A stretch of 64,000 nucleotides of DNA, taken from NCBI RefSeq assembly GCF_003018235.1, contig NZ_CP027437.1. One strand, written 5' to 3'. Shown one piece after another: positions 1 through 64,000 of this stretch. The translations under genes were made by a program, and so were the position numbers. The DNA comes from Escherichia coli. GTDB lineage: Bacteria; Pseudomonadota; Gammaproteobacteria; Enterobacterales; Enterobacteriaceae. The number at the start of each line of letters is the position of its first letter. Positions within the stretch are counted from its first letter, which is position 1. Under the pieces are notes generated by a model. That model ran no database searches. It saw only the letters and a list, made by a program, of their open reading frames with translations, and had not been told where the DNA came from.

Positions 1-164
1 GTGCCGAAAAATATCTATTAACCGCCCCGTTTTGTTTTATACATGTCCGGACTACGGACAGATTTTAGTATTGTTGTGAAATTATTCTGCTTTATATTTA
101 CCCTCAGAGATGGCAACTGAAGCTCTTCCACATGGGGCTTCTTAATCTGTGATAAGGGTAAAAA

Positions 165-1718
165 ATGCAAATGATTACCTCGCGACAAAACAGATTATTA
201 CGATTCCTTTTACCACGAAGGGAATATACGACTATTGTTACGATTGCCGGCTATTTAAATGTTTCGGAAAAAACCATTCAACGTGATTTACGTTTACTTG
301 AGCAATGGCTGGAACAATGGCGAATAACCGTTGAGAAGCGTGCTGGCGCAGGTGTGATGTTAGACTCGAAGAATATTACTGATTTGCTGCATCTTGATCA
401 TTTGTTGGGAGCAGAATGTGAAGAGATTGATGGTGTAATGAATAATGCCAGGCGCGTTAAAATAGCGTCGCAGTTATTAAGTGAAACACCGAATGAAACG
501 TCGATCAGTAAATTGTCAGAGCGCTATTTTATCAGTGGAGCCTCTATTGTTAATGACCTGAGAGTGATTGAGTCCTGGCTTGCGCCGTTGGGGTTATCAT
601 TGATCCGCAGCCCAAGTGGTACGCATATTGAAGGTAGTGAAGGGCAAGTCCGACAGGCAATGGCATTACTGATTAACGGCATTATTAACCATAATGAGCC
701 GCAAGGTGTCGTGTATTCACGTCTGGATCCCGGAAGTTATAAAGCATTAGTCCATTATTTTGGAGAAGAAGAGGTGTTATTTGTCCAGTCATTGTTACTG
801 GATATGGAAAATGAATTAAGTTGGTCTTTGGGAGAGCCTTATTACGTTAACATTTTTACTCACATCCTTATTATGATGTATCGCAACACGCACGGGAATG
901 CGTTATCCAGAGAAGAAGATCAAACCAGGCAATATGATGAAAATATCTTTAATGTTGCCAGTCAGATGATTCATAAGATAGAACAACGAATTGCACATAC
1001 ATTGCCCGATGATGAAGTCTGGTTTATTTATCAATATATCATTTCATCAGGTGTGGCGATTGATGGACAAAAAGATGTTAGCATTATTTCACATATGCAG
1101 GCCAGCAATGAAGCGCGTCTGATTACCTGGCGTTTAATTACGGTATTCAGTGACATCGTGGACTGCGATTTTAGTGAAGACAGCGCATTATATGATGGCT
1201 TATTGGTGCATATTAAGCCGCTGATTAACCGACTAAATTATCGCATTCATATCCGTAATCCATTGCTGGAAGATATTAAAGCAGAATTAGCGGATGTCTG
1301 GCGGTTGACGCAATATGTGGTGAATCAGGTATTTAAAACCTGGGGTGAGAATGCAGTGAGCGAGGATGAAGTGGGTTACCTGACCGTTCATTTTCAGGCT
1401 GCGATGGAGCGGCAAATTGCCCGTAAACGCGTATTACTGGTCTGTTCAACCGGAATCGGAACTTCGCATCTACTGAAAAGCCGTATTCTGCGAGCGTTTC
1501 CTGAATGGACGATTGTTGATGTTATTTCAGCAGCGAATTTATCACAGGTTTTGCCTGACAATATCGAACTGATTATTTCGACCATTAATTTGCCTACAGT
1601 CACTATGCCGGTCGCTTATGTTACCGCTTTTTTTAATGATGCCGATATTAAGCGGGTCACTGAAATGGTGATTACGGAAAAATTACATCATGCGACATCT
1701 CGGGTCGTTGAAATTTAA
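165..1718 (+). CDS. PTS-operon transcriptional activator (Mga-type HTH, PRD domains, EIIB-like CSTGIGTS motif); regulator of frz-like operon
   Basis: 517-aa ORF; N-terminal HTH-like region (EKTIQRDLRLLEQWL), C-terminal LLVCSTGIGTSHLL typical of PTS-regulatory-domain activators; first gene of PTS operon. Confidence 0.8.
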   Translation: MQMITSRQNRLLRFLLPRREYTTIVTIAGYLNVSEKTIQRDLRLLEQWLEQWRITVEKRAGAGVMLDSKNITDLLHLDHLLGAECEEIDGVMNNARRVKIASQLLSETPNETSISKLSERYFISGASIVNDLRVIESWLAPLGLSLIRSPSGTHIEGSEGQVRQAMALLINGIINHNEPQGVVYSRLDPGSYKALVHYFGEEEVLFVQSLLLDMENELSWSLGEPYYVNIFTHILIMMYRNTHGNALSREEDQTRQYDENIFNVASQMIHKIEQRIAHTLPDDEVWFIYQYIISSGVAIDGQKDVSIISHMQASNEARLITWRLITVFSDIVDCDFSEDSALYDGLLVHIKPLINRLNYRIHIRNPLLEDIKAELADVWRLTQYVVNQVFKTWGENAVSEDEVGYLTVHFQAAMERQIARKRVLLVCSTGIGTSHLLKSRILRAFPEWTIVDVISAANLSQVLPDNIELIISTINLPTVTMPVAYVTAFFNDADIKRVTEMVITEKLHHATSRVVEI

Positions 1719-1744
1719 TGTCAGAATTTTATGAGGTATGACGA

Positions 1745-2215
1745 ATGGACATAACAAAAATCCTGAATACGAATCGCGTTATTTTAGATATGCAAGCGAC
1801 GAATAAAGCGGAGGCGATTGAAGAATTAACTAATCTTCTCAAAAAAGATGGTGCGATCGATTGTCGGGAAACCTTTATTAAAGATGTCTGGCAGCGCGAA
1901 GCGGAAGGCTCGACTGGTTTTGAAAATCATATTGCGATCCCGCATGGTAAATCTTCTGCGGTAATTAATACCACGCTGGCGATCGGGCGAACCCGGCAGG
2001 ATATTCCCTGGGAAACGCTGGATGGCAGTAGCGTGCGCTGTATTATTTTATTTGCGGTACGTCTTGAAGATCAAAATACCACCCATATCCGTTTACTTTC
2101 CCAGGTCGCGGGTGCGCTGGCGGATGATGACATCATAGAACAATTGCTGGTTGAGACGAGTCCGCAAAAAATCATTGATCTCTTTAGTCAGTATGCACAA
2201 TCCGATGTCTGCTAA
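1745..2215 (+). CDS. PTS EIIA component, fructose/mannitol (type-2) family
   Basis: 156 aa; conserved HIAIPHGK phosphorylation-site His motif; operon context. Confidence 0.8.
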   Translation: MDITKILNTNRVILDMQATNKAEAIEELTNLLKKDGAIDCRETFIKDVWQREAEGSTGFENHIAIPHGKSSAVINTTLAIGRTRQDIPWETLDGSSVRCIILFAVRLEDQNTTHIRLLSQVAGALADDDIIEQLLVETSPQKIIDLFSQYAQSDVC

Positions 2216-2232
2216 ATAACAGGGAGTATGTC

Positions 2233-2547
2233 ATGAATATTGTCTGTGTTGCCGCCTGCACGGCGGGTATTGCTCACACCTATATTGCTCGTGAAAAGTT
2301 AATTAAAGGGGCAAAAGCACTGGGCCACACCATTAAAGTTGAAACCCAGGGAACCATTGGTACAGAAAACGAATTACAGGCGGCAGAGATCTCTGCTGCT
2401 GACGTCGTGATTCTTGCTGTGGATGTGAAAATAAAAGGAGAAGAACGTTTTACCAATAAACGCATTGTGCGAGTAAAGACAGAGATCGTCATTAAATCGC
2501 CCGTTCAATTTCTTGAAAAGGTCGAAAAATCACTGGGAAATAAATGA
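2233..2547 (+). CDS. PTS EIIB component, fructose-type
   Basis: 104 aa; N-terminal CVAACTAGIAHTYIA Cys motif typical of fructose-family EIIB. Confidence 0.8.
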   Translation: MNIVCVAACTAGIAHTYIAREKLIKGAKALGHTIKVETQGTIGTENELQAAEISAADVVILAVDVKIKGEERFTNKRIVRVKTEIVIKSPVQFLEKVEKSLGNK

Positions 2548-2571
2548 TCCTTATACTGGAGGGATCTTAAT

Positions 2572-3663
2572 ATGAAAGAAAATAAAATTCCGGTTTCACA
2601 GGAAATTAAAAAACATTTATTAACCGGCATCTCGTGGATGATACCCCTTATTGTGGCCGCCGGGATATGTATTGCGTTGGGGCAAGTTCTTGGCGGTACA
2701 GATGTTGGTGAAAAAACAGGAACAATCCCGTGGATGCTTAATCAGATTGGCGGCTGGGGAATGGGGCTGATTGTGCCGCTGATTAGCGCGGCAATTGCCT
2801 ATTCTATTGCTGATCGTCCCGGTTTTGCCCCGGGCCTGATTGTCGGCTTTCTCTGTGGGCAAATCCATACCGGATTTATTGGCGGTATGTTGGGTGGTTT
2901 CCTGGTGGGCTACACCATTTTGCTACTTAAACGCTATATCCGCCTGCCGCAGTCGATGCAAGGACTCATGCCAATCATGGTGTTACCGGTATTGAGCACC
3001 ATTATCGGTGGGCTGTTAATGATGACGCTGATTGGTAAACCCATCGCCTGGTTACAAGAAGCACTGACTCATTTGCTCGAGTCGATGCAGGGCGGATCGC
3101 GCTTCCTGATGGGGGCCATACTTGGCGCGATGGCAACCTTCGATTTCGGTGGTCCGGTCAACAAAACCATGTCGCTGTTTTCCGATGGCTTGCTGGTCAG
3201 TGGCGTCTACGGACCAGAAGCCGTGAAATTTGTCGGCTCAATCATCCCTCCGTTTGGCATCACACTTTCGTTCTTACTGACACGCCATAAATACACCCGT
3301 GCGGAGCGCGAGGCGCTGAAAGCCGCGTTTCCGATGGGGATCTGCATGATCACTGAAGGAGTCATTCCGATCGCCGCGCGTGACCTGCTGCGAGTAGTGG
3401 GATCTTGTGTGGTGGCATCGGCGGTCGCGGGCGGCTTAATCATGGTGTGGGGCGTGGAGAGTCCGGTTCCGCATGGCGGCATGTTTGTTGTGCCTCTGTT
3501 CACCCATCCTCTGCTGTTTTGCCTGGCGCTGGGTATAGGCACGGTGATTTGTGGCGTGATGCTTTCACTCTGGAAGAAACCGGTAACGGAACGCGACGAA
3601 GAGTTTGACGAACTGAGCGATCAAAAGCTGAAAGATGAAGAGATCACTTTCACCCTCGAATAA
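2572..3663 (+). CDS. PTS EIIC permease, fructose-like family
   Basis: 363 aa, highly hydrophobic multi-TM protein; GGAGG SD upstream; follows EIIA/EIIB. Confidence 0.8.
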   Translation: MKENKIPVSQEIKKHLLTGISWMIPLIVAAGICIALGQVLGGTDVGEKTGTIPWMLNQIGGWGMGLIVPLISAAIAYSIADRPGFAPGLIVGFLCGQIHTGFIGGMLGGFLVGYTILLLKRYIRLPQSMQGLMPIMVLPVLSTIIGGLLMMTLIGKPIAWLQEALTHLLESMQGGSRFLMGAILGAMATFDFGGPVNKTMSLFSDGLLVSGVYGPEAVKFVGSIIPPFGITLSFLLTRHKYTRAEREALKAAFPMGICMITEGVIPIAARDLLRVVGSCVVASAVAGGLIMVWGVESPVPHGGMFVVPLFTHPLLFCLALGIGTVICGVMLSLWKKPVTERDEEFDELSDQKLKDEEITFTLE

Positions 3664-3674
3664 CCGGAGGCCCT

Positions 3675-4526
3675 ATGTTTGCCGATATGAAAAGTATGGT
3701 GATGAAAGCCTGGCATGAACATTACGCCTTGCTGGCGATCAACTGTATGAATCTGGAAAGTGCTCACGCAGCTATCCGCGTGGCGGAGAAGAATCGCGCT
3801 CCGATCATTCTCAATCTCTATCAGGGGCATCTGGCGCATTTTCCTGCACCCGTCGCGGCGGCAGTGGTTAAAACGCTCGCGGAATCTGCCTCAGTACCGG
3901 TCGCTCTGGCGCTTGATCATGGCAAAAATCCGGACTGTATTCGTCAGGCGTTTCGTGCTGGTTTCAGCGGATTAATGATTGATGCTTCTGCTTTTCCCCT
4001 GGAGGAAAACGTGCGCCAGACCAGGGCGGTGGTGGAACTCGCCGCCAGCGCGCAGCTCTGCGTGGAAGGCGAACTGGGCCATCTGGCAGATGCGCCGCGT
4101 TACGACCAGGCCGCCAATGCAGACCTGATGACGCAACCCACTGATGTGGAACCGTTTATCGCGCAGACAGGCATTGATCTACTGGCCGTCTCGGTAGGCA
4201 CGGCGCACGGCATGTACGCGCCTGGTGTTGTACCTGCTATTGATTTTCAGCGTCTGGCGGAGATTTTCCACTGCTCGAGCGTGCCTCTGGCATTACATGG
4301 CGGTAGCGGTACGCCGTTCGATCAGCTCCAGCTCTGTACGACGCTGGGGGTAGCAAAAATCAACGTGGGGGCGGCCATTTTTGAACGGGGGAAATCCGCG
4401 CTCCTGCATACCCTCTGTCACGATATATCCATTGAACTGGTGGACGCGCTGAAAGCTATGGAACTGGCCTTCGAAGAAGCGATTACACCGTATTTACAGG
4501 CGAGCGGCTCTATAGGCAAAGCCTGA
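3675..4526 (+). CDS. Class II ketose-1,6-bisphosphate aldolase (GatY/KbaY/FbaA family), copy 1
   Basis: 283 aa; LDHG, GTAHG and LHGGSG metal-binding motifs. Confidence 0.8.
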   Translation: MFADMKSMVMKAWHEHYALLAINCMNLESAHAAIRVAEKNRAPIILNLYQGHLAHFPAPVAAAVVKTLAESASVPVALALDHGKNPDCIRQAFRAGFSGLMIDASAFPLEENVRQTRAVVELAASAQLCVEGELGHLADAPRYDQAANADLMTQPTDVEPFIAQTGIDLLAVSVGTAHGMYAPGVVPAIDFQRLAEIFHCSSVPLALHGGSGTPFDQLQLCTTLGVAKINVGAAIFERGKSALLHTLCHDISIELVDALKAMELAFEEAITPYLQASGSIGKA

Positions 4527-4606
4527 TTCATTTTCTGTCATGGCCTTTATGCCAGTGCAATAACGCACCGGCAGGGCGGACTACACGCTGAAACTGGAGA
4601 TTTAAC

Positions 4607-5467
4607 ATGTTAGTTTCGATGAAAGAATTACTGCAACCTACCCGCCAGCACGGCTTTGCCATTGGCGCATTTAATGTGGCGGATAACTGTTTCCTTCGCG
4701 CAGTCGTGGATGAAGCAGAAGCGACAAATACTCCGGCGATTATTGCCATCCATCCCAGCGAACATGATTTTGTGGGCGATGCCTTTTTCGCTCACGTTCG
4801 CGAAATTACCCAGCGTAGTCCGGTCCCGTTTGTACTGCACCTCGATCATGGTGCCTCTGTAGAGCATGTTTTGCGTGCGATTCGCTGCGGATTTACCTCA
4901 GTAATGATCGACGGTTCGCTGCTGCCGTATGAAGAAAACGTGGCGCTGACCGCAGAAGTGGTTCGCCTCGCTCACGCGGTTGGAGTGTCGGTTGAGGGTG
5001 AACTGGGAACCATCGGACAAACAGGAACGTCGGTAGAAGGTGGTGTTTCACAAGTGACCTACACAGATCCGGCGCAGGCCGCCGATTTTATTGCTCGTAC
5101 AGGTGCCGACACTCTGGCTGTGGCGATTGGTACAGCGCATGGCATCTATCCAAAAGGGATGCAGCCGAAGCTGCAAATGGACATTTTGCGCGACATTGCC
5201 GGACGTATTGATATTCCGCTGGTGCTACACGGTGGTTCGGCAAACCCGGACGCGGAGATTGCTGAATCAGTTACGCTCGGCGTCGGCAAAATCAATATCT
5301 CCAGCGATATGAAATACGCCTATTTCCAGAAAGTGCGTGAAATTCTCGCTAAAGAGAGCTGGTGGGACCCGAACGTCATCTATCCGGATGCGATTAACGC
5401 GGCGCGGGAAGTCATTCGCCACAAAATGAAACTGTTCGGTTCGCTCGGTAAAGCATCACTGTACTAA
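4607..5467 (+). CDS. Class II ketose-1,6-bisphosphate aldolase, copy 2
   Basis: 286 aa; HLDHG, IGTAHG, LVLHGGS motifs; paralog of preceding gene. Confidence 0.8.
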   Translation: MLVSMKELLQPTRQHGFAIGAFNVADNCFLRAVVDEAEATNTPAIIAIHPSEHDFVGDAFFAHVREITQRSPVPFVLHLDHGASVEHVLRAIRCGFTSVMIDGSLLPYEENVALTAEVVRLAHAVGVSVEGELGTIGQTGTSVEGGVSQVTYTDPAQAADFIARTGADTLAVAIGTAHGIYPKGMQPKLQMDILRDIAGRIDIPLVLHGGSANPDAEIAESVTLGVGKINISSDMKYAYFQKVREILAKESWWDPNVIYPDAINAAREVIRHKMKLFGSLGKASLY

Positions 5468-5474
5468 GCCAGAA

Positions 5475-5495
5475 GGGCGGGGTGACCCGCCTTTT
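5475..5495 (+). terminator. GC-rich hairpin (GGCGGG-GTGA-CCCGCC) followed by TTTT between aldolase-2 and ROK kinase; possible intra-operon attenuator/partial terminator
   Basis: Inverted repeat read directly from sequence, T-run downstream. Confidence 0.35.
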
Positions 5496-5514
5496 ACGCA
5501 ACAAGGAACGAGAT

Positions 5515-6447
5515 ATGCACTATCTGGGGTTGGATATTGGTGGGACCAAAATCGCCGCCGTCGTCATGGATGCGCATGGCTGGGAGATTCGCCGTTACCG
5601 CTGCCCGACGCAAAAGTCGACATATCAACAATTTGTCTCATGCGTTGTGGCGTTTATCGAGCAGATTAGGCGGGACGTTCAACGACCGATGCTGACAGGG
5701 ATCGCCTTACCCGGCAGTATCTCGCCACTCACTGGCCTGATTAAAAACGCGAATATTCAGGTGATTAACGGTCATGCGTTACAGGCTGATTTGCAGCAAT
5801 TGCTTGGGCAACCGGTGGTGATAGCCAATGATGGTAACTGTTTCGCGCTATCAGAAGCTTGCGACGGTGCCGGGCAAGATTATGACGTGGTATTTGGTAT
5901 TACGCTTGGTACGGGCTGCGGCGGTGGCATTGCCATCAAGCAACGACCGTTTATAGGGGCCTGGGGAAATGCTGCCGAATGCGGTCATATCACGTTGCCA
6001 AGCTATACGGAGCAGGAAGATGGTCCATCAGTCAGTTGCTATTGCGGCAAACACAACTGCGTGGAGTCGTTTGTTTCCGGCAGCGGTTTTAGTGAACGCT
6101 ATCAACAGATGACTGCTAACTTGCTCACTCCTGCGGCGATTGTCACCCTGGCACAACGTGGTGATGCTTGTGCCATGCAGCAGGTGGCACGTTTTCGCCA
6201 ACAGCTTGCCCGCACGCTGGCAACCATCGTTAACGTTGTTGACCCTGGCGTGATTGTGATTGGCGGCGGGCTTTCGAATGTGGAACTGCTTATCACCGAT
6301 CTGAACGCAGAAGTCGCTCCACTGGTTTTCACCGACCAATTCACCACCCCCATTGTAAAAGCGCAGCACGGCGACAGTAGCGGAATGCGTGGCGCTGCCT
6401 GGCTTGCTATGCGCAACGGAGAAGCCAATGAAACGTTCACAAATTAA
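5515..6447 (+). CDS. ROK-family sugar kinase
   Basis: Start trimmed to MHYLGLDIGGTKIA (AAGGAA SD upstream); ROK glycine-rich ATP motif and Cys-rich zinc motif (CYCGKHNC). Confidence 0.8.
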   Translation: MHYLGLDIGGTKIAAVVMDAHGWEIRRYRCPTQKSTYQQFVSCVVAFIEQIRRDVQRPMLTGIALPGSISPLTGLIKNANIQVINGHALQADLQQLLGQPVVIANDGNCFALSEACDGAGQDYDVVFGITLGTGCGGGIAIKQRPFIGAWGNAAECGHITLPSYTEQEDGPSVSCYCGKHNCVESFVSGSGFSERYQQMTANLLTPAAIVTLAQRGDACAMQQVARFRQQLARTLATIVNVVDPGVIVIGGGLSNVELLITDLNAEVAPLVFTDQFTTPIVKAQHGDSSGMRGAAWLAMRNGEANETFTN

Positions 6448-7108
6448 TTATGTTATTGATAAAGCACATGCCATTGCGCAGACCTTCCGCGTTTGTTTGC
6501 CAGAGTTCGCCTATTTTACGGTGGATGACTGGCTGCAGCGGGAACGGGATAACTGGCAAGAAGTGGTCGACTTACAGCTCGGTTGGGATATCACCGATTT
6601 TGGTCGTGGTGATTTCAACCAAACGGGACTAACACTGCTAACGATGCGCAACGGCGCGCTGGGGGCGGCGGCATATCCAAAACCGTATGCTGAGAAAATG
6701 TTGCAGATCCAACAAGATCAGCAGACTCCCTGGCATTTTCACACCCACAAAATGGAAGATATCCTCAATCGGGGCGGTGGAGACTTATGCATGCAGTTGG
6801 CCTGGGCCAACGAAGCCAATCTCTGTGATGATCAACGAGTCATTACCGTGAGTGTTGATGGTCAGCGGCGTACCATGAAACCTGGTGAAACGCTGGTGCT
6901 AAAGCCGGGGCAGGGCATTTGCCTGCCGCCGCGTCTGTATCATCGCTTCTGGGCGGAAAAAGCGTTTGTTCTCGGCTGGGAAATTTCGATGGTAAATGAT
7001 GACCAACACGATAACTATTTTCTTGAGCCGGGAGGACGTTTTCCGGCGATAGAAGAAGATGAACCGGTGAAATGGTTATTGTGCAGTGAGTATGGAATTT
7101 TGCGCTAA
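6428..7108 (+). CDS. Cupin-superfamily protein (D-lyxose/sugar isomerase-like)
   Basis: Start chosen at MKRSQINYV (overlaps ROK stop by 20 nt); HFHTHK cupin metal motif; last gene of frz-like operon. Confidence 0.7.
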   Translation: MKRSQINYVIDKAHAIAQTFRVCLPEFAYFTVDDWLQRERDNWQEVVDLQLGWDITDFGRGDFNQTGLTLLTMRNGALGAAAYPKPYAEKMLQIQQDQQTPWHFHTHKMEDILNRGGGDLCMQLAWANEANLCDDQRVITVSVDGQRRTMKPGETLVLKPGQGICLPPRLYHRFWAEKAFVLGWEISMVNDDQHDNYFLEPGGRFPAIEEDEPVKWLLCSEYGILR

Positions 7109-7117
7109 TAACGGGGA

Positions 7118-7143
7118 ACGCTAGCGCTGATATCCGCTAGCGT
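7118..7143. terminator. Bidirectional hairpin terminator between convergent frz-like operon and yicH
   Basis: Perfect 9-bp inverted repeat ACGCTAGCG / CGCTAGCGT with 8-nt loop, followed by T-rich tract. Confidence 0.45.
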
Positions 7144-7151
7144 CCTTATTT

Positions 7152-8861
7152 TTACTGCACCGGCTCCGTCGACGTAACTTCACCACTGGAAACTACGCCC
7201 GCATTCATGGTTTGAGTCACTTGCTGCTTTGCGGCATTCACGGCATGCAATTGCCCGCTAACCGTAGGTTTCAGCGGGACATTGGCCTGAATATCGCCAC
7301 TGGCAGTAAGCTGAATATTGCCGTCGCCAGTCAACGGTAATTCAGGCCATCCCCACTGTTGCAAAATATTCACCGGCACACCGCGTCCATTCAGGCTGAT
7401 ATGGGTCTGACGTTGTGGCGTTTGTGAAACACTGGCGGTGGCTTCCAGAATGCCTTTTTCAGTAAATGCACTCAGTTCGCTGATATTCACCGTGCTGCTG
7501 TTGGCGGTCAGCGCCAGCGATGGGCGACGAACATCAACACGATTGAATGTCGCGGCGGCGGCATTCAGATTCGCCGAACCACTCCAGACGCCCCATTTAT
7601 GATCGGTAACCAGCGTCAGGTTGGTACCGTAACCATCGAGCGCGGTGAGCTGCCACGGGAAGTCAGGGTCGATATCAATGATCAGATTGCGGCTGGCGCT
7701 AAATCTCTTCAGTTGCAGGCTGTTTAACCAACCGGGTGTCGTTTCCATCCACAACTGTTGCCAGTTTTTTGGCAAGGTATATTCCAGTCCGGCAATTGCC
7801 GCATCATCAAGGAGCAACGTTTTCCCGTTGCGCAGCCAGTTCCCGGACGTTCTGACCATGCCCCCTTCCCAGCGGCTGGTGAACTGGCGCAGCGCTACGC
7901 CCTGCGGGGAAAATTCCGCGTTTATAATCGGGTCAAATAAATGCAGCGAACCATAAATGAACTCGCTGGCGTTCATCGACAGTTTGCCTTCCTGTGTCTG
8001 CCAGTCATCTTTACTGAAGGTCATGTTGCGCAAGCTGAGATCGAGGTCGGTCACCGCCCAGTCCGGACCTTGCAGGCGAGCGTCGATGACTTCCAGGCGA
8101 CCGATCTGCAACGACGGGACAGAGCGTAATGGCGCAAAGAAGTCAGTTAGCGATTTTTCGCTTTGTAGACGGATATCCGCCAGCCGCAGATTTTCCACTT
8201 GCCAGCTGCCGTCGGCGTTACGCTGCGCGTTTCCGGTTAATGTCCCGCGGGCGATGTCGGCACCCAGGTTAGTCAGCGTAACGCGATCGTTATCAATACT
8301 GCCTTCAATCAGTACATTGGTGGCAGGAACATCATTGAGAGAAAGCGATCCGGCACTAAACTGAATCTGCGCCTTCGTACCCAGCACTTTACCGGCTTCT
8401 GGTGACCACGGAACCACGCCACCATTTACCCGCTGCGCGCTCAGTTTCCATTCGCTATTCGGGCTATTAAACGCCATATCACGCAGTTGCAGACGATCGG
8501 CTTTGAACGGTAGCGGCGCGGTCTGGTCGGTGAGATTCAGCGTCCCGTTTTCCAGCAGGATGGTATCGACATGGCGTGGTTCGGTCAGTTGCCGACTGCT
8601 TAGCGCAATGTCGACACTTTTTGCCACCAGGGTCGCGGGCTGGCCATCACGGCCGAACGTGACGTTCTCCAGCACGATATGAGATGGCGCGGAAAAACGG
8701 TGATCCATCGCCCCGAAGGCCAGATGATAGTCGCTATTCTCGGAAACCCATGCGCTGATATGTTCTGCTCCCCAGCGGGTTTGCAGAAGAAAATAGAGGC
8801 CAGCGATCACCACTAACAGAGCGATGAAAATGTAGAGAAGCAGCTTCCCAATAAATTTCAT
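7152..8861 (-). CDS. yicH: AsmA-family outer-membrane biogenesis protein YicH
   Basis: 569 aa after trimming to MKFIGKLLLYI; N-terminal TM segment; synteny next to xanP. Confidence 0.85.
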   Translation of the reverse strand: MKFIGKLLLYIFIALLVVIAGLYFLLQTRWGAEHISAWVSENSDYHLAFGAMDHRFSAPSHIVLENVTFGRDGQPATLVAKSVDIALSSRQLTEPRHVDTILLENGTLNLTDQTAPLPFKADRLQLRDMAFNSPNSEWKLSAQRVNGGVVPWSPEAGKVLGTKAQIQFSAGSLSLNDVPATNVLIEGSIDNDRVTLTNLGADIARGTLTGNAQRNADGSWQVENLRLADIRLQSEKSLTDFFAPLRSVPSLQIGRLEVIDARLQGPDWAVTDLDLSLRNMTFSKDDWQTQEGKLSMNASEFIYGSLHLFDPIINAEFSPQGVALRQFTSRWEGGMVRTSGNWLRNGKTLLLDDAAIAGLEYTLPKNWQQLWMETTPGWLNSLQLKRFSASRNLIIDIDPDFPWQLTALDGYGTNLTLVTDHKWGVWSGSANLNAAAATFNRVDVRRPSLALTANSSTVNISELSAFTEKGILEATASVSQTPQRQTHISLNGRGVPVNILQQWGWPELPLTGDGNIQLTASGDIQANVPLKPTVSGQLHAVNAAKQQVTQTMNAGVVSSGEVTSTEPVQ

Positions 8862-8949
8862 GGTCTTCCATCCCGTGAAATGCACATAAGGGAGTTATGC
8901 ACGATTTACGCGCAATCCTCAAGGCGGGAATGGTGAAAGAGGTGAGACT

Positions 8950-8974
8950 GCGGCGGTAATTATCTTACCGCCGC
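8950..8974. repeat. Perfect 10-bp inverted repeat (GCGGCGGTAA / TTACCGCCGC) downstream of xanP; REP-like or terminator stem
   Basis: Read from sequence; no clean U-tract on xanP strand. Confidence 0.35.
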
Positions 8975-8981
8975 CAGTGAA

Positions 8982-10373
8982 TTACTGTTTTTCTGGTGGG
9001 AAAATCAGATTCAGCACGATGGCAGTAATACCGCCTGCGGCGATCCCGGAGGAGAGCAGGTTTTTCAGCCACTCAGGGGCAAACTGCAAAATCAGCGGCT
9101 GCTGAGACACGCCCAAACCGACCGCCAGCGACAGCGCGATAATCAGAATCGCCCGACGGTTCAGCGGCTCACGAGAAACAATGCGCACACCGGAGGCGGC
9201 GATGGTGCCAAACATTACAAGCGTTGCGCCGCCCAGAACCGGTTCAGGAATGTGTTGTACAAAACCGCTCACTGCCGGGAACAGACCCAGCACGATCAAC
9301 ATCAGCGCGACGACAAAACCGACATAGCGGCTGGCAACACCGGTTAACTGGATCACTCCGTTGTTCTGCCCGAAGCAGGAGTTCGGGAAGGTGTTAAATA
9401 CCGCCGAAACAAACGAGTTCAGGCCGTTTGCCAGCACGCCGCCTTTCAGGCGTTTCATGTACAGCGGACCGGACACTGGCTGTTCGGAAACGTCAGAGGT
9501 CGCCGTGATATCGCCAATGGTTTCCAGCGAAGTGATCATAAAGACCAGCATCAGCGGCAGCAGCAGACTCCATTCAATGCCAAGGCCGTAATAGAGCGGC
9601 GTTGGTACCATAATCAGTTCTTGCGTCATCGGTTCGTTGCTTTCTGGCAACATGCCCATAAACCACGCCAGCGCATATCCGGCCGCCATCGCAATCACCA
9701 GTGAGGCCACGCGTAAGTAAGGGTTACGTTGACGGTTAAGCAGGATAATTAAGGCTAAAACCACGCCTGCCAGCAGCAGATTTTTCGGTGCGCCGAAGGT
9801 GTTATCGCTCATGGCTGCGTAACCGCCGCCAATGGAGGTCAGCCCCACCTGAATTAGCGACAGGCCGATAATCATCACCACAACGCCAGAAACCAGCGGC
9901 GTAATAATGCGGCGCGCCAGATGCAGAACGCGGGAGATCACCATCTCGGTGCAACTTGCCAGCATCAACGTGCCAAACAAAGCCGCCATCATGGTAGGAA
10001 CATCAGCACCACCGGTTTTCAGCGCGGTACCGCCCATAATCAGCGGGGCAACAAAGTTGAAGCTGGTGCCCTGAATAGACAACAGCCCGGAGCCAACCGG
10101 ACCCCAGGCCTTAATTTGAATAATCGATGCCACACCGGAGGCAAACAGCGACATACTAATAATGTGTTGCGTGTCTTGTGCCGGTAAACCCAGCGCCTGG
10201 CAGATTAATAGCGCTGGCGTGATCACCGCAACGAACATCGCCAGCAAATGCTGACAGGCGGCAAACAGAGTTTGAGGAAGCGGCGGACGATCTTCAAGAC
10301 GGTAAATCAGTTCGCTGTTTTGAGTCTGCGCAACCGGTTGCGCATTTTCTGACTCGAGGGTGGAAACAGACAT
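8982..10373 (-). CDS. xanP: Xanthine permease (NCS2 family)
   Basis: 463 aa from [16 protein letters not shown]; matches remembered XanP/YicE sequence. Confidence 0.9.
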
Positions 10374-10651
10374 CGAAAACAATCCCGTGGTAGCAAAGCG
10401 GGCATTTTAGCTGACCGAAAGAGAAAAGCAAACGTTTGCCACATCCTCATCTAAATATTTAAATGAGATAAATGCACTTTTTTATATAACTTTTGGTATT
10501 TTTCTGCTTAAAATCCATGCCATTTGTTCATTAACAGCTGAGAATTTGACCCAGGAAAGCATAACTCGATACCCGTCATAGTTCATAAGTTGCCACTGCG
10601 CGATGAAGTATGACGAGTATGAAAGAGTGATGCGGATACAAAGGAGTAACT

Positions 10652-11857
10652 ATGTTTCATCTCGATACTTTAGCAACGCTTGTTGCCGCAACGCTGACGT
10701 TGCTGCTCGGGCGTAAGTTGGTCCATTCCGTCTCCTTTTTGAAGAAATACACCATACCGGAACCTGTTGCGGGTGGTTTGTTGGTGGCGTTAGCGCTACT
10801 GGTACTGAAAAAAAGCATGGGCTGGGAAGTCAACTTTGATATGTCCCTGCGCGATCCGTTAATGCTGGCATTCTTCGCCACCATTGGCCTGAACGCCAAC
10901 ATTGCCAGTTTGCGTGCCGGTGGGCGTGTGGTTGGCATCTTCTTGATTGTGGTTGTTGGTCTGTTGGTGATGCAAAATGCCATTGGCATTGGTATGGCTA
11001 GCCTGTTAGGGCTTGATCCGCTGATGGGGCTGTTGGCCGGTTCTATTACGCTTTCCGGCGGTCACGGTACGGGCGCTGCGTGGAGTAAATTGTTCATTGA
11101 ACGCTATGGCTTCACCAATGCGACGGAAGTGGCGATGGCCTGTGCGACGTTTGGTCTGGTGCTGGGCGGCTTGATTGGCGGTCCGGTAGCGCGCTATCTG
11201 GTGAAACACTCCACCACGCCGAACGGTATTCCGGATGACCAGGAAGTCCCGACGGCGTTCGAAAAGCCGGATGTGGGCCGCATGATCACCTCGCTGGTGC
11301 TGATTGAAACTATCGCGCTGATTGCTATCTGCCTGACGGTGGGGAAAATTGTTGCGCAACTTTTGGCTGGCACTGCTTTTGAACTGCCGACCTTCGTCTG
11401 TGTACTGTTTGTTGGCGTGATTCTGAGCAACGGTCTGTCAATGATGGGCTTTTACCGCGTCTTTGAGCGTGCGGTATCCGTGCTGGGTAACGTAAGCCTG
11501 TCGTTGTTCTTGGCGATGGCGCTGATGGGGCTGAAATTATGGGAGCTGGCTTCGCTGGCGCTGCCGATGCTGGCGATTCTGGTGGTACAGACCATCTTCA
11601 TGGCGCTGTATGCCATCTTCGTTACCTGGCGCATGATGGGCAAAAACTACGATGCGGCAGTGCTGGCTGCGGGTCACTGTGGTTTTGGCCTCGGTGCAAC
11701 GCCAACGGCAATCGCCAACATGCAGGCGATCACTGAACGTTTTGGCCCGTCGCACATGGCCTTCCTGGTCGTGCCGATGGTCGGTGCGTTCTTTATTGAT
11801 ATCGTTAACGCGCTGGTGATTAAGCTGTATTTGATGTTGCCGATTTTTGCCGGTTAA
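10652..11857 (+). CDS. gltS: Sodium/glutamate symporter
   Basis: 401 aa, polytopic membrane protein; matches GltS. Confidence 0.9.
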   Translation: MFHLDTLATLVAATLTLLLGRKLVHSVSFLKKYTIPEPVAGGLLVALALLVLKKSMGWEVNFDMSLRDPLMLAFFATIGLNANIASLRAGGRVVGIFLIVVVGLLVMQNAIGIGMASLLGLDPLMGLLAGSITLSGGHGTGAAWSKLFIERYGFTNATEVAMACATFGLVLGGLIGGPVARYLVKHSTTPNGIPDDQEVPTAFEKPDVGRMITSLVLIETIALIAICLTVGKIVAQLLAGTAFELPTFVCVLFVGVILSNGLSMMGFYRVFERAVSVLGNVSLSLFLAMALMGLKLWELASLALPMLAILVVQTIFMALYAIFVTWRMMGKNYDAAVLAAGHCGFGLGATPTAIANMQAITERFGPSHMAFLVVPMVGAFFIDIVNALVIKLYLMLPIFAG

Positions 11858-11859
11858 AA

Positions 11860-12726
11860 ATGAAAAAGCGTCGGAAGGAACCGGAAACGCTACGTGAACA
11901 CTGTCGCCATATTTTTGGTGACGAGCCGCCAGTGCTCTGTGTATGGGAAACGGAATTTGATTACGCAGATGCCGAACTCAAGGCGCTGGCGGCTAAAGAG
12001 TGGCAACAGATAGGCGAATGGGATTTGAGTGCTTACTATGTACTCAATCTCGTTTATAACGAACCGATGCAAATAGAGCTGTTTCGCTATCTGTTTCCGC
12101 TATGCCTGGCGCAATGGCATGAAACCGTTTTAGCTGGCGGTTATGGTGATCACTTCGAAGAATCCTTAATGAAGGCATTGCGTCGGCCCTATCTCTGGCA
12201 GGAGATGATGAATGCTTCCCAACGCCAGCAGGTACGGCAATTTTTACTGGAAACCGCGTTGCAGCGTATGGATAACGAGCGTGGTTTCAATAATGTTCTT
12301 TGCTGGCTGGCGGTGTTCAATACTCTGGGCGGGGCCGCGCCGTTAATTCATTCTCTCTGGTCACGCTGGTGGGCACTGGATACGCCGGGAAAAGCGGTGT
12401 GTGCTATTCAGTATGCCGCGCATCTAATTTATCCCATAGAAGCCAATCCGTTATGGTCGCAAGAATGGTTAGGCTGGGGGCATCCATTAGGTCATAAAGA
12501 TGGCTGGTCCTCTGAGAATCGCGCTTTTCTTCGCCAAATGTTAACACCTGAAATGATTGTGGCTGGCGTACAGGCAGCGGCTGAAATTCTGCGTGGTGAA
12601 CCGGAAGGCGCAATGGCGGCGCGAATTGCGCAGGATGCGTATGAGGCAATGGATATCATCACTATCCAGATTGAAGATTTACTGCGTGACTTGTCTTGCG
12701 ATGAGTCAGGTCATGCGTTGGAGTAA
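11860..12726 (+). CDS. Hypothetical protein, unknown function (Trp-rich, soluble)
   Basis: 288-aa ORF starting 3 nt after gltS stop; 3' end overlaps recG 3' end on opposite strand; no family recognised by eye; absent from K-12 at this position as far as I recall. Confidence 0.55.
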   Translation: MKKRRKEPETLREHCRHIFGDEPPVLCVWETEFDYADAELKALAAKEWQQIGEWDLSAYYVLNLVYNEPMQIELFRYLFPLCLAQWHETVLAGGYGDHFEESLMKALRRPYLWQEMMNASQRQQVRQFLLETALQRMDNERGFNNVLCWLAVFNTLGGAAPLIHSLWSRWWALDTPGKAVCAIQYAAHLIYPIEANPLWSQEWLGWGHPLGHKDGWSSENRAFLRQMLTPEMIVAGVQAAAEILRGEPEGAMAARIAQDAYEAMDIITIQIEDLLRDLSCDESGHALE

Positions 12727-14792
12727 CGTTCCGTTTCCGGCATCCAGCGTTCTATCAGGGCTTTTGCCTGTTGTGGGTAACGTTCGTGAATATGTCGCGC
12801 CAGGCGCTGAACTTCCGGGATCATCGCCTGATCGCGCAGTAAATCCGCCACTTTAAACTCAGCATTACCCGTCTGACGCGTACCTAACAGTTCACCCGGT
12901 CCGCGAATCTCTAAGTCTTTCTGTGCAATCACAAAACCGTCGTTGCTGTCGCGCAGTACCTGCAGGCGAATTTGCGCCGTTTTAGAGAGCGGTGTTTTGT
13001 AGAGCAACACGCAGTGAGAAGCCACCGCACCACGACCTACACGCCCGCGAAGCTGGTGCAACTGCGCCAGACCCAGACGCTCCGGGTTTTCGATAATCAT
13101 CAGGCTGGCGTTAGGCACATCAACGCCGACTTCAATAACGGTAGTGGCAACCAGCAGGTGTAACTCGCCTTGTTTAAATGATGCCATGACGGCCTGCTTC
13201 TCGGCTGGTTTCATCCGTCCGTGTACCAGACCAACATTCAACTCTGGTAGCGCCAGTTTCAACTCTTCCCAGGTAGCTTCCGCCGCCTGCGCTTCCAGTA
13301 ACTCTGACTCTTCAATGAGTGTGCACACCCAGTACGCCTGACGCCCTTCAGTCATACAGGCGTGGCGCACGCGGTCAATGATGTCGGTACGGCGAGTATC
13401 AGGAATAGCGACCGTAGTCACTGGCGTGCGGCCTGGCGGCAGTTCATCAATGACCGAGGTGTCGAGATCAGCATACGCAGTCATCGCCAGCGTGCGGGGG
13501 ATCGGCGTGGCGGTCATGATCAACTGATGAGGATGGAAGCCTTGCTGCTGGCCTTTCTCCCATAACGCCAGACGCTGATGCACGCCAAAACGATGCTGTT
13601 CGTCGATAATCACCAGCGCCAGGCCGTTAAACTGCACCTGTTCCTGGAAGATGGCGTGTGTTCCGACAATCATCTGCACCTGACCGCTGGCGATGGCTTC
13701 CTGCTGTGCCAGCCGCGCTTTACCTTTCTGCTTACCGGCGAGCCAGCCCACTTCGATACCGAGCGGTGCAAACCAGTTACGGAAGTTATTGGCGTGCTGT
13801 TCGGCGAGTAATTCGGTTGGTGCCATCAATGCCACCTGTTTGCCGTGGGCAATCGCACGCAGCGCGGCGAGGGCAGCGACCAGCGTTTTACCGGAACCTA
13901 CATCGCCCTGTACCAGGCGCATCATCGGCGCATCCAGCGCCATATCGCGCTCGATCTCCGCCACCACGCGTGCCTGTGCGCCCGTTGGCTTGAACGGTAA
14001 GGCTGCGAGGAGTTTATTTTTCAGCGCGTCATTGGCGCTAAGCGGCTGGGCATGGAAACGTTGTGCACCAGCGCGTAACGCCAACATGCTGAGGTTGTGC
14101 GCAAGCAGTTCTTCCAGAATCAGACGGCGTTGTGCTGGATGCTGCCCGGTTTCGAGATCGCTAAGCTGTAGCGTCGGCGGCGGGCGGTGCAAAGTGCGCA
14201 ACGCTTCCGGTAGCGTCATCATTCCTTGTGACAGTTCCGGCGGCAGGAGTTCTTCAATGGCGCAGGTGTCGAGCAGATCCAGCGCCTGGTCGGTTAATTT
14301 ACGCAGCGTGGCCTGCTTTACGCCTTCGGTTGTTGGATAAACCGGCGTAAGCGTTTCCTGCAACTCTGGCGTACTGAGATCGCCCTGCACGCGGTATTCC
14401 GGGTGGATCATCTCCGCGCCATATTTACCGCGCTTTACTTCTCCATAGGCCAGCACGCGGCGGCCCGTCGCCAGGCTATTTTTCATTGCCGCGTTGAAGT
14501 TGAAAAAGCGCATGGTGAGAATGCCGGAACCGTCGCTGATCTGGCAGGTCATCATCCGCCGACCGCCGAAGGAGATATTGCAGTTCAGCACTTCGCCTTC
14601 CACCGTGGCATAAACGCCCGGTAGTAGTTCTCCGATGGGGTAGAGATGGGTGCGATCTTCGTAGCGCAGGGGAAGGTGTAAGAGTAGATCCTGCACGGTA
14701 TGCAGGTTGATTTTCGCCAGCTTGTTACTGAGCGCTGCGCCAACGCCCGTTAGGGAACTGAGCGGGACAGCATCTAACAGGCGACCTTTCAT
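12711..14792 (-). CDS. recG: ATP-dependent DNA helicase RecG
   Basis: 693 aa from MKGRLLDAVPLSSLTGVG; helicase motifs GDVGSGKT, DEQHRFG. Confidence 0.95.
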   Translation of the reverse strand: MKGRLLDAVPLSSLTGVGAALSNKLAKINLHTVQDLLLHLPLRYEDRTHLYPIGELLPGVYATVEGEVLNCNISFGGRRMMTCQISDGSGILTMRFFNFNAAMKNSLATGRRVLAYGEVKRGKYGAEMIHPEYRVQGDLSTPELQETLTPVYPTTEGVKQATLRKLTDQALDLLDTCAIEELLPPELSQGMMTLPEALRTLHRPPPTLQLSDLETGQHPAQRRLILEELLAHNLSMLALRAGAQRFHAQPLSANDALKNKLLAALPFKPTGAQARVVAEIERDMALDAPMMRLVQGDVGSGKTLVAALAALRAIAHGKQVALMAPTELLAEQHANNFRNWFAPLGIEVGWLAGKQKGKARLAQQEAIASGQVQMIVGTHAIFQEQVQFNGLALVIIDEQHRFGVHQRLALWEKGQQQGFHPHQLIMTATPIPRTLAMTAYADLDTSVIDELPPGRTPVTTVAIPDTRRTDIIDRVRHACMTEGRQAYWVCTLIEESELLEAQAAEATWEELKLALPELNVGLVHGRMKPAEKQAVMASFKQGELHLLVATTVIEVGVDVPNASLMIIENPERLGLAQLHQLRGRVGRGAVASHCVLLYKTPLSKTAQIRLQVLRDSNDGFVIAQKDLEIRGPGELLGTRQTGNAEFKVADLLRDQAMIPEVQRLARHIHERYPQQAKALIERWMPETERYSNA

Positions 14793-14797
14793 GGCAC

Positions 14798-15487
14798 TTA
14801 TCCTGCAGCCTGCATGGTAGCCCACCAGTCGGCATCAGCTTCGATCTCGCCTTGCTGATTGACGTGGGGGTAAGGCAGGCCTTTGCGTTTTGCGACTTTC
14901 GCCAGCACCGGATAGCCGCCTTCAAACAACAGGCGTTGTTGCTCTGCTTCCGGCAACATGCTGTTTTCACGCAGGTACATGCCCGCATTTTGCCGCTGGC
15001 GCTGGGCTTCGTAAAGAATGAGGGCTGAGGCAACGGAAACATTCAGCGATTGCACCATGCCAATCATCGGAATGATGATGTCCCGATCCGCCAGGGCCAA
15101 CGCTTCCTGCGTGATGCCTGTTTTCTCCTGTCCCATCAAAATACAGGTCGGGCGAGTGTAATCAATTTCGCGGAAATCGACAGCGTTATCAGAAAGATGG
15201 GTTGCAAGAATCTGCATGCCCTGGCCTTTCAGATGAGCGACGGCATCGCCAATGGTGCGGTGCGTTTTCACCTGTACCCAGCTGTTACTACCCGCAGCTG
15301 CCGAAGCCATGGTGCGCATCCGGCTGCCAGGCCAGACGGCATGAACTTCATGTACACCAACGGCATCTGCGGTACGAATAATCGCAGAAACGTTATGAGG
15401 TTTATGGACCTGCTCCATGCAGACGGTCAGATCAGGCTGCCGCCTGGTGAGCATTTCGCAGATGCGTGCATAACGTGTTGGGTTCAT
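14798..15487 (-). CDS. trmH: tRNA (guanosine18-2'-O)-methyltransferase
   Basis: 229 aa SpoU-family methyltransferase; spoT operon synteny. Confidence 0.9.
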   Translation of the reverse strand: MNPTRYARICEMLTRRQPDLTVCMEQVHKPHNVSAIIRTADAVGVHEVHAVWPGSRMRTMASAAAGSNSWVQVKTHRTIGDAVAHLKGQGMQILATHLSDNAVDFREIDYTRPTCILMGQEKTGITQEALALADRDIIIPMIGMVQSLNVSVASALILYEAQRQRQNAGMYLRENSMLPEAEQQRLLFEGGYPVLAKVAKRKGLPYPHVNQQGEIEADADWWATMQAAG

Positions 15488-15493
15488 AAAACA

Positions 15494-17602
15494 TTAATTT
15501 CGGTTTCGGGTGACTTTAATCACGTCTGGCATCACGCGGATTTTGCGCATGATATTCGCCAGATGCACACGGTCACGAGCGGTCAGACGAATAAAGGCGC
15601 TGTAGACGCGACCATCTTTCTCTTCCGTATTCAAACTTTGAATATTCGAGGTGGTGGTGTTAATTGCCGCCGTCAGGTTTGCCAGCGCACCCTGATGATT
15701 GAACATCTCCACCTTGATTTCGGTGATGAACTCCTGCGCCGTCTCTTTATCCCATTCCACAGCCATAAACTTCTCTGGCTCTTTCTGGTAGCCACGGATG
15801 TTACGGCAGGATTCATGGTGGATCACCAGACCTTTACCGGGGCTGACGTGGGCGATAATCGGGTCGCCAGGAATAGGGCGGCAGCATTTCGCAAAGGTGA
15901 TCAGCACGCCATCGGCACCTTTAATGGGCAGATGTCCGTGACTTTGGGTTGCCGGTGGAATGGAGGCGTCCCCATGTTGCAGATTTTTCGCGACCACCAC
16001 GCTCATTGCGTTACCAAGGCCGATTTCAGCCAGCAGATCGTCAAGCGTTGCCAGCTTCATGCGGTCCAGCTCGCGCTGAATATTTTCCTGCGGGATTTCA
16101 TTGAGCTTGCGGCTGCCACCCAACGCATGGTTGAGCAGACGACGGCCCAGGCTTACAGAATCATCACGCTTGAGGTTTTTCAGCAATTGACGAATTTTGG
16201 CGCGCGCTTTCGAGCTAACGACAAAGTTCAGCCACGCGGCATTCGGGCGAGCGCCAGGTGCGGTAATAATTTCAACGGTTTGACCGCTGGTAAGCGGCTG
16301 CGACAGCGGGTAAGGCTGGCGGTCGACGCGTGCGCCCACGCAGGCATGACCGATATCGGTATGCACCGCATAAGCGAAGTCGACGGGCGTTGCACCGGCA
16401 GGCAGCTCTACAATGCGCCCTTCCGGTGTGAAAACGTAAATTTCATCCGGGAAGAGATCGGATTTAACGCTCTCGATAAATTCAAACGAGCTACCGGCAC
16501 TCTGTTGCAGCTCCAGCAGGCTTTGCATCCAGCGCTGGGCGCGGATTTGTGCGGTAGTACTGGTTTCGCCGTGCTCTTTATAAGCCCAGTGCGCGGCAAC
16601 ACCCATCTCTGCCATCTGATCCATATCTTCGGTACGGATCTGGACCTCAACCGGCACGCCGTGCGGGCCAATCATCGAGGTGTGCAAAGACTGATAGCCG
16701 TTCGCTTTTGGAATGGCGATGTAGTCTTTCACGCGACCCGGACGCGGCTTGTACAGGCTATGCATTTGCCCGAGCACGCGATAACAGGTGTCGGAATCAT
16801 TGACGATCACGCGGAAGGCGTAGATGTCCATGATTGAGTGAAAACGCTGCTCTTTGAGCACCATTTTGCAGTAGATCGAATAAAGATGCTTTTCGCGACC
16901 ACTGACGCGGCACGGTATTCCCGCTTCCTGCAAACGCCCTTCGATTTCAGAAAGAATCTTCTGGATCATCTCTTTACGGTTGCCGCGCGCGGCTTTCACC
17001 ACTTCTTTAATTACGCGATAACGGTTGGGATACAGCGCCTCAAAACCCAGCTCTTCGAGTTCGGTTTTAATGTGGTGGATACCTAAACGGTGCGCCAGCG
17101 GGCTGTAAATTTCGAGTGTTTCACGGGCGATGCGGCGACGTTTGTCCGGGCGAAGTGAGCCCAGCGTGCGCATGTTGTGGGTACGGTCGGCAAGTTTGAT
17201 GAGAATGACGCGGATATCCTGCACCATCGCCATAATCATCTTGCGAAAGTTTTCGGCCTGCGCCTCTTTCTTATCGCGGAACTTGAGCTTATCAAGTTTC
17301 GACACCCCCTCTACCAGCTCGGCGACGCTTTTACCAAAAAGCTGTTCCATGTCCTGGTAGGTGGCGGGAGTATCTTCAATCACGTCATGCAGCAGTGCCG
17401 CCATTAGCGTTTCATAGTCGAGTTTCATCTCGGCCAGAATGCAGGCAACCGCCACCGGGTGCGTGATATAGGGTTCACCGCTTGAACGTGTTTGCCCCTC
17501 GTGAGCATCACGTGCAACGAGATACGCCTGCCGCAGACGCTTGATTTGGTCTTCCGGCAGGTAGGTTTGAATCAGTTGATTCAGGCTTTCAAACAGATAC
17601 AA
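15494..17602 (-). CDS. spoT: Bifunctional (p)ppGpp synthase/hydrolase SpoT
   Basis: 702 aa; HD domain, RelA/SpoT, TGS and ACT regions recognisable. Confidence 0.95.
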   Translation of the reverse strand: MYLFESLNQLIQTYLPEDQIKRLRQAYLVARDAHEGQTRSSGEPYITHPVAVACILAEMKLDYETLMAALLHDVIEDTPATYQDMEQLFGKSVAELVEGVSKLDKLKFRDKKEAQAENFRKMIMAMVQDIRVILIKLADRTHNMRTLGSLRPDKRRRIARETLEIYSPLAHRLGIHHIKTELEELGFEALYPNRYRVIKEVVKAARGNRKEMIQKILSEIEGRLQEAGIPCRVSGREKHLYSIYCKMVLKEQRFHSIMDIYAFRVIVNDSDTCYRVLGQMHSLYKPRPGRVKDYIAIPKANGYQSLHTSMIGPHGVPVEVQIRTEDMDQMAEMGVAAHWAYKEHGETSTTAQIRAQRWMQSLLELQQSAGSSFEFIESVKSDLFPDEIYVFTPEGRIVELPAGATPVDFAYAVHTDIGHACVGARVDRQPYPLSQPLTSGQTVEIITAPGARPNAAWLNFVVSSKARAKIRQLLKNLKRDDSVSLGRRLLNHALGGSRKLNEIPQENIQRELDRMKLATLDDLLAEIGLGNAMSVVVAKNLQHGDASIPPATQSHGHLPIKGADGVLITFAKCCRPIPGDPIIAHVSPGKGLVIHHESCRNIRGYQKEPEKFMAVEWDKETAQEFITEIKVEMFNHQGALANLTAAINTTTSNIQSLNTEEKDGRVYSAFIRLTARDRVHLANIMRKIRVMPDVIKVTRNRN

Positions 17603-17620
17603 GGGCGACCCGCTTTGTGA

Positions 17621-17896
17621 TTAACGACGACCTTCAGCAATAGCGGTAACGGCTTGTAATTCAGCGGCTTCCTGCTCTTGCTGTTCCTGGCGTTCGCGAA
17701 CGTCGAGGATCTGGTTGTTGATCAGACCTTCTTCGATTTCGCGCAGCGCAATTACAGTGGTTTTATCGTTTTCTTCCGGTACCAGCGGATCCTTTCCGCC
17801 TACCTGCATCTGACGAGCGCGACGCGCGGCGACCAGTACCAGGTCAAAACGGTTACCAATTTTCTCTACAGCGTCCTGAACAGTTACGCGTGCCAT
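17621..17896 (-). CDS. rpoZ: RNA polymerase omega subunit
   Basis: 91 aa [29 protein letters not shown]. Confidence 0.95.
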
Positions 17897-17950
17897 ACTT
17901 AAAAAGCTCCACAGGTGAAGAAATGACTGGGCATGATACTGAAATCAGGT

Positions 17951-18738
<788 letters not shown>

Positions 18739-18739
18739 C

Positions 18740-21128
<2,389 letters not shown>

Positions 21129-21418
21129 GGTTCTCTCCCTAAAAATCTGTCTGGCAGGGTAGCGATTTGTGCGCATTGTCACGATTGAGATTTTTTAAGG
21201 TGAGAGGGAATTGATAATTTTTAGTTATGTGAAATCGTTGTTTTCTGTAGCGTAGATGCATTCTTCTGACTTCTTGTCTGAGAAAATGCATAAGAAAAAG
21301 TAGGTTAAAACTGAGAGGTGGAAAAGAAAGGTGCAATGTTAGCCATTGTGTTCACTGCACCTGGACCTTGGCTTACGCATCGGGTGTCTCAATCATCAAA
21401 AAGAGTTTTTAGTTTCGG

Positions 21419-22243
21419 CTATTTTTTCTCTGTAATTTTTACACTGTTTTCCAACTGCTTGATGCTGATCTGCGGGGTCGGCAACTCCTCAGGCATGGTT
21501 CCGCCAAGTTCCTGAATGGTTTGCCTCACCTTGCGACCCACGTCAAAGTGTGTGGTGTTAGCTTGCTGTTTTGAATTCACGCCATCCCGCTTGAGTTTTT
21601 CTTCTGTTTGGGTAGCTCGAAAGAGATTAGCCGCCAGTTCTGTTGAACCCATATGATCCAGGATCTTCTGACTCTTTTTCAGCCCCTTCCGCTGATGGAT
21701 GGCTTTCTGATCTAATCCACCATACAGCCCCCGGTAACCATGATTCTGAAATATGGCGAAATCGATAGCTGTCGCTACCCCAGCTTGCTGCGCTGCCTCA
21801 ACTAATTGTTTGTTATGTTCTTTCAACTCATTTCTCAGAAAAAGACGCTTTTCGTCTTCACGAAGTTGCCTGAAAGCTTCATCGTCAGCCAGCTCCTGTC
21901 GTCGGGTCTGGATAGCAAAATAAGTTTGCCCTGCCGCAATAACCGGTTTCGCAGGGTCGCCGTTTTGTACTACCAGGTAACAGGCATAGCGGGAGAGTAC
22001 GATGTCTTTTAATGCTCTTTTGGCATTTGAGCCAATTTTGACCATATCGAGGATCTCCTCGAAATGGTCATCAATTGTGTGACCACTATTCAGACAAGCT
22101 TCTTTGGCGCGCGTTAATACAGGTATAAAGTGACGATACTCTGAATAACCCAGTAGTTTCCCAAGTTGTCTTGCTGACCATTGTTCTGCTCCGTTTGCAT
22201 TAATCAGCTTTATCTCTTCAAAAGGTTGATGATGTTCGTTCAT
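21419..22243 (-). CDS. dinD: DNA-damage-inducible protein D
   Basis: 274 aa from MNEHHQPFEEIKL; LexA box upstream. Confidence 0.85.
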   Translation of the reverse strand: MNEHHQPFEEIKLINANGAEQWSARQLGKLLGYSEYRHFIPVLTRAKEACLNSGHTIDDHFEEILDMVKIGSNAKRALKDIVLSRYACYLVVQNGDPAKPVIAAGQTYFAIQTRRQELADDEAFRQLREDEKRLFLRNELKEHNKQLVEAAQQAGVATAIDFAIFQNHGYRGLYGGLDQKAIHQRKGLKKSQKILDHMGSTELAANLFRATQTEEKLKRDGVNSKQQANTTHFDVGRKVRQTIQELGGTMPEELPTPQISIKQLENSVKITEKK

Positions 22244-22288
22244 TGCCCACTCCATGTGATATCGATTGCAAGGAAAGTAAGTCTAAAA

Positions 22289-22304
22289 CTGTGTTTATAT
22301 ACAG
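22289..22304. promoter_or_regulatory. LexA (SOS) box CTGTGTTTATATACAG in dinD promoter
   Basis: CTG-N10-CAG palindrome with AT-rich core about 45 bp upstream of dinD start. Confidence 0.6.
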
Positions 22305-22463
22305 TTGTGAGTATCTCACGTTCTCACTGCGCTGGGCAAAAAAACATCGCAAAATCTGGAGCAGGCACGCAAAACAGAATTGAAGTTGCGGGGAAGAAAA
22401 ATGCCGCTCTGTTTGAGTGGGCGGCATTTGTGAAGGCTGAAAAGTAAGAATTGGCGTTACGAG

Positions 22464-23327
22464 TTATTCAATGTTCTGAATCTGCTCGCGCATCTGCTCA
22501 ATCAACACTTTCAGCTCAATCGCGGAGTTTGTCACTTCGGCATTGATAGACTTCGAAGCAAGAGTGTTCGACTCGCGGTTGAACTCCTGCATCATAAAGT
22601 CCAGACGACGGCCAACCGCTTCTTTTTTCTTCAGAATGTTGTAGGTCTCTTTGACATGCGCTTCGAGGCGGTCCAGTTCTTCGGCAACATCAATTCGTTG
22701 TGCCAGCAGAACCAACTCCTGCTCCAGGCGGTTGTTTTCCAGTTGCACTTGAGCATCTTCCAGCTTCGCGACCAGACGCTCACGCTGCCATTGCAGGATT
22801 TCCGGCATATGGGCGCGGACTTTGACTACTTCGGCGGTGACGCCTTCCAGACGCTGCTCGATCAATGCTTTCAGCGCCTGACCTTCGGTTTCGCGCGCGA
22901 CGATAAAGTCGTCCAGCGCACCATCCAGCGCCGCGAGAATTTCAGCGGCTATCGCGTCGAGATCCTGCTCCTGGGCTGCCATTACGCCCGGCCAGCGCAG
23001 AATATCAACCGGGTTGATTTCCCCTTCGTCACTCTGCATTTTTACCCAGTTCGCAGCAGTAACCAGCTGTTTAGCCAGTTTTTCGTTGAGGATCAGCTCA
23101 CCTTGCGCGCTGACATCTGGCTCATAGCGCAGGGTACATTCCACTTTACCGCGCGTCAGGCGAGAACGAATACGCTCGCGAACGACAGGTTCAAGGCTAC
23201 GGAACTGCTCCGGCAGACGAAAGTAAGTTTCCAGATAACGCTGGTTTACCGAGCGCATTTCCCAGGTTGCGCTCCCCCATTCACCCTTGATTTCACGCCG
23301 GGCGTAGGCGGTCATACTGCGGATCAT
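22464..23327 (-). CDS. yicC: YicC-family stress-induced protein (UPF0701)
   Basis: 287 aa; synteny between dinD and rph. Confidence 0.85.
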   Translation of the reverse strand: MIRSMTAYARREIKGEWGSATWEMRSVNQRYLETYFRLPEQFRSLEPVVRERIRSRLTRGKVECTLRYEPDVSAQGELILNEKLAKQLVTAANWVKMQSDEGEINPVDILRWPGVMAAQEQDLDAIAAEILAALDGALDDFIVARETEGQALKALIEQRLEGVTAEVVKVRAHMPEILQWQRERLVAKLEDAQVQLENNRLEQELVLLAQRIDVAEELDRLEAHVKETYNILKKKEAVGRRLDFMMQEFNRESNTLASKSINAEVTNSAIELKVLIEQMREQIQNIE

Positions 23328-23453
23328 AGACGTTCCTGTTTATAAAAGGAGAGGTGGAAGGATTATAGCCATCGATGCCTTGTCAGGATAGGAATAACCG
23401 CCGGAAGTCCGTATAATGCGCAGCCACATTTGTTTCAAGCCGGAGATTTCAAT

Positions 23454-24170
23454 ATGCGTCCAGCAGGCCGTAGCAATAATCAGGTGCGTCCCGTTACCCT
23501 GACTCGTAACTATACAAAACATGCAGAAGGCTCGGTGCTGGTCGAATTTGGCGATACCAAAGTGTTGTGTACCGCCTCTATTGAAGAAGGCGTGCCGCGC
23601 TTCCTGAAAGGTCAGGGCCAGGGCTGGATCACCGCAGAGTACGGCATGCTGCCACGCTCTACCCACACCCGTAACGCGCGTGAAGCGGCGAAAGGTAAGC
23701 AGGGTGGACGCACCATGGAAATCCAGCGTCTGATCGCCCGTGCTCTTCGCGCGGCAGTAGATTTGAAAGCGCTGGGTGAGTTCACCATTACGCTGGACTG
23801 CGACGTGCTTCAGGCTGATGGTGGCACTCGTACCGCGTCGATTACAGGTGCCTGCGTGGCGCTGGCAGATGCGCTACAGAAGCTGGTGGAAAACGGTAAG
23901 CTGAAAACCAATCCGATGAAAGGGATGGTAGCCGCGGTTTCTGTCGGGATTGTGAACGGCGAAGCGGTTTGCGATCTGGAATACGTTGAAGACTCTGCCG
24001 CAGAGACCGACATGAACGTAGTGATGACCGAAGACGGGCGCATCATTGAAGTGCAGGGGACGGCAGAAGGCGAACCGTTTACCCACGAAGAATTACTCAC
24101 CTTGTTGGCTCTGGCCCGAGGGGGAATCGAATCCATTGTAGCGACGCAGAAGGCGGCGCTGGCAAACTGA
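23454..24170 (+). CDS. rph: Ribonuclease PH (full-length)
   Basis: 238 aa from [16 protein letters not shown]; intact C-terminus (no K-12 rph-1 frameshift). Confidence 0.9.
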
Positions 24171-24177
24171 TTTTTAA

Positions 24178-24203
24178 GGCGACTGATGAGTCGCCTTTTT
24201 TTT
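24178..24203 (+). terminator. rph-pyrE intercistronic attenuator (rho-independent hairpin + T8)
   Basis: GGCGAC-TGATGA-GTCGCC followed by TTTTTTTT, 7 nt after rph stop. Confidence 0.7.
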
Positions 24204-24235
24204 GTCTGTAGAAAAGTAAGATGAGGAGCGAAGGC

Positions 24236-24877
24236 ATGAAACCATATCAGCGCCAGTTTATTGAATTTGCGCTTAGCAAGCAGGTGTTAAAGTTTGGCGA
24301 GTTTACGCTGAAATCCGGGCGCAAAAGCCCCTATTTCTTCAACGCCGGGCTGTTTAATACCGGGCGCGATCTGGCACTGTTAGGCCGTTTTTACGCTGAA
24401 GCATTGGTGGATTCCGGCATTGAGTTCGATCTGCTGTTTGGCCCTGCTTACAAAGGGATCCCGATTGCGACCACTACCGCCGTGGCGCTGGCGGAGCATC
24501 ATGACCTTGACCTGCCGTACTGCTTTAACCGCAAAGAGGCAAAAGACCACGGTGAAGGCGGCAATCTGGTTGGTAGCGCGTTACAAGGACGCGTAATGCT
24601 GGTAGATGATGTGATCACCGCCGGAACGGCGATCCGCGAGTCGATGGAAATTATTCAGGCCAATGGCGCGACGCTTGCTGGCGTATTGATTTCGCTCGAT
24701 CGTCAGGAACGGGGGCGCGGCGAGATTTCGGCAATTCAGGAAGTTGAGCGTGATTACAACTGCAAAGTGATCTCTATCATCACCCTGAAAGACCTGATTG
24801 CTTACCTGGAAGAGAAGCCGGAAATGGCGGAACATCTGGCGGCGGTTAAGGCCTATCGCGAAGAGTTCGGCGTTTAA
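24236..24877 (+). CDS. pyrE: Orotate phosphoribosyltransferase
   Basis: 213 aa from [13 protein letters not shown]. Confidence 0.95.
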
Positions 24878-24884
24878 AGAAACT

Positions 24885-24908
24885 CGCCGGATGAAAAGTC
24901 ATCCGGCG
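24885..24908. terminator. Bidirectional hairpin between convergent pyrE and slmA
   Basis: CGCCGGATGA / (T)CATCCGGCG inverted repeat. Confidence 0.5.
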
Positions 24909-24913
24909 TCATA

Positions 24914-25510
24914 TTACTGCAACTGTGCGGCAATTAGCGGCCAGCGGGCGTCAAAATCATCCGTCGGGCGGTATTTAAACTCGCTGCGGACAAAGCGTGA
25001 CAGCATACCTTCACAGAAGGCCAGGATCTGGCTTGCCAGCAGGGTTTCATCAGTGGTGTAACCTTCACCCTCACGCATTCTCTTTTCGCGCAATACCTGA
25101 CGCAACTGCGCTTCAATACGCTCGAACAGCTGGTTGATGCGCCCTTGCAGGCGATCCTGTTCAAACATTAGTGCATGACCAGTGAGGATGCGGGTCAGGC
25201 CAGGATTACGCTCACCAAAACCGAGAAGCAGCAACACAATCAGACGCAGGCGCGCTGTGGTGTCCTTCTCATCTTTCAGAATCAGATTGATGCGAGTAAT
25301 CAGGCTATCTTCGATAAACTCAATCAGGCTATCGAACATGCGGGTCTTACTGGGGAAGTGGCGATACAGTGCCGCTTCGGAAACGCCGACAGAGGCGGCC
25401 AGTTTTGCCGTCGTGATACGTTGGCTTCCATCGCTGGATTCCAGCATCAGCGCCAGAGACTGAAGTATTTCCTCGCGACGGTTCCTTTTCGCAGTTTGTT
25501 TTTCTGCCAT
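24914..25510 (-). CDS. slmA: Nucleoid occlusion factor SlmA (TetR family)
   Basis: 198 aa from [16 protein letters not shown]. Confidence 0.9.
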
Positions 25511-25616
25511 GTTACAAAATACCCCTGAAAATAAGCACTTGCCAGGCGGCACCCACGCTATGACCGCAAACGAAATGTTTGCGGCTATGTTATGACGTTA
25601 TTCGGATGCGTATGTG

Positions 25617-26075
25617 TTACTGACGACCAGAGTGACCAAAGCCGCCTTCACCGCGGTCGGTGGCGTCGAAATCTTCCACCAGATTAAATTCAGCCTGTAC
25701 TACCGGAACAAAAATCATCTGGGCGATGCGTTCGCCAGGTTGAATGGTGAAGCTGTCCTGACCACGGTTCCACACGGAAATCATCAACTGGCCCTGATAG
25801 TCGGAATCGATCAATCCTACCAGGTTACCAAGCACGATACCGTGCTTATGTCCCAATCCGGAGCGCGGCAGCATCATTGCCGCCAGTGAAGGATCGGCAA
25901 TATGAATCGCCAGCCCGGTCGGAACCAGCGTAGTGTCACCCGGAGCCAGTTCTACGGCGTCGTCGAGACAGGCACGCAGGTCAAGTCCGGCTGAGCCAGA
26001 GGTGGCATAAGTCGGGAGCGGAAATTCCTTCCCAACGCGCGGGTCCAGAATCTTAACGTCGATTTTTTTCATCAT
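25617..26075 (-). CDS. dut: dUTP diphosphatase
   Basis: 152 aa [15 protein letters not shown]. Confidence 0.95.
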
Positions 26076-27273
26076 AACGGGTCACGATCTCGTCGAGTAA
26101 TAATTGGCCAAGGAGCTCTTTGCGCTCAAGCGGTAAGACTTTATCTCCGTCCTGCCAGAAAAGGTGTAATGCGTTGTTGTCGCTGTTAAATCCTTGAGTT
26201 GGCTGGGAAACATCGTTCGCGCAGATCAGATCAAGGTTTTTACGGATACGTTTTTGCCGGGCGTATTCTTCCACATTATTTGTTTCGGCGGCAAATCCAA
26301 CGACGTAGGGTCGATGGTCTTTTAGTGCGGCAACGCCTGCGACGATATCGGGGTTTTTAACCATTTTTATTGTTAATTCATCACCCTGCGTGGCCTGCTT
26401 TTTGATTTTCTCTGGGGCCACGGTAGCTGCGCGATAATCCGCCACGGCGGCACAGCCGATAAAAATATTTTGCTGCTGTACAGAAGCATTCACGGCCGCT
26501 TCCATTTCCAGCGCGGTCATCACATCAACACGTTTAACAAACGGTGGCGTCGGTAGTGAAACCGGACCTGATACCAGCGTGACGTTCGCGCCACGACGGG
26601 CAGCGGCGGCGGCGATAGCAAAACCCATCTTGCCTGAGCTGTGATTAGAGATATAACGCACCGGATCGAGCGGTTCACGCGTCGGGCCGGCGGTAATCAT
26701 AATGTTCAGATGTTTCAGGTCGTTGACGGGCGAAAAATACGCTACCGCCATATCAACAATGGTTAACGGATCGAGCATTCGCCCAGGGCCGATATCACCA
26801 CAAGCCTGACTGCCACTGTCTGGCCCCCAGATGAGCAAACCACGGGAAGCAAGCACCTCTAAATTATGCTGCGTGGCAGCGGCACGGTACATCTGCTGGT
26901 TCATGGCGGGGAGCACGGCTACAGGCGCAGGTGTGGCCAGACAAATCGTCGATACCAGATCATTCGCCATTCCGGCAGCAACACGGGCAATCAAATCTGC
27001 CGTGGCAGGGGCGAGAATCACTAAATCAGCCCATTTACCCAGCTCAATATGGCCCATAGCGGCTTCGGCTGCCGGGTCCAGCAGACTGTCGGAAACGGGA
27101 TAACCAGAAACCGCCTGCAAGCTAAGTGGGGTGATAAAGGCTTTTGCCGCTTCGGTCATGGCTACGCGGACGTCGGCCCCGCGATCGCGCAAACGACGCA
27201 CCAGTTCAGGGGTTTTATAGGCAGCAATACCGCCGCTGACGCCGAGAACGATTTTTTTACCGGCCAGGCTCAT
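26053..27273 (-). CDS. coaBC: Bifunctional phosphopantothenoylcysteine decarboxylase / phosphopantothenate-cysteine ligase
   Basis: 406 aa from [20 protein letters not shown]; overlaps dut start. Confidence 0.9.
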
Positions 27274-27438
27274 GATGATTTTTCCTGTTGGGTGACACCA
27301 GAAGTTGGCGATTTTATCACAATACTTTTGTTGTCGTGCCTTCACCTGAGAATCACTTTGCGAGGCGCTTTCCAGGATTGAAAACTGGCCGTCGATTTAA
27401 CGGAACGGCTATGACAGGATGCGAGCACCACAAAGGAG

Positions 27439-28113
27439 GTGAAGGTGAAAAACAATGCACAGCTGTTGATGCCGCGCGAAAAAATGCTGAAGTTTGGTAT
27501 TAGCGCCTTAACGGATGTCGAGCTGCTGGCGCTATTTCTGCGTACCGGAACGCGCGGTAAAGATGTGTTAACCCTGGCAAAAGAGATGCTGGAGAGTTTC
27601 GGCTCTCTTTATGGCTTGTTAACTTCTGAATATGAACAATTTAGTGGCGTTCATGGAATTGGCGTGGCGAAATTTGCCCAGTTAAAGGGGATTGCCGAAC
27701 TGGCGCGGCGTTACTACAACGTGCGGATGCGTGAAGAAAGCCCGTTACTCAGCCCGGAGATGACGAGGGAATTTTTACAAAGTCAGCTCACGGGCGAGGA
27801 GCGGGAGATCTTTATGGTGATCTTTCTCGACTCCCAACACAGGGTTATAACGCATAGCCGTCTTTTTTCCGGCACGCTAAACCATGTTGAAGTCCATCCT
27901 CGGGAAATTGTCCGTGAAGCAATAAAAATAAATGCCTCGGCGCTGATCCTTGCACATAATCACCCTTCGGGTTGTGCTGAACCCAGTAAAGCGGATAAAC
28001 TCGTCACCGAACGGATAATAAAAAGTTGTCAGTTCATGGATTTACGCGTGCTCGACCATATCGTGATTGGGCGTGGAGAGTATGTTTCTTTTGCCGAACG
28101 CGGCTGGATTTAA
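27439..28113 (+). CDS. yicR: RadC-like JAB-domain protein (UPF0758)
   Basis: 224 aa; HNHPSG JAMM motif. Confidence 0.85.
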
Positions 28114-28308
28114 CCCGCTATGCGCGATCCTTCGGGATCTTTGTCTGTTCGGGACTTGAGCACATCGCTGAGTCAGCGTATACTACGCCACCTTTGAGAA
28201 TCTCGGGTTTGGCATTTGGGCCTGGCAATCGAGAGTTCACATAGAACTGCGATGACCGGGCTGTAAAGCCTGACGAGGCGCCAATACCCCATACGAAGCT
28301 CGAGCTAA

Positions 28309-28566
<258 letters not shown>

Positions 28567-28583
28567 GTACTTAGAGGAAATAA

Positions 28584-28754
<171 letters not shown>

Positions 28755-28778
28755 TTCTCGCTTTGATGTAACGAAAAA

Positions 28779-28800
28779 CCTCGCTCCGGCGGGGTTTTTT
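28779..28800 (+). terminator. Rho-independent terminator after rpmG
   Basis: 6-bp stem (one G-U) with UCCG tetraloop followed by T6. Confidence 0.6.
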
Positions 28801-28851
28801 GTTATCTGCCTGCCCCCATATTGATTGCATCTGTTCATTCCTGGAGATGCT

Positions 28852-29661
28852 ATGCCTGAATTACCCGAAGTTGAAACCAGCCGTCGCGGCATAGAACCGC
28901 ATCTCGTTGGTGCAACCATTCTTCATGCGGTGGTGCGCAACGGACGCTTGCGCTGGCCGGTTTCAGAAGAGATCTACCGTTTAAGCGACCAACCAGTGCT
29001 TAGCGTGCAGCGGCGGGCTAAATATCTGCTGCTGGAGCTGCCTGAGGGCTGGATTATCATTCATTTGGGGATGTCTGGCAGCCTGCGCATCCTTCCAGAA
29101 GAACTTCCCCCTGAAAAGCATGACCATGTTGATTTGGTGATGAGCAACGGTAAAGTGCTGCGCTACACCGATCCGCGCCGCTTTGGTGCCTGGCTGTGGA
29201 CCAAAGAGCTGGAAGGGCATAATGTGCTGGCCCATCTTGGACCGGAGCCGCTTAGCGACGATTTCAACGGTGAGTATCTGCATCAGAAGTGCGCGAAGAA
29301 AAAAACGGCGATTAAACCGTGGCTGATGGATAACAAGCTGGTGGTAGGGGTAGGGAATATCTATGCCAGCGAATCTCTGTTTGCGGCGGGGATCCATCCG
29401 GATCGGCTGGCGTCATCACTGTCGCTGGCAGAGTGTGAATTGTTAGCTCGGGTGATTAAAGCGGTGTTGCTGCGTTCGATTGAGCAGGGTGGTACAACGC
29501 TGAAAGATTTTCTGCAAAGTGATGGTAAACCGGGCTATTTCGCGCAGGAATTGCAGGTTTACGGGCGAAAAGGCGAGCCGTGTCGGGTGTGCGGTACGCC
29601 GATTGTGGCGACTAAACATGCGCAGCGGGCAACGTTTTATTGTCGGCAGTGCCAGAAGTAA
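28852..29661 (+). CDS. mutM: Formamidopyrimidine-DNA glycosylase
   Basis: 269 aa from [14 protein letters not shown]-terminal zinc finger CRVCGTP...CRQC. Confidence 0.9.
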
Positions 29662-29670
29662 TTGATGCGA

Positions 29671-29692
29671 GCCGGATGGCATACCATCCGGC
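29671..29692. repeat. REP-like palindrome / bidirectional terminator between mutM and coaD
   Basis: GCCGGATGG-CATA-CCATCCGGC perfect inverted repeat. Confidence 0.4.
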
Positions 29693-29699
29693 ATAAACG

Positions 29700-31464
<1,765 letters not shown>

Positions 31465-31788
31465 AGTAAATAGCTGACTTATGGATGTGCTGGGGATTCT
31501 ATGTATTTAGCTGTGGCTTTACCATTACTTTTCCCGTTTTTGACTTAAATAGCAATTTACCCGCCAATTCTTGCTGAACATCTATACTTTTTTTGTATTT
31601 TTATGCGATTCATTGATTTCTGCAGTACGTGCAGGAAGGAATCGCAGAGCAACAGTGAAAGAATATGGTTGCTAATGATTTTATTTGATTGATTTCTTTA
31701 TTGAAAATCAACAATGTGCTTAAAAATCATTCGGGTCGGATTGCCGCGAAAGAAGTGATACACTAGCGCGTCAATATCAGTGCGGTAT

Positions 31789-31827
31789 CAGTATTCAGGT
31801 AGCTGTTGAGCCTGGGGCGGTAGCGTG
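31789..31827 (+). promoter_or_regulatory. JUMPStart sequence with ops element (GGCGGTAGCGTG at 31816-31827) in waaQ operon leader; RfaH antitermination site
   Basis: Exact match to the ops consensus GGCGGTAGnnTG, about 50 nt upstream of waaQ. Confidence 0.7.
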
Positions 31828-31876
31828 CTTTTTCTGCTTCACCTTAATCGGATAATCTCAACAAAAAGAGTTACTT

Positions 31877-32935
31877 GTGGATAAGCCATTTCGAAGAATT
31901 TTGCTCATTAAGATGCGTTTTCATGGGGATATGTTATTAACTACTCCCGTCATTAGTTCGCTGAAAAAAAATTACCCTGACGCAAAAATCGATGTGCTGC
32001 TTTATCAGGACACCATCCCGATCCTGTCTGAAAATCCAGAGATTAACGCGCTCTACGGCATAAAAAATAAAAAAGCAAAAGCCTCAGAAAAAATCGCCAA
32101 CTTTTTTCATCTCATCAAGGTATTACGTGCCAATAAGTATGACCTTATCGTCAATCTTACCGATCAATGGATGGTTGCTATACTGGTTCGCTTATTAAAT
32201 GCCCGTGTGAAAATTTCCCAGGATTATCATCATCGGCAGTCTGCTTTTTGGCGTAAAAGTTTCACCCATTTGGTGCCGTTGCAGGGTGGAAATGTGGTGG
32301 AAAGTAACTTATCCGTGCTGACACCATTGGGACTTGATTCGTTGGTGAAGCAGACAACCATGAGTTACCCGCCTGCAAGCTGGAAACGTATGCGTCGCGA
32401 ACTTGATCACGCTGGTGTTGGACAAAATTATGTGGTTATCCAACCTACGGCGCGGCAAATCTTCAAATGCTGGGACAACGCCAAGTTTTCCGCTGTGATT
32501 GATGCCTTACATGCTCGTGGTTATGAAGTCGTTCTGACGTCCGGCCCAGATAAAGACGATCTGGCCTGCGTCAATGAAATTGCGCAGGGATGCCAGACGC
32601 CACCAGTAACGGCGCTGGCCGGAAAGGTGACCTTCCCGGAACTTGGTGCGTTAATCGATCATGCGCAGCTGTTTATTGGCGTTGATTCCGCACCGGCGCA
32701 TATTGCCGCAGCAGTTAATACGCCGCTGATATCGCTGTTTGGTGCGACAGACCATATTTTCTGGCGTCCCTGGTCAAATAACATGATTCAATTCTGGGCG
32801 GGAGATTACCGGGAAATGCCAACGCGCGATCAGCGTGACCGAAATGAGATGTATCTTTCGGTTATTCCGGCGGCAGATGTCATTGCTGCTGTCGATAAAT
32901 TACTGCCCTCCTCCACGACAGGTACGTCGTTATGA
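31877..32935 (+). CDS. waaQ: LPS heptosyltransferase III
   Basis: GT9 heptosyltransferase; start ambiguous (GTG 31877, TTG 31901 or ATG 31913). Confidence 0.85.
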   Translation: MDKPFRRILLIKMRFHGDMLLTTPVISSLKKNYPDAKIDVLLYQDTIPILSENPEINALYGIKNKKAKASEKIANFFHLIKVLRANKYDLIVNLTDQWMVAILVRLLNARVKISQDYHHRQSAFWRKSFTHLVPLQGGNVVESNLSVLTPLGLDSLVKQTTMSYPPASWKRMRRELDHAGVGQNYVVIQPTARQIFKCWDNAKFSAVIDALHARGYEVVLTSGPDKDDLACVNEIAQGCQTPPVTALAGKVTFPELGALIDHAQLFIGVDSAPAHIAAAVNTPLISLFGATDHIFWRPWSNNMIQFWAGDYREMPTRDQRDRNEMYLSVIPAADVIAAVDKLLPSSTTGTSL

Positions 32936-34056
32936 TCGTTGCTTTTTGTTTATATAAATATTTTCCCTTTGGCGGTTTGCAGCGCGATTTTATGCGTATT
33001 GCTCAGACAGTCGCCGCCCGAGGTCATCATGTTCGGGTTTATACCCAGTCGTGGGAAGGCGAATGCCCTGATGTATTTGAACTGATCAAAGTGCCGGTTA
33101 AATCGCATACCAATCACGGGCGCAATGCGGAGTATTTTGCCTGGGTGCAAAAACATTTACGCGAACATCCCGTCGATAAAGTCGTTGGATTCAACAAAAT
33201 GCCGGGGCTGGACGTTTATTATGCCGCTGATGTTTGTTATGCCGAGAAAGTAGCGCAGGAGAAAGGCTTTTTCTATCGCCTGACGTCACGTTATCGCCAT
33301 TATGCCGCCTTTGAGCGGGCAACCTTCGAACAGGGTAAGCCGACACAGCTGCTGATGCTGACAGATAAGCAAATCGCCGATTTCCAGAAACATTATCAGA
33401 CTGAAGCGGAGCGTTTTCATATTCTGCCACCGGGGATTTACCCTGATCGTAAATATAGCCAGCAGCCAGCCAATAGCCGTGAAATCTTCCGTAAGAAGAA
33501 TGGAATAACCGAACAGCAATATTTATTGTTGCAGGTCGGTTCAGACTTCACGCGTAAAGGTGTCGATCGTTCCATTGAAGCACTTGCTTCGTTACCGGAT
33601 TCGCTGCGCCACAACACATTGCTATATGTTGTTGGGCAGGATAAACCGCGAAAATTTGAGGCGCTGGCAGAAAAACGCGGCGTGCGCAGTAATGTTCACT
33701 TCTTCTCGGGGCGCAACGATGTCTCGGAATTAATGGCGGCGGCGGATTTATTACTGCATCCTGCCTACCAGGAAGCGGCGGGAATTGTGCTGCTGGAAGC
33801 GATTACTGCAGGATTACCGGTACTAACAACAGCCGTTTGTGGCTATGCGCCTTATATTGTCGAGGCCAATTGCGGCGAGGCTATTGCTGAGCCATTCCGC
33901 CAGGAAACATTGAATGAGATTTTACGCAAAGCGTTAACGCAATTTTCATTGCGCCAGGCCTGGGCGGAAAATGCGCGACATTATGCTGATACACAAGATT
34001 TATACAGTCTGCCAGAGAAAGCGGCGGACATCATAACGGGTGGTCTGGATGGTTGA
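32932..34056 (+). CDS. waaG: LPS glucosyltransferase I (GT4)
   Basis: 374 aa [20 protein letters not shown]. Confidence 0.95.
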
Positions 34057-34846
34057 ACTTAAAGAGCCGTTTGCCACGTTATGGCGCGGAAAAGATCCTT
34101 TTGAGGAAGTTAAAACTTTGCAGGGTGAGGTATTTCGTGAACTGGAAACTCGCCGTACTCTACGCTTTGAAATGGCGGGCAAAAGCTATTTTCTCAAATG
34201 GCATCGCGGCACGACCCTGAAAGAGATAATCAAAAATTTACTCTCATTGCGGATGCCAGTATTAGGCGCAGACCGCGAATGGAATGCGATTCATCGACTG
34301 CGGGATGTCGGCGTTGATACTATGTATGGGGTGGCATTCGGCGAAAAAGGCATTAATCCGCTCACCAGAACCTCGTTTATTATAACCGAAGATCTGACAC
34401 CAACCATCAGTCTGGAAGATTACTGTGCTGACTGGGCGACTAACCCACCAGATGTTCGCGTAAAGCGTATGCTTATTAAGCGTGTCGCGACGATGGTGCG
34501 CGATATGCATGCTGCGGGCATTAACCACCGTGACTGTTATATCTGTCATTTCCTGCTGCACTTGCCTTTTTCCGGTAAGGAAGAGGAGTTAAAAATTTCG
34601 GTAATTGACCTGCACCGGGCGCAGCTTCGCACGCGCGTTCCACGTCGTTGGCGCGATAAAGATCTTATAGGGCTTTATTTTTCTTCGATGAATATTGGCC
34701 TGACTCAGCGGGATATCTGGCGGTTTATGAAAGTGTATTTTGTCGCCCCGCTTAAAGACATTCTCAAGCAGGAACAAGGGCTGCTGTCGCAAGCAGAAGC
34801 AAAAGCCACAAAAATCAGGGAAAGAACGATTAGAAAATCGTTGTAA
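34049..34846 (+). CDS. waaP: LPS core heptose(I) kinase
   Basis: 265 aa from [20 protein letters not shown]. Confidence 0.9.
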
Positions 34847-34888
34847 CCCGTAACTTATTTTTGCCAAAATTTTGGATACAGAATAAAT

Positions 34889-35896
34889 ATGTCTCAACTC
34901 AATGATAGTGACATCATCCTTTTTGAGTATAACTTTCATTATCAAAATATAAGATCTAAAAATACTCTTGATATCGCATTTGGTATTGACAGAAATTTTC
35001 TTTTTGGATGTGGTGTAGCCATCGCATCTATTCTATTAAACAATAGCGAAATCTCTTGTGAATTTCATGTTTTCACAGATTATATCAGTGATAAAGACAA
35101 GTTATATTTTTCCGATTTAGCAAAACAATATAATTCAAGAATTAATATTTATGTAATCAATTGTGATAAACTGAAGTCATTACCAAGCACGAAAAACTGG
35201 ACTTACGCAACATATTTTCGATTTATAATTGCAGATTATTTCTATCATAAACATGAAAAAATACTATATCTTGATGCAGATATTGCTTGCAAGGGTAGTA
35301 TTAAAGAACTCTTAGATTATCAATTTTCTCCTAATGAAATTGCCGCAGTTGTAGCTGAAAGAGATGTTGAATGGTGGCAAAATCGAGCCTCGGTATTAAC
35401 TACACCACAGTTAGCTTCTGGATATTTCAATGCTGGTTTTTTACTGATAAATATTGATGAGTGGAATCTAAATAACATTTCGTCAAAAGCTATTGAAATG
35501 TTGCGTGATCCAGATTGGGTAAGTAAAATTACCCACCTTGATCAAGATGTACTGAATGTATTATTGAATGGTAAAGTGAAGTTTATTTCGGGGAAATATA
35601 ATACCCGATATAGTATTAACTACGAATTAAAAGACAAAGTTGATAATCCAGTCAATGATGACACCGTGTTTATACACTATGTGGGACCTACAAAACCCTG
35701 GCATGAGTGGGCTGATTATCCGGTGTCACGTAGTTTTTTGATCGCCAAGGCAGCTTCTCCGTGGAGTAAAGAAGATTTACTTAAACCTGTAAATAGCAAT
35801 CAGTATCGGTATTGTGCAAAACATAAATTTAAACAAAAGCATTATATGGCAGGCATTTTTAATTATTTAAAGTATTATAAAGAAAAATGTTTCTAA
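34889..35896 (+). CDS. waaI: LPS outer-core alpha-1,3-hexosyltransferase (GT8)
   Basis: 335 aa; GT8 motifs (YLDADI, HY.G..KPW); low GC; symbol assumes R3-type order. Confidence 0.65.
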   Translation: MSQLNDSDIILFEYNFHYQNIRSKNTLDIAFGIDRNFLFGCGVAIASILLNNSEISCEFHVFTDYISDKDKLYFSDLAKQYNSRINIYVINCDKLKSLPSTKNWTYATYFRFIIADYFYHKHEKILYLDADIACKGSIKELLDYQFSPNEIAAVVAERDVEWWQNRASVLTTPQLASGYFNAGFLLINIDEWNLNNISSKAIEMLRDPDWVSKITHLDQDVLNVLLNGKVKFISGKYNTRYSINYELKDKVDNPVNDDTVFIHYVGPTKPWHEWADYPVSRSFLIAKAASPWSKEDLLKPVNSNQYRYCAKHKFKQKHYMAGIFNYLKYYKEKCF

Positions 35897-35921
35897 AGAT
35901 TTAAGGTTAAAATAATTCATT

Positions 35922-36629
35922 ATGATATATAATAAAACGATAAACGGATTGAAAGTTTTCATAAAAGATAATGATCCCTTTTATGAGCAAGTTCTGAATG
36001 ACTTTTTAACTTGCAGGGTTAAAACATTAAAAGTTTTTCGTTCTATTGATGATACTAAAGTCATTCTTATTGACACTGCTCGTGGACCTCTTGTACTTAA
36101 AGTTTATGCGCCAAAGCATAAAATGATCGAACGTTTCTTAAAATCTTGCATAAAAAAAGATTATTATGAAAATTTAATTTATCAAACCGATCGGGTACGT
36201 GGTGAAGGCGTTCAATCAATTAATGACTATTTTTTGCTTGCTGAACGTAAAACATTAAATTTCGCGCATTATTATATTATGCTCATTGAGTATATTGAAG
36301 GTGTCGGGTTAAATGAGTATTTGGAAATTTCTGAAGATCTGAAGGATCAATTATCAGAATCGATAAAAGAGCTGCATCAGCATGGAATGGTGTCTGGCGA
36401 TCCTCATAAAGGAAATTTTATAGTATCCGAAAAAGGTTTAAGACTAATTGACCTTTCAGGTAAAAAAACAACCGCTGTTTTAAAAGCAAAAGATCGCATT
36501 GATCTTGAACGGCACTATAATATAAAAAATGAATTGAAAGACTTTGGCTATACATATCTTATATTCAAAAAGAAAATTAAAAAAGTAATCAGGGATGTAA
36601 AAGTCAAACTAGGATTGAAGAGCAAATAA
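35922..36629 (+). CDS. waaY: LPS core heptose(II) kinase
   Basis: 235 aa WaaY/Kdo-kinase-like protein between two GT8 genes. Confidence 0.75.
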   Translation: MIYNKTINGLKVFIKDNDPFYEQVLNDFLTCRVKTLKVFRSIDDTKVILIDTARGPLVLKVYAPKHKMIERFLKSCIKKDYYENLIYQTDRVRGEGVQSINDYFLLAERKTLNFAHYYIMLIEYIEGVGLNEYLEISEDLKDQLSESIKELHQHGMVSGDPHKGNFIVSEKGLRLIDLSGKKTTAVLKAKDRIDLERHYNIKNELKDFGYTYLIFKKKIKKVIRDVKVKLGLKSK

Positions 36630-36653
36630 TGATTATGATGAAGGGTAATTAAA

Positions 36654-37667
36654 TTGGATTTTAAACATCTTACTCAATTTAAAGATATAATTGAACTGGA
36701 CAAGCGCCCTGTTAAACTTGATGAACGGGAAACGTTTAATGTCTCATGGGGTATTGATGAGAACTACCAGGTAGGGGCTGCGATTTCAATTGCTTCAATT
36801 CTTGAAAATAATAAACAAAACAAATTTACCTTTCACATAATCGCTGATTACTTAGACAAAGAGTATATTGAATTATTATCACAATTAGCAACGAAGTATC
36901 AAACAGTAATTAAATTATATCATATTGATTCTGAGCCATTGAAGGCGCTACCTCAATCAAATATCTGGCCAGTATCTATTTATTATCGTTTGCTTTCATT
37001 TGATTATTTTTCTGCGCGATTGGATTCATTATTATATCTTGATGCTGATATCGTCTGTAAGGGTTCATTGAACGAGTTAATAGCATTAGAGTTTAAAGAT
37101 GAATATGGGGCTGTGGTAATTGATGTAGATGCTATGCAAAGTAAAAGCGCTGAGCGTTTATGTAATGAGGATTTTAACGGTAGCTATTTTAACTCTGGTG
37201 TAATGTATATTAATTTACGGGAATGGTTACAACAAAGACTAACGGAGAAATTCTTTGATCTATTATCAGATGAGTCAATTATCAAAAAATTAAAGTATCC
37301 GGATCAAGATATTTTAAACTTAATGTTTTTACATCATGCTAAAATATTACCGAGAAAATATAATTGTATTTATACTATAAAGTCAGAATTTGAAGAAAAA
37401 AATAGTGAATATTACACCCAGTTTATTAATGATGAAACTGTCTTCATACATTATACTGGTGTAACTAAGCCATGGCATGATTGGGCGGACTACGCATCTG
37501 CAGATTATTTCCGTAATATTTATAATATATCTCCATGGAGAAATATACCTTATAAAAAAGCTGTTAAAAAACATGAGTACAAAGAAAAATATAAACACTT
37601 GCTTTACCAGAAAAAATTTCTCGATGGTGTTTTTACAGCAATTAAATATAATGTTATGAAAGGTTAA
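36654..37667 (+). CDS. waaJ: LPS outer-core alpha-1,2-glycosyltransferase (GT8)
   Basis: 337 aa; GT8 motifs; paralog of preceding GT8. Confidence 0.65.
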   Translation: MDFKHLTQFKDIIELDKRPVKLDERETFNVSWGIDENYQVGAAISIASILENNKQNKFTFHIIADYLDKEYIELLSQLATKYQTVIKLYHIDSEPLKALPQSNIWPVSIYYRLLSFDYFSARLDSLLYLDADIVCKGSLNELIALEFKDEYGAVVIDVDAMQSKSAERLCNEDFNGSYFNSGVMYINLREWLQQRLTEKFFDLLSDESIIKKLKYPDQDILNLMFLHHAKILPRKYNCIYTIKSEFEEKNSEYYTQFINDETVFIHYTGVTKPWHDWADYASADYFRNIYNISPWRNIPYKKAVKKHEYKEKYKHLLYQKKFLDGVFTAIKYNVMKG

Positions 37668-37675
37668 TACTCGAG

Positions 37676-38818
37676 ATGGTTGATAAAATAATATTTACAG
37701 TCACTCCTATTTTTTCAATTCCTCCTCGCGGAGCGGCCGCTGTTGAAACGTGGATGTATCAGGTTGCTCAGCGTACCAATTTCCCAAATCGTATTGTTTG
37801 TATCAAGAATCCAGGATACTCAAATTACACCTTTGTTAATGATAATTGTAGTATTCATAGGGTTGGATTCAGTCGCATATATAAGCGGTTATTTCAAAAA
37901 TGGACAAGACTTGATCCTCTTCCATATTCACAGAGAATATTGAATATTGCCCATGATTTTCCTATAACGAAAGAAAGTGTTATTGTAGTTCATAATAGCA
38001 TGAAACTATACACTCAAATTCGTAAGCGAGCTCCTCAGGCAAGAGTGGTTATTCATATGCATAATGCATTTGAACCAAAATTGCTTGAGCAAAATGTTAA
38101 AATGATAGTGCCTAGTTTATACTTGAAAAAGTATTACCAATCTTATTTAGCAAATGCAGATATTGAGATTGTACCAAATGGAATTGATTTAGAAACCTAT
38201 CAATCTACTTTTCAGCCGATCACTAGAAGCGAACTTAATATCTCCCCTGAAGAGAAAATTATTTTTTATGCTGGGCGTATCGTCCCTGATAAAGGCATAT
38301 TACTGTTGATGCAATCATTCGAAAAATTGGCCGCTGCTCACAAAAATTTAAAATTAGTTGTGATTGGTGATTATACAGAAATGAGTAAAAGTGACAAAGG
38401 TGCATATCAACGCAATGTCAGGGAAATTGCAAAACGTTTGAAGGATCGTTGCATTATGTTAGGAAGCATACCGCCTGAAAATATGCATTGTTATTACCCA
38501 CTGGCGGATTTAGTCGTCATTCCTTCCCAGTTCCAGGAACCATTTTGCATGGTGGCAATTGAAGCTATGGGGGCTGGTAAGCCTGTTTTAGTGAGTACGC
38601 GTGGGGGGATGACGGAATTTGTCAAAGAAAATACTACGGGATTCCATTTAAAAGAACCTATGACTGCAGACTCCATAAGCAGCGATATTTTAAAAACGTT
38701 AGCGAATCCTGAATTAACAGCAGTTGCAAAGCAAGGTCAGGATTTTGTGTTTGATCACTACAGTTGGGATGGCGTAACTCAAAGATTTGAAGAGGTTATT
38801 CATAATTGGTTTGAATAA
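37676..38818 (+). CDS. waaD: LPS outer-core glycosyltransferase (GT4; WaaD/WaaK-like)
   Basis: 380 aa; GT4 C-terminal EX7E-type region; last gene before waaL; symbol tentative. Confidence 0.55.
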   Translation: MVDKIIFTVTPIFSIPPRGAAAVETWMYQVAQRTNFPNRIVCIKNPGYSNYTFVNDNCSIHRVGFSRIYKRLFQKWTRLDPLPYSQRILNIAHDFPITKESVIVVHNSMKLYTQIRKRAPQARVVIHMHNAFEPKLLEQNVKMIVPSLYLKKYYQSYLANADIEIVPNGIDLETYQSTFQPITRSELNISPEEKIIFYAGRIVPDKGILLLMQSFEKLAAAHKNLKLVVIGDYTEMSKSDKGAYQRNVREIAKRLKDRCIMLGSIPPENMHCYYPLADLVVIPSQFQEPFCMVAIEAMGAGKPVLVSTRGGMTEFVKENTTGFHLKEPMTADSISSDILKTLANPELTAVAKQGQDFVFDHYSWDGVTQRFEEVIHNWFE

Positions 38819-38825
38819 ATAAAAA

Positions 38826-38848
38826 GGCCGCATTATGCAGCCTTTTTA
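38826..38848. terminator. Bidirectional terminator between convergent waaD-like gene and waaL
   Basis: A5-GGCCGCA...TGCAGCC-T5 hairpin (one mismatch) flanked by A and T runs. Confidence 0.45.
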
Positions 38849-38852
38849 TTTT

Positions 38853-40061
38853 TTACTTGTTTTTCATCGCTAATAATAAGCCGGCGTAAACACCTAATAA
38901 ATTTGGTTCAATTTGTTCTACGTTTCCACGGATAACAAAATAACCTATAAAAGATAGTAAGATTATATAATATGCATTATATGGTGAGCGGTATTTATTC
39001 TGGACGCCATTTTTTATACACTCTTTCAATATTGCACAGTATAGCATCATAAGACTTACCAGCCCTAATAAACCAGTGCCAAACCAGATGAATAGCGCAA
39101 AATTATGTGGCCCTATTGATTGTCTAAAGGTCCATTCTGGATAATCAACGACACGTTTATTATAGACATCTTTATATGCAACGTTACCGTAACCATAACC
39201 AATAACAGGATTCTCTAATATTAGATCGAGTGCGCTGCCTTGAGTACCATTTGCATAGCGATAAGAACTATTAGTTTGTTGAAGTTTATACGTTAGCTTT
39301 GCGGTCATCTCCTTATGTGTGAAAATAACCGACAATGCAATGATGGAAACCATTACTCCTACTAATAGTAACTTCCATTGTTTAAACATCAGAATCCATA
39401 TTAATCCAATGACTAACACGGAAAGCCAGGCCCCTCTGGATAAAGTTCCTAATATCAGAAAAATAAAAATAAAGCTTAGAACCACAAAAGAAATGCGGTA
39501 TTTTGCTGATTTGATAAGCCAGAGATTTAACAATGCAGGGAATAAAAAGACCATCGAGTCAGAAATGCTACGGTGTCTATAATCTGCGAATGGCATTATC
39601 CCTTGTTGATAGTCCTTATAATAGGCAATCAATTCAGAAAAACAGCGTAAGCCCAACGCACTAATAAATGAGAAGAAAACGATTTTTTCGACATCTTCTC
39701 TTTTCTCGTCTCTCAATATGACTGGTATTGCTATTGTGCATAGTAAAGTATTCTCAATAATAGCTTTGAAAATTTCCTTCATGCTAGCCCCTGCATCAGG
39801 GGATTGAAGAAGTGACAGCAATGCAGCAATAGTTAATATGGCAACACTACCAAAAAGAAATGTTTTAAATAGTGAGAGATAATGTTTTGGCCGTTTGCAG
39901 AGATAGACGATTGTCGTTATTGTCATAAGAATAACGATAAGATGTTTATACCTTGTAATCCCACCCAAAAAATAGGTGGTAATGAATAAGAATACGAGAG
40001 CTCTGTTCCAGTACGCTATCCAGTTTTTTTTCTCGAGAGAGAAAAATAATGTTGAGGTCAT
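38853..40061 (-). CDS. waaL: O-antigen ligase
   Basis: 402 aa polytopic membrane protein in the conserved waaL position; start overlaps waaC stop (ATGA). Confidence 0.8.
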   Translation of the reverse strand: MTSTLFFSLEKKNWIAYWNRALVFLFITTYFLGGITRYKHLIVILMTITTIVYLCKRPKHYLSLFKTFLFGSVAILTIAALLSLLQSPDAGASMKEIFKAIIENTLLCTIAIPVILRDEKREDVEKIVFFSFISALGLRCFSELIAYYKDYQQGIMPFADYRHRSISDSMVFLFPALLNLWLIKSAKYRISFVVLSFIFIFLILGTLSRGAWLSVLVIGLIWILMFKQWKLLLVGVMVSIIALSVIFTHKEMTAKLTYKLQQTNSSYRYANGTQGSALDLILENPVIGYGYGNVAYKDVYNKRVVDYPEWTFRQSIGPHNFALFIWFGTGLLGLVSLMMLYCAILKECIKNGVQNKYRSPYNAYYIILLSFIGYFVIRGNVEQIEPNLLGVYAGLLLAMKNK

Positions 40062-41050
40062 CTTATCTCCGATGTCAACTTATTGGTTATTATTTCAAGA
40101 TTTAAATTTTGAAAAACGGTTTGAGCTGGCAAATCTGCAAGAGACATACTTGTAGAACGACACTCTACTTGATTCTTCCCATACCCACCAATTAATCCAG
40201 GATCGGTTGGTCCATAAACCGTGATATTGGGTCTATCCAGTGCCGCCGTTAAATGGCTTAACCCCGTATCCACCGACACTACAAATTTAGCCCCGGCCAG
40301 CACGCGGGCAACGCCTTCCAGACTCATCTTCGGCAATACTTCAACATAAGCAAATCCTTCCGCCAGTCGTTTCGCCCGTTCTTCCTCATGCGGCGCGCCC
40401 CACGGAAGTTTAATCCGTATTCCTGAATCAGCCAGTAAACCAATCAATTCTCGCCAGTGTTCTTCCGGCCAGTGTTTATCATCTCGGGTTGTTGCATGAA
40501 GAAATACGGCATATTCGCCAGCATCTGTAGGCAGGTTCGTCAGGAAATGCTGTGCGATAGCATAATCGCCCTGGGTTTGTGGTTTGCTATAGCCCAGACT
40601 TTTGGCAAACAGTTCGCGGGTGCGTTCTACGGCGTGCTGCTGTTTTGCAATATGATGCTTACGATTGTAAAACAGGCTGGCTAAAGGTTCGCGAGCGGTT
40701 TGCCAGTCCATTCCATGCTTTACGCCATGCGCCAGACGCGTCACCAGCGCCGCGCTTTTTACCAGCCCCTGAGCGTCGATAACTGCGTCATAGTTCTCTG
40801 CTTGTAGCGCTTCACGAAACGCTTTCCGTTCAGCTTTTATGGGGGCCGAGAACCAGGCTTTACGCCAGCGACGTATTGCCACAGGAATAACTCGCTCAAC
40901 AGCGGCGTGCCAGGAAGGAATTTGTGCGAACCCTTCTTCCACCACCCAGTCAAACTTAATCCCCGGGATTGCCTGCTGGGCATCAGTGAGTGCGGGCAAC
41001 GTATGGAGAACATCGCCCATCGACGATGTTTTAACGATCAAAACCCGCAT
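40058..41050 (-). CDS. waaC: LPS heptosyltransferase I
   Basis: 330 aa MRVLIVKTSSMGDVLHTLPALTDA; C-terminal ~30 aa appear to differ from the K-12 protein as remembered. Confidence 0.9.
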   Translation of the reverse strand: MRVLIVKTSSMGDVLHTLPALTDAQQAIPGIKFDWVVEEGFAQIPSWHAAVERVIPVAIRRWRKAWFSAPIKAERKAFREALQAENYDAVIDAQGLVKSAALVTRLAHGVKHGMDWQTAREPLASLFYNRKHHIAKQQHAVERTRELFAKSLGYSKPQTQGDYAIAQHFLTNLPTDAGEYAVFLHATTRDDKHWPEEHWRELIGLLADSGIRIKLPWGAPHEEERAKRLAEGFAYVEVLPKMSLEGVARVLAGAKFVVSVDTGLSHLTAALDRPNITVYGPTDPGLIGGYGKNQVECRSTSMSLADLPAQTVFQNLNLEIITNKLTSEIR

Positions 41051-41053
41051 CCG

Positions 41054-42100
41054 TCAGGCTTCCTCTTGTAACAATAGCGCGTTAAGTTCTTCCAGTACGC
41101 GCTGGGGAGTAATGTCGATCAAGCTCTGGTGATAACCCTCCGCAGCGTCACCTTTACGCACTTTGTGATAGCCGGTAATCAGGCGGATCACGCGTGCTTT
41201 ATGGGATAGCGGCGGTGTGAAGTCCGGGCTACTCGGACCATACAAGGCAACCAGCGGACGATTGAGCGCCGCCGCAACGTGCATCAGGCCAGAATCGTTA
41301 GTGACAATGGCTTTACAGGCTGTAATCAGGATAACCGCTTGATCAAGCTGTGTTTCCCCTGCCAGGTTCCGGCACCATGCCTGCTGCTCGGTATTTAAAG
41401 CGGCAAGAATCTCATTGCCCGCTTCATGATCTTTCGCCGAGCCAAACAGAACCACCTGATAACCTTCATCAATCAGCTGCTTTGCCAGCTCCGCATAGTG
41501 GTAGTGTGGCCAGCGTTTTGCCGGACCAAACTCCGCACCCGGGCAAAAGCCAATCATCGGACGTTCTGATGAAAGCGAAAATTGATTACAGGTATATGAT
41601 TTTTCACCTTCGCTCACCTGCAACTGCGGCCATAACAATGGCTGCGGCAGATCTTGTGCTGTACGCATAATGCCTTTGTCATAGGCCAGCGCGACATAGC
41701 GTTCCACCATTAGCGGCCAGGCTTCTTTATCGAGCACGCGTACATCGTTAAGTAAACCGTAGCGCATCTCGCCGCGCCAGCCGGTGCGATGAGGAATACC
41801 CGCGAAGAAAGGCACTAATGCGGATTTGAAGGAGTTGGGTAAGACGTAGGCGCGGTCGTAGCGCTTTTCACGCAGACTATGACCCAGTTTGCGGCGTTCG
41901 CCGATTTCCAGCGCTCCGTGACCGAGAGGCATAGGAATAGCTTCGTTAACTTCCGGCATCCGCGATAATAATGGACGGCACCATGCCGGTGCCATCACGT
42001 CGATTATCGCCTGGGGATAGCGCGCCTGGAGCGTGCGATAGAGACTTTGCGACATCATCATGTCGCCAACCCAAGACGGGCCGATCACCAGTATTTTCAT
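41054..42100 (-). CDS. waaF: LPS heptosyltransferase II
   Basis: 348 aa MKILVIGPSWVGDMMMSQSLYRTL. Confidence 0.9.
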   Translation of the reverse strand: MKILVIGPSWVGDMMMSQSLYRTLQARYPQAIIDVMAPAWCRPLLSRMPEVNEAIPMPLGHGALEIGERRKLGHSLREKRYDRAYVLPNSFKSALVPFFAGIPHRTGWRGEMRYGLLNDVRVLDKEAWPLMVERYVALAYDKGIMRTAQDLPQPLLWPQLQVSEGEKSYTCNQFSLSSERPMIGFCPGAEFGPAKRWPHYHYAELAKQLIDEGYQVVLFGSAKDHEAGNEILAALNTEQQAWCRNLAGETQLDQAVILITACKAIVTNDSGLMHVAAALNRPLVALYGPSSPDFTPPLSHKARVIRLITGYHKVRKGDAAEGYHQSLIDITPQRVLEELNALLLQEEA

Positions 42101-42109
42101 GCAGAGCTC

Positions 42110-43042
42110 TTATGCGTCGCGATTCAGCCAGGCCATGTATTCCGTTACACCTTCAGCAACGGTTTTGAACGGTTTATCGTAACCCGCCGCGCGCAGATTC
42201 GTCAGATCTGCCTGAGTGAACGCCTGGTAGCGGCCTTTCAGTTTATCCGGGAACGGAATGTATTCGATCTGGCCTTTCTTGTGATAAGCCAGCGTAGCAT
42301 CGGCTACCGCCTGGAAGGATTCCGCACGACCGGTGCCGAGGTTGAAGATGCCGGAAACGCCATTTTCCAGGAACCACAGGTTTACATCTGCCACGTCGCC
42401 TACGTAAACGAAGTCGCGTTTGAAGTTCTCGCTACCTTCAAACAGCTTCGGCGATTCACCGTTGTTAAGCTGAGTGTTGAGATGGAAAGCGACGCTCGCC
42501 ATGCTGCCTTTATGGCCTTCACGCGGTCCATAAACGTTGAAATAGCGGAAGCCAACAATCTGCGAGTTCGCTTCTGGCAGGATTTGACGAACATATTCAT
42601 CAAACAGGAATTTTGAGTAACCGTAGACGTTCAACGGTTTTTCGTACTCGCGGGATTCAATAAAGTCGGAGGTGCGACCGCCGTAAGTGGCCGCGGAAGA
42701 GGCATACAGGAACGGGATTTCGCGTTCCAGACAGTAGTGCAGCAGCTCTTTGGAGTATTGATAGTTGTTATCCATCATATACTTGCCATCCCACTCGGTG
42801 GTGGAAGAGCATGCGCCTTCGTGGAAAATCGCTTCGACATCACCGAACTCTTCGCCAGCCATAATCTGGATCAGGAAGTCTTCCTTATCCATATAGTCCG
42901 CGATATCCAGATCCACCAGGTTCACAAACTTGGTGCCGTCTTTCAGGTTGTCCACCACCAGAATATCGGTGATGCCTTTATCATTCAGGGCCTTAACGAT
43001 GTTGCTGCCGATAAAGCCCGCGCCGCCGGTAACGATGATCAT
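42110..43042 (-). CDS. hldD: ADP-L-glycero-D-manno-heptose 6-epimerase
   Basis: 310 aa [23 protein letters not shown] (Rossmann). Confidence 0.95.
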
Positions 43043-43345
43043 AACTGTAACCTTCGAATTATGGAGTCAGAGACAATCTCAGACACGAATGTCTGTAATC
43101 ATACCATCACATCCGAATCCCTTCAGCCCTTTACATAGAGGTGCAAGGATGCTAATTGCAACAAACTAGTTTGGGTTTTAGCTAGTCCTTCATGGCGGAT
43201 GTTGGTTTTGTATGTGAATAGTGCTTTAGTATCAATATTCCGATGTATGATAAATAACGGAAGCATTTGAATGGATAATATACAGTATACATTCTGTTAA
43301 TATTTATGATATAATTCTTTTTTTATATTAATGGTCTTATTAGTA

Positions 43346-44203
43346 ATGAAATCATCCACCACAATTATCACTGCATATTTTGACATTGGTAGAGGGGATT
43401 GGACTGCTAATAAAGGGTTCCGTGAAAAACTAGCTCGTTCAGTTGATGTTTATTTTAGTTACTTTGAGCGTCTGGCCGCACTTGAAAATGAGATGATTAT
43501 TTTCACTTCTCCCGATTTGAAACCAAGGGTTGAAGCGATTCGCAACGGAAAACCAACAACGGTTATCGTTATCGATATAAAAAAGAAATTTAGATATATC
43601 AGAAGTCGTATCGAAAAAATTCAAAAAGATGAGTCGTTTACAAATAGACTTGAGCCTCGACAATTAAAAAACCCAGAGTACTGGTCACCAGAGTATGTTT
43701 TGGTATGTAACCTTAAGGCCTATTTTGTAAATAAAGCTATCAACATGGGCTTAGTGAAAACTCCTCTTGTTGCGTGGATAGATTTTGGCTATTGCCGTAA
43801 GCCAAATGTAACTCGAGGATTGAAAATTTGGGATTTCCCATTTGATGAAAATAAGATGCATCTTTTCACTATAAAAAAAGGGCTTACTGTCACATCTCAA
43901 CAACAGGCTTTTGATTTCATGATTGGCAATCATGTATATATTATTGGTGGCGCAATTGTTGGTTCACAGCATAAATGGAAAGAATTCTATAAATTAGTTC
44001 TGGAAAGTCAAAAAATAACCCTAAACAATAACATTGTGGACGATGACCAGGGCATCTTTGTCATGTGCTATTACAAACGTTCCGATCTCTTCAACCTAAA
44101 CTATCTGGGGAGAGGAAAATGGTTCGATTTGTTTCGCTGCTTCAGGAGTAACACTTTAGGGGCAAAAATGCAGGCGCTGAGAATTTTCCTTTCAAGAAAA
44201 TAG
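43346..44203 (+). CDS. htrL: HtrL/YibB-family protein
   Basis: 285 aa from MKSSTTIITAYFDIGRGDW; low-GC gene. Confidence 0.8.
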   Translation: MKSSTTIITAYFDIGRGDWTANKGFREKLARSVDVYFSYFERLAALENEMIIFTSPDLKPRVEAIRNGKPTTVIVIDIKKKFRYIRSRIEKIQKDESFTNRLEPRQLKNPEYWSPEYVLVCNLKAYFVNKAINMGLVKTPLVAWIDFGYCRKPNVTRGLKIWDFPFDENKMHLFTIKKGLTVTSQQQAFDFMIGNHVYIIGGAIVGSQHKWKEFYKLVLESQKITLNNNIVDDDQGIFVMCYYKRSDLFNLNYLGRGKWFDLFRCFRSNTLGAKMQALRIFLSRK

Positions 44204-44250
44204 GTTTCCCTCCATTAGTGGGTAGCGTTTTGATACCAAATGAGATTGGA

Positions 44251-44277
44251 AAAATGATGCTCTGGCATCATTTTTTC
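44251..44277 (+). terminator. Rho-independent terminator after htrL
   Basis: AAAATGATGC-TCTG-GCATCATTTT hairpin followed by T-run. Confidence 0.5.
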
Positions 44278-44477
44278 TTTTTATATCAATGCAGTAAAAT
44301 CACTCATCATTATGCCCAGCCAAAACTGTACAGTTTTTCTACTATCTATAGGTGTTGAGAGACATCAAGATTCACGTTATTTATCCTGAATTTTGCAGAA
44401 GTGTTAACGCGTCATCTCGTCGCGACCTATAAGTTTGGGTAATATGTGCTGGAATTTGCCCTGTCTGGAGAATCGCA

Positions 44478-45674
44478 ATGCGTGGAGAATTTTATCAGCA
44501 GTTAACCAACGATCTGGAAACCGCACGGGCGGAAGGGTTGTTTAAAGAAGAGCGCATTATTACGTCTGCGCAGCAAGCAGATATCACTGTGGCTGATGGA
44601 AGCCACGTCATTAACTTTTGTGCCAATAACTATCTCGGACTGGCGAATCATCCGGATCTGATTGCGGCGGCAAAGGCGGGAATGGATTCTCACGGTTTCG
44701 GCATGGCTTCGGTGCGTTTTATTTGCGGCACTCAGGACAGCCATAAAGAGCTTGAACAAAAACTGGCGGCCTTCCTGGGGATGGAAGATGCGATTCTCTA
44801 CTCTTCCTGCTTTGATGCTAACGGTGGCCTGTTCGAAACGCTGTTAGGCGCGGAAGACGCCATTATCTCCGACGCACTGAACCACGCGTCTATTATTGAT
44901 GGTGTGCGTCTGTGCAAAGCTAAACGCTATCGTTATGCCAACAACGATATGCAGGAGCTGGAAGCACGTCTGAAAGAAGCGCGTGAAGCCGGTGCGCGTC
45001 ATGTGCTGATTGCCACCGATGGTGTGTTCTCGATGGACGGCGTGATTGCCAACCTGAAAGGTGTTTGCGATCTCGCAGATAAATATGATGCCCTGGTGAT
45101 GGTAGATGACTCACACGCGGTAGGTTTTGTCGGTGAAAACGGTCGTGGTTCCCATGAATACTGCGATGTGATGGGCCGGGTCGATATTATCACCGGCACG
45201 CTCGGTAAAGCGCTGGGCGGGGCTTCTGGTGGTTATACCGCGGCGCGCAAAGAAGTGGTTGAGTGGCTGCGCCAGCGTTCTCGTCCGTACCTGTTCTCCA
45301 ACTCGCTGGCACCGGCCATTGTTGCCGCTTCCATCAAAGTGCTGGAGATGGTTGAAGCGGGTAGCGAGCTGCGTGACCGTCTGTGGGCGAACGCGCGTCA
45401 GTTCCGTGAGCAAATGTCGGCGGCGGGCTTTACCCTGGCGGGAGCCGATCACGCCATTATTCCGGTCATGCTTGGCGATGCGGTAGTAGCGCAGAAATTT
45501 GCTCGTGAGCTGCAAAAAGAGGGGATTTACGTCACCGGTTTCTTCTATCCGGTCGTTCCGAAAGGTCAGGCGCGTATTCGTACCCAGATGTCTGCGGCGC
45601 ATACCCCTGAGCAAATTACGCGTGCAGTAGAAGCATTCACGCGTATTGGTAAACAACTGGGCGTTATCGCCTGA
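44478..45674 (+). CDS. kbl: 2-amino-3-ketobutyrate CoA ligase (glycine C-acetyltransferase)
   Basis: 398 aa; PLP-dependent enzyme. Confidence 0.95.
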
Positions 45675-45683
45675 GGATGTGAG

Positions 45684-46709
45684 ATGAAAGCGTTATCCAA
45701 ACTGAAAGCGGAAGAGGGCATCTGGATGACCGACGTTCCTGTACCGGAACTCGGGCATAACGATCTGCTGATTAAAATCCGTAAAACAGCCATCTGCGGG
45801 ACTGACGTTCACATCTATAACTGGGATGAGTGGTCGCAAAAAACCATCCCGGTACCGATGGTCGTGGGCCATGAATATGTCGGTGAAGTGGTAGGTATTG
45901 GTCAGGAAGTGAAAGGCTTCAAGATTGGCGATCGCGTTTCTGGCGAAGGCCATATCACCTGCGGTCACTGTCGCAACTGTCGTGGCGGTCGTACCCATCT
46001 GTGCCGCAACACGATCGGCGTCGGCGTTAACCGTCCGGGCTGCTTCGCCGAGTATCTGGTGATTCCGGCGTTCAACGCTTTCAAAATCCCCGACAATATC
46101 TCCGATGATCTGGCTTCCATTTTTGATCCCTTCGGTAACGCCGTGCATACCGCGCTGTCGTTCGATCTGGTGGGTGAAGATGTGCTGGTCTCTGGTGCAG
46201 GCCCGATTGGTATTATGGCGGCGGCGGTGGCGAAACACGTTGGTGCACGTAACGTGGTGATTACTGATGTTAACGAATACCGCCTTGAGTTGGCGCGTAA
46301 AATGGGTATCACCCGTGCGGTTAACGTCGCTAAAGAGAACCTCAATGATGTGATGGCAGAACTGGGCATGACCGAAGGCTTTGATGTCGGTCTGGAAATG
46401 TCCGGTGCGCCACCAGCGTTTCGTACCATGCTCGACACCATGAACCACGGCGGTCGTATTGCGATGCTGGGTATTCCACCGTCTGATATGTCTATCGACT
46501 GGACCAAAGTGATCTTTAAAGGCTTGTTCATTAAAGGTATTTACGGTCGTGAGATGTTTGAAACCTGGTACAAGATGGCGGCGCTGATTCAGTCTGGCCT
46601 CGATCTTTCGCCGATCATTACCCATCGTTTCTCTATCGATGATTTCCAGAAGGGCTTTGACGCCATGCGTTCGGGCCAGTCCGGGAAAGTTATCCTGAGC
46701 TGGGATTAA
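45684..46709 (+). CDS. tdh: L-threonine 3-dehydrogenase
   Basis: 341 aa zinc-ADH family ([18 protein letters not shown]). Confidence 0.95.
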
Positions 46710-46718
46710 CACAAACAA

Positions 46719-46742
46719 GGGCTGGTATTCCAGCCCTTTTTC
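46719..46742 (+). terminator. Rho-independent terminator after tdh
   Basis: GGGCTGG-TATT-CCAGCCC followed by TTTTT. Confidence 0.6.
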
Positions 46743-46947
46743 CTGAGGATAATCTGTTAAATATGTAAAATGCTGTCAGTAAAATAAAGAATGGGTAATT
46801 GCGCTGATCTCTTATATAGCTGTTCTCATTATCTCTCTACCCTGAAGTGACTCTCTCACCTGTAAAAATAATATCTCACAGGCTTAATAGTTTCTTAATA
46901 CAAAGCCTGTAAAACGTCAGGATAACTTCAGAGGTAGTCGGTAATTT

Positions 46948-47982
46948 ATGATGAACAGCACCAATAAACTTAGTGTTATTATTCCGTTATATAATGCGGG
47001 TGATGATTTCCGCACTTGTATGGAATCTTTAATTACGCAAACCTGGACTGCTCTGGAAATCATTATTATTAACGATGGTTCAACGGATAATTCTGTTGAA
47101 ATAGCAAAGCATTACGCAGAAAACTATCCGCACGTTCGTTTGTTGCATCAGGCGAATGCTGGCGCATCGGTAGCGCGTAATCGTGGGATCGAGGTGGCGA
47201 CGGGCAAATATGTCGCTTTTGTCGATGCTGACGATGAGGTCTATCCCACCATGTACGAAACGCTGATGACCATGGCGTTAGAGGACGACCTCGACGTGGC
47301 GCAGTGCAACGCTGACTGGTGTTTTCGTGAAACGGGAGAAACCTGGCAATCCATCCCCAGCGATCGCCTTCGCTCAACCGGCGTATTAACCGGCCCGGAC
47401 TGGCTGCGAATGGGGCTTTCTTCCCGCCGTTGGACTCATGTTGTCTGGATGGGCATTTATCGTCGCGATGTCATTGTTAAAAATAACATTAAATTTATTG
47501 CCGGATTACATCATCAGGATATTGTCTGGACAACAGAATTTATGTTTAACGCGCTACGTGCGCGATATACCGAGCAATCGTTATATAAATATTATCTGCA
47601 TAATACGTCAGTAAGTCGCTTGAATAGACAGGGAAATAAAAACCTTAATTATCAACGCCACTATATTAAGATTACCCGACTGCTAGAGAAATTAAATCGA
47701 AATTATGCCGACAAAATTACGATTTATCCGGAATTTCATCAGCAAATAACTTACGAAGCATTGCGTGTTTGCCATGCGGTGCGCAAAGAGCCGGATATTA
47801 TTACCCGCCAACGGATGATTGCCGAGATATTTACTTCTGGTATGTATAAGCGCCTGATTACCAATGTGCGCAGCGTGAAGGTGGGTTATCAGGCGTTACT
47901 GTGGTCTTTCCGCTTATGGCAATGGCGCGACAAAACGCGGTCGCACCATCGCATTACGCGTAGCGCCTTTAATTTACGCTAG
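46948..47982 (+). CDS. waaH: GT2-family glycosyltransferase WaaH (YibD)
   Basis: 344 aa; [11 protein letters not shown] and VDADDE GT2 motifs. Confidence 0.85.
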
Positions 47983-48928
47983 CGTTAAGCTTCGCCGCTT
48001 CAGGCTGTTTGCCCCAGCCTTGCCACTGATGCTGGAAGTAAACGATCAGCGTGCTCTGGCTGATGCTTTCGCTTAATACTTCAAAGAAGCGATTAGCATA
48101 AACAGGTTCTATCGGTTTCTTCGGTTTGCACAGCTTCACGCCACGGAACGGATTACGCGGTGTGTCAGGCACAGTGTTTTTCGGCGGTGTAGACGTATCA
48201 ACCTGCGGTTCATTCAGCAAGCTGCTGGCTTTCACCAGCGTAATGTCTGGCGGCAGGTTATAAACCATCTGTTGTAGCACGCGTACCGTTGAAGGGTGAG
48301 GATGCCCAATGGCAATGGTTGAACCGTTGCGACGCGCCAGATCAATTGCGCGATTGAACTGCACACGGATGTCCGCTTCATTTTGCGAATCGTCGAGGAA
48401 CACTTTCCGTTTGATCACCTTCACGCCAGTGCCTTGCGCTGCGCGCATCGCCTGGGTATTACCGATGGTTACGCTGTCGAGGAAGTAAAGATTGTAACGC
48501 TCCAGCGCCTGCATCACTTTCTGCATACCAAACAGGTTAGAGGTCATCTTGCTGCCCATGTGGTTGTTGATCCCCACGGCATAGGGCACGTTATTGACCG
48601 CACTACGAATAATGCGCTCAATTTCGTCGCTGCTCATCTCCGGGCGTAGCGTATTTTTCTCCAGCGGCTGTTTACTCAGTGGTGCCATCGGTAGATGAAT
48701 CAACACTTCGTGACCGCTGTTATGCGCTTTGGTCGCCATCTCTCTGGCGTGTGGTGAATCGGGTAATACAGCGACGGAGATAGCGGAAGGCATCGCCAGC
48801 ACCTGGTTTTCGTTGTGCGGGCGATACCCAAAATCATCAATGACGATGGCAAGTTTGCCAGCAATTACGGGGGAGGAGAGCGCCAACAGAGCGGCAAATG
48901 CAAGAACGTTACGACGAAATGGAAACAA
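47969..48928 (-). CDS. yibQ: Divergent polysaccharide deacetylase family protein YibQ
   Basis: 319 aa with signal peptide; synteny after envC. Confidence 0.85.
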
Positions 48929-48931
48929 AAC

Positions 48932-50191
48932 TTATCTTCCCAACCACGGCTGTGGATTGACCGCCTGACCCTGGCGGCGAATTTCGAAATAGAGTGAAGG
49001 CCGACCCTGACCGCCACTGCTGCCCACCAGTGCAATCGGCTGGCCCGCGCGAACCTGCGAACCAACGCTCACCAGTGCGCTCTGATTATAGCCGTAAAGA
49101 CTCATGTCGCCTTTACCATGCTCAACCACCACCACCAGACCGTAGCCTTGCAGCCAGTCAGCCAGAATCACCCGACCGTCGGCAATTGCTTTAACTTCAG
49201 TACCTTCAGAGGCACCGATAACCATTCCTTTCCAGCGTAATTCGCCCTGTAGCTGCTCGCCATAGCGATGCAGCGTCGGCCCGCGAACTGGCCAGAATGC
49301 CTGACCACGCGGCGCACCCAGGCCACCAGTTCGGGACATCAGCGATTTTTCGCTTTCGGTCGGTTTGTAGGTGGTGCCTTTGCGCGTCGCTTCTTTCTGG
49401 CGGTCGCGAACCGCCTGGGCCTCACGCGCTTCTCGTTCAGCACGCGCTTTCGCCGCGGCTTCCGCACGGGCAATGCTGTTACGCAGACGGGATTCGTTGG
49501 CGCGCAGCTCGCTCAACTGTTGCTGACCTTGCTGGATGGAAGACTCCAGCCCTGCCAGCGTCTTTTTACGCTCGTTCAGCGCCTGGGTCAGCTTCGCCTG
49601 TTGGGCGCGCTGCTCATACAACAGCGTTTGTTGCTCGCTCTGTTTCTCTTCCAGCTCGGCGCGTTGCATAGCGACTTCTTCACGCGTTTGTTTCAACTGA
49701 GCAATGGTTTCTTGTCGCGCCTGGTTGAGATAGCCGAAATAAGCCTGTAAACGCTGTCCACGCTGGCTTTCTTCACCGCTGAGAATCAGCTGAATACCGG
49801 TATGCTCGCCCTGACGGAATGCGGCATCCAGTTGTGCGGCGAGGCTGCGCTCCTGGGCGGCTTTTTGCTGCTCCAGTTTGGCAATCGACGCGTTCATCTC
49901 ATCAATCTGTTTATTCAGTTGATTGAGCGTGTTTTGCGTTTCGCGCAGTTTGCGAGTGGCTTCCGAGATCGCTTCTTCCTGCTTTTTCAATTGTGCGAGC
50001 AGGCTTGCGCGTTGTTGTTGCTTTTGGCGTACCGCGCGCTCTTTCGCGGCGATATCGGCCTGAATAGATTTGAGTTGGTCACGCTCATCCGCGTGGGCGG
50101 AAAAGGCGCACAACAATACGCCAGCGCTAAGAACGCTGGCGTAGATGATGGGCCTGATTGCAAACCTGCGCGGTTTCACGGCCCGTGTCAT
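48932..50191 (-). CDS. envC: Murein hydrolase activator EnvC
   Basis: 419 aa from MTRAVKPRRFAIRPIIYASV; coiled-coil plus C-terminal LytM/M23 domain. Confidence 0.9.
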   Translation of the reverse strand: MTRAVKPRRFAIRPIIYASVLSAGVLLCAFSAHADERDQLKSIQADIAAKERAVRQKQQQRASLLAQLKKQEEAISEATRKLRETQNTLNQLNKQIDEMNASIAKLEQQKAAQERSLAAQLDAAFRQGEHTGIQLILSGEESQRGQRLQAYFGYLNQARQETIAQLKQTREEVAMQRAELEEKQSEQQTLLYEQRAQQAKLTQALNERKKTLAGLESSIQQGQQQLSELRANESRLRNSIARAEAAAKARAEREAREAQAVRDRQKEATRKGTTYKPTESEKSLMSRTGGLGAPRGQAFWPVRGPTLHRYGEQLQGELRWKGMVIGASEGTEVKAIADGRVILADWLQGYGLVVVVEHGKGDMSLYGYNQSALVSVGSQVRAGQPIALVGSSGGQGRPSLYFEIRRQGQAVNPQPWLGR

Positions 50192-50224
50192 GGTATTAAT
50201 CGCCTTTCCCCTCATGGGGAGGGA

Positions 50225-51769
50225 TTATTCCACGATGAACAGCGGCTTACCAGTCATCTCTTGCGGGATTTCCATACCCATCAGCGACAACATGGTCGGC
50301 GCGATGTCAGAAAGTTTGCCGCCTTCAACCGCTTTCACGTTCTTATCACCAACGTAAATCAGCGGAACTGGCAGGTTGGTGTGTGCCGTGTGTGCCTGAC
50401 CCGTTGCCGGATCGCGCATCTGTTCAGCGTTACCGTGGTCAGCGGTGATCAGCAGTTGTCCACCCACGGACTCAACCGCTTTCGCGACTTCTTCCACGCA
50501 GTGATCCAGCGCTTCAACCGCTTTAACCGCCGCTTCCATCACCCCGGTGTGACCTACCATGTCGCCGTTCGGATAGTTACAGATAATGGTGTCGTATTTG
50601 CCGCTCTTGATTGCCGCAACCAGTTTTTCGGTCAGCTCTGCAGAGCTCATTTCCGGTTGCAGATCGTAGGTAGCCACTTTCGGTGAGTTGATCAGAATGC
50701 GATCTTCGCCTTTGAACGACTCTTCTACGCCACCGTTGAAGAAGAAAGTAACGTGGGCATATTTTTCGGTTTCGGAAATACGCAACTGAGTTTTGTCGTT
50801 TTTCGCCATCCACTCGCCGAAGGTGTTAACCAGGGACGCTGGTGGGTAAGCAACCGCAGTTTTGATGTCAGCGGCGTATTCGGTCAGCATCACGAAATCG
50901 ACGTTAACCACTTTCTTGCGCGCGAAGCCATCGAAATCAGCGTTCACGAATGCACGAGTGATTTCACGCGCGCGGTCAGCACGGAAGTTCATGAAAATCA
51001 GCGTATCGCCGTCTTCCATTGCCGCGTCTGGCTGACCTTCTGCACGAATAACGGTCGCTTTCACGAATTCGTCGTTTTCGTCGCGAGCATAAGCAGCCTG
51101 CAAACCAGCAACGGCGGTATCGGCCTGGAACTCACCCTGCGCCAGAGTCAGCAGGTCATAAGCTTTTTCAACGCGATCCCAGCGGTTATCGCGGTCCATG
51201 GCGTAGTAACGACCAATGATGGACGCTACGCGGCCTTTACCCAGCGCGGCAAATTTCTCTTCGAATTTTTTCAGCGAGGATTCAGCACTGCGCGGCGGAG
51301 TGTCGCGACCGTCAAGGAATGCGTGCAGGTAGATTTTTTCTGCGCCGCGTTCAGCGGCCAGTTCTACCATCGCCATGATGTGATCTTCGTGGCTGTGTAC
51401 GCCGCCTGCGGAGAGCAGACCCATAATGTGAACTGCTTTGCCTGCGTTTTTCGCTTTATCTACCGCGCCAGTCAGTACCGGGTTAGCGAAGAAAGCGCGA
51501 TCTTTGATTTCAACGTCCAGACGAGTCAGGTCCTGATACACGATGCGGCCGGCACCCAGGTTAACGTGACCTACTTCGGAGTTACCCATCTGACGGTCAG
51601 GCAGACCGACTTCCAGACCGGAAGCGTCGATCAGGGTATGCGGACGATTGGCCCACAGTGCATCCATTACCGGGGTTTTAGCACTAAAAATGGCGTTATC
51701 CTGCTGTTCTTCACGATAGCCATAGCCATCCAGAATCACCAGTACCATAGGTTTTTTAGAAACCGACAT
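50225..51769 (-). CDS. gpmM: 2,3-bisphosphoglycerate-independent phosphoglycerate mutase
   Basis: 514 aa from [18 protein letters not shown]. Confidence 0.9.
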
Positions 51770-52013
51770 TGCGACAACCTCATACTCAAGAGTCAAAATT
51801 TGCGTAATTTTACTACAGCTGAATCGATAAAATAGCCTCTGAAGATCAAAATATACGACCGCTCGCAGCAAGCCGATGCCAGATTTGCGCTTTTTTTTCG
51901 TCGCGCCCCGCAAAATTGCATTCCAGTTAACGCGCTGGCTGTATTTGCCGCACCGCGCAGGTATACTCCTTTCCTGGTTTTTTTAATCACTACGTCGGGA
52001 GTTGTTACCCCCC

Positions 52014-52445
52014 ATGCAAGAAATTATGCAATTTGTTGGCCGTCATCCCATACTGAGTATCGCCTGGATCGCGTTACTGGTGGCGGTTCTTGTGACTACG
52101 TTTAAGAGCCTGACCTCGAAAGTGAAGGTGATTACTCGTGGTGAAGCTACGCGTCTGATCAACAAAGAAGATGCTGTGGTTGTGGATTTACGTCAGCGTG
52201 ATGACTTCCGTAAAGGCCATATCGCAGGTTCTATCAACCTGTTGCCGAGCGAAATCAAAGCCAACAATGTTGGTGAGCTTGAGAAGCACAAAGACAAACC
52301 GGTTATCGTGGTAGACGGTTCTGGCATGCAGTGCCAGGAGCCTGCAAACGCGCTGACGAAAGCTGGTTTTGCGCAAGTATTCGTGCTGAAAGAGGGCGTT
52401 GCTGGCTGGGCTGGCGAAAACTTACCTCTGGTGCGCGGCAAATAA
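52014..52445 (+). CDS. yibN: Rhodanese-domain inner membrane protein YibN
   Basis: 143 aa from [22 protein letters not shown]. Confidence 0.85.
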
Positions 52446-52586
52446 TTTACCTGTCGTCTTTCATGATGCAGGCCGTTAGCTGCAATTAGGCCCCCAGCGA
52501 CTTATTGTTATAAGCTTCTGGGGATACTCCATTTTGCAGCCGCCCTGCAACAAGAAATTTCAGGGTAAAAAAACAGGAGCTAAGTT

Positions 52587-52838
52587 ATGGCCAATGTTGA
52601 AATCTATACCAAAGAAACCTGCCCGTATTGCCATCGTGCGAAAGCACTGCTGAGCAGCAAGGGCGTGAGTTTTCAGGAGTTGCCGATCGATGGCAACGCC
52701 GCTAAGCGTGAAGAGATGATCAAACGCAGCGGTCGCACCACGGTTCCCCAGATTTTTATTGACGCACAGCACATTGGCGGCTGTGATGACTTGTATGCAT
52801 TGGATGCACGTGGTGGACTGGATCCCCTGCTGAAATAA
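52587..52838 (+). CDS. grxC: Glutaredoxin 3
   Basis: 83 aa; CPYC active site. Confidence 0.95.
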
Positions 52839-52900
52839 CGTGTGAACGTTGGCATTACATTGTGCAGTATTTAAGGACAACACTTAAGGGTTTTCTACAC

Positions 52901-53368
52901 ATGTCAGAACAAAACAACACCGAAATGACTTTCCAGATCCAACGTATTTATACCAAGGATATTTCTTTCGAAGCGCCGAACGCGCCGCACGTTTTCCAGA
53001 AAGATTGGCAGCCAGAAGTTAAACTTGATCTGGATACGGCATCTTCTCAACTGGCAGATGACGTTTACGAAGTGGTACTGCGTGTTACCGTAACGGCCTC
53101 CCTGGGCGAAGAAACCGCGTTCCTGTGTGAAGTTCAGCAGGGCGGTATTTTCTCCATCGCGGGTATCGAAGGCACCCAGATGGCACATTGCCTGGGTGCA
53201 TACTGCCCGAACATTCTGTTCCCGTATGCTCGTGAGTGCATCACCAGCATGGTATCCCGCGGTACATTCCCGCAACTGAACCTTGCGCCGGTTAACTTCG
53301 ATGCGCTGTTCATGAACTATTTGCAGCAGCAGGCTGGCGAAGGTACTGAAGAACATCAGGATGCCTGA
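52901..53368 (+). CDS. secB: Protein-export chaperone SecB
   Basis: 155 aa from [20 protein letters not shown]. Confidence 0.95.
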
Positions 53369-54387
53369 TGAACCAACGTAATGCTTCAATGACTGTGATC
53401 GGTGCCGGCTCGTACGGCACCGCTCTTGCCATCACCCTGGCAAGAAATGGCCACGAGGTTGTCCTCTGGGGCCATGACCCTGAACATATCGCAACGCTTG
53501 AACGCGACCGCTGTAACGCCGCGTTTCTCCCCGATGTGCCTTTTCCCGATACGCTCCATCTTGAAAGCGATCTCGCCACTGCGCTGGCAGCCAGCCGTAA
53601 TATTCTCGTCGTCGTACCCAGCCATGTCTTTGGTGAAGTGCTGCGTCAGATTAAACCGCTGATGCGTCCTGATGCGCGTCTGGTGTGGGCGACCAAAGGG
53701 CTGGAAGCGGAAACCGGGCGTCTGTTGCAGGACGTGGCGCGTGAGGCGTTAGGCGATCAAATTCCGCTGGCGGTTATCTCTGGCCCAACGTTTGCGAAAG
53801 AACTGGCGGCAGGTCTACCAACGGCCATTTCGCTGGCCTCTACCGACCAGACCTTTGCCGATGATCTCCAGCAATTGTTGCACTGTGGCAAAAGTTTCCG
53901 CGTTTACAGCAACCCGGATTTCATCGGTGTGCAGCTTGGCGGCGCGGTGAAAAACGTCATTGCCATTGGCGCGGGGATGTCCGACGGTATCGGTTTTGGT
54001 GCGAATGCGCGTACGGCACTGATCACCCGTGGGCTGGCTGAGATGTCGCGTCTTGGCGCGGCGCTGGGTGCCGATCCTGCCACCTTTATGGGCATGGCGG
54101 GGCTGGGCGATCTGGTGCTTACCTGTACCGACAACCAGTCGCGTAACCGCCGTTTTGGCATGATGCTCGGTCAGGGCATGGATGTACAAAGCGCGCAGGA
54201 GAAGATTGGTCAGGTGGTGGAAGGCTACCGCAATACGAAAGAAGTCCGCGAACTGGCGCATCGCTTCGGCGTTGAAATGCCAATAACCGAGGAAATTTAT
54301 CAAGTATTATATTGCGGAAAAAACGCGCGCGAGGCAGCATTGACGTTATTAGGGCGTGCACGCAAGGACGAGCGCAGTAGCCACTAA
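53368..54387 (+). CDS. gpsA: Glycerol-3-phosphate dehydrogenase [NAD(P)+]
   Basis: 339 aa; [11 protein letters not shown]ossmann motif. Confidence 0.95.
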
Positions 54388-54466
54388 ACCCAGGGAACCT
54401 TTGTTACCGCTATGACCCGGCCCGCGCAGAACGGGCCGGTCATTATCTCATCGTGTGGAGTAAGCA

Positions 54467-55288
54467 ATGTCGTGTGAAGAACTGGAAATTGTCTGGAACA
54501 ATATTAAAGCCGAAGCCAGAACGCTGGCGGATTGTGAGCCAATGCTGGCCAGTTTTTACCACGCGACGCTACTCAAGCACGAAAACCTGGGCAGTGCACT
54601 GAGCTACATGCTGGCGAACAAGCTGTCATCGCCAATTATGCCTGCCATTGCTATCCGCGAAGTGGTGGAAGAGGCCTACGCCGCCGACCCGGAAATGATC
54701 GCTTCTGCGGCCTGTGATATTCAGGCAGTGCGTACCCGCGACCCGGCGGTGGATAAATACTCGACTCCATTGTTATATCTGAAAGGTTTTCATGCCTTGC
54801 AGGCCTATCGTATCGGTCACTGGCTGTGGAATCAGGGCCGCCGCGCACTGGCAATATTTCTGCAAAACCAGGTTTCTGTAACGTTCCAGGTTGATATTCA
54901 CCCGGCAGCAAAAATTGGCCGCGGTATCATGCTTGACCACGCCACGGGCATCGTTGTGGGTGAAACGGCGGTGATTGAAAACGACGTATCGATTCTGCAA
55001 TCTGTGACGCTTGGCGGTACGGGTAAATCTGGTGGCGACCGTCATCCGAAAATTCGTGAAGGTGTGATGATTGGCGCGGGCGCGAAAATCCTCGGCAATA
55101 TTGAAGTTGGGCGCGGCGCGAAGATTGGCGCAGGTTCCGTGGTGCTGCAACCGGTGCCGCCGCATACCACCGCCGCTGGCGTTCCGGCACGCATTGTCGG
55201 TAAGCCGGATAGCGATAAACCGTCAATGGATATGGATCAGCATTTCAACGGTATTAACCATACATTTGAGTATGGTGATGGGATCTGA
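54467..55288 (+). CDS. cysE: Serine O-acetyltransferase
   Basis: 273 aa; hexapeptide-repeat acyltransferase. Confidence 0.95.
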   Translation: MSCEELEIVWNNIKAEARTLADCEPMLASFYHATLLKHENLGSALSYMLANKLSSPIMPAIAIREVVEEAYAADPEMIASAACDIQAVRTRDPAVDKYSTPLLYLKGFHALQAYRIGHWLWNQGRRALAIFLQNQVSVTFQVDIHPAAKIGRGIMLDHATGIVVGETAVIENDVSILQSVTLGGTGKSGGDRHPKIREGVMIGAGAKILGNIEVGRGAKIGAGSVVLQPVPPHTTAAGVPARIVGKPDSDKPSMDMDQHFNGINHTFEYGDGI

Positions 55289-55302
55289 CGTCCTGTGATT
55301 GT

Positions 55303-55331
55303 GCCGGATGCGATGTAATCATCTATCCGGC
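55303..55331. repeat. REP-like palindrome between convergent cysE and trmL
   Basis: GCCGGAT ... ATCCGGC inverted repeat. Confidence 0.35.
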
Positions 55332-55340
55332 ATACAGTAA

Positions 55341-55814
55341 CTAATCTCTCAATACCGCTCCCGGATACCCCAGCTGCCGCCAGGCTTCATACACCACGAC
55401 CGACACCGCATTGGACAGGTTCATGCTGCGGCTGTCCGGCACCATTGGAATGCGAATTTTTTGTTCAGCGGGCAGGGCATCAAGAATGCTTGCTGGCAGG
55501 CCGCGCGTTTCCGGGCCGAACATCAGATAATCGCCATCCTGATAGCTTACGGCGCTGTGAGCAGGCGTACCTTTCGTGGTGAGGGCAAACAGGCGCTGGG
55601 GATTTTCTGCTTCGAGGAACGCGCGATAGTCATGATGACGCGTAACGGCGGTAAACTCGTGATAGTCCAGCCCCGCGCGGCGCAGGCGCTTATCGTCCCA
55701 GGCAAATCCCATTGGTTCGATGATATGCAGACGAAAGGCGGTATTAGCGCAAAGACGGATGATGTTGCCAGTATTTGGCGGAATTTCTGGTTCGTAAAGT
55801 ACGATGTTTAGCAT
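55341..55814 (-). CDS. trmL: tRNA (cytidine/uridine-2'-O-)-methyltransferase TrmL
   Basis: 157 aa SPOUT methyltransferase [21 protein letters not shown]. Confidence 0.9.
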
Positions 55815-55816
55815 AC

Positions 55817-55839
55817 TGCCCCCTTAGTGCGGGGGCAGA
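55817..55839 (-). promoter_or_regulatory. GC-rich hairpin overlapping the trmL Shine-Dalgarno region
   Basis: CTGCCCCC-TTAGTGC-GGGGGCAG perfect 8-bp stem ending 2 nt before trmL ATG. Confidence 0.35.
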
Positions 55840-55861
55840 ATAGCAGATATTAATCTAACCC

Positions 55862-57052
55862 TTAAGCTGCATTCCCTTTCGCCATCGGAGCCAGTGCCGC
55901 AGGCAACTCTTTACCCAGCCCCTGCACCAGCGAATCTTGCGTAATTTCGCTAATCGATTTCGCGCCAGTCAGCGTCATTGCCACTTTCATCTCTTTTTCG
56001 ATCAGATTCAGCAGGTTAGCTACACCCGCCTGGCCCGCTGTTGCCAGCGCATACAGGAAAGCACGACCCAGCAGTACGGTGTCGGCACCGAGCGCAATCA
56101 TACGCACGACATCAAGCCCGTTACGAATCCCGCTATCCGCCAGAATGGCGATATCACCTTTCACTGCATCTGCAATAGCGGGCAACGCACGAGCAGAAGA
56201 GAGTACGCCGTCCAGCTGGCGGCCACCGTGGTTAGAAACCACAATCCCATCAGCACCAAAACGTACTGCATCGCGCGCATCTTCCGGATCGAGGATCCCT
56301 TTGATCACCATCGGGCCATCCCAGAAATCGCGGATCCACTCAAGGTCTTTCCATGAGATGGATGGATCGAAGTTATTCCCCAACCAGCCGATGTAATCTT
56401 CCAGTCCGGTCGGTTTGCCGAGGTAAGCCGAGATATTACCTAAATCATGTGGACGACCGTTCAGGCCCACATCCCACGCCCATTGCGGATGCGTCACCGC
56501 CTGCAAGTAACGGCGCATTGCCGCATTTGGGCCGCTCATACCAGAATGCGCATCACGATAACGCGCGCCCGGTGTTGGCATATCCACGGTGAAAACCAGC
56601 GTCGAACAACCCGCTGCTTTTGCTCGCTCCAGCGCGTTACGCATAAAGCCGCGATCGCGCAGCACATAAAGCTGGAACCACATCGGACGTTTAATGGCTG
56701 GAGCGACTTCTTCAATCGGGCAAACGGAAACCGTCGAGAGAGTAAACGGAATGCCATGCGCATCCGCCGCTTTGGCAGCCTGAACTTCGCCACGACGCGC
56801 ATACATGCCACACAAACCCACCGGAGCCAGCGCCACCGGCATCGACAATTTCTCATTAAACAGCGTCGTTTCCAGGCTTAAGTCAGACATGTTTTTCAGA
56901 ATACGCTGGCGCAGCGCCACTTCTGACAAATCTTCCACGTTGCGGCGCAGCGTGTATTCAGAATATGCACCCCCATCCATATAGTGGAACAGGAACGGCG
57001 GCAGAATGCGTTGTGCTGCGGCGCGATAATCGCTGGCTGCGGAAATAATCAT
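55862..57052 (-). CDS. lldD: L-lactate dehydrogenase (FMN-dependent)
   Basis: 396 aa. Confidence 0.95.
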
Positions 57053-57825
57053 GCGTTTTTCTCCCTCGAATGCTCATTATGGTCACCAGGCAGGCGGGTA
57101 ATGCGTGCATGGCGAGCTTGATCTTCATCGAATCGTTTCATGGTGGTGTGAACAAAGCTAAGGTGCGCCATCATTGCTTTACGCGCCCCGTCAGCATCAC
57201 CGGCAAAAATGGCGTCAATGACTGCCTGATGTTGTTCGGTCAGCTGTGAAAAAACCGGGGGTACCAGATACATTCGCTGGCGGCTATGCTTCACAGAGGA
57301 TTGCAGGACATCGAAGAAACCGCGCATGGTTTGCAGCAGCACGATGTTATGTGAGGCTTCGGCAATCGCCAGATGAAAACGAACGTCCGCTTGTGAGGCG
57401 AGATCCGGGTCTTCACTTAGCGTTGCTTCAAAGCAAAGCTGAATTTTCTCTTTTTCGCCTGGTGTGGCGCGCATTGCCGCATGCCACGCGGTGCTGGCTT
57501 CAATGGCGTAGCGGGCTTCCAGAATATCGAAACTGTAATCCGGATCATCGGCCATCAGCGTTTTCAGCGGCTGGACGATGTTTTGCTCCGACCATGTGTC
57601 ATGACGCCAGCGAATAAACGTCCCGCCGCCGCGTCGACTAAGCAGCACGCCTTCGCTCACCAGTTTTGCCAGCGCCTCGCGCAGTGAATTACGTGATACG
57701 CCGAGTTGCATCGCCAGTTGACGTTCAGCGGGCAACTTCATGCCCGCCTCCAGGTTTTTTTCATCAATCAGCGCCCGCACACGATCGGCAACCTCGTCTG
57801 ACAGGCGTCTGGGTAAAACAATCAT
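57049..57825 (-). CDS. lldR: GntR-family L-lactate operon regulator
   Basis: 258 aa from [20 protein letters not shown]. Confidence 0.9.
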
Positions 57826-59480
57826 TAAGGAATCATCCACGTTAAGACATAAGCCTGAAGCGTGGTGATCACGCCCACCATACAGGTGAAGATCAGGCTG
57901 TGTTTGACGGTAAAGCGGAACAGATCTGACTCTTTGCCTACCAGGCCTACCGCCGCACAGGCGATAGCGATAGATTGCGGAGAGATCATCTTACCGGTGA
58001 CACCACCGGTGGTGTTGGCGGCAACCAACAACAGGTCAGAAACGCCAATTTGTTGTGCTGCAGTGGCTTGCAGGGCGGCGAACAGGGCGTTAGATGAGGT
58101 ATCCGATCCGGTCAGGAAGACACCAAGCCAGCCGAGGAACGGCGAGAAGAAGGTGAATGCATGGCCGGTGTGCGCCAGTGCCAGCGCCAGCGTTGATGAT
58201 AGTCCGGAATAGTTCGAGATAAAGGCGAACGCCAGCACCATACCGATGGAGTAGATAGGCAGAGCCAGTTCTTTCAGCGTGCTGCCGAAGGTGCTGATAG
58301 CGTCAGATGGTTTCATCTTCAGCCAGACAATCGAGAGCAGGGCAGCAAAAAGAATGGCGGTACCGGTGGCAGAGAACCAGTCGAACTTAAACACGGCGGC
58401 ATACGCTGTCGCTTCACTGACCACTGGCGGCATACGGGCAACCAGTTTATCGAGGTACGGCACCGGAATATTGATCACCCATTCATACAGCGCACCACCC
58501 GAAGCGAACAGGGCTTTAAACGGTGGAATACTCCACAGCGTTACGGTGGCGGTCAGGAACAGGAACGGTGTCCAGGCGCGAAGCACCTGACCTGCGGTGT
58601 AACCGGTGTGAGCCAGCGTCATATCAACCTGTGACGCCCCCAAGTCACCGAAGCGGAATACGCGCACTGGTTGCCAGCGTTTGAGGAACAGCGTCAGGCA
58701 GAGCAGTGATACCAGCGAAGAGATAATGTCTGGCAGTTCCGGCCCAATGAAGTTAGAGCTGAGGTATTGAGCAATGGCAAACGAACCACCTGCAACCACG
58801 ACCGCAGGCCACGTTTCTTTGATTCCGCGCCAACCGTCCATAATCGCCATGATCCAGAACAGCACGATAATGGTCATAAACGGCAGCTGACGCCCCACCA
58901 TCTGACCAATCTCAAAGCTGTCGATGCCTGTTACCTGCCCGGCGACCAGAATCGGAATGCCCATCGCGCCAAATGCCACTGGCGCGGTGTTAACAATCAG
59001 GCACAGTCCGGCGGCGTAGAGTGGTTTAAAGCCCAGACCGACCAGCAATGCGGCGGTAATTGCTACCGGAGCGCCAAAGCCTGCGGCTCCTTCAAGGAAA
59101 GCGCCGAAACAGAAACCGACGATCAGCATTTGCAGGCGCTGGTCAGGGGTTATCGAAAGAATAGACGAGCGGATGATGTCAAACTGCCCGGTTTTCACCG
59201 AGATCTTATAGACGAACACTGCCGCAATAATGATCCACGCGATGGGCCACAAACCGTAGAAGAAGCCATAAATCACCGAGGCCAGCGCGTTAGCGACCGG
59301 CATTTTATAGAACAGCAAAGCCACGGCAAGGGCGATTGCCACCGTCCATGAGGCGGCGACATAACCTTTGAGTTTGAGCTTAATCAGCGCAAAGAAGAAA
59401 AACAGGATGGGAAGCGATGCTATCAGGCTGGAAAGCCAGATATTCCCGGCGGGATCGTAGTTTTGTTGCCAGAGATTCAT
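57825..59480 (-). CDS. lldP: L-lactate permease
   Basis: 551 aa from [15 protein letters not shown]; 1-nt overlap with lldR start (TAATG). Confidence 0.9.
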
Positions 59481-59716
59481 TGCAGGTCTCCTGCAGTCCA
59501 CGCACATCGTGTAATGAGTCTGATGCTCATCTCCTTGTCACACGTTGTGTAAAAGTGGTACTGCCAATTGTGTTGTGTAGGGATAATGACAATGAATGGT
59601 TAACTAAATGTTATGCATTGGCAACATTGATGTGAGTTTTAATTGGAGATCTGTGAACCAGAGGTCAGATAAGCGAAGAATTGGTAGGGCCAATCTTGGT
59701 GGAGGGAGATGTCTGG

Positions 59717-59751
59717 TAAAGAAAAGGGCAATCCTCATCAGAGAATTGCCC
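59717..59751 (-). terminator. Terminator of adhesin gene
   Basis: On minus strand: AAGGGCAAT-loop-ATTGCCCTT followed by UUUUCUUU. Confidence 0.5.
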
Positions 59752-59776
59752 TTAGTCACACTAAGTTAATGGATCA

Positions 59777-64000: not shown

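Follow-up and report, generated by a model that had tools for sequence, protein, structure and literature searches.

What is the eight-gene locus at positions 165–7108 of the window (the whole 64,000-nucleotide stretch of Escherichia coli DNA analysed here), and what might its products do together? The first half has a firm answer: the locus is the E. coli frz operon, which has been published and is hence already known. For the second half we propose a sugar-catabolic pathway controlled by its own regulator, and we give this explanation as a whole (identity, proposed pathway and regulation) a probability of about 0.8. Some of the points made below may already have been published, or contradicted, in the original frz paper.

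Identity and layout of the locus

Eight intact, co-directional genes fill positions 165–7108 on the plus strand in the ORF listing. They are given here with their flanking features.

44 to 60, no strand: candidate operator for the frz regulator, an inverted repeat TGTCCGGACTACGGACA with arms TGTCC/GGACA
64 to 98, plus strand: promoter-like region, TTTAGTATTGT at 64–74 followed by a -10-like TATATT at 93–98
165 to 1718, plus strand: regulator, 517 aa, with HTH_11, Mga, two PRD and PTS_IIB-like domains (Pfam)
1745 to 2215, plus strand: PTS EIIA, fructose/mannitol family, 156 aa (TIGR00848, 127 bits, cut-off 103.5)
2233 to 2547, plus strand: PTS EIIB, fructose type, 104 aa (TIGR00829, 99.4, cut-off 76.85)
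2572 to 3663, plus strand: PTS EIIC, fructose subfamily, 363 aa (TIGR01427, fructose-specific, 314.9 bits, cut-off 157.55)
3675 to 4526, plus strand: aldolase 1, class II (PF01116 family), 283 aa, diverging more than its paralogue and below all curated cut-offs
4607 to 5467, plus strand: aldolase 2, class II, PRK08185 subfamily, 286 aa (NF006042, 525.9 bits, cut-off 405)
5515 to 6447, plus strand: sugar kinase of the ROK family, 310 aa, with the start as in RefSeq (the frame is open from a GTG at 5482 too)
6428 to 7108, plus strand: cupin of the D-lyxose/D-mannose isomerase family, 226 aa (PF07385 in homologues; ORF open from 6389)
7118 to 7153, plus strand: terminator-like hairpin and T run (9-bp stem with 6 G-C pairs, then CCTTATTTTT)
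7152 to 8861, minus strand: yicH (AsmA family), a core gene annotated by RefSeq in near-identical genomes, the right border and outside frz

ORF lengths and family scores are far beyond chance, and in near-identical genomes RefSeq annotates these eight genes at equal lengths. The first-pass annotation, which had listed an Mga-type activator, EIIA, EIIB, EIIC, two aldolases, a ROK kinase and a cupin, was correct in content and exact in coordinates. It was also right to equate them with the published operon. The published frz primers match without mismatch at 570–589 (plus) and 1393–1412 (minus), both inside the regulator gene, and predict an 843-bp amplicon, the size of the published product. 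In strain BEN2908, frz corresponds to genomic region GR27 (7227 bp, at yicH..yicI), which is shared by APEC O1, IMT5155, RS218, IHE3034, 78-Pyelo, CFT073 and LF82 but missing from MG1655; the present locus agrees with it in gene content and in lying at yicH..yicI. Among 5426 complete E. coli genomes, 1603 carry frz copies, to which DNA identity is 98.5–99.6%, the closest match being a bovine isolate (99.6%) and B2 ExPEC strains reaching 98.7–98.8%. A failure of the BEN2908 or CFT073 region to align with 165–7108 is excluded in practice.

The eight genes form a single transcription unit between the core genes yicI and yicH, because gaps within it are just 11–80 nt, the kinase and cupin genes share 20 nt, a terminator scan finds one terminator, at the operon end, and transcription as one operon has been reported in the literature.

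A predicted sugar pathway and its control

The operon combines a three-subunit fructose-family PTS, two zinc (class II) aldolases, a ROK kinase, a D-lyxose/D-mannose-type aldose-ketose isomerase and a PRD regulator of the Mga/MtlR kind. We infer every catalytic step from family membership. EIIA carries His67 in an IAIPHG motif and EIIB carries Cys9 in AACTAGIAHT, and the curated full-length models nearest to EIIC are FruA, FrwC-like and MngA, all scoring under their cut-offs. EIIABC(Frz) would take up and phosphorylate a fructose-like sugar; the literature searched identifies no substrate for it, in keeping with the earlier remark that none was known.

Cleavage of the phosphorylated product by the aldolases would then yield DHAP and an aldehyde. 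The two enzymes are 33% identical to each other, and in both the residues for catalysis and zinc binding are invariant; aldolase 1 retains the D-H, GELG, TAHG, HGGS and K-x-N motifs. At the position of the arginine in the "DPR" motif, aldolase 1 has no arginine and aldolase 2 has Asn in all 74 orthologues, 72 of which read DPN. DPR is present in five solved FBP aldolases and in GatY, KbaY and FbaA; its arginine, Arg331 in FbaA, is taken to bind the C6 phosphate. The arginine is also missing from YdjI, whose annotation is octuluronate-1-phosphate aldolase. Because both frz aldolases are without the arginine of the characterised bisphosphate aldolases, our tentative preference is that a ketose 1-monophosphate is cleaved directly, without being phosphorylated a second time, although loss of this arginine alone would be no proof of monophosphate specificity. 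The first-pass designation of two class II ketose-bisphosphate aldolases therefore stands as to family, of which "ketose-bisphosphate" is simply the name, but is doubtful as to specificity.

The cupin isomerase and the ROK kinase would turn a free mannose- or lyxose-type aldose into a phosphorylated ketose feeding central metabolism. The aldose in question may be the aldehyde that aldolase cleavage sets free, or else a related free sugar. The kinase, whose start at 5515 agrees with RefSeq and orthologues, has DIGGT and CYCGKHNC motifs and lies nearest to the Mak-type fructokinase model NF007108 (316 bits, cut-off 443). The cupin scores 271.8 bits against NF051472 (cut-off 350) and is ~50% identical to the D-lyxose isomerase structures PDB 3KMH/3MPB, with the H-x-H...E...H motif retained and the metal ligands aligned. 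Since both scores fall below curated equivalog cut-offs, the two specificities may differ from those of Mak and D-lyxose isomerase. A Salmonella island shows the same pairing: there a 62% identical cupin accompanies one PfkB kinase and a class II aldolase that lacks the arginine; another cupin homologue (49% identical) adjoins an ABC sugar transporter, not a PTS.

Comparison of 76 loci separates what is constant in the operon from what is variable. The six-gene core consists of regulator, EIIABC and both aldolases, in order in 70 loci and kept from Enterobacterales to Firmicutes (Enterococcus, Pediococcus, Lactobacillus and Marinilactibacillus), while kinase and cupin are optional additions. 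Firmicute-type loci carry non-orthologous equivalents of these after aldolase 2: ROK fructokinases of the ScrK-like type, which share 24% identity with the kinase of frz, a short Lyx_isomer cupin, which reaches 27% identity in a local match of 55 residues, and a class I mannose-6-phosphate isomerase. These data bear on the best-surviving alternative to direct cleavage, a bisphosphate route, in which the PTS delivers a ketohexose 1-phosphate (from D-tagatose, D-psicose or a sorbose, for example), the ROK kinase or the host FruK or PfkA/B adds the 6-phosphate, and the 1,6-bisphosphate is cleaved into DHAP and glyceraldehyde 3-phosphate, in parallel with the galactitol and D-tagatose pathways. 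It would suit aldolases of the class II FBP/TBP family with all catalytic motifs, an EIIC closest to FruA (whose product is fructose 1-phosphate) and a kinase gene inside the E. coli operon, and that kinase could indeed add a second phosphate to the PTS product. We nevertheless consider it rather unlikely: among the 70 core loci, 15 have both kinase and cupin and 10 the kinase only, but 32 have neither and 13 more the cupin only; the kinase is of the ROK type, nearest free-hexose kinases, whereas ketose 1-phosphates use the PfkB type; both aldolases lack the DPR arginine; and no role is left for the isomerase.

As for control, PRD2 of the regulator carries His349 and His409, and its EIIB(Gat)-like domain carries Cys427, within VLLVCSTGIGTS; Pfam detects no EIIA-like and no CAT RNA-binding domain in it. 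The RefSeq name "BglG family transcription antiterminator" is unfit, as the CAT domain is missing and no known RNA element was found in the frz leader. The palindrome at 44–60 is the sole exact match within the 64-kb window. Of the 76 loci, which range from Enterobacteriaceae to Enterococcus, 64 have TGTCC-N7/8-GGACA no more than 400 nt ahead of the regulator gene, against 65 matches in total across all 1.45 Mb of these loci; its arms are invariant and its spacer is variable. A simple scan flagged it as terminator-like, which is unlikely given a 5–6 bp stem and no T run. This co-occurrence is why we assign the palindrome to the frz regulator, which would bind it just upstream of a weak promoter and activate its own operon. 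The putative promoter is the 64–98 region: a simple sigma-70 scan does not call it, but its TTTAGTATTGT and TATATT blocks are invariant in a nine-genus alignment. By analogy with MtlR, ManR and LicR, phosphorylation of PRD2 and of Cys427 by the PTS would determine how active the regulator is, and catabolite control may be added by a conserved CRP-like site that lies beyond the window, farther upstream.

Phenotypes, ancestry and two weaker readings

Published work associates frz with ExPEC, with stress fitness and with type 1 fimbriae; the phenotypes, seen in LB, serum and gut in the absence of a defined sugar, include a fimS switch shifted towards ON. These phenotypes would fit a locus that is mainly a sensor, its PTS and regulator carrying little catabolic flux and reporting sugar availability through their phosphorylation state to the fim switch and stress fitness; the regulator's phosphorylatable PRD and EIIB-like domains are in line with this. 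We regard such a role as improbable, since catalytic residues of the enzymes are retained across phyla, lineages add different further catabolic enzymes to the operon, and the K-12 nanC-fimB-fimE-fimA region contains no frz-type palindrome, its two one-mismatch matches lying inside coding sequence at about chance level. The sensor and catabolic readings do not exclude each other, and nothing found in this analysis explains how frz affects fitness or the fimbrial switch. The earlier description of frz as ExPEC-enriched agrees with these reports, but the operon is not confined to ExPEC: it is present in 29.5% of complete E. coli genomes, and among its carriers are cow, sheep, rat, dog and wastewater isolates.

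The first-pass annotation had correctly seen frz adjoin yicH, a gene present in 5424 of 5426 genomes, but was wrong that it replaces yicI-yicJ. The order in frz-positive genomes is selC-yicJ-yicI-frz-yicH-xanP; yicI escaped notice because the window begins ~130 bp past its stop codon. In K-12/BL21-type strains without frz, yicI and yicH are 52 bp apart, and the right edge of the frz segment lies at ~7148–7151, matches to frz-negative genomes starting at 7148/7151. The operon looks ancestral and lost in K-12-like strains, because other genera share the yicI/yicH site and their frz genes have diverged about as much as the flanking genes. In strain HS-02 a frameshifted 266-nt stump of the regulator gene abuts yicH; therefore deletion does occur. 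That frz is a horizontally acquired, ExPEC-specific island which displaced yicI-yicJ, as its absence from K-12 and BL21, the low G+C of the regulator, EIIA and EIIB genes (41–45%, against 50–56% for the rest) and its reported association with virulent isolates might suggest, is most improbable in view of the HS-02 stump, a yicI/regulator junction probe contiguous in 1602 genomes (essentially every frz-positive one), the same yicI-frz-yicH order in 18 loci of Escherichia sp., Citrobacter, Klebsiella, Superficieibacter and Phytobacter, protein identities to Citrobacter of 76–96% for frz and 82–96% for its flanks, and junctions at which no integrase, tRNA or flanking repeats were found.

Comparison with known systems

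[quoted passage not shown] 2009, J Bacteriol 191:4427) matches the present copy in its eight genes, position and size (~7.2 kb), with no difference of substance. Listeria monocytogenes lmo2133-lmo2137, termed a homologue of the ExPEC operon (PMC2996996), likewise has two class II aldolases with fructose-type EIIA, EIIB and EIIC but, as listed there, no ROK kinase or cupin, and the literature searched names no substrate for it. With the Mga-like PRD activators MtlR, ManR and LicR, the frz regulator shares the order HTH, Mga, PRD1, PRD2, EIIB(Gat)-like, both PRD2 histidines and the EIIB-like cysteine; unlike them, it has no detected C-terminal EIIA(Mtl)-like domain in its 517 aa. Z5688, the D-lyxose isomerase of E. 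coli O157:H7 whose structures are PDB 3KMH and 3MPB, resembles the frz cupin over its whole length, a neighbouring Lys being aligned along with the H-x-H, E and H ligands, although the frz cupin stays under the curated equivalog cut-off.

Two systems illuminate the aldolases. GatYZ and KbaYZ (galactitol, GalNAc and D-tagatose) also end a PTS sugar route at class II aldolase cleavage and have two aldolase-related genes per operon, but GatZ and KbaZ belong to a different family, annotated as chaperones, GatY and KbaY retain the DPR arginine, and their PTS belongs to the galactitol or the mannose family. YdjI from the ydj cluster of E. coli K-12, a class II aldolase for a ketose 1-monophosphate, is of the same family (31–37% identity) and shares the catalytic motifs as well as the missing arginine. 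It differs from frz in being a single aldolase with other neighbours, supplied by an MFS transporter and the PfkB kinase YdjH with no PTS, but it is a precedent within the family for the release of DHAP together with a free, larger aldose derivative.

Identity of the eight-gene segment

The segment is, with a probability of about 0.97, the published frz operon. Eight open reading frames fill 165-7108 on the plus strand, separated by intergenic gaps of 11-80 nt with one 20-nt overlap, and profile searches give the order regulator, EIIA, EIIB, EIIC, aldolase, aldolase, ROK kinase and cupin. Near-identical RefSeq genomes carry the identical eight-gene annotation, so that the description and coordinates proposed for this segment by the first-pass annotation were correct. 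Its further claim, that the segment matches the published operon, was borne out by the exact primer sites, the product size, the position between yicH and yicI, and the same genes in the same order. Both frz primers (PMC6238794) match with zero mismatches and span 843 bp, which is the published product size, and the genome paper of the avian extraintestinal strain BEN2908 places frz, as GR27 (7227 bp), between yicH and yicI.

Features of the frz segment
165-7108 (+), frz operon, eight genes
165-1718 (+), regulator gene, 517 aa
570-589 (+) and 1393-1412 (-), frz primer sites
3675-4526 (+), aldolase 1
4607-5467 (+), aldolase 2
7118-7153, clear terminator closing the operon
7152, yicH, directly after frz

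According to the BEN2908 genome paper, frz is found in APEC O1, IMT5155, RS218, IHE3034, 78-Pyelo, CFT073 and LF82, and is absent from MG1655. In our search, window 1-7150 was at least 80% covered in 1603 of 5426 complete E. coli genomes (29.5%), at an identity of at least 95% overall and of 98.5-99.6% among the matches listed. Among the sources of the frz-positive strains are humans and poultry, but also cattle, sheep, a rat, a dog and wastewater. One of the 1611 matching places in the complete genomes lies on a record classed as plasmid. Since frz is a published fitness factor and typing marker of extraintestinal E. coli from birds and humans, its detection in a genome is nothing unusual. 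According to later papers, the phenotypes reported for frz are late stationary-phase survival at low oxygen, better growth in serum and in the gut, adhesion and invasion, and a fimS switch moved towards its ON state. The feature is real and already known, and our comparative results leave this classification unchanged. What they do is narrow the question of substrate and fim switching in four ways, through a conserved unit, aldolases resembling monophosphate enzymes, a candidate operator and an apparently old locus lost by K-12-like strains.

Position between yicI and yicH and age of the locus

The one error of the first-pass annotation was the claim that frz replaces yicI-yicJ; both genes are retained upstream in frz-positive genomes, where the order is tRNA-Sec, yicJ, yicI, frz, yicH, xanP and gltS. 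Over the 164 nt 5' of the regulator gene the window is identical to strain 98224 at its frz-positive junction, which puts the end of yicI 131 nt before window position 1; yicI was out of view because the window begins that far past its stop codon. In 1602 genomes, essentially all those that are frz-positive, a 1.4-kb probe joining the end of yicI to the beginning of the regulator gene matches without a break, and in the frz-negative strain BL21 only 52 bp separate yicI and yicH. On the left the frz segment begins past the terminator hairpin of yicI, on the right it stops about 10 nt short of the stop codon of yicH, and no integrase, tRNA or direct repeats were found at its junctions.

Taken together, the comparisons suggest that frz has long been present in enterobacteria and that K-12-like E. 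coli lost it, rather than that extraintestinal strains gained it recently. First, the yicJ-yicI-frz-yicH-xanP arrangement is present in 18 fetched loci, including Citrobacter, Klebsiella aerogenes, K. grimontii, K. michiganensis, Superficieibacter, Phytobacter ursingii and Escherichia sp. Second, frz and its neighbors have diverged alike, with E. coli-Citrobacter protein identities of 76-96% for frz and 82-96% for flanking proteins, and with Citrobacter, Klebsiella and Mangrovibacter diverging in that order in both sets. Third, in strain HS-02 (fetched locus L010, 4165-4430 in its own coordinates) a frameshifted 266-nt stump from the 5' end of the regulator gene abuts yicH, downstream of a yicI end of the frz-type haplotype, and is the remnant of a secondary deletion of the operon. 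The first three frz genes are low in G+C (41-45%), which these comparisons do not explain.

Haplotypes with and without frz share only 93% identity over the last 300 bp of yicI (8571-8870 of locus L001 versus 8650-8949 of locus L002), against 96-99% over the remainder of yicJ-yicI. This divergence of the yicI end suggests that the junction holds an old boundary or a recombination tract.

Further along the window, an 857-bp segment (11858-12714) lies between gltS and recG and holds a 288-aa ORF (11860-12726, plus strand) that overlaps the end of recG and has no Pfam or PADLOC match. BL21 has this segment, as do 1910 of the 5426 complete genomes, but it is absent from C4 and 98224, the two genomes closest to the window over frz.

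The regulator and its candidate operator

The regulator gene product comprises HTH_11, Mga, PRD1, PRD2 and PTS_IIB-like, or EIIB(Gat)-like, domains and ends after the last of these. PRD2 His349 and His409 are conserved, Cys427 lies in the EIIB(Gat)-like domain, and the domain search found no EIIA-like and no CAT domain. Compared with the MtlR/ManR/LicR class, in which the series is HTH-Mga-PRD1-PRD2-EIIB(Gat)-EIIA(Mtl), the frz regulator has everything except EIIA(Mtl). The combination of HTH/Mga domains, PRD2 histidines and an EIIB-like cysteine with neither EIIA-like nor CAT domain therefore makes it resemble, by its sequence, a shortened DNA-binding PRD activator of MtlR/ManR type. It does not fit a BglG/SacY-type antiterminator, since HTH_11 and Mga stand in place of a CAT RNA-binding domain and the leader has no Rfam match; the Rfam search of window 1-13000 returned no RNA element. 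RefSeq names the product of 165-1718 "BglG family transcription antiterminator" or "transcription antiterminator."

When the sequences 5' of the regulator gene are aligned across nine genera, six invariant blocks stand out. The putative promoter was placed by this conservation because a sigma-70 scan, which gave fewer promoter-like sites than shuffled sequence, called none at the conserved blocks.

Blocks invariant in the nine-genus upstream alignment
Immediately to the left of the window, CRP-like site TGCGA-N6-TCACG
Immediately to the left of the window, AATGTGATCTG
44-60, palindrome TGTCC-N7/8-GGACA
64-74, TTTAGTATTGT
93-98, TATATT, -10-like
Ribosome-binding site of the regulator gene

The palindrome at 44-60 we take to be a candidate operator of the frz regulator. 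It lies 5' of the regulator gene in 64 of 76 frz-type loci, including Enterococcus, and is rare elsewhere, with 65 matches overall in 1.45 Mb of loci and a single one in the 64-kb window. An intrinsic terminator at this position was rejected, as the stem is 5-6 bp with loops of up to 8 nt, there is no T run and the arms are invariant. In five Citrobacter loci (L019, L021, L022, L024 and L025) the palindrome is 254-332 nt before the regulator start, compared with about 130 nt in other Citrobacter, and the leader of these five holds an insertion.

In a search for a direct regulator site at the fim switch, the nanC-fimA region of K-12, a strain that lacks frz and served as a stand-in, had no exact match to the palindrome; its two one-mismatch matches are both inside coding sequence and at about chance level. 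We found nothing that explains the effect of frz on fim.

The conserved unit and a proposed pathway

Scanning a single genome of each species with an aldolase 1 alignment gave 71 loci, to which other look-ups added five. The order regulator, EIIA, EIIB, EIIC, aldolase 1, aldolase 2 is kept in 70 of these 76 loci, among them Pantoea, Erwinia, Pectobacterium, Brenneria, Enterococcus, Pediococcus, Lactobacillus, Marinilactibacillus and Sebaldella. With truncated copies scored as absent, neither kinase nor cupin accompanies this core in 32 loci, the cupin only in 13, the kinase only in 10 and both in 15. The conserved unit is therefore the PTS with two unusual aldolases, not the kinase or isomerase. 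The Listeria lmo2133-2137 cluster has been treated as a homologue of the extraintestinal E. coli operon (PMC2996996); our literature searches, in which the original frz paper is represented through later papers, returned no substrate for either.

Several loci have distinctive neighborhoods. In K. aerogenes (L006, 10747-14910), the cupin-yicH interval holds genes for an RpiR/SIS regulator, a family 4 glycoside hydrolase and a PTS EIICB, which together look like a phospho-alpha-glucoside unit. Directly upstream of the frz-like operon in a metagenomic locus (L017, 1-4470) is a second module encoding a PRD regulator with an EIIA domain, a class II aldolase (53% identical to aldolase 2, without the C-terminal DPR arginine) and a fused EIIABC. 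Citrobacter L019, whose cupin ORF starts 8 nt past aldolase 2, lacks the ROK gene, and Citrobacter L020, L022-L027 and L038, in which the region is present, have no ROK match covering 60% of the query.

EIIA (TIGR00848), EIIB (TIGR00829) and EIIC (TIGR01427) belong to the fructose family of PTS permeases and each score above their own curated cut-off, with the phosphorylation sites EIIA His67 and EIIB Cys9 in their motifs, and no curated substrate-specific PTS model reaches its cut-off. The kinase has a DxGxT ATP motif (LGLDIGGTK) and the H...CxCGxxxC zinc motif (GH...CYCGKHNCVE), and its best model is a Mak-type fructokinase, at a score below cut-off. The cupin is a probable member of the D-lyxose/D-mannose isomerase family. 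It is about 50% identical to solved 3KMH/3MPB, its metal ligands H-x-H, E and H align with those of 3KMH, and homologues carry PF07385; with the equivalog model NF051472 it scores 271.8, below the cut-off of 350. Remoter cupin homologues, whose neighbors are ABC or MFS transporters or unrelated genes, give no direct clue to the frz substrate.

The aldolases are paralogues with 33% identity; aldolase 2 scores above the cut-off of the uncharacterized PRK08185 subfamily, and aldolase 1 below every cut-off. Both have the Asp-His pair, two further zinc histidines, GELG loop and K-x-N of class II zinc enzymes, and D80, H81, E130, E132, H178, H208, K228 and N230 are invariant in an alignment with GatY, KbaY, YdjI and FbaA. 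No close solved structure was found for either, the best matches scoring 145-200 bits. Five solved FBP aldolases, as well as GatY, KbaY and FbaA, have the DPR arginine, which in FbaA (Arg331) binds the bisphosphate substrate at its distal phosphate. At this position aldolase 1 lacks an arginine, and aldolase 2 has asparagine in all 74 orthologues, 72 of which read DPN. Judged by these residues, the pair look like monophosphate enzymes.

It is likely that frz serves sugar catabolism, with uptake by the PTS and a final aldol cleavage. The two aldolases would directly cleave the ketose 1-phosphate that the PTS makes, a reading that fits the missing arginine in both and the many core operons without a kinase. 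Cleavage at the monophosphate stage nevertheless stays a tentative proposal, held at somewhat under even odds, and a bisphosphate route is rated slightly less likely. In Firmicute-type loci, aldolase 2 is followed by different proteins that are annotated with similar functions, by ScrK-like ROK fructokinases (24% identical to the frz kinase), by a short Lyx_isomer cupin with a weak local match to the frz cupin or, in one metagenomic locus, by a class I mannose-6-phosphate isomerase. This independent recruitment of enzymes for free fructose and free mannose suggests that a free sugar of fructose or mannose type arises in the pathway. That the released aldehyde is a mannose/lyxose-type aldose handled by cupin and kinase is doubtful. 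Speculatively, frz-type operons, including the six-gene core in plant-associated Enterobacterales and lactic acid bacteria, could represent an undescribed PTS pathway. In it, a ketose 1-phosphate, possibly of more than six carbons, would be split directly by the arginine-less pair into DHAP and a free mannose/lyxose-type aldose, recovered by cupin isomerase and ROK kinase, with the PRD activator switching on the whole by recognizing TGTCC-N7/8-GGACA.

In Salmonella enterica (L011, 5455-14541), an island that lies beside a phage-type integrase encodes an MFS transporter, mutarotase, cupin, class II aldolase, PfkB kinase, zinc alcohol dehydrogenase and DeoR regulator. Its cupin is 62% identical to that of frz and its aldolase also lacks the DPR arginine, with a single PfkB kinase; the island may be a non-PTS aldose route of isomerase-kinase-aldolase type. 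Among known enzymes, both frz aldolases differ from the ketose-1,6-bisphosphate aldolases of FbaA, GatY and KbaY type in lacking their DPR arginine, a feature they share with YdjI, named octuluronate-1-phosphate aldolase in RefSeq.

Follow-up and report, generated by a model that had tools for sequence, protein, structure and literature searches.

The RNA hairpin between the aldolase-2 and ROK kinase genes of the Escherichia coli frz operon (positions 5472–5495 of the window, the whole 64-kb stretch of DNA analysed here) is, judging by the comparison of orthologous junctions, kept by purifying selection on the base pairing of the sense-strand RNA. The four T residues that follow its GC-rich core are not conserved with it. 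We propose with moderate confidence, as an inferred mechanism, that the element defines the 3′ end of the core frz transcript and stabilises that RNA, with leaky termination as a possible additional effect in E. coli. It belongs to a known, ordinary type, the hairpins that end or stabilise transcripts, of which it is a new instance.

RESULTS

The frz operon and its genes

The ExPEC frz operon, flanked by yicI and yicH, makes up the first 7.1 kb of the window, and this stretch was matched with at least 95% identity in 1605 of 5426 complete E. coli genomes, among them UTI89, NC101, Nissle 1917 and 83972. The operon encodes a PRD/Mga-type regulator of 517 amino acids (165–1718; Pfam domains HTH_11, Mga, two PRD and PTS_IIB) followed by PTS IIA (1745–2215), IIB (2233–2547) and IIC (2572–3663) and the class II aldolase-1 (3675–4526), the last four assigned from the open reading frame list, the UTI89 RefSeq annotation and Pfam. 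The next gene, aldolase-2 (4607–5467, plus strand; stop codon TAA at 5465–5467), encodes a class II ketose-bisphosphate aldolase (PF01116, E = 8e-91; UTI89 RefSeq) and closes the conserved frz core of six genes, namely the regulator, IIA, IIB, IIC, aldolase-1 and aldolase-2. It is followed on the same strand by a variable module (5515–7108) that is present, partial or absent according to genus and comprises the genes for a ROK kinase (5515–6447; PF00480) and a cupin D-lyxose isomerase (6428–7108; PF07385). The ATG of the kinase gene (5515–5517) is the start annotated in UTI89 RefSeq, and its Shine–Dalgarno sequence AAGGA was read at 5503–5507 on the plus strand. The frz context given in the original prediction was borne out by the UTI89 RefSeq match and by the Pfam domains of all gene classes.

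The ROK and cupin reading frames share 20 nt (6428–6447, from the cupin ATG at 6428 to the ROK stop codon TAA at 6445–6447), and the cupin Shine–Dalgarno sequence GGAGAAG lies at 6418–6424, inside the ROK end. Because the cupin start precedes the ROK stop by 20 nt, this arrangement points to translational coupling between the kinase and isomerase genes. Protein identity between the window (165–7108) and the operons of other genera (loci L002–L065) was uneven: 83%–97% for IIC, 78%–93% for aldolase-2, 71%–81% for the cupin, 58%–84% for aldolase-1 and 56%–78% for the ROK kinase. The gap between aldolase-1 and aldolase-2 (4527–4606) is unusually long, at 80 nt, and is likewise preserved in other genera. 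Within it, at about 4543–4577, lies a second, two-tier and imperfect hairpin (GCCU/GGGC around UGCC-A-GUGC...GCAC-C-GGCA), in which 77.6% of alignment cells were paired versus 37%–55% with slid partners, with covariation not above that of shuffled alignments. The hairpins at 4543–4577 and 5472–5495 bracket the aldolase-2 cistron.

The operon ends in a hairpin followed by UUAUUUUU (7113–7146, plus strand), which was called by the terminator scan, lies between the cupin gene and the convergent yicH, and served as a comparator for the internal hairpin. Our scan of the plus strand near 5400–5515 revealed no sigma-70-like site that could serve as an internal promoter for the ROK gene, and the frz genes are described as one transcription unit in a passage of a review citing Rouquet 2009 (PMC8777976). 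Expression of the ROK kinase thus needs read-through past the hairpin, with which the one-operon description in that passage fits.

Folding and copy number of the hairpin

The stem GGCGGG/CCCGCC followed by TTTT, as originally described between aldolase-2 and the ROK kinase gene, was found on reading the sequence to be correct in position and description. In the 47-nt gap, the aldolase-2 stop codon is followed by gcca, the 5′ strand of the lower stem (GAAG, 5472–5475), the 5′ arm of the core stem (GGCGGG, 5476–5481), a tetraloop of the GNRA class (GTGA, read as GUGA in the RNA; 5482–5485), the 3′ arm of the core (CCCGCC, 5486–5491) and TTTT (5492–5495), all on the plus strand, and then by acgcaac, AAGGA and acgagat before the ATG. 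The two core arms were assigned from the sequence and the orthologue alignment, and the tetraloop from the sequence and the fold. The sequence and the fold also indicate that TTTT serves twice, as the 3′ strand of the lower stem and as the sole U-tract, with ACGC next; its four residues are predicted to pair with GAAG as G·U, A–U, A–U and G·U at probabilities of 0.92–0.99. The stem therefore begins 4–8 nt past the aldolase-2 stop codon, its core starting 8 nt after it, and the hairpin ends 7 nt ahead of the ROK Shine–Dalgarno sequence.

The core 16-mer folded at −12.6 kcal/mol (z = −3.8), and the 24-mer that includes the four lower pairs, giving a 10-bp stem, folded at −17.0 kcal/mol (z = −4.6), with none of 200 shuffled sequences as stable; the operon-end hairpin gave −19.3 kcal/mol (z = −3.5). 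A weak predicted folding energy, which would have spoken against the original prediction, was thus not obtained. All ten pairs had probabilities of 0.92–1.00 in contexts of 220 and 420 nt, with the core above 0.99, and the hairpin is accordingly predicted by these folding models to form robustly in the sense-strand RNA. It folded independently of positions 5503–5517, leaving the ROK Shine–Dalgarno sequence and ATG unpaired. Folding in the same two contexts revealed no competing CCCGCC-like arm upstream, indicating that the hairpin is not a switchable attenuator. A BglG/SacY-type RAT/terminator switch was likewise rejected, as the regulator has no CAT domain and no alternative upstream pairing partner exists.

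A single exact instance of GGCGGG-N4-CCCGCC was found in the 64 kb of the window, where other near matches were at chance level, and a covariance model of the hairpin detected no second convincing copy there. The junction is present at one place per genome in the 1605 E. coli genomes. A REP/BIME or other repeated element was rejected, the hairpin being single-copy both in the window and in each of these genomes. No Rfam covariance model matched positions 1–9000 at E ≤ 1. The variants found within E. coli touch the loop alone (GCAA in strain ET201 and AUGA in strain NR3736), leaving the stems unaltered.

Conservation and covariation at orthologous junctions

Orthologous operons were gathered via the ROK kinase and via aldolase-2. 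A homologous hairpin was found at the aldolase-2 junctions of 12 other named genera and of metagenome-assembled genomes. Every junction of 47–78 nt, a set comprising Escherichia, Kosakonia, Phytobacter, Citrobacter, Buttiauxella, three Klebsiella species (K. michiganensis, K. grimontii and K. aerogenes), Izhakiella, Brenneria, Gibbsiella and two metagenome-assembled genomes, holds a stable hairpin 6–14 nt past the aldolase-2 stop codon, most with the GGCGGG...CCCGCC core, and the remainder of the gap is barely alignable across genera.

Pairing statistics were obtained from an alignment, A3, of 11 distinct orthologous sequences with 4-nt loops; it was restricted in this way because variants with loops of 5–9 nt were placed out of register when MAFFT aligned the full junctions. 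In A3, 86.8% of cells were paired, versus 79.6% after shuffling (none of 500 shuffles reached the observed value) and 45%–58% with slid partners, though these shuffle statistics overstate significance because the 11 sequences form a small sample and are related by descent. The 5′ arm GGCGGG was invariant in all 11 sequences, and the 3′ arm changed in orthologues solely by two C-to-T substitutions, both giving G·U pairs, namely CUCGCC (Buttiauxella) and CCUGCC (K. michiganensis and K. grimontii). Double changes were observed at 5 of the 11 pairs, with covariation in the lower-stem columns 4–25, 5–24 and 6–23; column 5–24 was GC in six sequences and AU in three, and AU, GU, CG, GC and UA were all seen in column 4–25.

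Over all pairs, there were 12 G·U and 1 A·C, and for both E. coli and K. michiganensis the predicted fold of the sense strand was more stable, by 5–11 kcal/mol, than that of the antisense strand. The object of selection is thus indicated to be the hairpin of the mRNA strand and not a DNA palindrome. Loops ranged from 4 to 9 nt across orthologues and were of the GNRA (GUGA, GAAA and GUAA), UNCG (UUCG and UACG) or CUUG/UUUG types, with GNRA or UNCG in most taxa. The z-scores were −3.8 to −5.2 across E. coli, K. aerogenes, K. michiganensis and Acerihabitans.

Terminator quality and the T-run

The terminator scan, run over the whole window, requires at least five T residues in the eight bases after the stem and did not call the hairpin at 5476–5495, because only four of those eight bases are T. 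A d'Aubenton-Carafa-type discriminant was also calculated with modern energy parameters, and ranks alone are meaningful in it. With a d of +15, the hairpin ranked sixth among all the hairpins followed by T residues that were scored on either strand of the window, above the operon-end terminator with its UUAUUUUU tail (d about 0). Its T-tract score was 3.1, versus 4.8–5.5 for the best terminators of the window, and canonical terminator U-tracts are 8–10 nt long (PMC12207403). The element shares the GC-rich stem–loop of canonical intrinsic terminators, having six G–C pairs, four lower pairs and the GUGA loop, whereas the UUUU followed by ACGC falls short of five T in eight while scoring positively on the discriminant. 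As a sequence object, the hairpin is thus a credible yet U-poor terminator; it does not appear to be a canonical one and would at most terminate weakly. No rut-like region was found downstream, the following 120 nt holding 30 C versus 37 G. Elsewhere in the window, a symmetric hairpin, GGGCTGGTATTCCAGCCC (46719–46736), has T-rich tails on both strands, ranked fourth and seventh in the window-wide scan, and looks like a bidirectional terminator.

Conservation of the U-tract alongside the hairpin, as expected of a canonical terminator, was not found in the orthologues, and the T-run is missing from more than half of the orthologous junctions. In K. aerogenes, the four homologous bases are UUCC, which form Watson–Crick pairs with GGAA in a 10-bp stem followed by AAUCGG; other orthologues have UC or CC at these positions, and in Kosakonia and Phytobacter the UC belongs to the stem, with UUUCGC next. 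The U-tract is absent from Klebsiella (three species), Buttiauxella (two species), Brenneria (two), Gibbsiella, Izhakiella, bin27 and Acerihabitans, which scored d values of −10 to −53 and T-tract scores below 1.9. The only positive values of d were those of Escherichia (+15), of Kosakonia and Phytobacter (+4 to +6) and of Citrobacter (+2), and d was negative in 10 other taxa. Because 10 orthologous taxa keep the hairpin without the U-tract, termination cannot be what conserves it.

In Mangrovibacter, the hairpin is replaced by two unrelated ones, the second followed by UUUUG just before the ROK Shine–Dalgarno sequence. The aldolase-2/ROK gap of M. yixingensis (L024, 3268–3500) is 233 nt long and contains an inserted perfect hairpin, AAAAAGAAGGAAAAA...TTTTTCCTTCTTTTT, which looks like a bidirectional terminator; that of M. 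plantisponsor (L023) is 103 nt long and has no such insertion.

Linkage of the hairpin to aldolase-2

The genes behind aldolase-2 differ among genera. Both the ROK kinase and the cupin follow it in Escherichia, Kosakonia, Citrobacter, Phytobacter, Klebsiella and B. massiliensis, the ROK kinase only in Brenneria, Gibbsiella and Mangrovibacter, and the cupin only in B. warmboldiae and, with a truncated ROK gene, in Izhakiella; nothing follows it in Sodalis, Pectobacterium, Erwinia persicina, Prodigiosinella and Acerihabitans. In Buttiauxella warmboldiae (L060), where the ROK gene is absent, a related hairpin is retained ahead of the cupin gene. In Acerihabitans, the hairpin GGGCGGGC...GCCCGCCC (−20.6 kcal/mol) has no U-tract, starts within the same 6–14 nt range past the aldolase-2 stop codon, is the last element of the operon and faces a convergent gene. 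No such hairpin was found upstream of the stand-alone ROK homologues in other contexts, which have promoter or operator regions there instead. The hairpin thus travels, on this comparison of gene orders, with the 3′ end of aldolase-2 whatever follows. In Pectobacterium and Prodigiosinella, whose operons are of the short form, the terminal hairpins are unrelated, so that this hairpin is only putatively ancestral.

The cupin isomerase gene is kept both in Izhakiella (L054), where the ROK gene is truncated, and in B. warmboldiae, where it is absent, suggesting that the accessory module decays gene by gene behind the hairpin. The stand-alone ROK homologues of other genera at loci L025, L026, L029, L030, L031, L045 and L047 carry a TTTGTTTAGTAAACAAAA-like palindrome about 40–80 nt upstream of position 3501, which is probably a repressor operator; this palindrome is absent from the frz context.

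DISCUSSION

The original prediction offered two roles for the hairpin, partial termination of transcription or stabilisation of the upstream mRNA. On the comparison of orthologues, stabilisation is the better candidate for the function that has been conserved, because the stem appears to be under RNA-level selection while the T-run is short, non-conserved and homologous to a strand of the stem. Partial termination fits these data less well and may contribute in E. coli, where it is plausible in view of the positive discriminant score. It could even be the main rather than a side effect there, since the d of the hairpin exceeds that of the operon's own end terminator.

We propose the following scenario for the frz transcript. 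The hairpin may mark the 3′ boundary of a putatively ancestral six-gene core. RNAs cut or ended downstream would be trimmed by the 3′-to-5′ exonucleases PNPase and RNase II, which would halt at the stem, and the mRNA segment from the regulator to aldolase-2 would consequently outlive the ROK/cupin part. In Escherichia, and more weakly in Kosakonia, Phytobacter and Citrobacter, where UUUU or UCUUU comes after the stem, a minority of transcripts probably also ends there by leaky intrinsic termination. A ribosome terminating 4–8 nt before a stem would, by its footprint, impede the folding of that stem. Given the distance between the stem and the stop codon, the terminating ribosome may thus hinder folding of the frz hairpin, and read-through would be favoured when aldolase-2 is well translated. 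Under either mechanism, the ROK kinase and the cupin would be made by read-through and below the level of the transporter and the aldolases, which is the expression pattern originally predicted.

Stable stem–loops without U-tracts shield E. coli 3′ ends against PNPase and RNase II (PMC6061677), and conserved protective structures alter operon stoichiometry (PMC5927463). The frz hairpin resembles these protective 3′ stem–loops (Dar & Sorek, 2018; PMC5927463, PMC6061677) in being a stable GC-rich stem–loop placed just after a cistron, in being stable without a U-tract and in having a structure conserved between enterobacterial genera on the mRNA strand; the expected shared outcome would be more steady-state mRNA for the upstream segment. 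The protective stem–loops of those reports are mostly located within the following gene's coding region, whereas the frz hairpin lies in a 47-nt intergenic gap. Furthermore, one classical protective case, malE–malF, has a REP element; the frz hairpin is single-copy and has no REP consensus match, though it shares with REP/BIME elements the character of a GC-rich extragenic palindrome between operon genes. It is also like intrinsic terminators, including partial ones within operons such as T1 of rpsU–dnaG–rpoD, in having a GC-rich tetraloop hairpin right after a stop codon with U residues behind it, and it has a positive classical discriminant in E. coli, but its U-tract differs in being 4 nt long, homologous to paired stem positions and absent from most orthologues. 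The papBA 5′ stem–loop is similarly an intercistronic hairpin near the start of the next cistron; the frz hairpin differs from it in segregating with the upstream and not the downstream gene.

A mainly leaky Rho-independent terminator, which would release the polymerase at U4 for a fixed fraction of transcripts and so lower ROK and cupin transcription, was the main reading of the original prediction and is an unlikely explanation, albeit one that several features of the sequence invite: UUUU directly follows a GC-rich stem of 6 bp capped by a GNRA loop, the discriminant places this hairpin above the operon-end terminator, Kosakonia, Phytobacter and Citrobacter also have T-rich tails, and Mangrovibacter has an unrelated hairpin with UUUUG directly ahead of the ROK Shine–Dalgarno sequence. 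It has to be set against these that the U-tract has just four residues in 8 nt and is rejected by the terminator scan, that its residues are the homologues of lower-stem positions that are paired in relatives, that 10 orthologous taxa hold the hairpin without it, that a ribosome terminating so near the stem would disturb folding and that the operon is reported, in the review passage cited above, to be a single transcription unit. The variability of the downstream module, several genera having aldolase-2 as their final frz gene, and the degenerate U-tract would suit a functionless relic, an old terminator of a six-gene operon whose U-tract has been decaying since ROK and the cupin were added. 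We consider this quite improbable, as the 12-nt core is near-invariant across genera in which the intergenic flanks cannot be aligned, and the compensatory changes in the lower stem, the 12-to-1 excess of G·U over A·C and the maintenance of stable tetraloops argue against decay.

The remaining explanations place the function on the downstream gene or in the DNA. The hairpin always lies 5–9 nt ahead of the next gene's Shine–Dalgarno sequence in long-form operons, and a papBA-type mechanism is documented (PMC5927463), so that 5′ protection after an RNase E cut upstream, or a spacing or standby hairpin for the ROK ribosome-binding site, might be envisaged. Such a role is disfavoured by the segregation of the hairpin with aldolase-2, which keeps it when ROK is missing (B. 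warmboldiae) or nothing follows (Acerihabitans); moreover, stand-alone ROK homologues have no such hairpin and the ROK Shine–Dalgarno sequence and ATG are not sequestered, and we regard it as very improbable. A palindromic operator or cruciform in the DNA, bound by a dimeric protein such as the frz regulator, seems extremely unlikely despite the perfect inverted repeat GGCGGG-N4-CCCGCC: substitutions preserve wobble pairing on the sense strand only, the lower-stem sequence is free to change while pairing stays, the loop length varies and the site is internal to the operon, at a great distance from the promoter.

In the literature searched, we found no Term-seq, RNA-seq or transcription-unit data for frz-carrying ExPEC strains. 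Beyond the proposed stabiliser function, we tentatively suggest, as a rather doubtful extension, that the hairpin is a portable module-boundary element, kept as the 3′ end of the frz core while accessory genes came and went. If so, it would provide a fixed expression hierarchy in one operon without an internal promoter, and together with the hairpin at 4543–4577 it might create a separately stabilised aldolase-2 mRNA segment. The present comparison adds a comparatively supported intergenic protective or leaky-terminator hairpin and alters no general concept. For frz, an ExPEC-associated fitness operon, a boundary hairpin predicts that the transporter and aldolases would be in excess over the kinase and isomerase and that the six-gene core would be the functional unit, which may be of use in the design of expression constructs and the reading of polar mutants.

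Follow-up and report, generated by a model that had tools for sequence, protein, structure and literature searches.

A probable Rho-independent terminator of the Escherichia coli frz operon stands beside the edge of a segment more likely lost than inserted

The stretch analysed here (the window, 64,000 nucleotides of E. coli DNA) opens with an eight-gene operon of the frz type that converges on yicH, a gene for an AsmA-family protein (Table 1). Past yicH on the minus-strand side lie xanP and then gltS. Gene assignments rest on NCBIfam matches and on the RefSeq annotation of E. coli strain 7/2, which is 99.6% identical to the window over the junction and in whose locus (L002) coordinates equal window coordinates plus 3401. 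Both sources agree with the original prediction, made from the sequence alone, that a frz-like operon and yicH flank the junction. It corresponds to the operon known as frz in extraintestinal pathogenic E. coli (ExPEC). In strain BEN2908 it is known as genomic region GR27, which lies between yicH and yicI and measures 7,227 bp (PMC12928451), compared with ∼7.23 kb here. Its genes and chromosomal position are those given for GR27 of ExPEC (Rouquet et al. 2009, as cited in PMC12928451). The region upstream of the operon (window 1-164; L002 3370-3410), which may be its control region, is conserved with Citrobacter (L042); it contains the inverted repeat GATCAC-N19-GTGATC, which has a CRP-like half-site, TGTGA. 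A perfect 10-bp hairpin, GCGGCGGTAA-TTATC-TTACCGCCGC, occupies window 8950-8974. It falls between the stop of xanP and the start of yicH on the minus strand, and no T-tract follows its stem on that strand.

Table 1. Features of the frz operon, of its junction with yicH and of the edges of the variable segment (window coordinates).
Feature	Position	Strand	Remarks
frz-type operon, eight genes	165..7108	+	NCBIfam matches and RefSeq annotation of strain 7/2
BglG/Mga-type PRD regulator	165-1718	+	
Fructose-type PTS EIIA	1745-2215	+	
Fructose-type PTS EIIB	2233-2547	+	
Fructose-type PTS EIIC	2572-3663	+	
Class II ketose-bisphosphate aldolase (first)	3675-4526	+	
Class II ketose-bisphosphate aldolase (second)	4607-5467	+	
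ROK kinase	5515-6447	+	
D-lyxose/D-mannose isomerase-family cupin	6428-7108	+	
Intergenic spacer, convergent cupin gene/yicH	7109..7151	.	43 bp, TAACGGGGAACGCTAGCGCTGATATCCGCTAGCGTCCTTATTT
Predicted terminator hairpin	7115..7145	+	stem GG(A)ACGCTAGCG / CGCTAGCGTCC; core arms 7118-7126 and 7135-7143
Hairpin loop	7127-7134	+	8 nt, CTGATATC
T-tract	7146..7154	+	TTATTTTTA; final three bases complementary to the yicH stop
Right boundary of the frz segment	7147..7148	.	shared sequence from 7148 (ATTTTTAC...)
yicH, AsmA-family protein	7152..8861	-	convergent with the frz operon
Left boundary of the frz segment	∼84 bp before window start (L002 3316/3317)	.	directly after the yicI hairpin

The spacer between the cupin gene and yicH is limited by the TAA stop (7106-7108) of the plus-strand ORF (6389/6428-7108) and by the TTA at 7152-7154, the complement of the stop of the minus-strand ORF. 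With stop codons at both edges, the gap measures the 43 bp originally given for it. The perfect 9-bp inverted repeat and the AT-rich tail also described there are both present: a repeat search returned two 9-nt arms that are 100% complementary and 8 nt apart, and the tract that follows, TTATTTTTA, is rich in T. Folding lengthens the stem by GG/CC over one bulged A to a total of 11 pairs, and the extended hairpin occupies 31 of the 43 bases of the gap. Inside each arm lies the self-complementary octamer CGCTAGCG, so that the arms also form a direct repeat. This octamer is rare, with three occurrences in 64 kb, two of them in the hairpin. The tetramer CTAG is strongly avoided in the same 64 kb (14 occurrences), and two of the 14 are in the hairpin (7118-7143).

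The palindrome is real and non-random. A 61-nt stretch has a minimum free energy of −23.9 kcal/mol on the plus strand (z −4.2) and of −26.7 kcal/mol on the minus strand (z −5.5), and none of 200 dinucleotide shuffles folded as well on either strand. When distinct perfect hairpins with arms of 9 bp or more and a loop of 3-10 nt are counted over the whole window, there are 10, as compared to 1.9 ± 1.3 (maximum 5) in 100 first-order Markov simulations, an enrichment of the kind expected for terminators. By our own arithmetic, the probability that chance would place one such hairpin in a given 43-bp gap is about 1e-3.

The two strands of the hairpin differ in what follows the stem. A terminator scan called the plus strand (nine pairs, six of them G:C, an 8-nt loop and the tail CCTTATTTTT) and made no call on the minus strand at the hairpin. 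After the extended stem the plus-strand tail reads UUAUUUUUA, in which 7 of 9 positions are U; on the yicH side the stem is followed by CCCGUUAUUA, a poor U-tract. The T-tail score of d'Aubenton-Carafa type was 3.59 on the plus strand versus 1.87 on the minus strand, and the plus-strand value was the highest among all hairpins compared at the locus in any species. The combined discriminant was about 0 on the plus strand; calculated with ViennaRNA energies it is uncalibrated for modern energies and serves only to rank strands and alleles. An Rfam scan of positions 6800-7500 (E ≤ 10) returned nothing at the hairpin. The plus strand thus has a G+C-rich stem, a short loop, an adjacent U-tract and a position after the last gene, the attributes of a Rho-independent terminator, and the minus strand does not have the U-tract. 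The likeness to enterobacterial intrinsic terminators extends to a stem of 9-11 pairs, a loop of 8 nt, an immediate U-rich tract and a stem that starts 7-9 nt past the stop of the eighth and last co-directional frz gene. Unlike in typical intrinsic terminators, the loop is at the top of the 3-8 nt range of the scan, each arm is itself a palindrome, and the U-tract is broken by an A, overlaps the stop codon of the convergent gene and is weaker in two of three alleles.

A 1,101-nt query that spans the junction was compared with 5,426 complete E. coli genomes; it matched 5,424 of them, with full coverage in 1,605. In the frz-negative genomes sampled the match begins at query position 549 or 552, which corresponds to window position 7148 or 7151; the start at 7151 is that of megablast in K-12-type genomes, which have GATGTTTAC. 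When the K-12 junction was used as the reciprocal query it was contiguous in 3,818 genomes and split into a yicI part and a yicH part in the frz-positive genomes. A 91-nt query centred on the palindrome (blastn, word size 11) matched the 1,605 frz-positive genomes only, once in each, and the palindrome is absent from all 3,818 empty-site genomes.

The empty site has one uniform architecture in the 3,818 genomes. Read from five diverse E. coli genomes and E. fergusonii, it runs from the yicI stop through TCTATTGATGGAATG, the hairpin CCGGGTACG TCTGAGT CGTACCCGG and CGAGATTGAT(G/T)T to the TTA of the yicH stop. At the left end of frz-positive loci the yicI-proximal hairpin is kept as CCGGATACG-N13-CGTATCCGG and is followed by TAAATAATCTCAC...; it differs from its empty-site counterpart by one base per arm (G/C to A/T), with complementarity kept. 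The variable segment therefore extends from the end of the yicI hairpin to window position 7147, ∼7.23 kb that stand in place of CGAGATTG. The palindrome is on the variable side, its extended stem ends 2-3 nt from the right boundary, and half of the T-tract (ATTTTTA) is common to empty-site genomes. The original prediction had put an accessory/core junction at this gap and had proposed an alignment with operon-less strains as the check. That alignment upholds it: homology resumes at 7148, just past the stem, and the palindrome is missing from every empty site. The left edge of the segment, TAAATAATCTC, resembles by eye the reverse complement of the empty-site tail (TAAAAATCAATCTC), a likeness too short and AT-rich for interpretation, and the empty-site filler CGAGATTGAT has no copy within the frz segment.

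The hairpin varies among frz-positive genomes. The 91-nt query matched 1,207 of the 1,605 at an identity of at least 99% and 151 at 95-99%; ST648 belongs to the latter group, with the spacer itself unchanged. A diverged allele with 83.5% identity, GGGGACGCTAACGTTGATATCCGTTAGCGCCCGCGTATTTAC, was found in 247 genomes (APEC O2-211 type). Stem pair 7, G:C in the window type, is A:U in two others, the APEC O2-211 type and that of the cryptic Escherichia sp. MOD1-EC7003. In these other two alleles the stem base becomes GGG/CCC with the bulged A kept, and is re-registered and not lost; all three haplotypes fold into the same hairpin. In place of the octamer these two have CGCTAACG and CGTTAGCG: arm-to-arm pairing is kept while the octamer palindromes and both CTAGs are gone, an outcome that points to a stem and not to a pair of protein half-sites. 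Both carry CTAACG/CGTTAG, and it is the compensatory G:C pair of the window type that creates both CTAGs. In a covariation analysis, limited to three distinct sequences, 91.7% of cells were paired and there was one compensatory pair, a score reached by 165 of 500 shuffles. The T-tracts of the other two alleles, GCGTATTTAC and TAATTTTTAC, are weaker (T scores 2.3 and 2.1), so conserved efficient intrinsic termination is not obvious. In E. coli AREA_502 (L043 5292-5989) an IS1 insertion separates the end of the cupin gene from the hairpin, and both the hairpin and yicH are intact.

The same operon is found at the same place in other genera. With each species represented by one genome, a search for relatives of the cupin protein yielded 30 loci. 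The order yicJ-yicI-frz-yicH-xanP-gltS occurs in a cryptic Escherichia species, about ten species of the Citrobacter freundii complex, Phytobacter ursingii and two Superficieibacter, and yicH also follows the operon in further Phytobacter and Kosakonia loci. Nucleotide identity to E. coli in the other genera is 72-85% for the frz genes and 70-85% for yicI, yicH, xanP and gltS; in the cryptic Escherichia species the corresponding values are 92-97% and 95-98%. Gene by gene, the frz haplotypes of E. coli are 0-4.4% apart, comparable to the 0.7-3% of the flanks; this and the uniform empty site accord with loss. The frz region has been described as a genomic region specific to certain strains (PMC12928451); unlike in that description, the operon is found here at one and the same locus across genera, about as diverged as its flanks. 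Because it is syntenic and co-diverged with its flanks there, the E. coli frz "island" is, to judge from sequence comparison, more likely a long-established locus that was deleted from most E. coli than an insertion. The original view of the operon as an island is not supported, as Citrobacter, Phytobacter and Superficieibacter have it at the same yicI-yicH site. That the event was a loss and not a gain is inferred, and the 8 nt CGAGATTG at the empty site are not explained by a clean deletion and count against it.

Also in line with loss, an independent deletion is seen at this locus in Citrobacter sp. Cu233 (L032 9861-10260), where the 5' end of yicJ is fused to the last ∼85 codons of the cupin gene. 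This deletion removes yicI and most of the frz operon and leaves a yicJ remnant that corresponds to MFS_2 positions 5-76; a phage-type integrase gene lies just upstream. E. fergusonii shares the empty allele by way of an E. coli-like yicJI segment. In E. fergusonii GCA_020861595.1 (L039), yicJ-yicI and the empty intergenic region match K-12 (L001 1-6200) at 97-99% identity, above xanP at 93% and gltS at 94%, and yicH, at ∼76%, is as far from E. coli as that of Citrobacter. The mosaic break falls within ∼300 nt of the convergent junction. The 97-99% identity of yicJI and the junction indicates recent exchange with E. coli, which rules out E. fergusonii as an independent outgroup for the empty state.

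Outside Escherichia the gap between the cupin gene and yicH holds other hairpins. In Citrobacter it contains a REP-like hairpin, GCCCGGT-N12-ACCGGGC. Citrobacter L152 has the same stem as L042 and L008 with the 12-nt loop reverse-complemented (AAGCGAAGCGCC vs GGCGCTTCGCTT), a difference that reads as a flip of the loop between the inverted arms. Phytobacter and Superficieibacter have longer, repeat-rich spacers. In an enterobacterial contig (L153 1779-1784, Logan SRR31919996) the gap is down to 4 nt, and the stem-loop there, CCGGTTA/TAACCGG, extends over the 3' coding end of yicH and is not in the spacer. A stem-loop is always present at the cupin/yicH junction while its sequence turns over, and the hairpins outside Escherichia are unrelated to the E. 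coli palindrome. Different hairpins in the same gap fit a requirement for some stem-loop there.

The C. amalonaticus group (L040, L041 and L154) has a 5-kb cassette between yicH and yicI that encodes a PTS EIICB, a GH4 glycosidase, an RpiR/SIS regulator and an MFS transporter. As this cassette is unrelated to frz, the yicI/yicH gap holds alternative cargos across species, and three states are found there: frz, the C. amalonaticus cassette and empty. A hairpin lies 10 nt past yicH in C. amalonaticus. The one in L040 has 14 of 15 nt (GATATCCGNTAGCGT) in common with the E. coli palindrome, with a similarity score of 25 that at most ∼1 in 1,000 shuffles reached; the one in L154, beside the same cargo, scored 14, reached by 55% of shuffles, which is chance level. 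With significance in L040 and chance level in L154, we do not claim homology between the palindrome and these yicH-proximal hairpins. A CGCT...GATATCCG...AGCG hairpin may be an old yicH-side element.

The palindrome is most probably a Rho-independent terminator of the frz operon, retained beside the endpoint of a single old deletion, and several other readings were weighed against this. The original prediction had taken it as probably a bidirectional terminator. In this reading one symmetric hairpin would serve both frz and yicH, either as an intrinsic terminator both ways or by hairpin plus collision. The stem is a perfect palindrome that folds on both strands and slightly better on the minus strand, it is the sole stem-loop of the gap with no other hairpin past the yicH stop, and frz-positive strains keep the hairpin that follows yicH at the empty site 7.2 kb away, beside yicI. 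Collision-assisted bidirectional termination of convergent genes is on record in E. coli (Ju et al. 2019, in the account of bioRxiv 10.1101/2022.10.23.513370), and the junction resembles the terminators of that account in its single stem-loop, its very short convergent gap and its foldability on both strands. It differs from them in that one side looks canonically intrinsic and the other does not. On the yicH strand, however, the stem is followed by CCCGUUAUUA, with the low T-tail score noted above, and the terminator scan left that strand uncalled. The plus-strand half of the original claim is supported by the anatomy of an intrinsic terminator and the minus-strand half is not, as a U-tract directly follows the stem on the plus strand only. 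Bidirectional function is possible and unsupported by the tail sequence; we take it seriously without favouring it.

The palindrome stands no more than 2-3 nt from the edge of the variable segment and is absent from empty-site genomes, which would also suit an att-, dif- or attC-like recombination site at which a mobile frz island integrated, the palindrome being its scar or target. However, the segment and its immediate surroundings contain no integrase, transposase or tRNA, and there are no tRNAs in 21 kb. The longest word common to the two ends is 7 nt in direct and 6 nt in inverted orientation, typical of shuffled sequence, and neither the left end nor the empty sites have a copy of the palindrome. 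The G+C content is 40-43% over the regulator/EIIA/EIIB part only and a flank-like 52-55% elsewhere, so that the right end equals its flank, and in other genera the operon is syntenic and equally diverged. The marks of a genomic island, namely an integrase or att site, end repeats, and foreign composition with absence from related taxa, were all lacking at the frz locus. The palindrome is thus at the boundary, as originally proposed, but the recombination mechanism attached to it finds no integrase, tRNA or shared end repeat beyond chance; this reading is already largely refuted and we regard it as very improbable. A dispersed palindromic repeat of REP/BIME or MITE type is brought to mind by the REP-like hairpin at exactly this position in Citrobacter, with its loop inverted between strains, and REP elements do occur in the 3' UTRs of convergent genes. 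Unlike these, the E. coli palindrome lacks the REP consensus and is single-copy, present once in each of 1,605 genomes and missing from the others, instead of the many copies per genome of REP/BIME elements, and it has no Rfam match. A metagenome contig scan with the pattern ACGCT-N4-14-GATATCCGNTAGCG matched 107 stretches, 7 of which are the E. coli frz-yicH junction and the rest chance matches without flank homology; it yielded no new contexts or variants, leaving frz-yicH as the only context. We consider a dispersed repeat extremely unlikely. Hardly more credible is an operator at which a dimeric or tetrameric regulator would bind two CGCTAGCG palindromes 16 bp apart at the DNA level. The two octamers are identical, self-complementary and rare, and CTAG is avoided in the window, but the octamer is not conserved among alleles while arm complementarity, the signature of an RNA or DNA stem, is kept, and the site lies where two genes end and no promoter is predicted. 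Finally, the gap hairpins could be more than terminators and act as preferred endpoints of cargo turnover at a sugar-utilisation hotspot, which we think rather unlikely. The edges of the variable segment, directly after the yicI hairpin and 2-3 nt past the frz/yicH hairpin, would suit it, and the 14 of 15 nt in common with L040 would make the palindrome an old yicH-side element kept through a cargo swap. If so, the breakpoints would be set by hairpin-induced breaks or template switching, events of the kind that the flipped loop in Citrobacter suggests.

In the terminator reading, once RNA polymerase passes the cupin stop, the nascent RNA would fold into the 11-pair G+C-rich stem with its 8-nt loop. 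The UUAUUUUUA transcribed next would weaken the RNA-DNA hybrid and the transcript would be released at about 7150-7155. Termination is predicted from this anatomy. The release point would lie on top of the convergent yicH stop and would keep frz transcription out of antisense yicH. The yicH transcript would meet the same hairpin 6 nt past its stop; because no U-tract adjoins the stem on that side, it would probably be only a weak or collision-assisted stop or a stem-loop that protects the 3' end. In E. coli a single old deletion would have removed ∼7.23 kb, from after the yicI hairpin to before ATTTTTAC, leaving CGAGATTG, and the deletion allele would later have spread by ordinary homologous recombination in the flanks. 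The palindrome would then be a retained operon terminator beside the deletion endpoint and not the cause of the event.

Taken alone the palindrome matters little, as it would add another intrinsic terminator, at the end of an accessory operon already known. The boundaries of frz presence and absence are now fixed to the base, which is useful for PCR typing of this ExPEC-virulence-associated marker. The patchy distribution of frz (1,605 of 5,426 complete genomes) would be read as loss and not as acquisition, and that reading would change how the association of frz with virulent lineages is interpreted.

What the first reader, a model, noticed from the sequence alone, without database searches (positions are those of the whole stretch)
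11860..12726. Uncharacterised 288-aa gene inserted between gltS and recG
As far as I recall, K-12 has only a short spacer between the convergent gltS and recG genes. Here an 867-bp ORF fills that position: it starts 3 nt after the gltS stop (suggesting co-transcription or translational coupling) and its last 16 nt overlap the 3' end of recG on the opposite strand. The protein is Trp-rich with no recognisable catalytic motif, signal peptide or TM segment. GC content looks host-like, so it is not an obviously recent import. It is the only gene in the window to which I cannot assign a family.
Basis: partly seen in the sequence, partly recalled or inferred. Interest (0 to 1): 0.55.

Follow-up and report, generated by a model that had tools for sequence, protein, structure and literature searches.

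The report
Uncharacterised accessory gene beside recG
The 288-codon reading frame between gltS and recG is a real, selected gene (Ybl159/ECs_4528) carried by about a third of E. coli strains; its function is unknown, and the only clue is that distant relatives sit inside RNA-repair operons.

Summary
An intact 867-bp ORF (11860-12726, +) starts 2 nt after the gltS stop and overlaps the recG 3' end by 16 nt. K-12 has a 168-bp non-coding spacer there.

The ORF is not new as an object. RefSeq annotates it as "hypothetical protein" in 1,917 of 5,426 complete E. coli genomes, including O157:H7 Sakai (ECs_4528) and E. coli B REL606. UniProt calls it Ybl159.

It is not a recent insertion. Orthologues lie at the recG 3' end in Salmonella, Superficieibacter, Intestinirhabdus and other enterics. 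dN/dS is 0.11-0.22. There are no phage or true plasmid copies. K-12 and about 65% of E. coli have lost it.

The protein is cytoplasmic, acidic (pI 5.0), Trp-rich (4.5%) and folds as an all-alpha solenoid (pLDDT 89). It has no Pfam, NCBIfam, PADLOC, PHROGs or PDB relative.

The family has at least 442 clusters at 50% identity and is mainly planctomycete-like. In that clade, seven independent loci place it inside hen1-X-rlaP-rlaP-pnkp RNA-repair cassettes.

My best guess, at low confidence, is a non-catalytic binding module used in the response to RNA damage or ribotoxins, acting alone in E. coli. Interest is moderate.

The parts
11860..12726 (+). Protein-coding gene X (Ybl159 / ECs_4528 orthologue), 288 aa plus stop
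   Evidence: ORF. Present in 1,917 of 5,426 complete E. coli genomes. dN/dS 0.11-0.22. AF2 model pLDDT 89, pTM 0.88, all-alpha.
11855..11862 (+). gltS stop (TAA), 2-nt gap, X start (ATG): a tight junction suggesting co-transcription and translational coupling
   Evidence: Sequence. The same arrangement occurs in Salmonella L003 (gltS ends 5998, X starts 6001), and L008 has a 1-nt overlap. No sigma-70-like site in 10300-13200. Coupling itself is inferred, not shown.
11941..11961 (+). Codons for residues 28-34, VWETEFD: family-wide motif VWE-x-[EQ]-FD
   Evidence: V28, W29, E30, F33 and D34 are invariant in A1. F33 and D34 are at least 90% conserved across 64 distant members. The motif is also conserved in the planctomycete clade.
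12079..12117 (+). Codons for residues 74-86, LFRYLFPLCLAQW: the most conserved block of the family
   Evidence: P80 invariant, W86 at least 90% conserved in 64 sequences. This block supplied the peptide patterns that recovered related loci.
12711..12726 (.). 16-nt overlap of the convergent 3' ends of X (+) and recG (-). No terminator-like hairpin lies between them.
   Evidence: ORF-less strains have a 33-bp GC-rich hairpin plus T-run here. K-12 has that hairpin plus a ~135-bp insertion.
10652..11857 (+). gltS (sodium/glutamate symporter), upstream gene and probable transcription unit of X
   Evidence: 100% amino-acid identity to the NRZ14408 and Sakai GltS.
12711..14792 (-). recG, the convergent neighbour. 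Its 3' end is the conserved landmark for X in enterobacteria.
   Evidence: recG, trmH and spoT homologues lie next to X in 14 loci.

Best explanation
X is a genuine, intact, vertically inherited accessory gene of Enterobacteriaceae. It is old at the recG 3' end and has been lost in K-12 and about two thirds of E. coli. In this window it is probably expressed from the gltS transcript by translational coupling. It encodes a soluble, acidic, Trp-rich, all-alpha solenoid protein with no catalytic signature. That part is shown or nearly so. The mechanism is inferred: X is most likely a non-catalytic binding module, acting as an adaptor, protector or inhibitor, that recognises a conserved partner or ligand in the cell's response to RNA damage by ribotoxins. 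The reason is that its deeper relatives are operon components of hen1-X-rlaP-rlaP-pnkp RNA-repair cassettes. E. coli has none of those enzymes next to X, so X would have to carry out its binding function on its own. The stated confidence refers to this mechanistic part.
Against: The repair context is confined to a clade only 29-37% identical to the E. coli protein. The proteobacterial clade is separate on the tree and never has these neighbours. Even within the planctomycete clade only about half of the informative loci have the context. Two of three loci fetched as a test did not. Other neighbours are heterogeneous: ECF sigma, TonB-like, DinB, R2K ATP-grasp, TIR, McrBC. No expression, interaction or phenotype data exist in the searched literature. 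An acidic protein is a poor candidate for direct RNA binding.
Confidence: 0.3

Rival explanations
1. X is a stand-alone immunity- or antitoxin-like inhibitor, or another conflict-system protein. It would neutralise an incoming toxin or effector that is not necessarily an RNase. Its presence in RNA-repair cassettes would be one instance of a general 'damage-countering toolkit' association.
For: X is acidic, helical, small and fast-evolving: dN is 5-10 times that of its neighbours, with dN/dS still below 0.25. It shows presence/absence polymorphism within species. Relatives have conflict-type neighbours: McrBC plus DUF6869 and DUF6714 in Cupriavidus, and a TIR_2 domain, an R2K ATP-grasp, an ORF6N domain and a muramidase among the pooled neighbours, where the batch output does not say which protein carries which family. 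An ADP-ribosylglycohydrolase lies in L018.
Against: No toxin gene is adjacent in any enterobacterial locus. There is no PADLOC or Pfam immunity-family match. Sequence motifs are conserved from Planctomycetota to Enterobacteriaceae, which argues for a conserved target rather than a variable cognate toxin.
Confidence: 0.2
2. X is an enzyme of an unrecognised type, for example one acting on a nucleotide, a modified nucleoside or another small molecule. Its active site or pocket would be lined by the conserved Trp, Tyr, Asp, Gln and Asn residues.
Against: The Cys/His block is not conserved in the enterobacterial proteins. No catalytic motif or known enzyme fold was detected. The few conserved polar residues are not typical catalytic sets.
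Confidence: 0.15
3. X works with GltS, as a regulator, assembly factor or metabolic partner of glutamate uptake, as its tight coupling to the gltS stop codon suggests.
For: The gap or overlap with gltS is 2 nt or less in E. coli, Salmonella and a 48%-identical orthologue. No separate promoter-like site was found.
Against: K-12 and about 65% of E. coli keep gltS without X. Superficieibacter, Intestinirhabdus and 'Enterobacter sp. kpr-6' keep X next to recG without gltS upstream. Relatives outside the enterics are never next to a glutamate symporter.
Confidence: 0.08
4. X is a non-functional relic or a spurious ORF that merely fills the convergent gltS/recG gap.
For: It is dispensable in most strains. 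GC3 is lower than in its neighbours. Many database entries are truncated.
Against: There is purifying selection within E. coli and between genera. Full-length conservation extends down to 29% identity in other phyla, with a confident predicted fold. The truncated entries are mostly 'partial' proteins at contig ends.
Confidence: 0.03

Closest known systems
Ybl159 / ECs_4528 (O157:H7 Sakai, NP_312555.2) / WP_000747329.1 (E. coli B REL606) / WP_001579244.1: annotated 'hypothetical protein'
   Same: It is the same gene: 97-99% identical, in the same position between gltS and recG, with the same 16-nt overlap. The exact window protein is already in public collections.
   Different: Nothing differs. 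No function has ever been assigned, and no paper in the searched library mentions it.
Accessory components of bacterial Pnkp/Hen1 RNA-repair operons (RlaP nucleotidyltransferase; Rnl of the Pnkp1-Rnl-Hen1 complex)
   Same: Relatives at 29-37% identity occupy a fixed slot in hen1-X-rlaP-rlaP-pnkp cassettes with overlapping or near-abutting reading frames.
   Different: X has no nucleotidyltransferase, ligase, kinase or methyltransferase signature. The E. coli gene has no such neighbours. No biochemical link has been shown.
HEAT/ARM-type alpha-solenoid scaffolds (for example MMS19, Cep104 TOG domain, importins)
   Different: Sequence identity is 2-12%. There is no HEAT or Arm Pfam match and no profile match to any PDB sequence. 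This is a resemblance of general architecture, not evidence of homology.
Helical immunity proteins of polymorphic toxin / colicin / CDI systems
   Same: Small, acidic and helical; variable presence between strains; fast-evolving.

Membership tests
Ybl159/ECs_4528-like family (uncharacterised, no Pfam entry) | Full-length (~280-310 aa) alignment with the motifs VWE-x-[EQ]-FD and LQP[DE]LF-x-YLFP-x-CL-x-x-W | tested here: met
   Alignments A1, A2 and A3. A profile search finds 442 representative clusters at E<=1e-3 and 118 at E<=1e-30.
Ybl159/ECs_4528-like family, enterobacterial orthologue group | Location convergent with the 3' end of recG | tested here: met
   Window, plus 14 loci with recG, trmH and spoT beside X.
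Pnkp/Hen1(/RlaP) RNA-repair system component | Encoded in the same operon as pnkp, hen1 or rlaP | tested here: not met
   tblastn of Pnkp, Hen1 and RlaP against the 64-kb window finds nothing. The feature is met only for planctomycete-clade relatives.
Pnkp/Hen1(/RlaP) RNA-repair system component | Physical or functional interaction with the repair enzymes or with damaged RNA | not testable with these tools
   Needs co-purification and repair assays.
HEAT / Armadillo repeat proteins | Match to HEAT/Arm repeat profiles | tested here: not met
   No Pfam match even at E<=10. None of 64 members matches a repeat family.
HEAT / Armadillo repeat proteins | Alpha-solenoid fold of stacked helical hairpins | tested here: inconclusive
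Polymorphic-toxin / colicin immunity proteins | Gene immediately next to its cognate toxin gene, or a match to an immunity family profile | tested here: not met
   The neighbours are gltS and recG. No Pfam or PADLOC match.
Known anti-phage defence systems (PADLOC) | Match to a defence-system protein model | tested here: not met
   0 families at E<=1.
Mobile-element cargo (prophage, plasmid, island) | Copies on phages or plasmids, flanking repeats, integrase or tRNA target | tested here: not met
   No phage match. The three 'plasmid' matches carry recG or are megabase-sized records. All 1,921 E. coli places are chromosomal, and nearly every carrier genome has a single place (median 1, highest 2). 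Only short chance-level repeats were found.

The most novel reading that the evidence does not exclude
X founds a previously unrecognised, widely distributed protein family that is a working part of bacterial RNA-damage responses. In Planctomycetota it would be a fifth subunit or regulator of Hen1-Pnkp-RlaP repair cassettes. In a third of E. coli strains, including BL21/REL606 and O157:H7, it would be a stand-alone factor that changes tolerance to ribotoxins or tRNA damage. That would be a physiological difference between E. coli B and K-12 that nobody has looked at.
Probability: 0.2. Interest if true: 0.6.

Novelty: already known. Interest (0 to 1): 0.35.

Why it matters
The gene is present in two of the most used and most studied E. 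coli backgrounds, the B strains BL21/REL606 and O157:H7, and is absent from K-12. It is therefore easy to test genetically. It belongs to a sizeable family (at least 442 clusters at 50% identity) that no domain database covers. If the link to Hen1/Pnkp/RlaP cassettes reflects function, it would add a component to bacterial RNA repair and give a handle on why some enterobacteria keep this gene. If not, it remains one of many conserved hypothetical accessory genes. The junction also gives a clean three-allele marker in E. coli: the ORF, a 33-bp hairpin spacer, or the K-12 168-bp spacer.

Tried and rejected
1. Pfam on the protein and on 64 family members, NCBIfam, PADLOC, PHROGs, and PDB sequence searches with a single sequence and a profile all gave nothing.

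3. I looked for an ORF remnant in the 33-bp spacer of ORF-less strains. An apparent resemblance between ATGAAGCGGCGG and the ORF start is no better than shuffled controls, since 93% of shuffles score as high. The direction of the indel therefore rests on outgroup synteny, not on a scar.

4. Rfam over 10300-13300 gave nothing near the ORF.

5. Flanking repeats and mobile-element signatures gave only chance-level matches, and there are no phage or real plasmid copies.

7. Single look-ups of distant members (P0036, P0041, P0047, P0056) returned short contigs with uninformative neighbours.

8. I rejected a fused-chain AF2 test of X with Hen1 or RlaP. The tool returns no interface metrics and I had too few partner sequences.

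Full report
**1. The observation**

The window carries gltS at 10652-11857 (+). An ATG-initiated ORF of 288 codons follows at 11860-12726 (+), and recG lies on the opposite strand, 12711-14792 in its annotated 693-aa form. The gltS stop TAA (11855-11857) is followed by two bases and then the ATG. The ORF stop (12724-12726) lies 16 nt inside the recG 3' end.

K-12 MG1655 has a 168-bp non-coding spacer at this place. Homology between K-12 and the window breaks at the gltS stop and within a few bases of the recG stop (window ~12715).
- Trp is 4.5% of residues.
- No hydrophobic segment reaches a TM-like score.
- The N-terminus is basic and hydrophilic.
- Bulk GC is 0.502, against 0.501 for the whole window.

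One qualification applies. GC3 is 0.49, against 0.59-0.65 in the four neighbouring genes.

**2. It is a real gene, already annotated but never characterised**

The 867 bp are found in 1,917 of 5,426 complete E. coli genomes, always on the chromosome and almost always once per genome. In 1,911 of them a single match covers at least 80% of the 867 bp. RefSeq annotates the ORF as "hypothetical protein" in each genome inspected: WP_001579244.1 in NRZ14408, ECs_4528/NP_312555.2 in O157:H7 Sakai, and WP_000747329.1 in E. coli B REL606. UniProt entries call it Ybl159. The exact window protein has been seen on at least 1000 public contigs.

Pairwise dN/dS values are as follows:

| Comparison | X | gltS | recG |
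|---|---|---|---|
| dN/dS within E. coli | 0.13-0.22 | - | - |
| dN/dS, E. coli vs Salmonella | 0.11-0.12 | - | - |
| dN, E. coli vs Salmonella | 0.23 | 0.04 | 0.04 |

X is under purifying selection but evolves about five times faster than its neighbours. Against a 48%-identical orthologue the ratio is about ten.

**3. It was retained here and lost in K-12, not inserted**

Orthologues lie convergent with the recG 3' end in several lineages:
- Salmonella enterica (70% identity; gltS-X-recG with the same 2-nt junction)
- An unnamed enterobacterial lineage (48% identity; gltS and X overlap by one base)
- Superficieibacter
- Intestinirhabdus alba
- "Enterobacter sp. kpr-6"
- Several gut-type metagenome contigs

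Synonymous divergence of X between E. coli strains matches that of gltS (0.078 for window versus Sakai in both genes). Between E. coli and Salmonella it is saturated, as it is for the flanking genes. There is no phage copy. The three "plasmid" matches are chromosomal pieces filed as plasmids. Nothing resembling target duplications or terminal repeats flanks the ORF.

The E. coli population carries three alleles at this junction:
- The ORF: 1,913-1,917 genomes.
- A 33-bp spacer consisting of a GC-rich hairpin plus a T-run.
- The K-12 type, which is that hairpin spacer with a ~135-bp insertion bounded by a duplicated hairpin arm: 1,873 genomes.

The size of the 33-bp class, about 1,640 genomes, is inferred by subtraction and from an even split among sampled rows.

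The 33-bp spacer has no significant similarity to the ORF. The polarity of the change therefore rests on outgroup synteny. A strain whose flanks are 98.8% identical to the window lacks the ORF, while carriers such as O157:H7 are about 97% identical. Loss, or allele exchange by recombination, has therefore happened more than once.

**4. What the protein looks like**

AlphaFold2 with a 19-sequence alignment gives a confident model: mean pLDDT 89, pTM 0.88. It has 15 helices and no strands, with an ordered non-helical N-terminal segment (residues ~19-36) that carries the VWE-x-E-FD motif.

| Search | Result |
|---|---|
| Foldseek vs AFDB50 | Only family members and unnamed proteins |
| Pfam (protein, and 64 members) | No match |
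| NCBIfam, PADLOC, PHROGs | No match |
| PDB sequences (single sequence and profile) | No match |

The family is uniformly acidic (median pI 5.1, 93% below 6) and Trp-rich (median 3.5%). Across 64 diverse members P80 is the only invariant position, and F33, D34, Y60, Q71, W86, W170, G177, W216 and N220 are conserved in at least 90% of them. This pattern fits a binding surface or pocket better than a classical catalytic set. The planctomycete clade has an additional C-x-H-G-D-x-x-F-H block that the enterobacterial proteins lack.

**5. The family and its contexts**

A profile search of 1.84 billion representatives finds 442 clusters at E<=1e-3 and 118 at E<=1e-30. Nearly all are ~280-330 aa with no domain fusions. 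Most are closest to planctomycete sequences. Named genomes include Singulisphaera, Schlesneria, Kuenenia and Planctomycetaceae MAGs, plus sporadic proteobacteria: Cupriavidus, a Zoogloeaceae MAG, Leminorella and the enterics.

I fetched 15 genome loci and 51 metagenome loci. I then searched them with the neighbours seen in the first loci. Seven independent loci place X in one operon with RNA-repair genes:

| Locus | Gene order |
|---|---|
| L021 | hen1-X-(rlaP remnant)-pnkp |
| L030 | hen1-X-pnkp |
| L038 | hen1-X |
| L023 | rlaP-X-pnkp |
| L022 | rlaP-rlaP-X-(pnkp fragment) |
| L032 | (hen1 remnant)-X-rlaP-orf-rlaP-pnkp |
| L018 | X-rlaP-rlaP-ADP-ribosylglycohydrolase |

The gaps are 0-80 nt or the reading frames overlap. 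The neighbour identifications are secure:
- Pnkp: TIGR04075, 1419 and 1401 bits against a cut-off of 750.
- Hen1: TIGR04074, 729 bits against a cut-off of 340.
- RlaP: PF10127, E 1.7e-52.
- The hydrolase: a DraG/Tri1-type match, E 1.7e-19, below the curated cut-off.

On a rough NJ tree these loci are spread through the whole planctomycete clade. This suggests the cassette is the older context there. The proteobacterial clade, including E. coli, is separate.

As a test I fetched three further members of that clade. One (L084) has a 66-aa gene equal to the N-terminal domain of the long RlaP directly upstream of X. Two have unrelated neighbours on short contigs.

Elsewhere the neighbours are heterogeneous. 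Some are of the "conflict" type: McrBC, DUF6869 and DUF6714 in Cupriavidus, an R2K ATP-grasp overlapping X in Singulisphaera, and a TIR_2 domain somewhere among the pooled neighbours. Others are not: an ECF sigma factor, a TonB-like protein and a DinB-family protein.

**6. How it most likely works**

Shown:
- X is a selected, soluble, helical protein.
- It is old at the recG 3' end.
- It is dispensable within species.
- Its relatives are conserved operon components of Hen1/Pnkp/RlaP cassettes.

From the literature: Pnkp/Hen1-type complexes heal, seal and 2'-O-methylate ribotoxin-cut RNA (PMC4411300). RlaP adds one or two nucleotides to damaged RNA 3' ends and restores tRNA function (bioRxiv 10.64898/2025.12.29.696909).

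Inferred:
- Enterobacteria keep X under selection without any of those enzymes nearby, so X must have a self-contained activity that is also useful beside a repair machine.
- Its acidity, lack of catalytic signature and solenoid shape point to binding of a conserved partner or ligand. It could act as an adaptor, a protector or an inhibitor, rather than through catalysis or direct RNA binding.
- In this window it is probably made from the gltS mRNA by termination-reinitiation. The junction is 2 nt or less in three lineages, and no promoter-like site was found.
- There is no terminator between X and recG, so convergent transcripts probably overlap.

I put the RNA-damage-response reading at about 0.3. 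Rivals:

| Rival | Confidence | Main weakness |
|---|---|---|
| Generic immunity or conflict inhibitor | 0.2 | No adjacent toxin gene; motifs conserved across phyla |
| Unrecognised enzyme | 0.15 | No catalytic motif or known enzyme fold |
| GltS partner | 0.08 | gltS occurs without X, and X without gltS |
| Relic or spurious ORF | 0.03 | Purifying selection and a conserved, confident fold |

**7. Comparison, novelty and verdict**

As an object the gene is already known, as an annotated hypothetical protein in thousands of genomes. As a family it is uncharacterised and absent from domain databases. It fails the tested defining features of every characterised family I considered:
- HEAT/Arm repeat profiles
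- Immunity families
- Defence systems
- Mobile-element cargo
- For the E. coli gene itself, operon membership in Pnkp/Hen1 systems

The RNA-repair context of its planctomycete relatives is a concrete lead and, as far as the searchable literature shows, an unreported one. I could not consult the main comparative survey of RNA-repair operons.

For a specialist this is a modestly interesting conserved hypothetical gene. Its advantage is that it is directly testable in BL21/REL606 against K-12. Interest: 0.35.

Noticed in passing
window 165-7108 (+), next to yicH at 7152-8885 (-): The window carries a sugar-utilisation cluster: a PRD/BglG-type regulator, a fructose-type PTS EIIC, two class-II ketose-bisphosphate aldolases, a ROK fructokinase-like kinase and a D-lyxose/D-mannose isomerase. 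It abuts yicH where K-12, REL606, Sakai and NRZ14408 carry yicI-yicJ.
   Followed up: partly
L002 (K-12) 5293-5460 versus L010 659-691: The K-12 168-bp gltS/recG spacer equals the 33-bp hairpin spacer of other ORF-less strains plus a ~135-bp insertion. The insertion is bounded by a duplicated copy of the hairpin's left arm and contains a second hairpin and a REP-like stretch.
   Followed up: partly
protein cluster of window 11860-12723: The 90%-identity cluster that holds the E. coli protein (9,280 members) has a GltS sequence as its representative and mixes GltS and X sequences. This clustering artefact explains why the first homology search did not list the E. coli cluster.
   Followed up: partly
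L018 5944-9704 (Candidatus Kuenenia MAG): X, two RlaP nucleotidyltransferase paralogues and a DraG/Tri1-like ADP-ribosylglycohydrolase form one tightly packed same-strand run with no pnkp or hen1 in the 10.8 kb held. It may be a variant damage-reversal cassette.
   Followed up: partly
L016 5176-12395 (Cupriavidus campinensis), also L061-L063: X sits among small genes, including DUF6869 and DUF6714 proteins, and next to an McrBC restriction system. The same neighbours recur in three metagenome contigs.
   Followed up: partly
L032 3237-7441: A 1,328-aa ORF with no NCBIfam match occupies the place where hen1 would be. Only a 30-aa hen1 C-terminal remnant (7352-7441) remains before X.
   Followed up: no
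L020 5103-5966 (Singulisphaera sp. GP187): An R2K-clade ATP-grasp gene (PF18299/PF14243 in the batch scan; weak RimK-family match in NCBIfam) overlaps the start of X by 8 nt. It was seen only once.
   Followed up: no
L006 1869-3241 (Zoogloeaceae MAG): A retropepsin-like aspartyl protease gene overlaps the start of X by 4 nt, between ssb and secA.
   Followed up: no
window 11881-11895 and 12726-12740: A 15-nt inverted repeat, 87% complementary, brackets almost the whole ORF. One arm lies 21 nt into X and the other just past its stop inside recG. It is probably chance.
   Followed up: no
window 12711-14825 (-): The recG reading frame is open upstream to a GTG, giving 704 aa, whereas all annotations use the ATG that gives 693 aa (MKGRLLDA...).
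   Followed up: no
L081 20633-21499 (E. coli B REL606): The REL606 copy has locus tag ECB_RS25620, out of series with its neighbours RS18570 and RS18580. This suggests it was missing from the original annotation and added later.
   Followed up: no

Follow-up and report, generated by a model that had tools for sequence, protein, structure and literature searches.

A Common One-Base Variant of the dinD LexA Operator in an Escherichia coli Genome

The window considered in this study is a stretch of 64,000 nucleotides (64 kb) from Escherichia coli, and within it, immediately upstream of dinD, lies a short palindrome that an initial annotation had taken to be a LexA-binding site. With a probability of about 0.93, the site is the LexA operator (SOS box) of the dinD promoter, in a common allele that carries C at operator position 14 and from which LexA would be expected to be released somewhat faster, though the site is still a strong SOS box. 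Established directly were the sequence of the site, its orthology to the corresponding box of E. coli K-12, how it scores, how seldom such a score would arise by chance, and how far the site is conserved within E. coli. The box is, then, a known LexA operator with a common natural one-base variant, ordinary and expected in E. coli.

The 16-mer core of the box, CTGTGTTTATATACAG on the plus strand of the window and CTGTATATAAACACAG on the strand of the gene, is separated by 45 nt from the ATG of dinD. The initial annotation described a well-formed operator with an AT-rich spacer about 45 bp upstream of dinD, and this description is accurate, with the addition that dinD lies on the minus strand, a fact absent from that annotation. 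The arms of the palindrome (CTGT and ACAG) are both perfect and seven of the eight nucleotides in the spacer are A or T. The core differs from the ideal CTGTATATATATACAG at two of its 16 positions, and the full 20-mer matches the consensus TACTGTATATATATACAGTA at 16 of 20 bases and differs at four, which agrees with the departure of a few bases noted earlier. The positions penalised in the heterology scoring described below are 1, 12, 14 and 20. Operator position 14, which will be of particular concern, corresponds to position 22293 of the window (G on the plus strand, C on the minus strand). Features of the locus are collected in Table 1.

Table 1. Features of the yicC-dinD locus, in coordinates of the 64-kb window. 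Promoter elements are candidates.
Feature	Coordinates	Strand	Remarks
dinD coding sequence	21419..22243	-	ORF of 274 amino acids plus stop; DNA damage-inducible protein D, with N-terminal Bro-N domain
Shine-Dalgarno sequence GGAG	22250..22253	-	6 nt before the dinD ATG at 22243; read from the sequence
dinD LexA operator (SOS box), 20-mer	22287..22306	-	Gene strand reads AACTGTATATAAACACAGTT
SOS box, 16-mer core	22289..22304	+	Exact match to CTGTGTTTATATACAG
Candidate extended -10, TGaGATACT	22310..22318	-	Hexamer GATACT at 22315..22310
Candidate -35, TTGCCC	22334..22339	-	18 nt upstream of the -10; conserved in alignments
Hairpin AAAUGCCGC...GCGGCAUUU, then UUUUCUU	22399..22429	-	Likely intrinsic terminator of yicC
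yicC	22464..23327	-	YicC/YloC family endoribonuclease (TIGR00255, E = 8e-139); co-directional upstream neighbour of dinD

The identity of the gene is clear. The open reading frame, which bears the name dinD in annotated E. coli genomes, belongs to the NCBIfam equivalog NF008573 (485.7 bits, where the cut-off is 242; E = 4.6e-146), and the Bro-N domain (PF02498) occupies residues 10-105 of the protein. The position of the Shine-Dalgarno sequence favours the K-12-type start (MNEHH...) over another ATG at 22255. Between the stop codon of yicC (22464) and the candidate promoter of dinD lies a hairpin with a folding energy of -12.4 kcal/mol (z = -3.6), which none of 200 shuffled sequences equalled. 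The default terminator scan of positions 22100-22600 reported nothing; the loop of the hairpin exceeds the limit of the scan. The hairpin and the U-run that follows it downstream of yicC suggest that dinD has its own promoter, which the terminator would shield from yicC read-through. No RNA family was found in an Rfam scan of positions 21300-23500.

The locus is 95-99.7% identical to those in E. coli genomes. The window also contains, at 23454-24170 on the plus strand, a full-length rph encoding RNase PH (ending ...ATQKAALAN), a gene annotated in K-12 MG1655 as the truncated rph-1, and the strain from which the window comes is therefore not K-12. In K-12, lexA and dinD are about 0.4 Mb apart, and lexA falls outside the 64-kb window.

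Comparison with the K-12 dinD operator, one of the checks proposed in the initial annotation, was made by aligning the yicC-dinD intergenic region with that of MG1655. The box of K-12 dinD (pcsA), AACTGTATATAAATACAGTT, proved to be the positional orthologue of the box in the window: it shares 19 of 20 bases and lies in the same order of genes (yicC-dinD-yicG) at an equal distance from the ATG. The candidate promoter, the Shine-Dalgarno sequence, the ATG and the first 11 codons are also the same. The one difference within the box is at operator position 14, T in K-12 but C in the window, and the two bases directly downstream of the box are TT in the window and AC in K-12. From the literature, AZT induces K-12 dinD 9.8-fold, an induction that depends 12-fold on LexA cleavage (PMC11228462), and ciprofloxacin induces the gene as well (PMC11002266).

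The quality of a LexA-binding site may be expressed as its heterology index (HI), low values indicating sites close to the consensus. The index was computed with a heterology matrix of the Berg-von Hippel type, reconstructed from 18 K-12 SOS boxes (PMC3009722, Table 4), which is distinct from the original matrix of Lewis 1994. A symmetrised form of the matrix was chosen because it tracked published values (those of Courcelle 2001, as quoted in PMC11228462) more closely than did the orientation-specific form (Pearson r = 0.98 vs. 0.87). On this scale, the box of the window scores 4.70 and that of K-12 dinD 3.09, or 5.24 and 3.73, respectively, when dinD is omitted from the matrix; having C in place of T at operator position 14 raises the index by about 1.5-1.6. 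The published value for the K-12 box is 2.2, as quoted in PMC11228462, which would place the box of the window on the published scale at between about 3.8 (when the measured difference is added to 2.2) and 5.2 (by regression).

By any of these measures the index is low, as the initial annotation would have had it. An HI of about 15 has been given as the limit for LexA-regulated genes (PMC11002266), and the box of the window, at 4.7-5.2 on the rebuilt matrix, falls far below it. It scores better than the boxes of recA, sulA and lexA, and the published scale puts it on a par with, or ahead of, those of recN, uvrB, dinI, recA and sulA. When the matrix is built without dinD, just 5 of the 17 other K-12 boxes outscore it.

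Might such a site nonetheless be an AT-rich palindrome that arose by chance and has no regulatory role? The loose pattern CTGT-N8-ACAG does arise randomly: it occurs three times in the window, as against 0.53 times expected, and 2 of 100 shuffled sequences reach that number, so the pattern taken alone is weak evidence. The score of the dinD box is another matter. At the base composition of the window, the probability of an HI of 5.24 or better is 9.3e-9 per position, so that 6e-4 such sites would be expected in 64 kb and 0.04 in a genome, and no other site in the window has an HI below 13 (the runner-up scores 13.4). The dinD copy is also the only one of the three loose matches with an AT-rich spacer. 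Since, in addition, the box is orthologous to an operator experimentally shown to be regulated by LexA and is kept across thousands of genomes (see below), a chance origin is effectively refuted.

The other two matches to the loose pattern, at 32735-32750 and 62902-62917, have GC-rich spacers, and neither has an HI below 14; they are not LexA-like. Two weak LexA-like sites were found at 32022-32041 and 23032-23051 (HI 13.4 and 14.0), the second within the coding sequence of yicC. Both are probably meaningless, since chance alone would supply from 0.7 to 3.7 sites per 64 kb at HI values of 12.6-15.

How LexA would act at the box depends on where the promoter lies. At a relaxed threshold, the top-scoring pair of hexamers is the candidate -35 and extended -10 of Table 1, which together match 8 of 12 consensus positions and have the TG motif besides; the default, stricter scan of positions 22100-22600 reported no promoter at threshold. 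The extended -10 element does not vary among the strains aligned (that of the window, K-12 and three others), and the candidate -35 is conserved as well. The pair predicts a transcription start near 22303 (+/- 2), and the SOS box would then extend from about -3 to +17. A full-text search of the literature for a mapped start of dinD transcription found none.

A different geometry may be considered, in which the -10 element is the TATAAA within the spacer of the operator and LexA competes for it directly, as in some strong SOS boxes. TATAAA matches the -10 consensus at five of six positions, and the relaxed scan lists it in combination with ACGTGA at a distance of 16 nt (7 of 12 positions). However, its -35 partners are poor (2 of 6), it lacks both the conserved final T and a TG extension, and it is outscored by the pair upstream, TTGCCC and TGaGATACT. 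I consider this arrangement unlikely. In either geometry, repression would come about through occlusion of RNA polymerase.

With the upstream pair as promoter, the sequence of events may be pictured as follows. In the undamaged cell, a LexA dimer would sit on the CTGT-N8-ACAG palindrome, which would lie on or just past the start of a weak extended -10 promoter (TTGCCC, 18 nt, TGaGATACT), and LexA bound at the start of transcription would be expected to block RNA polymerase. When DNA is damaged, RecA-stimulated self-cleavage would lower the level of LexA, the operator would empty and dinD would be transcribed.

In order to judge the substitution at position 14, I turn to the work of Culyba et al. 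(2018; PMC5999292), who varied positions 14 and 15 of a consensus operator. Of the four bases at position 14, T gave the tightest complex with LexA, because, in the authors' view, the methyl group of thymine occupies a hydrophobic pocket of LexA. The off-rate of LexA predicted the output of the promoter in vivo (r = -0.99), and position 15 outweighed position 14. The box of the window keeps A at position 15 and has C at position 14, so its complex with LexA may be expected to be somewhat shorter-lived than that of the K-12 operator; here the effect of position 14 is taken from that study, and I infer its size in this allele. The closest counterpart examined by Culyba et al. is their synthetic 'CA' operator (the consensus with C and A at positions 14-15), which bears the same substitution and was tested for off-rate and promoter output, albeit in a perfect-consensus background in the recA promoter, unlike the dinD context of the window. 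The earlier suggestion that departures from the ideal tune the strength of repression is thus supported for the one base that distinguishes the box from that of K-12, and this mutagenesis also lends indirect support to the predicted binding of LexA to the exact sequence in the window and to the predicted damage-inducibility of dinD in its strain.

The frequency of the allele was estimated by comparing two 40-nt queries that differ only at position 14 with 5,426 complete E. coli genomes. About 3,390 genomes carry T and about 800 carry C, while in 223 the box is interrupted. The box is thus kept, as one allele or the other, in about 4,200 genomes, and the C allele accounts for about 18% of the roughly 4,430 genomes that bear the promoter, among them the type strain ATCC 11775 and Nissle 1917. 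With so many carriers, C at position 14 is a common allele and no peculiarity of the window. Taken over its full length, the 321-bp region reaches an identity of 99% or more in only 11 genomes.

It could be supposed that the substitution weakens the operator so far that in this lineage dinD escapes most of its repression and the box is a relic rather than a working switch. Position 14 is contacted by LexA, C is bound less tightly than T, and the index does rise by the amount given above. Against this, an HI of 4.7 is still better than those of functional boxes (recA, sulA and lexA), the more important position 15 is intact, and the C allele persists unchanged in some 800 genomes. Furthermore, lexA box 1 (TGCTGTATATACTCACAGCA), yebG and polB naturally have C at position 14, with a right half-site (...CACAG) like that of the window, and all are LexA-regulated, even though they deviate more elsewhere (HI 6.3-13 as quoted from published values), whereas the box of the window is otherwise close to the consensus. 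A relic is therefore very improbable, and the box is better regarded as a working operator.

Interruption of the box in the 223 genomes is due to ISKox3 (ISL3 family), inserted within the spacer of the operator with an 8-bp target duplication: AACTGT-ATATAAAT-[IS]-ATATAAAT-ACAGTT. The exact junction is found in all 223. The half-sites come to lie about 1.3 kb apart and dinD is cut off from the candidate promoter; the transposase gene runs in the same direction as dinD. Examples are NZ_CP116159 (2666-2680 and 3990-4010 of the stretch containing the locus) and NZ_CP195356. Among the papers listed by a literature search for ISKox3 together with dinD, none contained both terms.

The gene itself varies within the species. 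Strain HH45 (NZ_CP116411, 3545-3745 of the locus stretch) has a dinD pseudogene that has lost its ATG and acquired frameshifts, and its yicC-dinD intergenic region is strongly divergent. Its box has decayed to AACTGTAGAAAATTAATGTT (HI 17.6), a form found in 1 of the 5,426 genomes. Decay of the box alongside the gene serves as a natural control, in support of the regulatory turnover considered below. Another pseudogene, in NZ_CM182088 (3291-3568 of the locus stretch), arose by internal deletion and is annotated as fragments, 'BRO family protein' and 'DnaD'; here the C-type box is intact. A second family of dinD alleles (NZ_CP114227, 1728-2552 of the locus stretch) shares with the window the promoter, the SOS box and the first 11 codons and diverges sharply only across residues ~12-90, that is, the Bro-N domain, which looks like a recombination cassette the size of a domain. 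The 3' half of dinD finds only a partial match in about 400 E. coli genomes and no match in about 710.

Beyond E. coli, the picture is one of a widespread gene and a sporadic operator. A scan of species-representative genomes with DinD gave at least 80 homologues, with 63-80% amino acid identity, from very diverse phyla; those listed include Chlamydiae, Bacteroidia, Chlorobi, Campylobacterales, Spirochaeta, Synergistaceae and many Proteobacteria, while no species of Escherichia besides E. coli is among them. Such identity across very distant phyla implies that a highly conserved gene has spread widely by horizontal transfer. For every homologue listed, 300 nt of upstream sequence were scored, a LexA-like box being defined by an HI below 12. 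Boxes were found in 4 of the 80 homologues listed (Citrobacter werkmanii, a Burkholderia, a Paraburkholderia and a Cupriavidus), as compared to 0 of 79 and 0 of 80 size-matched control segments. The four boxes lie 37-97 nt upstream of the aligned start. Those of Cupriavidus (CACTGTATATTCATACAGTA), Paraburkholderia and Burkholderia have the form CTGT-N8-ACAG, as in the window, and that of C. werkmanii has CTGT-N8-CCAG, but in all four both the genomic context and the sequence of the box are unlike those of the window. Since 76 of the 80 homologues listed have no box, the four were probably acquired independently.

More telling are the three homologues listed, from Pseudocitrobacter, Providencia and Morganella, that share with the window the context of yicC upstream. 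No LexA box was found at any of these syntenic dinD loci (best HI 19-23, in stretches 1375-1500, 1244-1490 and 1286-1510 of the respective loci). The initial annotation had looked to conservation in relatives as a test of the box: within E. coli the box is indeed conserved, but across genera it is not, and cross-genus conservation is therefore unusable as support. The absence from three genera suggests instead that the dinD operator was acquired in the Escherichia lineage, and I read it as regulatory turnover rather than as evidence against function, because regulation in K-12 has been shown by experiment. Comparison of these upstream regions indicates that only certain lineages have dinD under LexA control and that such control was not inherited with the gene.

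The SOS box of dinD is among the strongest and longest known of LexA operators, and to that extent its presence in the window matters little. Of modest interest besides are the splitting of the operator by ISKox3, the restriction of LexA control to the Escherichia lineage, and the natural C/T polymorphism at a base that is contacted by LexA and sets its off-rate, which offers a ready-made natural test of operator tuning. It is possible, although I put it forward tentatively, that the change from T to C constitutes a working cis-regulatory allele, in the fraction of promoter-bearing E. coli given above, with faster release of LexA causing dinD to be induced at a lower dose of damage or to a higher peak than in strains of the K-12 type. 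If this is so, then the timing of the SOS regulon would be tuned at the level of a single operator within one species, and the recurrent loss of the operator, through an insertion sequence in 223 genomes of E. coli and by the lack of a box at syntenic dinD elsewhere, would show LexA control of dinD to be evolutionarily labile.

Follow-up and report, generated by a model that had tools for sequence, protein, structure and literature searches.

The window, which is the whole 64,000-nt stretch of Escherichia coli DNA that was analyzed, very probably contains the wild-type rph–pyrE operon of a strain outside the K-12 lineage, with an intercistronic pyrE attenuator between the two genes. The feature is already known, as this is the textbook wild-type rph–pyrE operon with its well-studied UTP-sensitive attenuator. 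The attenuator is reportedly the subject of work by Poulsen, Bonekamp, Andersen and Jensen from 1984 to 1992, and the rph-1 allele of K-12 is said to go back to Jensen in 1993. It has been described that pyrE is regulated by transcriptional attenuation, which responds to the UTP pool (PMC10087573), and that passing the intercistronic attenuator needs close coupling of transcription and translation, which is broken by rph-1 (PMC11148124).

The rph reading frame and its surroundings

The list of open reading frames and the translation showed that rph is a single unbroken frame of 717 nt, which runs from the ATG at 23454 to the TGA at 24168–24170 (Table 1). The protein was compared with the NCBIfam profile TIGR01966, which is the RNase PH equivalog. 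The match covered positions 1–235 of the 236 in the profile (E = 1.9e-114), and the score of 380.8 bits, with the cutoff at 141.5, places the product in this family. The MG1655 rph product covers only positions 1–221 of the same profile. The protein encoded in the window is the same as WP_001247093.1, for which the annotation in two E. coli strains, 18KM2445 and MLI104K2, is ribonuclease PH. Hence, the claim of the earlier note that an intact rph encodes a full-length RNase PH of 238 amino acids is borne out by both the frame and the profile match. That rph had been knocked out by some other lesion, and was non-functional despite the intact G-run, is extremely improbable, because the 238-codon frame is uninterrupted, the profile is matched over its full length well above the cutoff, and an identical protein is annotated as RNase PH in two other strains. 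Nothing in favor of such a lesion turned up in the frame, the profile match, or the protein identity.

To compare the 3′ part of the gene with that of K-12, as the earlier note had proposed, rph was aligned with the corresponding genes of MG1655 (NC_000913) and W3110 (NC_007779), which are annotated as "truncated RNase PH" and "frameshifted," respectively. The alignment showed that the G-run near codon 223 consists of five guanosines in the window but of four in both MG1655 and W3110, and therefore the rph-1 frameshift is absent. The rph-1 allele, which is found in K-12 MG1655, W3110, and EMG2 (PMC9997739), shares the locus and the G-run with the window, but with four guanosines the shifted frame, as seen in MG1655, ends in ...ARGESNPL at the TAG equivalent to 24139–24141 and gives a product of 228 amino acids. 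This TAG is located 29 nt before the natural stop codon and 34 nt 5′ of the hairpin. In the window, the frame stays open to the TGA beside the attenuator, with the end of the open reading frame at 24170, which agrees with the previously proposed wild-type arrangement, unlike that of MG1655 rph-1.

The likely promoter region of the operon contains a perfect −10 hexamer located 36 nt 5′ of the rph ATG, and this stretch is the same in the alignment with MG1655 and strain 18KM2445. No good −35 hexamer was found for this TATAAT, and a consensus scan gave no full two-hexamer promoter there, but the region is likely to serve as the rph–pyrE promoter, as judged from its sequence. On the other side of the intercistronic region, the GAGGAG or AGGAG sequence upstream of the pyrE ATG is kept in the species sampled. 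The PyrE protein scored 240.6 bits against the TIGR00336 profile (cutoff 106.8, E = 8.1e-72), which places it in that family, and it is identical to MG1655 PyrE and to WP_000806177.1. The locus had been correctly placed by the earlier note, but the span given there ended at 24236, and this base is already the A of the pyrE ATG.

TABLE 1. Features of the rph–pyrE region, with positions counted from the first nucleotide of the window
Feature	Positions	Strand	Basis or remark
TATAAT, perfect −10 hexamer, likely rph–pyrE operon promoter region	23412..23417	+	Read from sequence
rph, full-length RNase PH	23454..24170	+	238 codons and TGA; ORF translation, TIGR01966
10-bp direct repeat GCAGAAGGCG, copies at 24063–24072 and 24146–24155	24063..24155	+	Positions found in sequence
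G-run of five; the K-12 rph-1 frameshift is a loss of one G here	24120..24124	+	Alignment; near codon 223
Out-of-frame TAG, premature stop in rph-1 strains, unused in the window	24139..24141	+	MG1655 translation
rph stop codon TGA	24168..24170	+	Separated by 5 nt from the first base pair of the attenuator stem
U5 spacer, stop codon to hairpin	24171..24175	+	Read from sequence
Attenuator hairpin, 9-bp stem (5 G-C pairs), loop GAUG	24176..24197	+	Folding
T8 run (U-tract) of the intrinsic terminator/attenuator	24196..24203	+	Read from sequence
pyrE ribosome-binding region, GAGGAG at 24224–24229	24221..24235	+	Read from sequence
pyrE, orotate phosphoribosyltransferase, 213 aa and stop	24236..24877	+	TIGR00336

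The intercistronic hairpin and its proposed role

The closest known system is the rph–pyrE operon of E. coli K-12, with which the window shares the gene order (yicC reading leftward, rph and pyrE rightward, slmA leftward), the hairpin, the T8 run, and the position of the rph stop codon directly 5′ of the stem. The intercistronic region of 65 nt is base-for-base the same as in K-12, and the two operons differ only by 29 coding substitutions, two of which alter residues of RNase PH. The hairpin has the sequence AAGGCGACU-GAUG-AGUCGCCUU, with the 5′ arm at 24176–24184, so that a G+C-rich hairpin followed by a U-tract is located between rph and pyrE. The local hairpin folded with an energy of −14.2 to −14.7 kcal/mol, and its z-score was between −5.7 and −6.4 (−6.35 at −14.2 kcal/mol); of the 200 shuffled sequences, none was as stable. 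The fold of the wider region of 141 nt was not unusual in comparison with shuffled sequences (z = −1.1), and it is the local hairpin alone that stands out. The distance of 7 nt between the end of rph and the hairpin (24178–24203), given in the earlier note, is right when measured to the G+C core, and it becomes 5 nt when the two outer A-U pairs of the stem are counted. The Rfam scan of positions 23000–25200 (E ≤ 1) matched no family covering the pyrE attenuator. A match of RyhB to the terminator (24.5 bits versus the gathering score of 55, E = 0.12) was sub-threshold and at the level of chance, and it was set aside; it probably reflects the terminator-like hairpin with its U-tract.

According to the published model of this operon, rph and pyrE would be cotranscribed, and the intrinsic terminator in the intercistronic gap would act as the pyrE attenuator, with the readthrough set by the distance at which the ribosome on the last part of rph trails the RNA polymerase. 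UTP-sensitive slowing of the polymerase on a U-rich template is known for the pyrE attenuator. In the window, scarce UTP would be expected to slow the polymerase on the U5 spacer, the U8 tract, and the U-rich codons upstream. The ribosome would then get to the stop codon and cover the 5′ arm, so that the hairpin would be blocked and pyrE transcribed, while with plentiful UTP the polymerase would be ahead, the hairpin would form, and transcription would end. Because no more than 5 nt separate the stop codon from the stem, a ribosome terminating there is expected to mask the 5′ arm, as judged from known ribosome footprints, and a ribosome released at 24141 would not reach it. Since rph stays in frame up to its natural stop codon, the coupling would be intact in this strain. 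In rph-1 strains, on the other hand, the ribosome would leave at the early TAG, the hairpin would always form, and pyrE would be under-expressed. In MG1655, the loss of the G is reported to slow growth without uracil by ∼10%–15% (a figure attributed to Jensen in 1993). The pyrBI leader of E. coli is also a UTP-sensitive attenuator coupled to translation, and it follows the same logic, in which low UTP slows the polymerase on a U-rich template and the terminator hairpin is kept from forming by the trailing ribosome. In pyrBI, what is translated is a short, dedicated leader peptide, whereas the "leader" in the window would be the end of rph, a full-size functional gene. Nothing that contradicts the attenuator reading was found in this analysis, although a terminator located a few nucleotides past a stop codon is also common at ordinary gene ends.

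The same part of the operon has been altered in evolved laboratory strains. In seven of 11 evolved lines of MG1655, an 82-bp rph–pyrE deletion, which arises by recombination between the two copies of GCAGAAGGCG and speeds growth, moved the stop codon back beside the attenuator loop, and this shift is thought to relieve the MG1655 defect (PMC2784333). In the rph+ sequence of the window the spacing of the two copies is 83 bp rather than 82. In K-12 NBRC 3301 (NZ_CP048439.1), where rph is annotated as "missing C-terminus," a deletion joins both copies of the repeat, and its junction is exactly that of the 82-bp deletion in laboratory-evolved MG1655.

Conservation of the rph end and the attenuator

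The 96-nt sequence at 24110–24205, which includes the end of rph and the attenuator, is identical in ∼4665 of the 5424 complete E. coli genomes. A few natural isolates with intact rph each have a 1-nt deletion in this stretch, which leaves 95 nt of it. One of them, E. coli MLI104K2, has lost one C from the 3′ arm (AGUCG-CUU; equivalent to 24194–24195), which leaves an intercistronic region of 64 nt and a weaker hairpin; the intercistronic region of E. coli GPEC1292 is also 64 nt long. Outside E. coli, a four-G run with the ...ARGESNPL truncation and a stop codon 34 nt from the hairpin was seen in Kluyvera genomosp. 3 YDC799 (CP022114.1, ∼4040–4240). It was set aside as a case of independent rph-1, because this rph is frameshifted a second time close to the 5′ end, which makes a homopolymer assembly error probable.

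To compare the attenuator across species, one genome per species was scanned for the pyrE start by means of a degenerate pattern, which gave at least 120 loci, belonging to Enterobacterales, Aeromonas, and Vibrionaceae, with no E. coli representative among the matches listed. A C-terminus of RNase PH was recognizable 5′ of pyrE in 99 of these loci (matches listed). When each sequence was searched separately for a strict Watson–Crick hairpin followed by a T-run, 80 of the 99 species contained one among the matches listed, and ∼90 of the 99 did when G-U pairs were allowed, again among the matches listed. In the control, a strict hairpin was detected in only five of 3000 random 63-nt windows. The hairpin started 3–9 nt past the rph stop codon in 78 of the 80 strict cases among the matches listed, with the mode at 4–5 nt, and the spacer across the species sampled was U-rich. 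The stems varied by clade, with complementarity kept: GGCGACU/AGUCGCC in enterics, CGCGGC/GCCGCG in Aeromonas, GCGACC/GGUCGC in Dickeya and Pectobacterium, and GCGGUUCC/GGAGCCGC in Photobacterium. When 50 attenuators from different species were aligned with MAFFT, RNAalifold gave only seven pairs with weak covariation (−0.62 kcal/mol). This weak signal is explained by variable loop lengths, which put the stems out of register, and hence the argument from compensatory changes rests on the per-sequence detection of hairpins.

These data allowed us to weigh a different explanation, in which the hairpin would be a constitutive terminator of a monocistronic rph, pyrE would have its own promoter, and the position of the rph stop codon would be irrelevant. 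The element does have all the features of a plain intrinsic terminator, and in some species the hairpin is located 100–360 nt from pyrE, which would leave room for a separate promoter. However, the 38 nt that separate the hairpin from the pyrE ATG in the window showed no sigma-70-like promoter, and the narrow range of stop-to-stem distances across species is not expected if the stop position did not matter. The intercistronic region of the window is also the same as that of K-12, in which rph-1 and the 82-bp deletion act through this element to alter pyrE expression or growth (PMC11148124, PMC2784333). A constitutive terminator is therefore very unlikely, and the translation-coupled attenuator is the preferred reading. 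The short distance of 3–9 nt from the rph stop codon to the hairpin recurs in Enterobacterales, Aeromonadales, and Vibrionales. It is an evenly balanced question whether such an attenuator is ancestral to much of Gammaproteobacteria, with the stop-to-stem spacing under direct selection, and if it were, there would be nothing special about the window in this respect.

Several genomes depart from the common spacing. In Aeromonas popoffii, A. veronii, and an Aeromonas MAG, the upstream stop codon and the hairpin are separated by an insertion of ∼210–270 nt, while in a genome labeled Serratia marcescens and in Symbiopectobacterium rph is extended at its C-terminus, with the frame closing 68 nt short of the hairpin. 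These exceptions may have lost the coupling or have it in an altered form.

The background of the strain

The earlier note took the intact rph as showing that the strain does not derive from K-12. The strain is indeed not K-12, as other evidence indicates, but the rph allele could not show this, because many K-12 strains are rph+. When MG1655 rph with the fifth G put back was searched against complete E. coli genomes, it was identical over 837 of 837 positions in C600, DH5alpha, DH1, DH10B, MC4100, BW2952, and NCM3722, and likewise in RV308, ER2796, AG100, GM4792, NEB strains, and others. Genome comparisons have also identified WG1, JM83, JM109, and XL1-Blue as rph+ K-12 strains, and rph-1 as common to EMG2, MG1655, and W3110 (PMC9997739, PMC11148124). 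The exact 90-mer of rph-1 is present in 167 of the 5426 complete E. coli genomes. The rph-1 allele is a marker of the EMG2/W1485/MG1655/W3110 branch only, so that its absence cannot exclude K-12 ancestry.

The origin of the window was instead judged from its divergence from MG1655. There are 15 substitutions in rph, which give V138A and I216T in RNase PH, and the 1424 nt of rph–pyrE contain 29 substitutions and one gap, which corresponds to 97.9% identity. The four collinear blocks of the window are 94.4%–98.0% identical to MG1655, and for the segments at 1–7150, 11857–12721, 34742–40170, and 59755–64000, ∼17 kb in all, the corresponding region of MG1655 has no counterpart. The window thus lacks the >99.9% identity and collinearity with MG1655 that would be expected of a K-12 lineage. 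The possibility that it comes from an rph+ K-12 strain, which either never acquired rph-1 or is a repaired MG1655, deserves consideration in view of the many rph+ K-12 derivatives (PMC9997739, PMC11148124), and of the intercistronic region and PyrE protein, which are the same as in K-12. Nevertheless, the substitutions, the low identity of the collinear blocks, and the segments without an MG1655 counterpart, one of which (1–7150) holds a cluster present in only 1797 of the 5426 genomes, leave this possibility next to no probability. The divergence and the missing counterparts rule out a K-12 origin of the window, and the comparison of sequences places the strain outside K-12.

The 1–7150 cluster, found in these 1797 complete E. 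coli genomes, encodes a BglG-family antiterminator, a PTS fructose-type IIC component, a ROK-family protein, and ketose-bisphosphate aldolases. The segment at 34742–40170 is the part of the waa (LPS core) region that lies between waaP/waaS and waaL, and megablast detected no similarity of it to the core-type genes of K-12, which points to an LPS core type different from that of K-12. The nearest complete E. coli genomes were 98.0%–99.6% identical, depending on the segment, which means that the lineage is not exactly represented in that set. Across the 24 kb at 12000–36000, no complete E. coli RefSeq genome was above 98.0%, and single segments matched at 99.4%–99.6% in different strains. These data suggest that the lineage is mosaic or rarely sampled.

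The background of the strain is thus to be judged by genome-wide divergence and gene content. With respect to the operon itself, its sequence is consistent with a strain that has the normal pyrimidine-regulated pyrE layout and an intact RNase PH gene, as would be the case in ∼97% of complete E. coli genomes.

Follow-up and report, generated by a model that had tools for sequence, protein, structure and literature searches.

The window analysed here is a 64,000-nucleotide stretch of Escherichia coli DNA in which waaA and waaQ are transcribed divergently from a common spacer. In the list of open reading frames, waaA occupies 30187..31464 on the minus strand and waaQ, which begins with a GTG start codon, occupies 31877..32935 on the plus strand; the same boundaries, under the names waaA and rfaQ/waaQ, are found in the PGAP annotation of the near-identical genomes of strain 7/2, Z1323HEC0462 and O157:H7. 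Because waaA starts at 31464 and the waaQ GTG lies at 31877, the spacer extends over 31465-31876 and measures 412 bp, and the divergent 412-bp region described in the initial annotation is therefore delimited alike by the open reading frames and by the PGAP annotations of relatives. Its description as AT-rich is equally accurate, with a GC content of 38.3% in the spacer against 50.1% in the window as a whole. The features of the locus to which we refer throughout are as follows.

30187..31464, minus strand: coding sequence of waaA (Kdo transferase), which bounds the spacer on its left, from the open reading frame list and PGAP.

31465..31550, minus strand: waaA-proximal conserved block, comprising a putative waaA promoter and a short leader.

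31554..31720, no strand assigned: variable AT-rich spacer, 55% identical to K-12.

31727..31765, plus strand: promoter block of waaQ/rirA, in which TGaTACACT at 31756-31764 forms an extended -10, the -35 is poor and a conserved TCGGATTG lies at about 31735-31743.

31771..31842, plus strand: RirA homolog, 72 nt here and 73 nt in K-12 (rirA b4760), with its 5' end at the inferred waaQ transcript start.

31779..31833, plus strand: predicted extended RNA hairpin (31779-31829) and T-run (31829-31833), MFE -19.3 kcal/mol.

31789..31827, plus strand: JUMPstart (RF01707), with an inner 5-bp hairpin in which 31796-31800 are paired to 31810-31814.

31816..31827, plus strand: ops, the RfaH loading and pause site, an exact match, with base positions assigned according to Zuber et al. 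2018 (PMC5995543).

31863..31879, plus strand: weak Shine-Dalgarno-like motif and start, AAAAAGAG, with AAGAG at 31866-31870, a 6-nt spacer and the GTG of waaQ.

31877..38818, plus strand: waaQ operon, waaQ-waaG-waaP-waaO-waaY-GT8 glucosyltransferase-GlcNAc transferase, from open reading frames, annotations and the GC profile.

38820..38853, no strand assigned: bidirectional terminator-like hairpin, A5-GGCCGCA-TTA-TGCAGCC-T5AT5, with one stem mismatch, in the 34-nt gap to the convergent rfaL.

The position of the waaQ start determines the length of the spacer and of the leader. The K-12 RefSeq record places the start at an ATG further inside this frame, at codon 13 counted from the GTG and equivalent to window position 31913. 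The peptide V-(D/E)-K-P-F-R-(K/R)-I-L-x-I-K, read from the GTG (window 31877-31915), is kept across genera with synonymous changes, and because these N-terminal codons are conserved as coding, the GTG start and the 412-bp figure that follows from it are the better reading; judged from this conservation, the K-12 waaQ start is probably annotated too far downstream. The AAGAG and the GTG are invariant in the 44 aligned species, those without ops included, and the duplex energy of the waaQ site with the anti-Shine-Dalgarno sequence is only -2.4 kcal/mol. Reviews state that the waaQ operon 'lacks a ribosome-binding site', a wording that is too strong because the invariant AAGAG precedes the GTG. 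Between the T-run (31829-31833) and the AAGAG the leader sequence is variable.

Downstream of this start the operon comprises seven genes in 6.9 kb, which match O157:H7 both in their order and in their lengths; O157:H7 has the R3 core type. Its gene junctions are tight, consisting of overlaps or gaps of 8-42 nt. GC content lies at 30-37% from about 34500 to 40000, where the distal operon genes are found, and the gene set at the operon position differs by strain, with the K-12 type, another set in strain 7/2 and the O157 type here. The drop in GC and the alternative gene sets among E. coli strains fit the earlier statement that the operon includes horizontally acquired outer-core genes. The operon sense strand contains 18% C, similar to the value of 17.4% given for the K-12 operon (PMC5449661). 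Predicted Shine-Dalgarno pairing has a median of -3.7 kcal/mol in the operon genes compared with -6.0 kcal/mol in 18 neighbouring genes, a difference that amounts to a trend only (one-sided p = 0.057). Beyond the operon end lie the convergent genes rfaL-rfaC-rfaF-rfaD, and the hairpin between the two transcription units (38820-38853) was found by eye, with weak Rfam terminator-type matches at the same place; a simple terminator scan missed it because its stem has one mismatch.

Two further observations concern sequence on either side of the operon. A second low-GC island (35-40% GC) at 43000-44500 contains yibB (htrL) and lies beside the rfaD (hldD) promoter region. At the other end of the window, the segment of the matching reference genome that corresponds to about 980-7900, assumed to be collinear, carries a cluster of a PTS fructose-family transporter, an aldolase and a sugar isomerase together with a BglG-type antiterminator, between yicI and yicH.

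To obtain per-column conservation of the spacer, we aligned it with K-12 and 43 other Enterobacteriaceae species, the species set being drawn from a WaaQ-based scan with one genome per species. The 85-bp block at 31465-31550, which directly precedes the waaA start codon, is 100% identical to K-12, shows about 90-100% column identity in the 44 species and is better conserved than most of the spacer. Read on the waaA strand, it contains AAAAGTAATGGTAAAGCC-N4-GCTAAATACATAGAATCCCCAGCACAT, of which AAAAGTAATGGTAAAGCC is invariant and lies upstream of a -10-like TAGAAT (31501..31496), so placed that it is plausible as the -10 element of the waaA promoter. Two copies of GCTATTTA are found 79 bp apart within the same block, and the predicted fold of the block is no better than that of shuffled sequences. 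Reg-Seq assigned one activator site, for a factor not identified, to waaA-coaD (PMC7567609); for MarA, binding to the kdtA region has been observed in vitro, with no effect (PMC12052159). Our own marbox search was uninformative, with 122 matches against 143 expected, and only 3-mismatch matches fall in the spacer. Sites for sigma-32, sigma-E, sigma-54 and IHF were sought in the conserved blocks by eye, by comparison with their consensus sequences, and no convincing match emerged.

The centre of the spacer is far more variable. Of 5426 complete E. coli genomes, 4468 carry the allele present in the window, each in one copy, and for this reason we do not regard it as a mobile element; a repeat search of the spacer returned short AT-rich repeats only. 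Small open reading frames of 20-34 aa are listed in the spacer, with no supporting evidence for any of them. Inside the variable stretch a sub-block at 31587-31616 (TTTTTTTGTATTTTTATGCGATTCATTGA) is conserved in Escherichia, Citrobacter, Salmonella and Pluralibacter. The waaP-to-rfaL segment of the window is matched at all in 4468 E. coli genomes, the same number as for the central-spacer allele, which suggests that the spacer allele is linked to the R1/R3/R4-like operon family and not to the K-12/R2-like one. Compared with K-12 the spacer as a whole is a mosaic, identical on the waaA side, 55% identical in the centre, 94% identical in the island that runs from the promoter to ops and 60% identical in the rest of the leader (31834-31876).

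On the waaQ side the extended -10, in the form TGnTACA(C/A)T, is invariant in the 44 species. The annotated K-12 rirA/waaQ 5' end, mapped by alignment, falls on window position 31771, 7 nt after the extended -10, and from this correspondence we infer that the waaQ transcript starts at about 31771. Divergent kdtA/rfaQ promoters were reportedly described by Clementz in 1992. A generic sigma-70 scan of 31300-32000 called two sites where 1.3 are expected, both in non-conserved spacer and neither of them the conserved promoter. In K-12, genomic SELEX placed sigma-70 holoenzyme peaks, together with H-NS, in the divergent waaQ-waaA spacer (PMC3946193), and these peaks, the conserved extended -10 before waaQ and the TAGAAT block beside waaA agree with the divergent promoters that the initial annotation had proposed.

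The exact 12-nt ops element GGCGGTAGCGTG occurs once in the window, at 31816-31827 on the plus strand, which is the waaQ sense strand; by our own arithmetic the chance expectation for an exact 12-mer is about 0.008 in 128 kb of two-strand sequence. When one mismatch is allowed, two further sites appear, at 2024 (+) and 26738 (-), where shuffled sequences give an expectation of 0.29. The window copy conforms exactly to the 12-nt consensus GGCGGTAGnnTG. Zuber et al. 2018 defined the requirements of ops as a C3:G8 pair, a G4-A7 loop, a flipped T6 and a pause at T11 G12 (PMC5995543), and every base position named in that work is present here, with C3 and G8 at 31818 and 31823, T6 at 31821 and the pause dinucleotide at 31826-31827. 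The surrounding sequence is a full-length match to the Rfam JUMPstart family RF01707 at 31789-31827 (+), covering model positions 1-38 of 38 with 55.2 bits and E = 2e-10, where the gathering score is 35 bits; it lies in the 5' UTR of the LPS core operon that runs from waaQ-waaG-waaP onward. In a search of 25000-45000 at E <= 1, JUMPstart was the sole credible Rfam match, the others being sub-threshold terminator look-alikes. A motif search had been proposed as the check on an exact ops at this position and on a JUMPstart around it, and it recovers both, with the unique exact ops nested in a complete JUMPstart. The element is on the non-template strand, 45 nt past the inferred transcript start and 49 nt upstream of the waaQ GTG, and because the K-12 rirA/waaQ 5' end maps to 31771, upstream of ops, the element lies within the transcribed leader.

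Similar sequences occur in coding regions nearby. The one-mismatch site at 26738-26749 (-), GGCGGTAGCGTA, in which G12 is replaced by A, is on the sense strand within the coaBC coding region, and strain 7/2 also has the core there. Some Salmonella and Kluyvera carry an exact GGCGGTAG core antisense in the 5' end of waaA (equivalent to about window position 31335, + strand), where the window has GGCGGTAA; the coding sequence itself most likely accounts for this antisense core.

Conservation of the signal in the waaQ leader extends well beyond this strain. Of the 5426 complete E. coli genomes, 5424 contain a 47-nt JUMPstart/ops segment at a coverage of at least 80%, with an identity of 99% or more in 4906 records, and the number of JUMPstart-like places per E. 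coli genome has a median of 2 and a maximum of 4. In a set of 71 Enterobacterales loci, one per species, the ops core lies no more than 150 nt upstream of waaQ in 46 and the full GGCGGTAGnnTG in 45, with a spacing from ops to start codon of 43-50 nt in 39 of the ops-bearing loci. Columns 31771-31833 are near-invariant in the 44-species alignment and the flanks vary; likewise, between the window and K-12 alleles of the E. coli spacer, the promoter-JUMPstart-ops island is 94% identical compared with 55% and 60% on its two sides, a difference that argues for purifying selection on the island. Several lineages depart from this arrangement. In Siccibacter turicensis and S. colletis the waaQ promoter and the AAGAG-GTG are kept and JUMPstart/ops is wholly absent, and Kluyvera intermedia and K. 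cryocrescens have, about 60 nt upstream of waaQ, a decayed ops (AGCGGTAGCGTA and AGCAGTAGCGTA) that scores below the Rfam threshold. No ops is found near waaQ in Providencia, Moellerella or Arsenophonus, where waaQ does not have waaA as its divergent neighbour; the JUMPstart of Brenneria and Superficieibacter is separated from waaQ by 1.3-1.5 kb on the upstream side.

The same leader contains a homolog of the small RNA RirA. Positions 31771-31842 align end to end with K-12 rirA, with 5 substitutions and one T fewer, and reviews describe the RirA 5' end as common to the waaQ mRNA. According to reviews of work in K-12, RirA binds RfaH together with polymerase in an ops-dependent manner, and its overexpression mimics an rfaH deletion (PMC5736990, PMC6358824). 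Neither the RirA annotation of the waaQ leader nor the invariant AAGAG was mentioned in the initial annotation. Our reading of the literature turned up no paper that links rirA to Term-seq. The discoverers of RirA are said to attribute it to processing.

We also examined the predicted RNA structure of this segment. The long hairpin is 51 nt in length and imperfect; it encloses JUMPstart and ops, its 3' arm consists of the end of ops followed by CU, and U5 comes directly after it. The leader does not fold with a better energy than shuffled sequences do (z = -0.66). In 41 distinct Enterobacteriaceae leaders, standard pairs make up 95.6% of the pair cells, compared with 28-56% in slid controls; the outer stem and the inner JUMPstart hairpin also emerge independently from RNAalifold, and by our own count on the alignment about 36 of the 41 keep the T-run. 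Changes in the free 5' arm are mostly one-sided, from U.G to C-G or from G.U to A-U. Support from conservation is moderate, because only 3 pairs show double changes and the structure tested was derived from one aligned sequence. RirA is annotated to end 13-14 nt beyond the stem, and a simple terminator scan of the spacer called none.

Taken together, these features lead us to conclude, with a probability of about 0.93, that the waaQ leader in this strain is the canonical E. coli JUMPstart/ops signal that recruits RfaH for the whole operon, and nothing found in the sequence argued against this explanation. In MG1655, waaQ heads the waa operon under RfaH control (PMC5449661), and the waa operon is a named target of RfaH in K-12, where loss of RfaH results in truncated LPS (PMC5449661, PMC6358824). 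RfaH ChIP-seq signal was recorded at rfa in CFT073, under H-NS/StpA filaments (PMC9765446), and the native waaQ ops has served as a strong pause in single-molecule work in vitro (PMC13192885). The RfaH-dependent antitermination of the waaQ operon that the initial annotation had put forward is thus established in K-12 and CFT073 (PMC5449661, PMC6358824, PMC9765446) and, because rfaH lies outside the window, is inferred for the present strain by homology. Of the traits that mark RfaH targets, the 6.9-kb length, the distal GC of 30-37% and the alternative gene sets are all seen here, and weak ribosome-binding sites appear as the trend given above (p = 0.057). The involvement of H-NS and Rho at the waa operon is taken from the literature (PMC5449661, PMC3946193, PMC9765446).

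The accepted mechanism, applied to this leader, would begin with a sigma-70 promoter whose extended -10 would start the transcript at about 31771. Polymerase would reach ops after 56 nt and pause at T11 (31826), whereupon the exposed non-template strand would fold into a small hairpin closed by the C3:G8 pair, with T6 flipped out. Autoinhibited RfaH would then bind the ops hairpin, open, and remain on the polymerase in place of NusG. The polymerase so modified is expected to resist pausing, Rho and the roadblocks formed by H-NS/StpA, while the refolded C-terminal domain of RfaH would recruit the ribosome and help at weak ribosome-binding sites. All seven genes over 6.9 kb, the outer-core genes of 30-37% GC included, would in this way be transcribed as far as the terminator at about 38820-38853. 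A further product of the leader would be the short RNA RirA; in K-12 this RNA binds RfaH and, when overproduced, dampens the activity of RfaH.

RirA is the basis of the strongest competing explanation, namely that the leader is chiefly the gene for this small RNA, which would titrate or inactivate RfaH as a negative feedback on LPS synthesis, antitermination of waaQ being secondary. K-12 RefSeq annotates the 73-nt rirA exactly here, the window copy differs from it by just 5 substitutions and 1 nt, and the predicted long hairpin is conserved; the reported phenotypes, however, come from overexpression, and in paused complexes it is the non-template DNA of ops that RfaH recognises (PMC5995543). 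We place the likelihood of this explanation somewhat short of even, and because the RNA and DNA roles are not exclusive, the role of RirA is best regarded as a layer added to antitermination and not as its replacement. A further proposal would join the two roles through an RfaH-sensitive attenuator, in which the hairpin at 31779-31829 and the T-run at 31829-31833 stop unmodified polymerase and release a RirA-like RNA, while RfaH-loaded polymerase reads through. The U5 directly after the hairpin, the pairing held in 95.6% of cells over 41 leaders and the T-run retained in about 36 of them all favour such a device, as does the K-12 rfb JUMPstart, which has a similar hairpin followed by no T-run and so makes the T-run specific to waaQ, the locus that yields RirA. 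Against this proposal, the fold energy does not stand out from shuffles (z = -0.66), double changes are confined to 3 pairs of a structure that was derived from one aligned sequence, and the hairpin is long and interrupted by internal loops, unlike typical terminators, so that the simple scan called none; moreover, the stem and the annotated RirA 3' end are 13-14 nt apart and not 7-9 nt. In view of this distance and of a hairpin that does not resemble a usual terminator, we consider an attenuator unlikely. The fuller version, a self-contained feedback device in which JUMPstart, ops and the T-run would form an attenuator that terminates RfaH-less polymerases and makes RirA, which would in turn titrate RfaH, is a speculative proposal to which we give equally little credence; if it were true, Siccibacter, which has lost the whole module, and the two Kluyvera species in which it has decayed would be lineages with rewired control of the LPS core.

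The remaining alternatives leave a smaller role, or none, to the leader signal. The distal outer-core genes might be expressed mainly from internal promoters, with the leader signal of minor importance for them. Internal promoters do exist in the K-12 operon, one example being the MarA-activated promoter upstream of rfaY (PMC12052159), and for that reason distal expression need not rest on read-through alone. Loss of RfaH nevertheless truncates the LPS core and is phenocopied by a polar insertion in waaQ (PMC5449661), deletion of rfaH leads to premature termination in CFT073 targets (PMC9765446) and the gene junctions are tight, with overlaps or gaps of 8-42 nt, all of which makes internal promoters quite improbable as the main source of distal expression. 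Near-matches to ops do arise in coding regions, as at 26738-26749 in coaBC, and RfaH ignores 22 such coding-region sites in CFT073 (PMC9765446), observations that would be in keeping with a functionless chance occurrence. The element in the waaQ leader, however, is an exact 12-mer inside a 55-bit JUMPstart match, it occupies a fixed position in 45 species and almost no E. coli genome lacks it; the conservation data refute the chance explanation, the probability of which we regard as negligible.

Recruitment of RfaH by a canonical JUMPstart/ops leader therefore remains our preferred explanation, and it explains the expression of a long, AT-rich LPS core operon that is sensitive to H-NS and Rho. 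It supplies the correct label for one of the best-studied bacterial antitermination signals, which is useful in annotation and opens no new question. The parts that might repay work are the conserved hairpin and T-run around ops, which bear on how RirA is made, and the lineages without the signal.

Leader-recruited processivity factors of this general kind are known from other bacteria, where Bacteroides UpxY and Bacillus LoaP, operon-specific NusG paralogs, make long polysaccharide or secondary-metabolite operons processive; the proteins and the recognition elements differ from those considered here, and the likeness is one of analogy and not of membership. The other RfaH targets hly, kps and tra are closer, in that an ops in the 5' leader recruits RfaH to long, H-NS-bound, horizontally acquired operons, although the operons and leaders are different and the likeness is by description. 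The leader of rfbB in K-12, which serves the O-antigen rfb cluster, has an identical 12-nt ops and the same inner hairpin, is likewise RfaH-dependent and forms a comparable long hairpin, in which the 3' end of ops is paired to bases that precede JUMPstart; unlike the waaQ leader it has no T-run after ops, its flanks are different and no small RNA is annotated there. Closest of all is the K-12 waaQ (rfaQ) leader, which shares the locus, the orientation and the architecture, with ops, the JUMPstart hairpin, the extended -10 and AAGAG-GTG identical and the island from promoter to ops 94% identical. The differences include 5 substitutions and one T fewer in the RirA segment, the 167-bp upstream spacer, which is the other allele (55% identity) though the majority one (4468 of 5426), and a downstream operon of the O157/R3 type in place of the K-12 type. 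JUMPstart/ops sites were reportedly described by Hobbs and Reeves in 1994 and by Bailey and colleagues in 1997. With ops, JUMPstart and RirA all recognisable in its sequence, the leader in the window is the orthologue of the K-12 waaQ/rfaQ leader and belongs among the classic, already known JUMPstart/ops sites.
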